A stretch of 24,116 nt of DNA. It comes from an uncultured Acidobacteriota bacterium. Its GTDB lineage: Bacteria > Acidobacteriota > Polarisedimenticolia > J045. The notes beneath the pieces are model-generated. The model saw only the letters and a list, made by a program, of their open reading frames with translations, searched no databases and had not been told where the DNA came from. Each line of letters starts with the position of its first letter. The stretch's first letter is position 1. Below, in pieces: positions 1 through 24,116 of the stretch. The position numbers were made by a program, and so were the translations under genes. Where the stretch lies: the NCBI GenBank assembly GCA_963702425.1, contig CAVPCQ010000022.1, positions 1 to 24,116 on the forward strand, in the 5' to 3' direction.

Positions 1-28
1 CAGCGGTCGCTCCGCGCGGCCCGGCGGT

Positions 29-57
29 TTGACAGTGAATGAACGTTCATTCACTCT
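29..57 (+). promoter_or_regulatory. Putative sigma70-type promoter (-35 TTGACA) overlapped by a 22-bp palindromic TetR-type operator
   Basis: TTGACA at 29-34. Perfect palindrome AGTGAATGAAC|GTTCATTCACT at 34-55. A weak -10 candidate CACTCT lies 17 bp downstream (52-57). AT-rich island directly upstream of the TetR gene. Confidence 0.8.
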
Positions 58-75
58 CACCGCTCGCGAGGAACC

Positions 76-732
76 ATGACCCCGATCGAAGTAAGCCCAC
101 CCGCCGCCGCCCCGCCCGACCGCCGCCAACAGATCCTGCAGGCGGCGATGACCTGCTTCGGCCGCCGCGGGTTCCATCCGACCACCATGCAGGACGTCGC
201 CGACGAGGCGACGGTCAGCGTCGGGCTGATCTACCGCTACTTCCCCGGCAAGGACGCGGTGATCGCGGAGATCGCGCGCGAGCACAAGGCCGACCTTGCC
301 CGGCTGCTCGAGCAGGCGCGGCAGGCACCGAGCCTCTTCGAGGCGATCGAGATCTTCTTCACCTGCCGTCACGCCGACGAGCACGCGCAGGTCATTGCTC
401 CGTTCGTGCTGGACCTCTTCGCCGAGTCGGCGCGCAACGCGCACGTGCGCGCGCTGGTCCGCGACGTTCACCACTGCTTCGTTGACGGCATCGCGGAGCT
501 GATCGCCTCGTCCGGCGACGCCGCGCGGCTGCCCCCGGGCTTCTCTCCGCGACAGGCAGCCGAGCTGATCGTCGACGCGACCCACGGACTGATGATCCGC
601 GACGTCACCGAGCTTCCCGATCTCACCCCTGCTTCGGCCTGCGCTCGGCAGCTCACCGGCCTGCGCAGCCTCTGGACGCTTCTCTTTCCTGCGGCGCCGG
701 ACCACCGCGCGCCGACGGGTGAATGCCCATGA
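76..732 (+). CDS. TetR/AcrR-family transcriptional regulator (218 aa)
   Basis: N-terminal HTH signature RRQQILQAAMTCFGRRGFHPTTMQDVADEATVSVGLIYRYFPGKDAVI. GAGGA RBS before the ATG. Stop overlaps the next start (ATGA). Confidence 0.95.
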   Translation: MTPIEVSPPAAAPPDRRQQILQAAMTCFGRRGFHPTTMQDVADEATVSVGLIYRYFPGKDAVIAEIAREHKADLARLLEQARQAPSLFEAIEIFFTCRHADEHAQVIAPFVLDLFAESARNAHVRALVRDVHHCFVDGIAELIASSGDAARLPPGFSPRQAAELIVDATHGLMIRDVTELPDLTPASACARQLTGLRSLWTLLFPAAPDHRAPTGECP

Positions 733-1859
733 GCCGCAAAGTCACCATCACCGTCGTCCTCCTGATTCTCCTCGCGAGTGCGCTCGTCGGGATCAAGGCG
801 CTGCAGATCAACGCCATGATCGACGCCGGCGCGTCGGCCTCGATCCCCGCCGAGACGATCAGCACGACCGAGGTCCGGCAGGAGACCTGGGACGCCAGCC
901 TCCCCGCCGTGGGCTCGCTCTCCCCCGTGCAGGGCGTGACCGTGCGCGCGGAGCTGCCGGGCACCGTGACGAAGATCGCCTTCGAGTCCGGCATGGTCGC
1001 CGCCGCGGGTCAGCTCCTCGTCCAGCTCGACACCTCGTCCGAACAGGCGCAGCTTCGGTCCGCAGAAGCGCAGGCGGAGCTGGCGCGGCTGAACCTGGAG
1101 CGCGCCCGCCAGCTGCGCGAGCAGGACCTGATCGCGCAGTCGGATCTCGACAGCGCCGAGGCCGCCGCGCTGCAGACCGTGGGCGGGGTCGACACCATTC
1201 GCGCGACGATCGCCAAGAAGACGATTCGCGCGCCCTTCTCGGGCCGGCTGGGGATCCGCGACGTCAACCTCGGGCAGTTCGTGGGCGCGGGCGACCCGAT
1301 CGTGTCGCTGCAGTCGCTCGACCCGATCTACGTCGACTTCACCCTGCCCGAGCAGCAGCTCGGCCGGATCGAGCCGGGGATGCGCGTCCGGATCACTACC
1401 GACGCCGCCCCCGGGCGCACCTTCGAGGGCCGCTTGACGGCGCAGAACCCGGACATCGACTCCGGCACGCGCCGGATCCGCCTGCAGGCCACGCTGCCCA
1501 ACTCCGACGGCGCCCTGCGCGCCGGGATGTTCGCGCGGGTCCAGGTCGTGCGCCCGGAAACGCAGTCCGTGCTCGTCGTGCCGGCGACGGCGGTCCTGAA
1601 TGCGCCGTACGGCGACTCGGTCTTCGTCCTCACCGAGAGCAAGGACGAGAAGACGGGGCGCGCGGGCATGCAGGTCCGGATGACCACCGTCCGCCTGGGC
1701 GAGGCCCGCGGCGACTTCGTGGCCGTGACGGACGGCCTGAAGGCCGGCGACGTGATCGCCGCCTCGGGCGTCTTCAAGCTGCGCAACGGCTCCCCGGTCA
1801 CCGTCGACAACAGCCTCGCGCCCGCCCCCAAGGCGGACCCGACGCCGTCCAACTCCTGA
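729..1859 (+). CDS. RND efflux periplasmic adaptor / membrane fusion protein (AcrA/MexH/MexV-like)
   Basis: N-terminal TM segment, lipoyl-like half motifs (VRAELPGTVTKIAFESG; TIRAPFSGRLG), coiled hairpin, LRAGMFARV and GLKAGDVIA motifs. Start placed at 729 from the ATGA overlap with the TetR stop; 723 is possible. Confidence 0.93.
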   Translation: MSRKVTITVVLLILLASALVGIKALQINAMIDAGASASIPAETISTTEVRQETWDASLPAVGSLSPVQGVTVRAELPGTVTKIAFESGMVAAAGQLLVQLDTSSEQAQLRSAEAQAELARLNLERARQLREQDLIAQSDLDSAEAAALQTVGGVDTIRATIAKKTIRAPFSGRLGIRDVNLGQFVGAGDPIVSLQSLDPIYVDFTLPEQQLGRIEPGMRVRITTDAAPGRTFEGRLTAQNPDIDSGTRRIRLQATLPNSDGALRAGMFARVQVVRPETQSVLVVPATAVLNAPYGDSVFVLTESKDEKTGRAGMQVRMTTVRLGEARGDFVAVTDGLKAGDVIAASGVFKLRNGSPVTVDNSLAPAPKADPTPSNS

Positions 1860-1870
1860 CGGGTGACGTC

Positions 1871-4800
1871 GTGAAGAACTTCACCGACCTCTTCATCCGA
1901 CGCCCGGTCCTCGCGATCGTCGTCAACCTGCTGATCGTGATCGCCGGGTTGCAGGCGATCCGCACGCTGAACGTCCGCCAGTACCCGCAGAGCCAGAACG
2001 CCTCGGTCACCGTCACGACCATCTACATCGGCGCCAGCGCGGACCTGGTGCGGGGCTTCATCACCGCGCCGCTCGAGCGGGCGATCGCCGCCGCGGACGG
2101 GATCGACTACATCGAATCGCAGAGCCAGCAGGGCGTCTCGATCATCACCGCCCGGCTCAAGCTCAACCAGGATGCGACCAGGGCGCTCTCCGAGATCAGC
2201 TCCAAGGTCGACCAGGTGCGCGGCGACCTGCCCCCCGAATCGCGCGTCCCGGTGATCAACATCGAGACCGCGGACTCACAGTTCGCATCGACCTACCTGA
2301 GCTTCAGCTCCGAGGCCCTGCAGCAGAACGAGATCACCGACTACCTCGTCCGCGTGGTGCAGCCGCGCCTGACCGCGATCGAGGGGGTGCAGCGCGCGGA
2401 CATCCTGGGCGGGCGGACCTTCGCGATGCGGATCTGGCTGAAGCCCGACCGGATGGCGGGACTGAACGTCAGCCCGGCGCAGGTCCGTCGGGCCCTGGCC
2501 GCCAACAACTACCTCGCCGCGCCCGGCCGCACGAAGGGCGCGCTGATCCAGGTGAACCTGACCGCCAATACCGACCTGCGCTCGGCCGAGGAGTTCCGCC
2601 AGCTCGTGATCCGCGAGGACGGCGGATCGCTCGTGCGCCTCGGCGACATCGCGGACGTCGTCCTGGGCGCCGAGGACTACGAGACCGAGGTCCGCTTCTC
2701 GGGCCAGACCGCGGTCTTCATGGGCGTCTGGGTGCTGCCCAACGCCAACGCGCTCGACGTCATCAAGGACGTCCGGGCCGAGATGACCCGGATCCAGGCC
2801 GAGCTGCCGAGCGGGATGAAGGCCAGCGTCGCCTACGACGCGACCGCCTACATCAACGACGCGCTCGACGAGGTCGTGAAGACCCTGCTCGAGACGCTGC
2901 TGATCGTGGTCATCGTCATCTTCCTGTTCCTCGGCTCGTTCCGCTCCGTGCTGGTCCCCGTGATGGCGATTCCGATCTCGCTGATCGGGGCGATCTTCCT
3001 GATGCAGGTCTTCGGCTTCACGATCAACCTGCTGACGCTGCTCGCGATCGTGCTGTCGGTCGGACTCGTCGTCGACGACGCGATCGTCGTCGTCGAGAAC
3101 ATCGAGCGGCGGCTGCGCCAGGGCCTGACGCCGATCCAGGCCGCGATCCTCGGCGCGCGCGAGCTGGTCGGACCGATCATCGCGATGACGATCACGCTGG
3201 CCGCGGTCTACGCGCCGATCGGGCTCCAGGGAGGCCTGACGGGCGCGCTGTTCCGCGAGTTCGCGTTCACGCTGGCCGGCGCCGTCACGATCTCCGGGAT
3301 CGTCGCGCTGACCCTCTCGCCGCTGATGTCCTCGCGCCTGCTCGACGCGAAGGCCGAGGAGCGCGGCTTCGCCGGCCGCATCAACCGCGACTTCGACCGT
3401 TTCCGCGAGTTCTACGGCCGGCTGCTCGACGCGACGCTGCGCGCGCGCCCCGCCGTCTACACCGCGTGGATCGTGATCGCGCTCCTCTCGATCCCGATGT
3501 TCATGATGTCGTCCCGGGAGCTGGCCCCGACCGAGGACCAGGGGGTCGTCTTCGGCATCGTCGAGGGACCTGCGAACGCGACGATCGACGAGACGATGCG
3601 GTACGCAGAGCAGGCGAACAAGGACCTGATGGCGCTCCCGGAGACCGCGTACACGTTCCAGATCACCTTCGCCAACTCCGGCTTCGGCGGCGCCGCCCTC
3701 AAGCCGTGGAGCGAGCGCGAGCGGACCGCGTTCGAGATCCTGCCCGAGATCGAGCAGAAACTGACGAAGATCTCCGGGATCCGGATGTTCCCGGTGCTGC
3801 CGCCGGCGCTCCCGGGCGGCGGGCAGTTCCCGGTGGAGTTCGTGCTGGCCTCGACCGCGGAGCCGCAGCGGATCCTCGAGTTCGCCGACCGCCTGCAGCA
3901 GAAGGCGGCCCAGAGCGGGCTCTTCGCCTTCCCGCCGATCATCGACACCAAGATCGACCAGCCGCAGACCGAGATCGTGATCGACCGCGACAAGGCGGCG
4001 GCGCTGGGCCTGAGCCTCGAGGACGTCGGGGCCGACATCTCGGCCGCGCTGGGCGGCGACTACGTCAACCGCTTCAACATCGACGGGCGCAGCTACAAGG
4101 TCATCCCCCAGATCGAGCGGAGTGCGCGCCTCACGCCCGCGCAGGTCGAGCAGATCTACGTGACCGGCCCCGGCGGGAAGCTGATGCCGCTCAGCACGAT
4201 CGCCAGCCTCGCGAACACCACCGAGCCGCGCTCGCTCAACCGCTTCCAGCAGCTCAACGCCGTCAAGCTCAGCGGCGTGGCGATCGTCCCACTCGACCAG
4301 GCGTTGCGCTACCTGGAGGACGAGGCGGCGGCGATGCTGCCCGACGGCTACACCCTCGATTACACCGGAGAGTCGCGGCAGCTCCGCACCGAGGGGAACA
4401 AGTTCCTCCCGGCGTTCGGCCTGGCGCTGGTGCTGATCTTCCTGGTGCTCGCCGCGCAGTTCAACAGCTTCCGCGACCCGTTCGTGATCCTTGCCGGATC
4501 GGTGCCGCTGGCGATGTTCGGCGCGCTGGTAATGACCTTCCTCAAGATGCCCAACCCGAACATGGCGTTCTTCACCGACGGCTGGACGACGACGCTCAAC
4601 ATCTACTCGCAGGTCGGGCTCGTGACCCTCGTCGGACTGGTCGCCAAGAACGGCATCCTGATCGTCGAGTTCGCCAACGAGCTGCAGCGCAAGGGGCACG
4701 ACAAGATCGAGGCGATCCGCCAGGGCGCCAGGACGCGGCTGCGGCCGGTCCTGATGACGAGCGTGGCCACGGTCGCCGGCCACTTCCCGCTGACTCTGGT

Positions 4801-5005
4801 GACCGGCGCGGGCGCCGAGGCGCGCAACTCGATCGGGCTCGTGCTCGTGGCCGGCATGGCGGTGGGGACGCTCTTCACGCTCTTCATCGTGCCGTCGCTC
4901 TACGTGCTGATCGCGCGCGACCACGCCGCCGACGCGCGGTCGAGGGCGGCCGTCGACGCCGCGGAGGCCGAGGCGCTCGGGGCCCCGGTGGGCGCGGAGG
5001 CGTAG
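1871..5005 (+). CDS. RND efflux transporter permease (HAE1; AcrB/MexW/MexI-like), about 1044 aa
   Basis: GTG start at 1871 gives FTDLFIRRPVLAIV. Proton-relay motifs VGLVVDDAIVVVENI, AKNGILIVEFAN and RLRPVLMTS are present. The track's extension to 719 is a shadow frame of the MFP gene. Confidence 0.95.
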   Translation: MKNFTDLFIRRPVLAIVVNLLIVIAGLQAIRTLNVRQYPQSQNASVTVTTIYIGASADLVRGFITAPLERAIAAADGIDYIESQSQQGVSIITARLKLNQDATRALSEISSKVDQVRGDLPPESRVPVINIETADSQFASTYLSFSSEALQQNEITDYLVRVVQPRLTAIEGVQRADILGGRTFAMRIWLKPDRMAGLNVSPAQVRRALAANNYLAAPGRTKGALIQVNLTANTDLRSAEEFRQLVIREDGGSLVRLGDIADVVLGAEDYETEVRFSGQTAVFMGVWVLPNANALDVIKDVRAEMTRIQAELPSGMKASVAYDATAYINDALDEVVKTLLETLLIVVIVIFLFLGSFRSVLVPVMAIPISLIGAIFLMQVFGFTINLLTLLAIVLSVGLVVDDAIVVVENIERRLRQGLTPIQAAILGARELVGPIIAMTITLAAVYAPIGLQGGLTGALFREFAFTLAGAVTISGIVALTLSPLMSSRLLDAKAEERGFAGRINRDFDRFREFYGRLLDATLRARPAVYTAWIVIALLSIPMFMMSSRELAPTEDQGVVFGIVEGPANATIDETMRYAEQANKDLMALPETAYTFQITFANSGFGGAALKPWSERERTAFEILPEIEQKLTKISGIRMFPVLPPALPGGGQFPVEFVLASTAEPQRILEFADRLQQKAAQSGLFAFPPIIDTKIDQPQTEIVIDRDKAAALGLSLEDVGADISAALGGDYVNRFNIDGRSYKVIPQIERSARLTPAQVEQIYVTGPGGKLMPLSTIASLANTTEPRSLNRFQQLNAVKLSGVAIVPLDQALRYLEDEAAAMLPDGYTLDYTGESRQLRTEGNKFLPAFGLALVLIFLVLAAQFNSFRDPFVILAGSVPLAMFGALVMTFLKMPNPNMAFFTDGWTTTLNIYSQVGLVTLVGLVAKNGILIVEFANELQRKGHDKIEAIRQGARTRLRPVLMTSVATVAGHFPLTLVTGAGAEARNSIGLVLVAGMAVGTLFTLFIVPSLYVLIARDHAADARSRAAVDAAEAEALGAPVGAEA

Positions 5006-5018
5006 CCGGCCTTCGGCG

Positions 5019-6494
5019 TCACGCCCGGCGGCCTCCCCGAGCGTCCTGGCGGAGCACCTCGGCCAGCGCGTCGACCCCGCGCGTCAGCGGCTCCGGCGCG
5101 AGGCTCGAGAAGCCGAGACGCAGGTGCCGCACCGGCCCCGGCTCGATTCGGTAGACCCCCTCGTGCACGGCGAAGATCCCCGCCGCCCGTGCGGCGCGCG
5201 CGACCCGCCGCGCGTCGCGCTTCGTGTCGAGCCAGAGCGCCATTCCCCCGTCGGGGGTCTCCCAATCGACGTCGACCGTCTCCCGCGCGCGCGCGAGCGC
5301 CTCGACCATCGCGTCACGGCGCGCCTCGTAGTGGCGGCGCATCCGGCGCATGTGCCGTTCGATCCCCCCCGACGCGAACCAGCGTGCGATCGCGTCCTGC
5401 ACGATGGCGTCGTTCTGGTGGCTCACGATCCGCCGGAACTGCACCACCTCGCGCTCCAGGGCGGGAGGCACGGCGAGGAAGCCGATCCGCGCCGCCGGGA
5501 AGAGAACCTTGGAAAGGGTCGAGGCGTAGACCACCCGTTCGTCGGGATCGTAGGACGCGAGCGGCGGCAGCGGCTCGGTGCGGAAGTGGAACTCGTGATC
5601 GTAGTCGTCCTCGAAGATCACGATCCCGTGGCGCGAGGCGACCTCGTAGACCGCGAGCCGGCGTGCGACCGAGAGGGTCGAGGTCGTCGGGAACTGGTGC
5701 AGCGGCGTGAGGAAGAGCAGCCGGATCCGATGACGCCGCGCGAGGCGATCGAGCGCGTCGGCGTCGATCCCCTCGCGGTCCATCCCGATCCCGACGATCC
5801 GCGCACCCGCGGTGCGGAAGGCCTCCCGCGCCGGCGGGTAGGTCAGCTCCTCCATCGCCACGACGTCTCCGGAGCGGATGAGCAGCTGCGCAACGAGATA
5901 GACCCCTTCCTGGGAACCGTTCGTGACCACGACGCGGCGACCGGTGACCCCGCGGATCCGACGCAGGTAGTCTTCGAGCGCCTCCAGCAGGGACGGCAGG
6001 CCGCGCGGGTCGCCGTAGTCCAGGAGCGCCGGGCGCGCGCGGCGCAGCGCGTCGGCGACGTGGGAGCGGAACTCCCGCAACGGGAAGAGCGAGTAGTCGG
6101 GGATCCCCGACTCGAGGTTGTAGCGAACCCCGGCCGCCGGGGCGAACGGGGAGAGCCGCGCCTGTCTCGACCACTCCCAGCGATGGGGGCACGCGGCACG
6201 CGACGGTCTCCGCGCCGAATCCGGCCCCGCGCGGAAGTAGTCGACGGGGAGCGTCGGCGCGACCCGCAGCGCGCGTCGCTCCTCCCCGACGATCCAGCCC
6301 TCCGCCTTCAGCTCCTCGAGGGCGGCGATGACGGTGTTGCGGTGCACGCTGAGCGCCTCGGCCAGCTCGCGGATCGAAGGCAGGGCCTCGCCGGGGAGCG
6401 CCCGGCCCCCGGCGAGCGCCTCACGGAACGCGCGGGCGATCCTCAGGTAGTGCGGCTGGCGGCCGGCAGGTACGGCGAGCTGGAGGCCCCTCAT
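5019..6494 (-). CDS. MocR/GabR-family GntR regulator (wHTH plus PLP-binding aminotransferase-like domain), 491 aa
   Basis: LPSIRELAEALSVHRNTVIAALEELKAEGWI (GntR HTH); YGDPRG; VVTNGSQEG; IFEDDYDHEF; STLSKVLFPAARIGFL containing the PLP lysine. Confidence 0.95.
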   Translation of the reverse strand: MRGLQLAVPAGRQPHYLRIARAFREALAGGRALPGEALPSIRELAEALSVHRNTVIAALEELKAEGWIVGEERRALRVAPTLPVDYFRAGPDSARRPSRAACPHRWEWSRQARLSPFAPAAGVRYNLESGIPDYSLFPLREFRSHVADALRRARPALLDYGDPRGLPSLLEALEDYLRRIRGVTGRRVVVTNGSQEGVYLVAQLLIRSGDVVAMEELTYPPAREAFRTAGARIVGIGMDREGIDADALDRLARRHRIRLLFLTPLHQFPTTSTLSVARRLAVYEVASRHGIVIFEDDYDHEFHFRTEPLPPLASYDPDERVVYASTLSKVLFPAARIGFLAVPPALEREVVQFRRIVSHQNDAIVQDAIARWFASGGIERHMRRMRRHYEARRDAMVEALARARETVDVDWETPDGGMALWLDTKRDARRVARAARAAGIFAVHEGVYRIEPGPVRHLRLGFSSLAPEPLTRGVDALAEVLRQDARGGRRA

Positions 6495-6533
6495 CGCGTC
6501 TCCGGGCCGAACGCCGCGTCGCGCGGGCGTTTC

Positions 6534-6579
6534 TCTGGTCTACGAGAATCTCATGATCTGGTACTTTTCGATAGATCAG
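6534..6579. promoter_or_regulatory. Candidate MocR operator: two direct repeats plus one degenerate inverted copy
   Basis: TCTGGT at 6534-6539 and 6557-6562 (23-bp period). AGATCAG at 6573-6579 is the reverse complement of CTGATCT, which resembles CTGGTCT of repeat 1. Located in an AT-rich patch between divergent genes. Confidence 0.55.
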
Positions 6580-6656
6580 CGATCCCGTAGCGTCGGTTGC
6601 CTGGCGCGCCGTGCCCCGCCCGGGGGGCCGGGCCGGAGCGCCGGAGAGGGGGTTTC

Positions 6657-9041
6657 ATGGACGACGGAACGGAGCAGGAGAACGGCATGGGACGGGAGAG
6701 CGGTACGAAGCGGCGAGACGGCAGGCGCCCTGCCGGCGGCGCACGTGGCGCGGGATGGATGGCCGCGGCGGCCGTAGCGTTCGCGATGGCGGCCGCCGGC
6801 CCGCCCGCGCTCGCTCATTCCGTTCCGATGACGGCGCAGGAGATGGTCCGGGCCTCCCGGTTCATCGTCGTCGCCCGCGTCGAGCGGGCCACGCCGCTCT
6901 GGAACCAGCAGCACAACCTGATCCTCACCCGCTACACGCTGACCGTCGAGGATCCGCTGCGCGGGACCCCGCCGCGCGAACTCGAAGTGACCGAGGCCGG
7001 GGGAACGCTGGACGGCGAGACGCAGCGCTCGTGCATGACGGTCGGCCTCGAGACCGGACGGCGGTACGTCCTGTTCGTCAACGACCCCGGCGTGCCCTCC
7101 TTCAGCGCGTTCACGGGCGCCCAGTCCGGCGCTCTCCTCGAGGTTCCGGCCGAGGCGGGCGCCGGGACCGGCGGGGAACCGACGATCGCCGCGGCCGGCG
7201 GAGCGTTCGTCGAGCTGACCGGCGGGCAGCGCGTCGCCTTCCGCGAGTTCATCGAGCGGCTGCGGCGTTTCGTCGTCGAGACCGAGGCCGCGCCCGCACC
7301 GCCGGCGCTCGCGCCGGTCGTTCACGACCCGCCGCTGCCGTCCAAGACCTTCGAGCCGGTGACGCCGATGGACGTCCTGGTGCCCGTGGTCCCGATCGAC
7401 CGCGGCACCGCGCCGATCGTCGCGACGCCCGCCGAGGGACCGGAACCCCCCAGCCATCCGCAGCTCCGCGTCTACGGCGAGGAGGCCGGCCGGCTCGTCC
7501 CTCCCCGCCCCGACTCGACCGACTACAGCTACTCGCGCGCGCCGGGCCGCTACATCGTCTGGAACCAGTTGACGCCGGGCTTCGCCCCCTGGTCGCCGCA
7601 CGACCAGATGATGATGTCGCGCTGGAACAGCTACGGCGACATCCACCGGGTCTCGAGCGCACCGACCGGGAACTGGGCCTGGGGCAACAACCGCTACGAC
7701 ATGACCGGCTGGCCGTCGAGCCAGGACATGATGAACCAGTTCGGCCGCGGATGGGGAGCGAACGAGCTGGCGATCTGCTGGTCCCGCTGGTTCGGCGACG
7801 GCCCGATCGTCGAGTCCGACATCTCGATGAACCCGGCCTTCGGCTGGACGCTCGACAACGAGGAAGGAACCCACAGCGACGGCGCGTGGGGCTACGACCA
7901 GTCAGTGCTGCACGAGCTGGGTCACTCGTGGGGCCTGGCGCATCCCTGGGAGGTGCAGGACGTCTGGTGGGACTCGGTGATGAACTACTCGCCGAAGCCG
8001 ATGCGCTACCCGAACCTGTACGCCGACGACACCAACGCGATCCGCGCCGCGTACCCGGGAATCGGCGTCCACGACGGGCTGCTCTCGATGTACCAGACCA
8101 CGGACGCCATGAGCAACAACAACGCGGCGTACCTCGATACCTACCCGAACGTCTACACCGTGCAGCAGATGGACTCCTTCCGCTTCAATCAGAACTTCAA
8201 GATCGAGAACATCGGGACCGACAACATCGTCAACCCGCAGATCGAGGTCTACCTCACGCCGCAGCGGATGAACTGGTCCGGGAACGTCTACCTGCAGACG
8301 CTCTATTACGGCTTCACGATGGGCACGTACGCGACCTGGTCGCTCGACGCGGGCTGGATCTATGTCCCCTGGAGCACGCCGCCCGGCGACTACTGGGTGG
8401 GGCTCTGGCTGCGGGACGCCTCCGACCCTTACACCCACAACAACGAGGCGTGGGGCTCGCGGGAGAACGACACGCTGCGCGTGACCTCCTACCCCTGGAC
8501 GATCTACCCCGTGTCCTGGTGGCAGGCGCAGACGGTCACGCTCGGCCCGAACGGGCGCTACGACTTCTACTTCTACGCCTACCCGGGGCAGCGCTTCGAC
8601 TTCAGCACCTGCCCGAACGACGGCGGGAGCGGTTCGTTCGACACGGTGATCGAGGTCTACGACCCGTTCGGCTCCCAGGTCGGGTACGCCGACGACGACT
8701 GCGGCGTGCAGTCCCGCATCTCGCTCGAGACCGCGACGGAGGGCTCGTATCGCGTCTCCGTCCGCGGCTACTTCTCCTACTCCTACGGCCCCTTCTCGCT
8801 CGTCTATCGGTTGCGCGGCTTCGAGGAGAGCGCCTCCTTGCAGGTGGCAGCTCTCGGGACCGACCCCGGAACGGACTCGGTCGTGATTTCCTGGGTCGGC
8901 GACGTCGGGCCGTACGATCTCGAGCGTGCGACGCTTCCCGACTTCTCCGACGCCGCCCGGCTCCTGACCGGGGCCTTCGACACCTCCTACGCGGATCCCG
9001 TGCTCTCGGACGGCGTCAACTACTTCTACCGGGTGAGGTGA
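6657..9041 (+). CDS. Secreted multidomain metzincin (matrixin-like) zinc metalloprotease with Ig/CARDB-like, PPC-like and short C-terminal beta domains
   Basis: Signal peptide ending PPALA. Zinc motif HELGHSWGLAH (7911-7943) and Met-turn SVMNY. PPC-like segment FDTVIEVYD...DDDCGVQSRI...GSYRVSVRGY. Start at ATG 6657 (GGAG upstream) or ATG 6687 (AGGAG upstream). Confidence 0.85.
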   Translation: MDDGTEQENGMGRESGTKRRDGRRPAGGARGAGWMAAAAVAFAMAAAGPPALAHSVPMTAQEMVRASRFIVVARVERATPLWNQQHNLILTRYTLTVEDPLRGTPPRELEVTEAGGTLDGETQRSCMTVGLETGRRYVLFVNDPGVPSFSAFTGAQSGALLEVPAEAGAGTGGEPTIAAAGGAFVELTGGQRVAFREFIERLRRFVVETEAAPAPPALAPVVHDPPLPSKTFEPVTPMDVLVPVVPIDRGTAPIVATPAEGPEPPSHPQLRVYGEEAGRLVPPRPDSTDYSYSRAPGRYIVWNQLTPGFAPWSPHDQMMMSRWNSYGDIHRVSSAPTGNWAWGNNRYDMTGWPSSQDMMNQFGRGWGANELAICWSRWFGDGPIVESDISMNPAFGWTLDNEEGTHSDGAWGYDQSVLHELGHSWGLAHPWEVQDVWWDSVMNYSPKPMRYPNLYADDTNAIRAAYPGIGVHDGLLSMYQTTDAMSNNNAAYLDTYPNVYTVQQMDSFRFNQNFKIENIGTDNIVNPQIEVYLTPQRMNWSGNVYLQTLYYGFTMGTYATWSLDAGWIYVPWSTPPGDYWVGLWLRDASDPYTHNNEAWGSRENDTLRVTSYPWTIYPVSWWQAQTVTLGPNGRYDFYFYAYPGQRFDFSTCPNDGGSGSFDTVIEVYDPFGSQVGYADDDCGVQSRISLETATEGSYRVSVRGYFSYSYGPFSLVYRLRGFEESASLQVAALGTDPGTDSVVISWVGDVGPYDLERATLPDFSDAARLLTGAFDTSYADPVLSDGVNYFYRVR

Positions 9042-9109
9042 GCCTGCGGACGCGAGGCGCGAGAGGATCCGGATCCCGATCGCAGGTTGGGAGCCGGGTG
9101 AGGCTGGAC

Positions 9110-9164
9110 CGGGAGAGGCCCGCAGGTGCCCCGTATCGACCGGGGCCGTTGCGCGCCTCTCCCG
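9110..9164. terminator. Long imperfect hairpin between convergent genes (possible bidirectional terminator or RNA stability element)
   Basis: CGGGAGAGGC (9110-9119) pairs with GCCTCTCCCG (9155-9164). Inner stems CGCA/TGCG and GCCCCG/CGGGGC close a 7-nt loop. No U-tract. Confidence 0.5.
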
Positions 9165-9197
9165 AGACCGCGTCGCCGCGCCCGGAGGCCCGCAGCC

Positions 9198-10163
9198 TCA
9201 GTCGCTCTCGACGTCGACCAGCTCGAGCCGCTCCCCTGTCTCGGGATCGACCTCCAGCACCACGCCGATCCCCGGGGCGTAGTACTTGTTCTCGAGGACG
9301 TCCGGCTCGATCGGCGAAAAGTCGTTCGTCTTGAGGCAGTTCGCGAACGAGCCGAACGGGACCGTCACCGACTGGCCGAGTGCGACGATCTCGCCGATGT
9401 CCTCGGCGACCTCCAGGGCGAACTCCTGGCGGTACACGTCGGATCCTCGCGGAGCGGCCCGCATGATCACGCCGGCCTGGGCCCCGTCGACGCCCGCCTG
9501 CCACGACCCCGCGAGGCCGGCCAGTTCGCCCCCCTCGAACTGCTGCGAGAGCTCGCCGAAGTACCAGACGTTCCCCGCCCGGTCCTGCGCGTACCAGTCG
9601 AGCGTGTCCTCGACCACGACCCCGTCCAGGCGGGCGATGTCCCTCACGACCACGCACGACACGCCCAGGATCGTCTTCGTCTCGCGCGTGACCTGGACCT
9701 CGACGTGCTCGAACCCGGCGTCCGTCTGCCCCTCGTAGATGGACGTCGTTCCCGGCGTCAGCGGGAAGTAGGGGTTGTCGATCGTATCGACGAAGTCGTC
9801 GGGATCGATGACCGGGTTGTAGGCGTCGCCGCCGAGCTGGGAGCAGAGGTCGATCCTTGCGGCGTATTGCTCCCGGCAGAGGTGCTGTTCTTCGTCGAGC
9901 ACCGCCTGCGCGTCCCGCCGGCAGGCCTTGAAGTCCCCGCCGGCCGGGAGGTTGCGGCACGTTCCGATGGCGAGCCAGTAGTCCTGTCGCACTCCGAAAC
10001 CGCACGACTCCTTGGCGGCCGAGGCCGTCGCCCCGCAGGGGCAGTTGCAGCCGTCTTTGGGCGCGGACTGGGATGTCCCCGCGAACAGCGATATCGTCAA
10101 CCCGGCGAGCGTGAGCACGACCGGAGCGCGCTTCCTGGCGCTCTGCAATGAACGAGAGTTCAT
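9198..10163 (-). CDS. Exported hypothetical protein (about 321 aa) with a Cys-rich N-terminal helical region and a beta-rich C-terminal domain
   Basis: ATG 10163 after GGAAGGGAG. Signal-peptide-like N-terminus. Folded-protein-like composition with IDNPYFPLTPG, DWYAQDRAGNVWYFGE, VTVPFGSF and KYYAPGIG segments. Confidence 0.8.
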   Translation of the reverse strand: MNSRSLQSARKRAPVVLTLAGLTISLFAGTSQSAPKDGCNCPCGATASAAKESCGFGVRQDYWLAIGTCRNLPAGGDFKACRRDAQAVLDEEQHLCREQYAARIDLCSQLGGDAYNPVIDPDDFVDTIDNPYFPLTPGTTSIYEGQTDAGFEHVEVQVTRETKTILGVSCVVVRDIARLDGVVVEDTLDWYAQDRAGNVWYFGELSQQFEGGELAGLAGSWQAGVDGAQAGVIMRAAPRGSDVYRQEFALEVAEDIGEIVALGQSVTVPFGSFANCLKTNDFSPIEPDVLENKYYAPGIGVVLEVDPETGERLELVDVESD

Positions 10164-10177
10164 TCCCGTCTCCCTTC

Positions 10178-10218
10178 CCGGGCCCCTGGCCCGGACGATC
10201 CGGCAGGCTTCGGCCTGC
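10178..10218. other. Two tandem short hairpins in the 61-bp intergenic gap
   Basis: CCGGGCC-CCT-GGCCCGG (10178-10194) and GCAGGC-TTCG-GCCTGC (10203-10218), between the PepSY-like gene stop and the RBS of the next gene. Confidence 0.35.
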
Positions 10219-10224
10219 AGGCAG

Positions 10225-10671
10225 TCAGTCATCCTCGGTCCCGAGCACGGTCCCGTCCTCGGCCACCAGCAGCTCCTTCTCCGACAGTCCGGAGCGGAGC
10301 TCGAGTTCGTAGGCCACCTTCCCATCGGCGTGCGTCACCTTTTCGACCGATGTCGGCTGCCTGTCCTTGTACTCCGCGTGGAACGCATCGAGCACGGCCT
10401 TCGGGACCTGCTCCAGCGGGATCTCTTCCTCGGTCACCAGGATCTTCCCGTCGGGCGCGACGCCGATCTCGACCACGCGCTTGTCTTTCGCCCTCACCAT
10501 CACGGCGTACTGCTCGACTCCTCCCTCCTTCTCCGCCTTGCAGCTCTTGATCGTGCTCTCCGGGTACGCCCTGGCGATGGCCGCCCTGACGGCGTCCGGG
10601 CACTTTCCGGCGGCAGCCGGGGTCCCCGCGGCGAGCACCACGGTGACGAGTGTGATCAACGTCCTGGTCAT
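10225..10671 (-). CDS. Periplasmic PepSY-like (BLIP-like, two-repeat) protein, 148 aa
   Basis: ATG 10671 overlaps the kinase stop (ATGA), with an AAGGAG RBS and a signal peptide. Two repeats: CPDAVRAAIARAYP...YAV...PDGKIL and VPKAVLDAFHAEY...YEL...EDGTVL. Confidence 0.85.
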   Translation of the reverse strand: MTRTLITLVTVVLAAGTPAAAGKCPDAVRAAIARAYPESTIKSCKAEKEGGVEQYAVMVRAKDKRVVEIGVAPDGKILVTEEEIPLEQVPKAVLDAFHAEYKDRQPTSVEKVTHADGKVAYELELRSGLSEKELLVAEDGTVLGTEDD

Positions 10672-12152
10672 CGCGACTTCTCCTTGCCGGGTGTTTCTCC
10701 CGGCGGTGTTTCGATCAGTCTGTCGGCCGCGACCTGTTGAGCGAGCGGCAGCAAGATCTCGACGACGAACTCTCCGCCCCGCTCGCAGCGCACGGCAATC
10801 GTTCCGCCGAGCAACTCGACGATCTGCCGCGCAAGCGGCATCCCCAGCCCGCAGTGCGCTCCATCGCCCGAGCGCGACGCGTCGTCGCGCCAGAACCGAT
10901 CGAAGACGAGCTCGGCCTGCTCCGGGGAGAGGGGGCAGCCGCTGTTGGCGATCCTCGCGAGAAGACGATTCCCGGCGATCCGCGTTTCCACGCGCACGCA
11001 TCCGCCGGGATCGGCATAGGTGGTGGCGTTGGCGAACAGGTTCCGGAAGGCGATCCGCAGCTTCTCCTCGTCGCCGAGTGCGGCGGCTCCCGCCAGGTCC
11101 CACGAAACCGAGAGCCCGCGTTCGGATGCCACCGGTTCGAAAGGCTGCCAGCACTCTCGCAGCAAGCCGCCGACATCGGCGGGCCTCAGGCGAACGGGGC
11201 TCTGCCCGGACTCGATCCGCGCCAGCTCGAGGAGGTTCTCCACCATGGTCTGCATGTCGGTGACCATGGAGAGGCAGCGCGTGTAGTCCTCGCGGGTGTC
11301 TGCCGGCCGGCCCGGAACCAGGAGCGCCACCTCCAGCGTCGTGCGCAACCCGGCGAGCGGCGTGCGCAGCTCGTGCGCAACGTTGGAGACCAGCGTCCGC
11401 TCGCGCGTGAAGGCCGCCGCGAGCCGCGCGAGCATGGCGCGCAGGGAGCCGACCAGCGGTTCCACTTCCATCGGGACCGGGCCGCGCAGCGCGACGCTCT
11501 GCGCGAGACCGGTCTCGTCCAGTGCGCCGATCTTCTGGGCCAGCTCGACGAGGGGCGCGAGGCCGCGGCGCGTCGCCCACGTCAGGATCGCCGCGAGTAC
11601 GAGGCCGGAGACCAGCCAGGCCCCGGCCAGCACGAACCGCAGCCGCGCGAGGGCTCTGAGAACGCCGCTCGCGTCGCGGCCGAGGGCCACGACGACGGCG
11701 AATGGCGCCGCGGCGGGCGGCGACTCCTCGTCAGGCGGAAGGTCGGCGGCGAGGCGAACCACGCGGGCGCGGCGGCCTCCGGCGAGTTGGGCCCACGAAT
11801 GGTGTGGTTTGTTCGACGCGGGCGGCTCGAACTCGAGGTCGGGTGAGCCGGACCCCGCCAATCGCGCAATCAGAACGCCGGAGTTGCTCCACACCCCGTA
11901 GAATGCCGGTCCCGCGCTGCCGTTGTCCTGGCCCGGATCGGGCGCCGCGGCCTCGCACTCGACCCCGTCGGCGTCGGCATCGCAGAGCGCGGCGACCGCC
12001 CGCGCTTCGGCCACCAGGGAGGCGTCGAGCTGCTGGATCCAATCGCGGCGGATCAGGACGTAGACCAGGCTCATCGACAGGAGCAGGACGACCGAGCTGC
12101 CCGCGAGCACGCTGGCGAGCAGCCGCGAGCCGATCGAGCGCGTCACTCGCAC
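10668..12152 (-). CDS. Two-component sensor histidine kinase (two TM segments, HAMP, HisKA, HATPase; CusS/QseC-like)
   Basis: H-box VSNVAHELRTPLA, N-box NLFANATTY, F-box VFDRFWRDDASR and G2 CGLGMPLA. The G1 box reads ANSG rather than DxG. Start at GTG 12152 or 12146. Confidence 0.92.
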   Translation of the reverse strand: MRVTRSIGSRLLASVLAGSSVVLLLSMSLVYVLIRRDWIQQLDASLVAEARAVAALCDADADGVECEAAAPDPGQDNGSAGPAFYGVWSNSGVLIARLAGSGSPDLEFEPPASNKPHHSWAQLAGGRRARVVRLAADLPPDEESPPAAAPFAVVVALGRDASGVLRALARLRFVLAGAWLVSGLVLAAILTWATRRGLAPLVELAQKIGALDETGLAQSVALRGPVPMEVEPLVGSLRAMLARLAAAFTRERTLVSNVAHELRTPLAGLRTTLEVALLVPGRPADTREDYTRCLSMVTDMQTMVENLLELARIESGQSPVRLRPADVGGLLRECWQPFEPVASERGLSVSWDLAGAAALGDEEKLRIAFRNLFANATTYADPGGCVRVETRIAGNRLLARIANSGCPLSPEQAELVFDRFWRDDASRSGDGAHCGLGMPLARQIVELLGGTIAVRCERGGEFVVEILLPLAQQVAADRLIETPPGETPGKEKSR

Positions 12153-12826
12153 GGCGGTTCCTCCGCGAGGACGTAGCCGTAGCCGCGTCGCGTATGGATC
12201 AAGCGCGGGTGCCCCCCCGCCTCGAGTTTGCGCCGCAGGTAGCCGACGTAGACGTCGACGACGTTGCTCTGCAGGTCGGCCGTGCTCTCGTACAGGTTCT
12301 CCCAGATGGCGGTGCGCGTGACCGGCCGACCGGCCCGCAGCGCGAGGAACTCGAGCAGCGCGTACTCGCGCGCGGTCAGCTCGATCGGCTGGCCGTTGCG
12401 GGCGACCATGCGCGCCACCGTGTCGATCGTCAGGCCGGCGACGGCCACGACGGGGTTGCGGTGCTCGTGGTGACGTCGCAGGAGCGCCCGGACCCGTGCG
12501 AGCAGCTCCTCGAACGCGAACGGCTTGACGAGGTAGTCGTCGGCACCGCGGTCGAGACCCTGGACGCGGTCGTCGACGCCGTCCCGGGCCGTCAGCAGCA
12601 GGACCGCCGTCGTGCCCGCGCGCCGGCGGATCCTCTCGAGCACGGACAGTCCATCCATGCGGGGCAGCATCAGGTCGAGGATGACGAGGTCGTACTCCCG
12701 GTCCAGCGCGAGCGAGAGCCCCTCCAACCCATCGGCCGCTGCGTCGACCGCGTATCCGGCCGTGCGCAGACCGCGGGCGAGAGCGTCTCGAAGCGGCGCG
12801 TAATCCTCGACCACGAGGACCTTCAT
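12143..12826 (-). CDS. OmpR/PhoB-family response regulator (227 aa)
   Basis: MKVLVVED, LVILDLMLP (phospho-acceptor Asp), LLLTARD, GADDYLVKPF, LTAREYALL and IHTRRGYGY. ATG 12826 follows GGAGGG. Confidence 0.96.
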   Translation of the reverse strand: MKVLVVEDYAPLRDALARGLRTAGYAVDAAADGLEGLSLALDREYDLVILDLMLPRMDGLSVLERIRRRAGTTAVLLLTARDGVDDRVQGLDRGADDYLVKPFAFEELLARVRALLRRHHEHRNPVVAVAGLTIDTVARMVARNGQPIELTAREYALLEFLALRAGRPVTRTAIWENLYESTADLQSNVVDVYVGYLRRKLEAGGHPRLIHTRRGYGYVLAEEPPCE

Positions 12827-12845
12827 CCGAAGCCCTCCGCTGCAG

Positions 12846-12879
12846 ACCATACGGGACCGATCATGAGAAGACGATGAGA
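12846..12879 (-). promoter_or_regulatory. Candidate OmpR-type tandem binding site plus -10 element for the two-component operon
   Basis: On the minus strand TCTCAT occurs twice with an 11-bp period (12874-12879 and 12863-12868) in the -35 zone, followed by TATGGT (12846-12851). Confidence 0.55.
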
Positions 12880-12895
12880 GCGTGCCCCGGCCGGG

Positions 12896-15199
<2,304 letters not shown>

Positions 15200-15353
15200 G
15201 ATACGCGGGTTGCGACGTATTGCGGCCTAACGTCTTGTTTATCAACATCTTGCAGGCAGGACAGGAGGCCGCGGACCGGGTCACCCTCCGGCGCTGGCAC
15301 TCCCCCCCGAACCACCGGGGTTAGACTGACCTCGCGGTCCGGAGGACCCCGCC

Positions 15354-18032
15354 ATGGGGGGCGGCCCGAACGGTGACGGGACGGTGTCGACGCGGGGTTT
15401 CGAGGACCCGCTCAATCCCGGTGACCGCGTCGGCCACTACGAAATCGTCGAGGCCCTTGGGCAAGGCGGCATGGCTGTCGTCTACCGGGCCCGCGACGTG
15501 CGGCTCGCGCGCCACGTCGCGCTCAAGAGCCCGCTGGTGCGGTCCGCGCTCGACCCGCGCCTGCAGCGCCGGATCCTCCAGGAGGCGCGCATCGCCGCGC
15601 TGCTGCAGCACTCCAACATCGTCCCGATCTACGACGTCTTCGACGTCGGCGGCCGGCCGTGGATCGCGATGCAACTCGTGGAAGGGGGCAGCCTCGCCGA
15701 GCGGATCAAGCGGGACGGCGCGCTTCCCCCGGCCGAGGCGGTGGCGATCGCCGCGGCGATCGCGGACGCTCTCGCCGCCGCTCACGAGCAGGGCGTGCTC
15801 CACCGCGACGTCAAGCCCGGGAACATCCTGATCACCCGGCAGGGCGTCCCGCTTCTCGCCGACTTCGGGGTCTCGAGCTGGAGCCTGCGGGACCGGGACG
15901 AAGACTCGCCCTACAGCACGGCGGTGACTGAGGCCGACCACGGACCGATTCCCGGCACGCCGGCCTACATGTCGCCCGAGCAGGTCGCGGGTGAACCACT
16001 CGACGCGCGCAGCGATCTCTTCTCGCTCGGCGCGATGCTGTACGAGATGTGCGCCGGCCGGCGCCCCTTCCGCGGGGAGCACTCGTCGGCGGTCCGCGAA
16101 GCGGTCGCCCAGCTGGACCCGCCGCCGGTCGCCAGCCTGAATCCCGCGGTCCCGGCCGAACTCCAGCGAATCGTCGCGAAGTCGCTGGCGAAGCGGCGCG
16201 AGGACCGCTACCAGTCCGCGCGGGAGATGCTCCTCGACCTGCGCGCGCTGGAGCAGCAGTTCCGGGAGGGGACGCTCGAAACACGGAGCACTCGGAGCCG
16301 GCCACGTTGGAGGGTTCTTGCGATCGCGGGCGTCGTCGCTGCCGCGGGCGTCGCGGTCGCCCTGTTGCTGAGCGGGTTCGAACTCCTGCGGCCCGCGCCG
16401 AAGCCGCCTGCCCGCCCGCGACAGCTCACGACATGGCCCGGCCGCGAGTCGCGGCCGGCGGTCTCACCCGACGGTACGCTGGCCGCGTTCGAATCCGATC
16501 GCGCGGGAAACGGCGACATCTGGCTCGTCGACGTGCGCGGCGGCGAGCCGCTGCGGCTCACCGACGACCCGGCCGCCGACCGCAGTCCGGCCTGGTACCC
16601 GGATGGACGCGCGATCGCGTTCGTGTCCGAGCGCGACGGTGCACCCGGAATCTGGCGCGTCCCGACACTCAGCGGGCCGCAGGTCCGGCTGATCCCCGAC
16701 GCGGCCGATCCCGCGATCTCGCCGGACGGCAGGACGATCGCCTTCTCGGCACCGCACGGAAGGTGGCGCCGCATCGCGGTCGCGCCGCTCGATGACCTGG
16801 GTGCAGTGACCTGGCTGACGCACGACGACGACGGCCTGTGGGACCACGCGCAGCCGGCGTGGTCGCACGACGGCCGGATGATCTGCTACGCCGAGGCGAA
16901 GGACCTCTGGCTGGTGCCGGCGACGGGCGGCGCCGCACACCGGCTGACCACCGACGGTGCGGCCGACTTCGCGCCTGCGTGGTCGTCCGACGATCGGATG
17001 ATCTACTTCGCGTCGTACCGCGACGGCACGCTCGCGCTTTGGCGCATCCCGGTCGCGGGGGGCAGGCTCGAGCGCGTGACGCTCGGCACGGGGAGCGAAA
17101 GCGAGCCGAGCATCTCTTCGGACGGCTCGCGCCTGCTGCACTCCACGGTCGATGTCCAGATCGACTTCGTACTGCGCGATCTCGCGACCGGGACCGAATC
17201 GGTCCTTCCCGAGTCGCGCCTGCGCGCCTCGCCCGCGTTGGCGCCCGACGGCAGTTCCCTCGTGTACAGCGCGCGCGGGGTCGGCGGGCGGACGGACCTG
17301 TGGGTGCAATCGCTGGACCGCGGCAAGCCGAGCGGGCCAGTTCGACAGCTCACGGAGCAGACCGGGACCGTCTCACACCCGGAATTCTCTCCTGACGGCC
17401 GCTGGGTCGCGTACTACCGCGTCGCCGACGGTCAGCGCGACGTCTGGATCGTCCCCGCCGCCGGAGGAGCGCCGGTCCGCTTCACCGACGGTCCGGCCAA
17501 CGAGATGGAGCCCGCGTGGTCGCCCGACGGCCGGTGGATTGCGTACTCGTCGGACCAGGGCGGCGGGAACCGCCTCTGGATCGCGCCGGTGAGCGCGGGG
17601 CGCCCTTCGGGGCCGGCGCGGCAGCTGACGCGCGGGCCGACCAGCGACTTCGACCCCCAATGGTCTCCCGACGGCCGGCGCATCGCGTTCCTGGGCAACA
17701 CCGCAAAGAGCCAGGAGGTCTACCTCCTCGAGCTGGAAGGAGCTGCCGAGCCGCAGCAGCTGACGACTGGCGCGAGTGCGCGGGATCAGCAGTGGTCGCG
17801 CGTCCGTGACGAGCTCTGGGTGCTGGGCAACTGGGGCACGGAGGGGCTGGAGCTCCGGCGGTTGCCGTCTGCGGGAGGCCGGGGCAGCCCGCTCGAACCG
17901 CAACCGCGCGTCGGGGAAAACGAAGTGAGCGCACGCTTCGGCATCTCGGAGGACGGGCGGTACCTCGTCTACATGCAGGACCGTGCGGCCGGGAACATCT
18001 GGGTTCTCGACGCGTCGAAGGGTGCGTACTGA
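15354..18032 (+). CDS. Membrane Ser/Thr protein kinase with extracytoplasmic PD40/TolB-like beta-propeller repeats (892 aa)
   Basis: GQGGMA, VALK, HRDVKPGN, DFG and GTPAYMSPEQ motifs; TM VLAIAGVVAAAGVAVALLL; about 12 PxWSPDG-type repeats. GGAGG precedes the ATG. Confidence 0.93.
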   Translation: MGGGPNGDGTVSTRGFEDPLNPGDRVGHYEIVEALGQGGMAVVYRARDVRLARHVALKSPLVRSALDPRLQRRILQEARIAALLQHSNIVPIYDVFDVGGRPWIAMQLVEGGSLAERIKRDGALPPAEAVAIAAAIADALAAAHEQGVLHRDVKPGNILITRQGVPLLADFGVSSWSLRDRDEDSPYSTAVTEADHGPIPGTPAYMSPEQVAGEPLDARSDLFSLGAMLYEMCAGRRPFRGEHSSAVREAVAQLDPPPVASLNPAVPAELQRIVAKSLAKRREDRYQSAREMLLDLRALEQQFREGTLETRSTRSRPRWRVLAIAGVVAAAGVAVALLLSGFELLRPAPKPPARPRQLTTWPGRESRPAVSPDGTLAAFESDRAGNGDIWLVDVRGGEPLRLTDDPAADRSPAWYPDGRAIAFVSERDGAPGIWRVPTLSGPQVRLIPDAADPAISPDGRTIAFSAPHGRWRRIAVAPLDDLGAVTWLTHDDDGLWDHAQPAWSHDGRMICYAEAKDLWLVPATGGAAHRLTTDGAADFAPAWSSDDRMIYFASYRDGTLALWRIPVAGGRLERVTLGTGSESEPSISSDGSRLLHSTVDVQIDFVLRDLATGTESVLPESRLRASPALAPDGSSLVYSARGVGGRTDLWVQSLDRGKPSGPVRQLTEQTGTVSHPEFSPDGRWVAYYRVADGQRDVWIVPAAGGAPVRFTDGPANEMEPAWSPDGRWIAYSSDQGGGNRLWIAPVSAGRPSGPARQLTRGPTSDFDPQWSPDGRRIAFLGNTAKSQEVYLLELEGAAEPQQLTTGASARDQQWSRVRDELWVLGNWGTEGLELRRLPSAGGRGSPLEPQPRVGENEVSARFGISEDGRYLVYMQDRAAGNIWVLDASKGAY

Positions 18033-18051
18033 AAGCCGTGGGGGAGGAATC

Positions 18052-18402
18052 ATGGCGAAGAAGCGGACGGGGACTGCGAAGGGTCAGGACAAGCTGACGG
18101 TGCTGGATCTCATCAATACGCTCGAGCACATCGAGGCCTGGACGGGTGCCGTACGGCAGGCTCTCGAGACGCTGCCGCCCACGCTGGAGTTGTCGCTCCG
18201 GATCCCGGGGCCCGTTCCGCCCCCGCCGCTCGCGCGATGGGAATGCTACCCGGAGCTCAGGGCGCAGAGCGGGATCTGGGGGCGTCCGGCATGGCTGTGC
18301 TTCCAGTCGCTGGACGCTCTGGGTTCCGACATCCGACCCGGCGACGCGGAGGCCACAACCAAGCGGCCGCAGAAGCGGCCCACCAAACGACCCAAGCGTT
18401 GA
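18052..18402 (+). CDS. Small hypothetical protein (116 aa); candidate substrate or precursor of the adjacent radical SAM/SPASM enzyme
   Basis: Strong RBS GGGGAGGA before ATG 18052, 19 bp after the kinase stop. GC3-rich codons. Contains an amphipathic helix, a Pro-rich linker, WECY/WGR/WLCF motifs and a KRPx tail. The function is inferred from context only. Confidence 0.75.
   Translation: MAKKRTGTAKGQDKLTVLDLINTLEHIEAWTGAVRQALETLPPTLELSLRIPGPVPPPPLARWECYPELRAQSGIWGRPAWLCFQSLDALGSDIRPGDAEATTKRPQKRPTKRPKR
18361..18399 (+). repeat. Degenerate 12-nt tandem repeat encoding KRPQ-KRPT-KRPK-R
   Basis: AAGCGGCCGCAG AAGCGGCCCACC AAACGACCCAAG CGT. Confidence 0.7.
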
Positions 18403-18430
18403 CGGCGCGCCGCGATCGGACCGCCCGTCG

Positions 18431-19732
18431 ATGGCCCCCGCGAGCGACGAGCCAGCCGCTGTCGTGCGCGCCCTGACCGCGCTGCTGACGGCGGAATGCA
18501 ACCTCCGCTGCCGGTACTGCTATCAGCGGCGACGCGGGGCCGGACCCATGACGTGGCCCACGCTGCGCGCCGCCGTCGACTGGCTGTTCGCCGGGCCCGC
18601 GGATCAGCTTCGGCTCGGCTTCACGGGGGGCGAGCCGCTCCTGGAGATCGCGCTGCTCCGCCGCGCGGTCTCCCGCGCCGAGCGGCTTCGCACCCCGGGC
18701 CTTCCGATCGAATACGGGCTCACCACCAACGGCTTGCTGCTCGATCCCGCGGCCGCTCGCTTCCTCGAGCGGCACCGCTTTCGCGTGCAGCTCAGCTTCG
18801 ACGGTGTCCCGCGCGCACAGGACCTGCGCGAACCGGACAGCTTCGCGGCGCTCGACGCGCTCCTGGCCCGGCTGCGGCGTGACAACCCCCGACTCCACGA
18901 GGACGGACTGAGCGTCGCGATCACCGTCTCTCCGGATGCCGTCCCGTACCTCGCAGAGTCGGTCGCGTACCTCCTCGACCGCCGCGTGCGGCGGCTGCTC
19001 CTCGGACCGGCCATGAGCACCGCCGGTGGCGGGAGCGCGGACGCGATCCGACGCCTCGAGCGCGAGTTCGAGCGCATCGAGCGGATCTGCTGGTCCCGCT
19101 TCCAGGCGACGGGGGCGGCGCCGCTCGTTCTGTTCGGTGGATCGCTCTGGGCGGCGTACGGACGCGAGCCACGCTCGAGACGCCGGAGCGCGCGCCGGCG
19201 CGCCCCCATTCCGATGTGCCGGATGGGGCAGCTCACCCAGCTGACGGTCGACGTCGACGGGGCGCTCTGCGAGTGTCCCCTGCTGGCACCTTCGGTGGCC
19301 GACCTCGGGTCCGGGCGCCCACGCTTCCCGCTGCCGCGGCTCGCGCTGGGCACCATCCGCAGCCCCGAGCTCGAGGCCCACGCCGCGTCGTACCGCGTGG
19401 CCCTCTCGGGGACTGGTCTCTTCGACGACCGGCGGGCCAAGTACTCGGGCTTCGGCCGCTGCGCCGAGTGCCGTCACCTCGGCCGCTGTGCGGTCTGCCC
19501 GATGTCGATCGCGATGACGCCGGGGAATGCCGACCCGCACCGGATTCCCGATTTCCAGTGCGCGTTCTACCGCGCGGCCCTCGGACACGCCGAGCGCTTC
19601 CGCAGGCGGGTCGCTCGCGTGACTCCTCCGGGCGGGGAGCCCTTCATCCCGCTCGCCATGCGCCGCCTTGCCGCGGCGCTCGGGGGAGACGGCCGGCCGG
19701 CGGCGGCGCTCAGTCGACCTCCTGCGCGGTGA
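18431..19732 (+). CDS. Radical SAM / SPASM-domain protein (anSME/peptide-maturase-like), about 433 aa
   Basis: CNLRCRYC (Cx3Cx2C), FTGGEPLL, TTNGLLL and LSFDG motifs. SPASM cysteines Cx13Gx4C followed by Cx2Cx5Cx2Cx20C. Start uncertain (ATG 18431 or GTG 18464). Confidence 0.92.
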   Translation: MAPASDEPAAVVRALTALLTAECNLRCRYCYQRRRGAGPMTWPTLRAAVDWLFAGPADQLRLGFTGGEPLLEIALLRRAVSRAERLRTPGLPIEYGLTTNGLLLDPAAARFLERHRFRVQLSFDGVPRAQDLREPDSFAALDALLARLRRDNPRLHEDGLSVAITVSPDAVPYLAESVAYLLDRRVRRLLLGPAMSTAGGGSADAIRRLEREFERIERICWSRFQATGAAPLVLFGGSLWAAYGREPRSRRRSARRRAPIPMCRMGQLTQLTVDVDGALCECPLLAPSVADLGSGRPRFPLPRLALGTIRSPELEAHAASYRVALSGTGLFDDRRAKYSGFGRCAECRHLGRCAVCPMSIAMTPGNADPHRIPDFQCAFYRAALGHAERFRRRVARVTPPGGEPFIPLAMRRLAAALGGDGRPAAALSRPPAR

Positions 19733-20132
19733 GGAACATCGCCTTCTCGAAGGCCTGGAAGAACTGCTGGTAGAGCACCGGGTCCGTGACCGGCTCGACG
19801 GCGTACTGCGCGCTGGCCCGCACGACGACCTGCGTCGTGCCGCGCTCGCGGACGGTCACCGTGATCCGCAACGGGTATCTGTCCAGCTTGGTCGCGCTCA
19901 CGGTCCCCAGCTCGAGATCGGCCTTGTCGATCACGAAGCCCAGGTCCTGGAGCGTGGCGATCGCGGTCCTCAGGGTCTTCTCGACGTCCGTCGTGTCGAA
20001 CGCCCGCGTCTGGATCGCCCGGAGCTGCACCTGGGACTGGCCGGTGTCGAGCACCTGCTCGGTCGTCGTCGCACAGCCGACGAGAAGGAGCGCGAGGATC
20101 ACTGCCTGTCCGAAACGGCTCCCGGTTCTCAT
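19710..20132 (-). CDS. Hypothetical lipoprotein (140 aa), paralog of 20137-20661
   Basis: ATG 20132; lipobox LVGC; motifs LRAIQTRAFDT, LQDLGFVI and LYQQFFQAFEKAMFL. Confidence 0.85.
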   Translation of the reverse strand: MRTGSRFGQAVILALLLVGCATTTEQVLDTGQSQVQLRAIQTRAFDTTDVEKTLRTAIATLQDLGFVIDKADLELGTVSATKLDRYPLRITVTVRERGTTQVVVRASAQYAVEPVTDPVLYQQFFQAFEKAMFLTAQEVD

Positions 20133-20136
20133 CGGC

Positions 20137-20661
20137 TCAGATCTCGTGGGCGTCGAGGAAAACCGCCTTGGACAACCGGCGGAAGAACTCCTGATACAGC
20201 TCCGGGGCCTCCAGGCTCTCCTCCCGCGTGATCGTGTTTTCGGTGCTGAACACGATCCGTTGGAAGGTGACCCGGACGATCGTCCCCGGCTCCACACCGG
20301 CCAGGGGACGGGTCACGACGGCGACGCGGATCTTCTGGTTCTTCTCGATCGGGATCCGCACGCCGATGGCCGCCGCGAAGGCCGCTCCGACGATCTGCCC
20401 CGCGTTCATCGCATCGCGGTCCTTCGACCCGACGATCACTCCCAGCTTCGTCTCGCTCTCCTCGATCGTGAAGCCCAGGTCCTGCAGCAGACCCGCGGAC
20501 GCCTTGAGCAGCTCGAGCTCCTTCCCGGTGTCGAAGCGGCGCGACTGCAGCTGCCGCAGCGCCAGGCTCTCCGGAGAGAGGGTGAGCGCGTCCGGGGGCA
20601 CACCGGTCGCGCATCCCGTCAGGACGACACCGATGAGCAGGCAGGCGACGCCGGTCCGCAT
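20137..20661 (-). CDS. Hypothetical lipoprotein (174 aa), paralog of 19710-20132
   Basis: ATG 20661; lipobox LTGC; motifs LRQLQSRRFDT, LQDLGFTI and LYQEFFRRLSKAVFL. Confidence 0.85.
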   Translation of the reverse strand: MRTGVACLLIGVVLTGCATGVPPDALTLSPESLALRQLQSRRFDTGKELELLKASAGLLQDLGFTIEESETKLGVIVGSKDRDAMNAGQIVGAAFAAAIGVRIPIEKNQKIRVAVVTRPLAGVEPGTIVRVTFQRIVFSTENTITREESLEAPELYQEFFRRLSKAVFLDAHEI

Positions 20662-20672
20662 GAATGAAGATC

Positions 20673-21071
20673 TCAGAAGGTCGATGCGTGATAGGCGAAG
20701 TCCCGGACCTTCTTGTTCTCGTCGAATTTCACGATGATGGTCAAGGTCTTCTGGGTGGTCGTCTGGGAGCTCGACGAATTCGACCCGCCGACGACGACGA
20801 TCGTGAAGTAGCCGTCCTGCGAGCTGTCGACGCGCGTGGTCGAGACCTTGTCCCAGACCCACACCTCCCGGCGCTGGTCGTCGGTCGTCACGACGTTCGG
20901 CGAGCCGAGTGCCTGGATGACCTCCTCGCCGGACATGCCGATGGCGATCTTCCGCTGCACTTCGCCGACGGTGAGCTGGGTCTCGCCCGGCGCGGGCTCG
21001 GGAGCGGGGGTCGTCGCGCATCCGAGGAGCGACGACGCCACGAGGACGGACAGCAACCAGGGGGTTTTCAC
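20673..21071 (-). CDS. SmpA/OmlA (BamE-like) domain lipoprotein (132 aa)
   Basis: GTG start after GAGGAGG; lipobox LLGC; IAIGMSGEEVIQALGSP, EVWVW and LTIIVKFDENKKV fit the SmpA/OmlA pattern. Confidence 0.8.
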   Translation of the reverse strand: MKTPWLLSVLVASSLLGCATTPAPEPAPGETQLTVGEVQRKIAIGMSGEEVIQALGSPNVVTTDDQRREVWVWDKVSTTRVDSSQDGYFTIVVVGGSNSSSSQTTTQKTLTIIVKFDENKKVRDFAYHASTF

Positions 21072-21299
21072 GGGTCAGCCTCCTCGGGGATCATCTTCCG
21101 CCTTGGGACCCCGCACTTCAATCTAGGATCGGCCGCCGACGCCTCGTCCGTGGTCCGCCGCGCTCCGGGGTCTCGCGTCTGCGGCCCCCGGCGCCCCTTA
21201 CGCGAGAACGAAAGCGGATTAGTGCGGGGTGGCACCAGCCTCCCGAGCAACCCGTTCCGATAGCATGGCTGCAGCGGTCCAACCTGGGGGGGGTGACTC

Positions 21300-22760
21300 A
21301 TGAGTGCTTCCGGCTCTGTGGCGGGTCGCGCGGCGCTCGCCGTCGGCTTGATGGTCGGCTTCTATGTCCTGGCGCTCGCGATCACGGCCGCGCTCGTCTT
21401 TGTGCCGATTGCCGAGGTGGTCTACACGAACCGGATCCATCCGAAGATCGCGCTCATCTGCCTCATCGGGGCCGCGACGATTCTCTGGTCGATTCTCCCG
21501 CGCCGGGATCGGTTCGACGCGCCCGGTCCGACCCTCGAGCCGGCGAGCCACCCGAAGCTGTTCGCGGAGATCGAGGGGGTCGCGCGGGCGACGGGGCAGG
21601 TCATGCCCGCGGAGGTGTTCCTGGTCGGCGACGTCAATGCCTGGGTCGCGCAGCGCGGCGGCGTCATGGGGTTCTTCAGCCGGCGAGTGATGGGGCTCGG
21701 ACTGCCCCTGCTGCAGACTCTCTCGGTGTCGGAGCTGCGTGCCGTCCTCGCGCACGAGTTCGGCCACTACTACGGCGGCGACACCCGGCTCGGCCCGTGG
21801 GTCTACAAGACGCGATCCGCGATCGGCCGCACGATCGGAGGCCTCGGGAACTCGTTCCTTCAGCTTCCGTTCCTGCTCTACGGCAACCTCTTTCTCAGGG
21901 TCTCGCACGCGGTGTCACGGCGCCAGGAGCTCAGCGCCGACGCGCTGGCCTCGCGGGTCGCCGGATCGCGGCCGCTCGTCGAAGGGCTGAAGAAGGTCCA
22001 GCTCGCGGCGGCCGGCTACGACGCGTACTGGTCACAGGAGGTCCTCCCCGTCGTGCAGGCGGGGTTCCTTCCGCCGATCGCGGAAGGCTTCCGGAGGTTC
22101 ACTTCCGACGCTCGAGTCTCCGAGGGGATGACGAAACTGCTCGAGGCGGCATTGCAGGAGGCCAGGGCCAACCCCTACGACACTCACCCACCGCTGGCTG
22201 AGCGGATCGCCGCCGCGTCCGGCCTGCCGGACGGGCCCGATCCCTCCGGGGAGCCACCCGCGATCTCGCTCCTGTCGGACGTCGCAGGCCTGGAGCGCAG
22301 GTGGCTCGCCACGGTGGCCGATGCGACGAGCGTCGGAACGCTCGCCCCGATCGCGTGGGACTCGGTTGTCTCCGCCGTTTTCCTGCCTGCCTGGCGCGCT
22401 GCGGTGGCGACGAACGCGGCCGCGCTCGAGGGGGCGACCGTTTGCGATCTCCCGAAGTTCATCTCCGAGGGCGCTGCCCGGGCCACGCGTTTGCCAGGCC
22501 GCCTCGAACCGGACAATGCCCCGGATGCTCGCAAAGCCTTCGTCCGATGGCTGGCGGCCGCGGGAACGATCCTGGCGCTCGAGCGCGCGGGCTGGACGAT
22601 CGCGGCCCCTCCCGGGGCTCCCGTGTCGGCGCGACGGAACGGGGACGAGCTGTTCCCCTTCGACGCGCTGCGGAAGATCGCAGACGGTTCGCTCACGGGC
22701 GACGCGTGGCGCGACGAAGCGTCGCGCCTCGGGGTCGGGGACCTGTCGCTGGCGGGCTGA
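21300..22760 (+). CDS. M48-family (HtpX/Ste24-like) membrane zinc metallopeptidase (486 aa)
   Basis: Two N-terminal TM segments; VNAWV; ELRAVLAHEFGH (HExxH); SRRQELSAD (third zinc ligand); DTHPPLAERI. Confidence 0.93.
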   Translation: MSASGSVAGRAALAVGLMVGFYVLALAITAALVFVPIAEVVYTNRIHPKIALICLIGAATILWSILPRRDRFDAPGPTLEPASHPKLFAEIEGVARATGQVMPAEVFLVGDVNAWVAQRGGVMGFFSRRVMGLGLPLLQTLSVSELRAVLAHEFGHYYGGDTRLGPWVYKTRSAIGRTIGGLGNSFLQLPFLLYGNLFLRVSHAVSRRQELSADALASRVAGSRPLVEGLKKVQLAAAGYDAYWSQEVLPVVQAGFLPPIAEGFRRFTSDARVSEGMTKLLEAALQEARANPYDTHPPLAERIAAASGLPDGPDPSGEPPAISLLSDVAGLERRWLATVADATSVGTLAPIAWDSVVSAVFLPAWRAAVATNAAALEGATVCDLPKFISEGAARATRLPGRLEPDNAPDARKAFVRWLAAAGTILALERAGWTIAAPPGAPVSARRNGDELFPFDALRKIADGSLTGDAWRDEASRLGVGDLSLAG

Positions 22761-22792
22761 TCGCGGTCGGCAGCGCTTCCGCCCACCCGCGC

Positions 22793-24116
22793 TCAGAGCT
22801 TGACGATCTCGACCCTCCGGTTGGTCTGCCGTCCTTCCGGCGTGTCGTTCGGCGCCGCCGGCTTGCTCGCCCCGAACCCCTTGCTCTCCAGCCGCCCGGC
22901 GTCGATCCCGAAGTTGGCGACGAGCGACTGCTTCACCGCCGCGGCGCGTTTTTCGGACAGGACCTGGTTCGAGGCCTCGCTGCCGACGTTGTCGGTGTGC
23001 CCTTCGATCAGCAGGCGCAGGTCGGGGTGATCCTTCAGCATCTGGCCGATTTCCTTGAGCGTGCCCGACGACTCGGGGCGCAGCTTGTCGCTCCCGGTGT
23101 CGAAGTAGATCCCCTGGAGCGCAAGCCGACCGGTGACGGCGAACGCGTCGTAGATCTTCTTGTCGCTCGCCGCGACCCGGAAGTTGCCGACGTAGACGTA
23201 GTACGGCTCCTCGGCGAAGAACGTGTTGATCCAGATCTTGTTGCTCTTCAGGAGCTGGGCGTTGGGGACGTTCGCGATCCGGCGGTCGTTGACGTAGAAC
23301 TTGACGTAGGAGCCGTCGGCCAGGAGCATCATCTTGTTCGGGCGGTTGTCGTTCAGGTTGGTGAGACCCAACTGGGTGTGCGGGGCGCCCTCGGCGCCGC
23401 CGAGCAGCGACGCACTGTCGGGCCGGAGCGCGAACATGTTCGCCAGGTGCCCGGCGTGGTCCTTCTCGAAGGAGATCTGGATGCCGGCCTGCCCCCGCTG
23501 ATCGGCCGGGGTGGCCGAAGATGAAGTCCATCTCGAAGGTCCACCGTTCCGGCAGCGGCTCCGTCAGATTGATCGAGATCCACGCGCCGCCGTGGCCCTC
23601 GCTGCGCAGGAAGCGCGCCCCCTGCCACTCGACGATCTCCCAGTTGCCCGACTCGAAGCCCAGGCGGCGCGGGAAGTCGCCGACGGTGTCCTGCGCGAAG
23701 TCGTCGGCGAAGATCACGCGGTTCCCGGGCACGAAGTCGAAGTTGGCCCACACTCCTTCCATCGGCCCGACGGGACCCGGCTCCGCTCCTTGCTTGGTGC
23801 CTCCGGCCGGCGTTGCGGCCGCTCCGCCGGGCTGCTGGTCCTCCGGCAGCGGTTTTCCCTGCTCGTCCACGAGCACGACCTTCTTGCCCTTCTTCTTCGC
23901 CTTGTCGAGGCAGGCCTGGTCGGACGCGACGCACTTCATCCGTTCTCCGCCGAGTCCAGCCCCTCGTCGATCGCCTCGTCGGTCTTCTGGTCGGCGCGCT
24001 GCGCCGACTTCTGCTCGACTTTCTTCTTGACCTTGTCGAGCCAGCTCTGGCCGGAGACGACGGGGGCGAACAGCACCATCAGGACGACCGGGATCAAGAC
24101 CAGGGAGGACGGCGAG
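22793..24116 (-). pseudogene. OmpA-family (peptidoglycan-binding) exported protein, 5'-truncated by the window edge and interrupted by two frameshifts (pseudogene or sequencing error)
   Basis: Segment 1 (24115-23942): signal peptide plus SWLDKVKKKVEQK...AIDEGLDSAEN, then GGA TGA. Segment 2 (23939 to about 23510, different frame): KCVASDQAC...NFDFVPGNRVIFADDF...LPERWTFEMDF. Segment 3 (about 23510-22793): GIYFDTGS, IEGHTD, LSEKRAAAV, NRRVEI. Confidence 0.8.

Follow-up and report, generated by a model that had tools for sequence, protein, structure and literature searches.

The question raised by this locus is whether a small protein of 116 amino acid residues is the substrate of the radical SAM/SPASM enzyme encoded directly behind it, and what modification it would then carry. 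The locus is found in a stretch of 24,116 nucleotides from an uncultured Acidobacteriota bacterium, which was analysed as a whole and is referred to here as the window. Radical SAM/SPASM maturases are a main source of new peptide chemistry, but the large surveys of them take RRE-bearing enzymes as their point of departure. One compendium is limited to RRE-associated enzymes, and neither "kinase" nor "Acidobacter" occurs in its main text (PMC10288494). The family considered here has neither an RRE domain nor a curated model, and its precursors are annotated as hypothetical, yet it is present in hundreds of species-level genomes; its hosts belong to soil and sediment phyla that are hard to culture. 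No description of the gene cassette was found in the literature searched, in which PMC10288494 was covered by its main text. The trio of kinase, small protein and radical SAM enzyme looks like an undescribed peptide-modification system of soil and sediment bacteria.

The three genes lie on one strand (+) and share one direction of transcription. The first (positions 15354-18032) codes for a Hanks-type Ser/Thr kinase with one transmembrane helix and a PD40 (TolB-like) β-propeller; this third component of the cassette was absent from the preliminary description. The small precursor-like protein is encoded at 18052-18402 (ATG at 18052, TGA at 18400-18402), and the radical SAM/SPASM enzyme, a protein of 433 residues without an N-terminal RRE domain, at 18431-19732 (assigned with Pfam, NCBIfam, AlphaFold2 and Foldseek). 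The kinase stop codon is separated from the small ORF by 19 nt, and the small ORF from the ATG of the radical SAM gene by 28 nt (18403-18430). A Shine-Dalgarno-like sequence, GGGGGAGGAA, is read directly at 18040-18049 (+), 2 nt 5' of the ATG at 18052. The 116-residue frame, its strong ribosome binding site, the 28-nt gap and the two Cys residues in W-x-C-(Y/F) motifs, as listed in the preliminary description, are all confirmed by the sequence and its translation. The gene downstream of the enzyme is convergent and overlaps its 3' end. A scan of positions 15000-20400 gave no promoter-like site and two terminator-like sites, which were not above shuffled sequence. The operon in the window contains neither a peptidase nor an exporter, in agreement with the preliminary description. 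An M64-like lipoprotein peptidase is found downstream in 16 of 81 loci.

The small protein consists of a basic N-terminus, a helix, a Pro-rich linker, two Cys motifs and a C-terminal tail rich in Lys, Arg and Pro (18355-18399, + strand, from the translation). In the AlphaFold2 model, built on a 20-row alignment, a single confident helix spans residues 17-40 (18100-18171, +) with pLDDT above 90, and the remainder is unstructured. This helix is amphipathic and forms a conserved leader-like domain. The first core motif in the translation is W63-E-C65-Y66, followed by P67-E68 (18238-18249, +), and the second is W81-L-C83-F84, with D88 at +5 (18292-18303, +). C65 and C83 are the sole Cys residues; a W76-G-R segment is also present, and the fourth Trp, W30, is located inside the helix. 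Two or more W-x-C motifs appeared by chance in 178 of 200,000 shuffles of the protein. The small protein has no family match in Pfam, NCBIfam or PADLOC and no usable match in the ESM Atlas, and as a single query in a word-index search it returned only itself. A profile search yielded 11 proteins, all annotated "hypothetical" and without Pfam domains.

It is important to establish that this ORF is a gene, since the window has a GC content of 70% and carries numerous spurious long ORFs on both strands, so that a chance open frame in GC-rich DNA has to be considered. The ORF appears to be coding: the GC contents at codon positions 1/2/3 are 0.66/0.54/0.84, the same pattern as in the flanking kinase (0.73/0.55/0.88) and radical SAM (0.76/0.58/0.87) genes. 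Its two homologues P0122 and P0123 were detected with E of about 2e-15, and homologues at 42-45% identity are found in conserved synteny, including one syntenic copy in a genome of the same genus. Of 41 related genomes, just two, G000 and G003, encode the small protein, and no others hold a close orthologue of the enzyme. Together with the strong ribosome binding site and the absence of helix-model matches in reversed and opposite-strand controls, the codon pattern and the syntenic homologues make a chance frame extremely improbable.

In related loci a small ORF likewise occupies the gap between the kinase and radical SAM genes. A hidden Markov model of the helix region matched a plus-strand gap ORF in 31 of 81 loci, while the small ORFs of the other 50, unrecognised by the model, are candidate homologues at most. 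The same model gave no match in 498 reversed gap segments and none in 406 minus-strand segments. The helix consensus across the family is T-V..L...L..I-E.W....R..L; the Thr at the start of the helix occurs in 22 of 35 helix copies, and 8 copies have Arg or Lys in its place. The suggestion that the helix is a conserved, leader-like part of the protein is thus borne out. Basic tails like that of the window protein are seen in L025, L026 and L101; in L029 and L048 it is the N-terminus that is basic. Judged by the kinase/gap ORF/radical SAM order across loci and by the syntenic homologues, the small protein and the enzyme are a real and widely conserved pair, as had been proposed, which nearly always stands behind a gene for a membrane receptor kinase.

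The core region is conserved in a different manner from that first described. In the alignment A2, one Cys column (C65 in the window) is invariant in 20 of 20 sequences, and this is the only invariant column other than Met and Leu. The part of the earlier proposal that placed Cys in the core therefore stands, the invariant Cys being located in the unstructured region. The Trp-x-Cys element is kept only in the near clade of the window, which comprises three sequences: both P0122 and P0123 carry W-x-C twice, including W-x-C-x4-D, and the residue following Cys in these two is Leu, Glu or Ala, i.e. the aromatic is lost. The "twin W-x-C-aromatic" motif consequently fails as a definition of the family, and among the upstream ORFs it is the helix, not W-x-C, that is conserved beyond the near clade. 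The usual context is G-C-P-P-P-(D/E), often repeated. The window cores depart from it, with C65-x2-E68 and C83-x4-D88. At least one Cys outside the helix is present in all 29 ORFs that abut the radical SAM gene. Among 51 Cys sites outside the helix, Pro occupies +1, +2 and +3 in 22-23 cases each (23 at +2) against a background of 10%, D or E is found at +4 in 14, and Gly at -1 in 15; position -2 has Gly in 10 and Tyr in 4. The sequence C[PA]P occurs in 18 of 69 gap ORFs versus 6 of 152 minus-strand control segments, where the counts are rough because the rule of taking the longest ORF in the gap chose wrong frames in some loci (L048, L056 and L095, for example). The mere presence of Cys in gap ORFs was also tried as evidence and proved uninformative (67 of 69 versus 133 of 152 non-coding controls).

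Cys-centred internal repeats are found in the window protein and in L029, L030, L031/32/36, L033, L046, L056, L060, L067, L069, L073 and L083. Many members terminate exactly at Cys (L065, L068, L070, L093, L095 and others). One distant member has L-E-W-G-C-F, and Trp or Tyr stands 2-4 residues before Cys in L029, L030, L043, L046, L053 and L073. No conserved aromatic position was found across the precursor family, either in the A2 alignment or among the 51 Cys sites.

The enzyme carries the radical SAM cluster motif C23-x3-C27-x2-C30 (18497-18520, +), each Cys of which is at least 90% conserved, and its Pfam Radical_SAM score (PF04055; 45.2 bits versus a cut-off of 29.5) places it in the superfamily. 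The SPASM-type region C263-x13-G277-x4-C282...C344-x2-C347-x5-C353-x2-C356...C377 (19217-19561, +) is invariant in its seven Cys and in G277 in the 30 sequences of the alignment A1. It follows the seven-Cys motif C-x9-15-G-x4-C...C-x2-C-x5-C-x3-C...C, except that the last spacing is x2 and not x3. The Pfam SPASM model (PF13186) did not match the window enzyme at E ≤ 0.01, and phmmer, run with this region by itself, aligned it with no relevant PDB sequence. The AlphaFold2 model of the enzyme has a mean pLDDT of 85.6, and in Foldseek its full-length fold aligns with the SPASM enzymes CteB and anSME over 403-428 columns. The structural neighbours are CteB (the top match), anSME and ChlB, with TM values of 0.62-0.76 (0.64-0.76 for anSME). 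The matched ChlB structure was solved with the leader of its substrate; ChlB is a cyclophane (triceptide) former. With the profile of the enzyme against PDB sequences, CteB was found at 1.7e-29 and anSME at 2e-21. No RRE domain was seen: the cluster motif begins at residue 23, and in none of the 30 aligned homologues is the N-terminus more than about 30 residues away from it. A PqqD-like RRE protein beside the enzyme was equally absent from the Pfam and NCBIfam matches, the cassette consisting of three genes.

The window enzyme lies below every NCBIfam cut-off, in keeping with the earlier statement that the class could not be recognised. Its best match is PapB (NF047865), with 103.5 bits versus a cut-off of 340 over residues 12-199 only (E 1e-29). 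For all 30 family members tested, PapB is the best-matching model (best E 2.1e-43), followed by QhpD (best E 1.3e-35), nif11 and CcpM. For the window enzyme, the scores are 54.2 bits versus 349.45 for the anaerobic sulfatase maturase TIGR03942, 65.8 versus 453 for QhpD (TIGR03906), and 52.9 versus 425 for the SCIFF maturase TIGR03974, where in addition the small protein has two Cys and not six. The cyclophane/triceptide families NF041718, NF041707, TIGR04269 and TIGR04261 reach 27.5-38.8 bits versus cut-offs of 310-445. Since all these scores are far below the cut-offs, transfer of function from any of these families is weak. By profile comparison the enzyme belongs to a large unnamed family without a curated model, of which 380 proteins were found at E ≤ 1e-10 among 8000 candidates scored. 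Among the matches listed, at least 389 of 597 pattern-matched stretches of species-representative genomes encode a relative. In a quick version of the maximum-likelihood tree, with 80 of 81 sequences (one of less than 330 residues was dropped), the window enzyme stands beside L042 and L076 with an SH-aLRT of only 85.

Several minor observations concern the relatives. The orthologue in the same genus is split over three frame pieces, which could be decay or the result of indel errors in that assembly. The homologue in G020, at 33% identity, lies 31 nt from a contig end, and its upstream gene would lie beyond the contig. Several members carry the automatic JGI name "sulfatase maturation enzyme AslB". 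PADLOC reported no defence system: the small protein had no match, the enzyme a weak pVip match over residues 19-127, and the kinase matched generic kinase models only (PD-T4-6 and others).

In the kinase gene, Pfam recognises Pkinase (2e-45) and PD40 (2e-73, 8 stretches). In 70 of 80 loci the radical SAM gene is preceded on its own strand, at a distance of no more than 900 nt, by a homologous kinase-propeller gene, and in six of the 10 loci without it less than 700 nt of upstream sequence is available. All 61 near-complete kinase domains have the catalytic loop H-[RAC]-D-x4-N and the DFG motif, and 55 of the 61 proteins have a hydrophobic 19-mer above 1.8. From its motifs the kinase is catalytically intact, and from its position it is genetically locked to the pair of small protein and enzyme. 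It is unusual for a receptor kinase that is still intact to be paired so firmly with such genes, and this offers a direct, testable handle on the purpose of the peptide.

The window thus carries one copy of a conserved cassette that joins a membrane Ser/Thr kinase with an outward-facing PD40 propeller to a small protein with helix and Cys core and to an RRE-less radical SAM/SPASM enzyme. The order and spacing of the genes, their conservation and co-occurrence, the motif statistics and the fold class are observed, whereas the substrate relation, the target residue, the chemistry and the part played by the kinase are inferred. On balance, the enzyme is probably a Cys-directed maturase that acts on a leader-helix precursor, probably with formation of a thioether, within this kinase-linked cassette. 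It would bind the helix of the small protein directly and then modify the invariant Cys in the unstructured part. The predicted complex of the enzyme (A1) with three 4Fe-4S clusters, SAM and the small protein (A2) scored 0.02 versus a mark of 0.32; computed without controls, this value has no bearing on binding in either direction. We regard it as likely that the small protein serves as the substrate and that Cys is the modified residue. In the most probable reaction, a bond would form between the sulfur of Cys and a carbon of a residue close by, and the product would be a thioether of the ranthionine or sactionine type, 2 Da lighter for each Cys. Within the window, this reaction would be directed at C65 and C83, for which E68 and D88 are candidate acceptors. 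The chance that the product is indeed a thioether is placed a little below even. It is proposed because the nearest relatives are PapB, QhpD and CteB and because the SPASM region has seven rather than eight Cys. In CteB, the seven SPASM Cys reportedly leave a cluster site for the substrate Cys. The kinase may have the small protein or the enzyme as its substrate; alternatively, the propeller may sense the product.

Comparison with known systems gives some guidance on this chemistry. Like the PapB/PapA system of freyrasin, the pair combines a radical SAM/SPASM enzyme with Cys in repeated short motifs, and the family core C-P-P-P-(D/E) is formally C-x3-D/E. In C-x3-D motifs, PapB connects the sulfur of Cys with C-beta of Asp or C-gamma of Glu, and spacings of 0-6 are tolerated (PMC9413430). 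However, the sequence identity is low, the helix domain of the precursor is unrelated, and the window has C-x2-E and C-x4-D in place of C-x3-D. Many members here terminate at Cys, and a PapB-like link to a downstream carboxylate residue therefore cannot be the universal reaction. The receptor kinase is the constant neighbour here, a feature not known from PapB clusters. CteB, the SCIFF maturase (PDB 5wgg, 5why), is the closest solved structure by both profile and Foldseek and is also a SPASM enzyme acting on a Cys peptide, but it has an N-terminal RRE-type extension (the alignment begins at CteB residue 93 versus profile residue 4). SCIFF precursors are also richer in Cys, with six in about 45 residues. 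QhpD resembles the window enzyme in being a SPASM enzyme that makes Cys thioethers in a protein of about 100 residues, QhpC, which stays in the cell; unlike that system, the coding-like window ORFs scanned with Pfam include no quinohemoprotein/Qhp subunit gene. No sulfatase gene was seen among them either, as the preliminary description had held for both targets. In Methanococcus voltae, CrpC is a SPASM enzyme that installs ranthionine links on the adjacent Cys-bearing protein CrpA, a partner that is not a short secreted peptide. An RRE is predicted in CrpC, and CrpA is rich in Cys (PMC13692751); the present pair differs in having just one or two Cys, in lacking an RRE and in being accompanied by a kinase.

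A single-residue product is the most probable of the alternatives to the proposed thioether. In an anSME-like reaction, the C-beta hydrogen of Cys would be abstracted, giving formylglycine or another product without a crosslink. Pro at +2 after Cys (23 of 51 sites; C65-Y-P67 in the window) recalls the sulfatase motif C-x-P-x-R, and anSME (PDB 4k36-4k39), among the closest solved structures, is itself an RRE-less SPASM enzyme acting on such a Cys. Members that terminate at Cys have no downstream acceptor, and the AslB label points in the same direction. However, the +4 position holds D or E (14 of 51) and not Arg, the TIGR03942 score is 54.2 bits versus 349.45, the substrate would be a small helix protein, and the top NCBIfam relatives are thioether formers. 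The two auxiliary clusters of anSME are fully ligated by eight Cys, while only seven are conserved in the SPASM region here. We consider such a product unlikely. Still less probable is the linkage first suggested, in which the twin W-x-C-(Y/F) would be the core of a new class with Trp-Cys or cyclophane-type crosslinks. It would fit the retention of both W-x-C motifs in P0122 and P0123, the distant L-E-W-G-C-F, the Trp or Tyr ahead of Cys in the six loci named above, and ChlB among the structural neighbours. The aromatic after Cys, however, is unconserved even in the near clade, most cores of the family have no Trp near Cys, and the cyclophane-forming NCBIfam families match at E of 5e-10 to 1e-6, well behind PapB at 1e-29. 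This linkage is not favoured, because the nearest enzymes are Cys-thioether formers and anSME and not cyclophane formers.

The small protein might also be an adaptor or substrate of the kinase, with the radical SAM enzyme acting elsewhere, for instance on the kinase-propeller protein or on a small molecule. The kinase is the most constant neighbour (70 of 80 loci), the Thr at the helix start could be a phosphosite, the long basic tails of many of the small proteins are unlike those of typical secreted RiPPs, and the enzyme has no RRE. The Thr, however, gives way to Arg or Lys in 8 of 35 copies. The hypervariable cores are centred on Cys, often as tandem repeats, and stand beside a SPASM enzyme whose nearest relatives are without exception peptide or protein maturases, which is the hallmark of a precursor-maturase pair, and the probability of the adaptor explanation is low. 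A kinase fold linked with a precursor peptide is familiar from class III/IV lanthipeptide pathways, in which it is genetically tied to a ribosomal precursor as in the present loci. Unlike those synthetases, the kinase here is of the Hanks type, resembles a membrane receptor and carries a fused PD40 propeller, and the cassette has no lyase, cyclase or PqqD/RRE protein.

Beyond the preferred Cys-directed maturation, the cassette could be a signalling device and not an antibiotic pathway, in which a receptor kinase is hard-wired to a small protein crosslinked at Cys by the radical SAM enzyme; this idea is rather speculative. The matured peptide may be the ligand of the kinase's own periplasmic PD40 propeller, forming a RiPP autoinducer/receptor-kinase pair. 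Alternatively, the kinase may phosphorylate the modified small protein, whose basic tail would act inside the cell. If true, either version would connect the peptide chemistry of radical SAM enzymes with signalling by Hanks kinases in a new way, and would do so across Acidobacteriota, Eisenbacteria and neighbouring phyla. Together the three genes measure 4.4 kb, and their expression in E. coli is possible.

Four public sequencing runs were compared with the window in the form of contigs. One metatranscriptome library contains a 212-nt piece of the radical SAM gene (18766-18977, 2 differences), although such libraries can contain DNA and the match therefore need not reflect transcription. In the same library, the small ORF lies outside coverage, and a contig of 151 nt has 69 nt on positions 19732-19800. 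Identical pieces of the window are present in one DNA run from freshwater sediment.

The kinase-PD40 gene, the small ORF and the radical SAM (rSAM) gene form a tight unit. The kinase-PD40 gene (15354-18032, forward strand), overlooked in the preliminary description, is part of the cassette. It encodes a Hanks Ser/Thr kinase with a hydrophobic segment and eight PD40 repeats (Pfam), and its stop lies 19 nt from the small ORF. A relative of the rSAM enzyme is encoded in at least 389 of 597 pattern-matched stretches (one genome per species), and neighborhoods were counted in the best 80 of these loci. A kinase homologue on the same strand, ending no more than 900 nt from the rSAM start, is found in 70 of the 80 (best of the matches listed). 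In six of the ten loci without one, the sequence available upstream is shorter than 700 nt; the kinase is on the opposite strand in L044 and none is found in L059, L081 and L090. All 61 near-complete kinase domains, including that of the window, carry both the H-[RAC]-D-x4-N catalytic loop and the DFG motif, and a hydrophobic 19-mer above 1.8 occurs in 55 of the 61 kinase proteins.

The small ORF extends on the forward strand from the ATG at 18052 to the TGA at 18400-18402 and encodes 116 amino acid residues. It is preceded by GGGGGAGGAA at 18040-18049 (+), and 28 nt separate its stop from the rSAM ATG at 18431. The translation contains W63-E-C65-Y66, W76-G-R and W81-L-C83-F84, with C65 and C83 as the only Cys residues. 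The preliminary description of the small ORF and rSAM gene was accurate in coordinates, gap and W/Cys motifs when these were re-read. The GC content at codon positions 1, 2 and 3 (0.66/0.54/0.84) matches that of both flanking genes, unlike the other frames. When the protein sequence was shuffled 200,000 times, two or more W-x-C motifs were obtained in 178 cases. The protein has no family in Pfam, NCBIfam or PADLOC, and its relatives are all named 'hypothetical protein'.

The small protein consists of a conserved helix and a hypervariable, Cys-centered, often repeated core. The AlphaFold2 model, built from a 20-row alignment, has a single confident helix (residues 17-40, pLDDT >90) and otherwise no stable structure. 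A single-sequence search of 1.8 billion representatives returned only P0122 and P0123 (42-45% identity, E ~2e-15), the latter encoded at the syntenic position in G003, a genome of the same genus. An HMM seeded with these three proteins settled on the helix region after iterative searches of the loci translated in six frames. It matches forward-strand segments preceding the rSAM gene in 31 of 81 loci, with no matches in reversed sequences or opposite-strand segments of the same regions. The consensus is T-V..L...L..I-E.W....R..L, and among 35 copies Leu is present in 33, Arg in 28, Trp in 25 and Thr in 22, so that the Thr with which the helix begins is common without being invariant. The core is flanked by two helix copies in L052, L061 and L063, and precedes the helix in L064 and L031/32/36. 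The model fails to recognize the gap small ORFs of the other 50 loci; these usually have a predicted helix-like stretch and a Cys, and are candidate homologues. Two successive helix-domain ORFs lie ahead of the rSAM gene at L033:3312-3961, L032:1084-1407 and L036:3160-3483, which suggests that these loci have either more than one precursor or a distinct partner consisting of the helix alone.

Of the 25 helix-positive locus ORFs, 17 were aligned with the window protein, P0122 and P0123, making 20 small proteins in all; L033, L058, L061, L081 and L098 were left out for a non-ATG or incomplete start, and L052, L063 and L064 because the helix is doubled or the order reversed. C65 lies in an invariant column, and conservation reaches 90% or more at T16, L24, R35 and L38. 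All 29 helix-positive ORFs abutting the rSAM gene have a Cys outside the helix. Among 51 Cys sites, Gly occurs at position -1 in 15, Pro at each of +1, +2 and +3 in 22-23 (background 10%), and Asp or Glu at +4 in 14, and therefore the core consensus is G-C-P-P-P-(D/E). The mere presence of Cys in gap ORFs was rejected as evidence (67/69 ORFs versus 133/152 non-coding control segments), while C[PA]P is enriched in them (18/69 versus 6/152). Tandem Cys-centered repeats are found in at least 12 loci; for example, L029 and L046 carry two copies of L-D-Y-G-C-P-P-P and W-Y-G-G-C-P-P-P, respectively, L073 has three of W-D-x-D-C-[AP]-P-P, L060 three of G-Q-T-K-x-S-C and L067 four of G-G-K-P-C. In several loci (L065, L068, L070, L093, L095, L066, L077, L091 and L094) Cys is the last residue of the precursor.

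The core of the window protein, which had been described as a twin W-x-C-aromatic substrate, diverges from the family. Both W-x-C motifs are retained in P0122 and P0123, the second as W-x-C-x4-D in all three proteins, but in P0122 and P0123 the aromatic residue after Cys is replaced by Leu, Glu or Ala. The expected conservation upstream of rSAM homologues extends to the helix, whereas W-x-C occurs twice only in the near clade; the distant member L048 has L-E-W-G-C-F. The preliminary interpretation is partly supported: the small ORF and the rSAM gene are a conserved pair, while W-x-C-aromatic is a local variant of the Cys-centered core and not its defining feature.

The rSAM enzyme (433 residues; 18431-19732, +) matches Pfam Radical_SAM with 45.2 bits (cut-off 29.5), and the Pfam SPASM model gives no match at E<=0.01. 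Many peptide-maturase families of NCBIfam match its N-terminal half only, every one far under its cut-off: PapB is best with 103.5 bits (cut-off 340), CcpM is also among the best, and nif11 maturase, QhpD and anSME reach 92 (519), 65.8 (453) and 54.2 bits (349). The ranking is identical in all 30 family members tested, with PapB (best E 2e-43) followed by QhpD, nif11 and CcpM. Because it falls below the curated cut-offs, the enzyme is placed in none of the PapB, SCIFF, anSME, QhpD or cyclophane-forming families. When 30 of the 121 homologues listed are aligned, C23, C27 and C30 of the cluster motif appear, and seven further Cys are invariant (C263-x13-G277-x4-C282, C344-x2-C347-x5-C353-x2-C356 and C377), a layout that differs from the SPASM pattern by one shortened spacing. 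An N-terminal RRE is absent, since the cluster motif begins at residue 23 and its position is similar in all homologues. Among solved structures, the AlphaFold2 model (mean pLDDT 85.6) is closest to CteB, anSME and ChlB (TM 0.62-0.76 over ~400 columns); the ChlB structure includes its substrate's leader. The sequence profile finds CteB at 1.7e-29 and anSME at 2e-21. An Arg-rich 11-residue insertion at residues 236-253 (19136-19189), shared with the 74% identical P0003 and missing in the other 28 aligned homologues, is the least confident part of the model (pLDDT <50).

By sequence, the protein is an RRE-less SPASM enzyme with Cys-thioether formers as nearest relatives. It would bind the helix of the small protein and modify the Cys of the core. 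A thioether is the favored product, because PapB, QhpD, CcpM and CteB are the nearest relatives, because PapB offers a precedent for loosely spaced links from Cys to carboxylate residues, and because the family retains seven SPASM Cys and not eight. In CteB, a SPASM domain with seven Cys keeps a cluster site free for the Cys of the substrate. In C-x3-D motifs, PapB links Cys to the C-beta of Asp or the C-gamma of Glu; it tolerates spacings of 0-6 and requires little beyond a thiolate and a carboxylate (PMC9413430). It can also use the C-terminal residue (PMC12373016). Candidate acceptors in the window would be E68 (+3) and D88 (+5). A single PapB-like rule is weakened on two counts. Peptides ending at Cys have no downstream acceptor, and the Pro at +2 after Cys resembles the sulfatase motif C-x-P-x-R; anSME-like oxidation of Cys therefore stays a serious rival to thioether formation.

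The cassette is real and widespread, and it appears to be undescribed. The rSAM enzyme belongs to a large family that has no name: of 8000 candidates scored, 380 proteins reach E<=1e-10, and they carry only automatic names ('AslB', 'radical SAM protein' and the like). The loci are mostly labeled Acidobacteriota (Vicinamibacteria, Terriglobia, Holophagae, Thermoanaerobaculia), with further labels of Candidatus Eisenbacteria, Krumholzibacteriota and Aminicenantia; a few MAGs are labeled Fibrobacteraceae, Microthrixaceae, Clostridia or Acidithiobacillales. In a quick tree, precursor types track rSAM clades, the C-P-P-P types and the Cys-ending types each clustering; because relatives share labels, this is consistent with co-evolution rather than a demonstration of it. 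Literature searches found no description of a cassette of kinase-PD40, small Cys peptide and rSAM enzyme. A large rSAM-RiPP compendium is restricted to RRE-associated enzymes, and its main text makes no mention of kinases or Acidobacteria (PMC10288494). The cassette follows the logic of radical SAM/SPASM precursor-maturase pairs; its precursor family, its lack of an RRE and its fixed pairing with a receptor kinase are new.

Among 40 related genomes, a family-level rSAM match is found only in G003 (~70% identity) and G020 (33%, full length, at a contig end), the remainder having generic radical SAM similarity (E>=1.7e-13). The small-protein profile, searched in 41 genomes, matches G000 and G003 only, in one copy each; the unpublished genome G034 is negative for both. 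The G003 rSAM orthologue (L022, G003:C11:16000-30000, ~6407-7738, -) is in three pieces in two frames, and therefore has two frame changes. The adjoining small ORF is intact, and the upstream kinase-PD40 gene is likewise broken over several frames. This reflects either cassette decay or indel errors in the 20-contig assembly.

In 16 of 81 loci, the window not among them, the rSAM gene is followed on the same strand by a gene for a lipoprotein that contains a region resembling M64 (IgA) peptidases (for example, L097:5236-7107); this lipoprotein could be an extracytoplasmic processing enzyme for the peptide. In the window, an M48 peptidase gene is located at 21300-22760, 1.5 kb from the cassette. 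The gene 3' of the rSAM gene is convergent and lipoprotein-like (19710-20297, -), overlapping the rSAM 3' end by 23 nt. It looks like a paralogue, of unknown family, of a lipoprotein-like ORF that ends at 20137 (-; lipobox start near 20700) and also converges on the cassette. With a BamE-like lipoprotein (20673-21071, -; PF04355, E 3e-4), three lipoprotein-like genes at 19710-21071 (-) converge on the cassette. Another Hanks kinase, a fusion with TPR repeats (12896-15199, -), is divergent and 154 nt from the cassette kinase, with a two-component pair (10668-12850, -) behind it; the neighborhood is therefore signaling-rich. Farther upstream are an 814-residue protein (6597-9041, +) with weak zinc-metallopeptidase-like matches (Matrixin 3.7e-4, Reprolysin_5 7.7e-4) and an adjoining 375-residue ORF (9198-10325, -) with no Pfam family.
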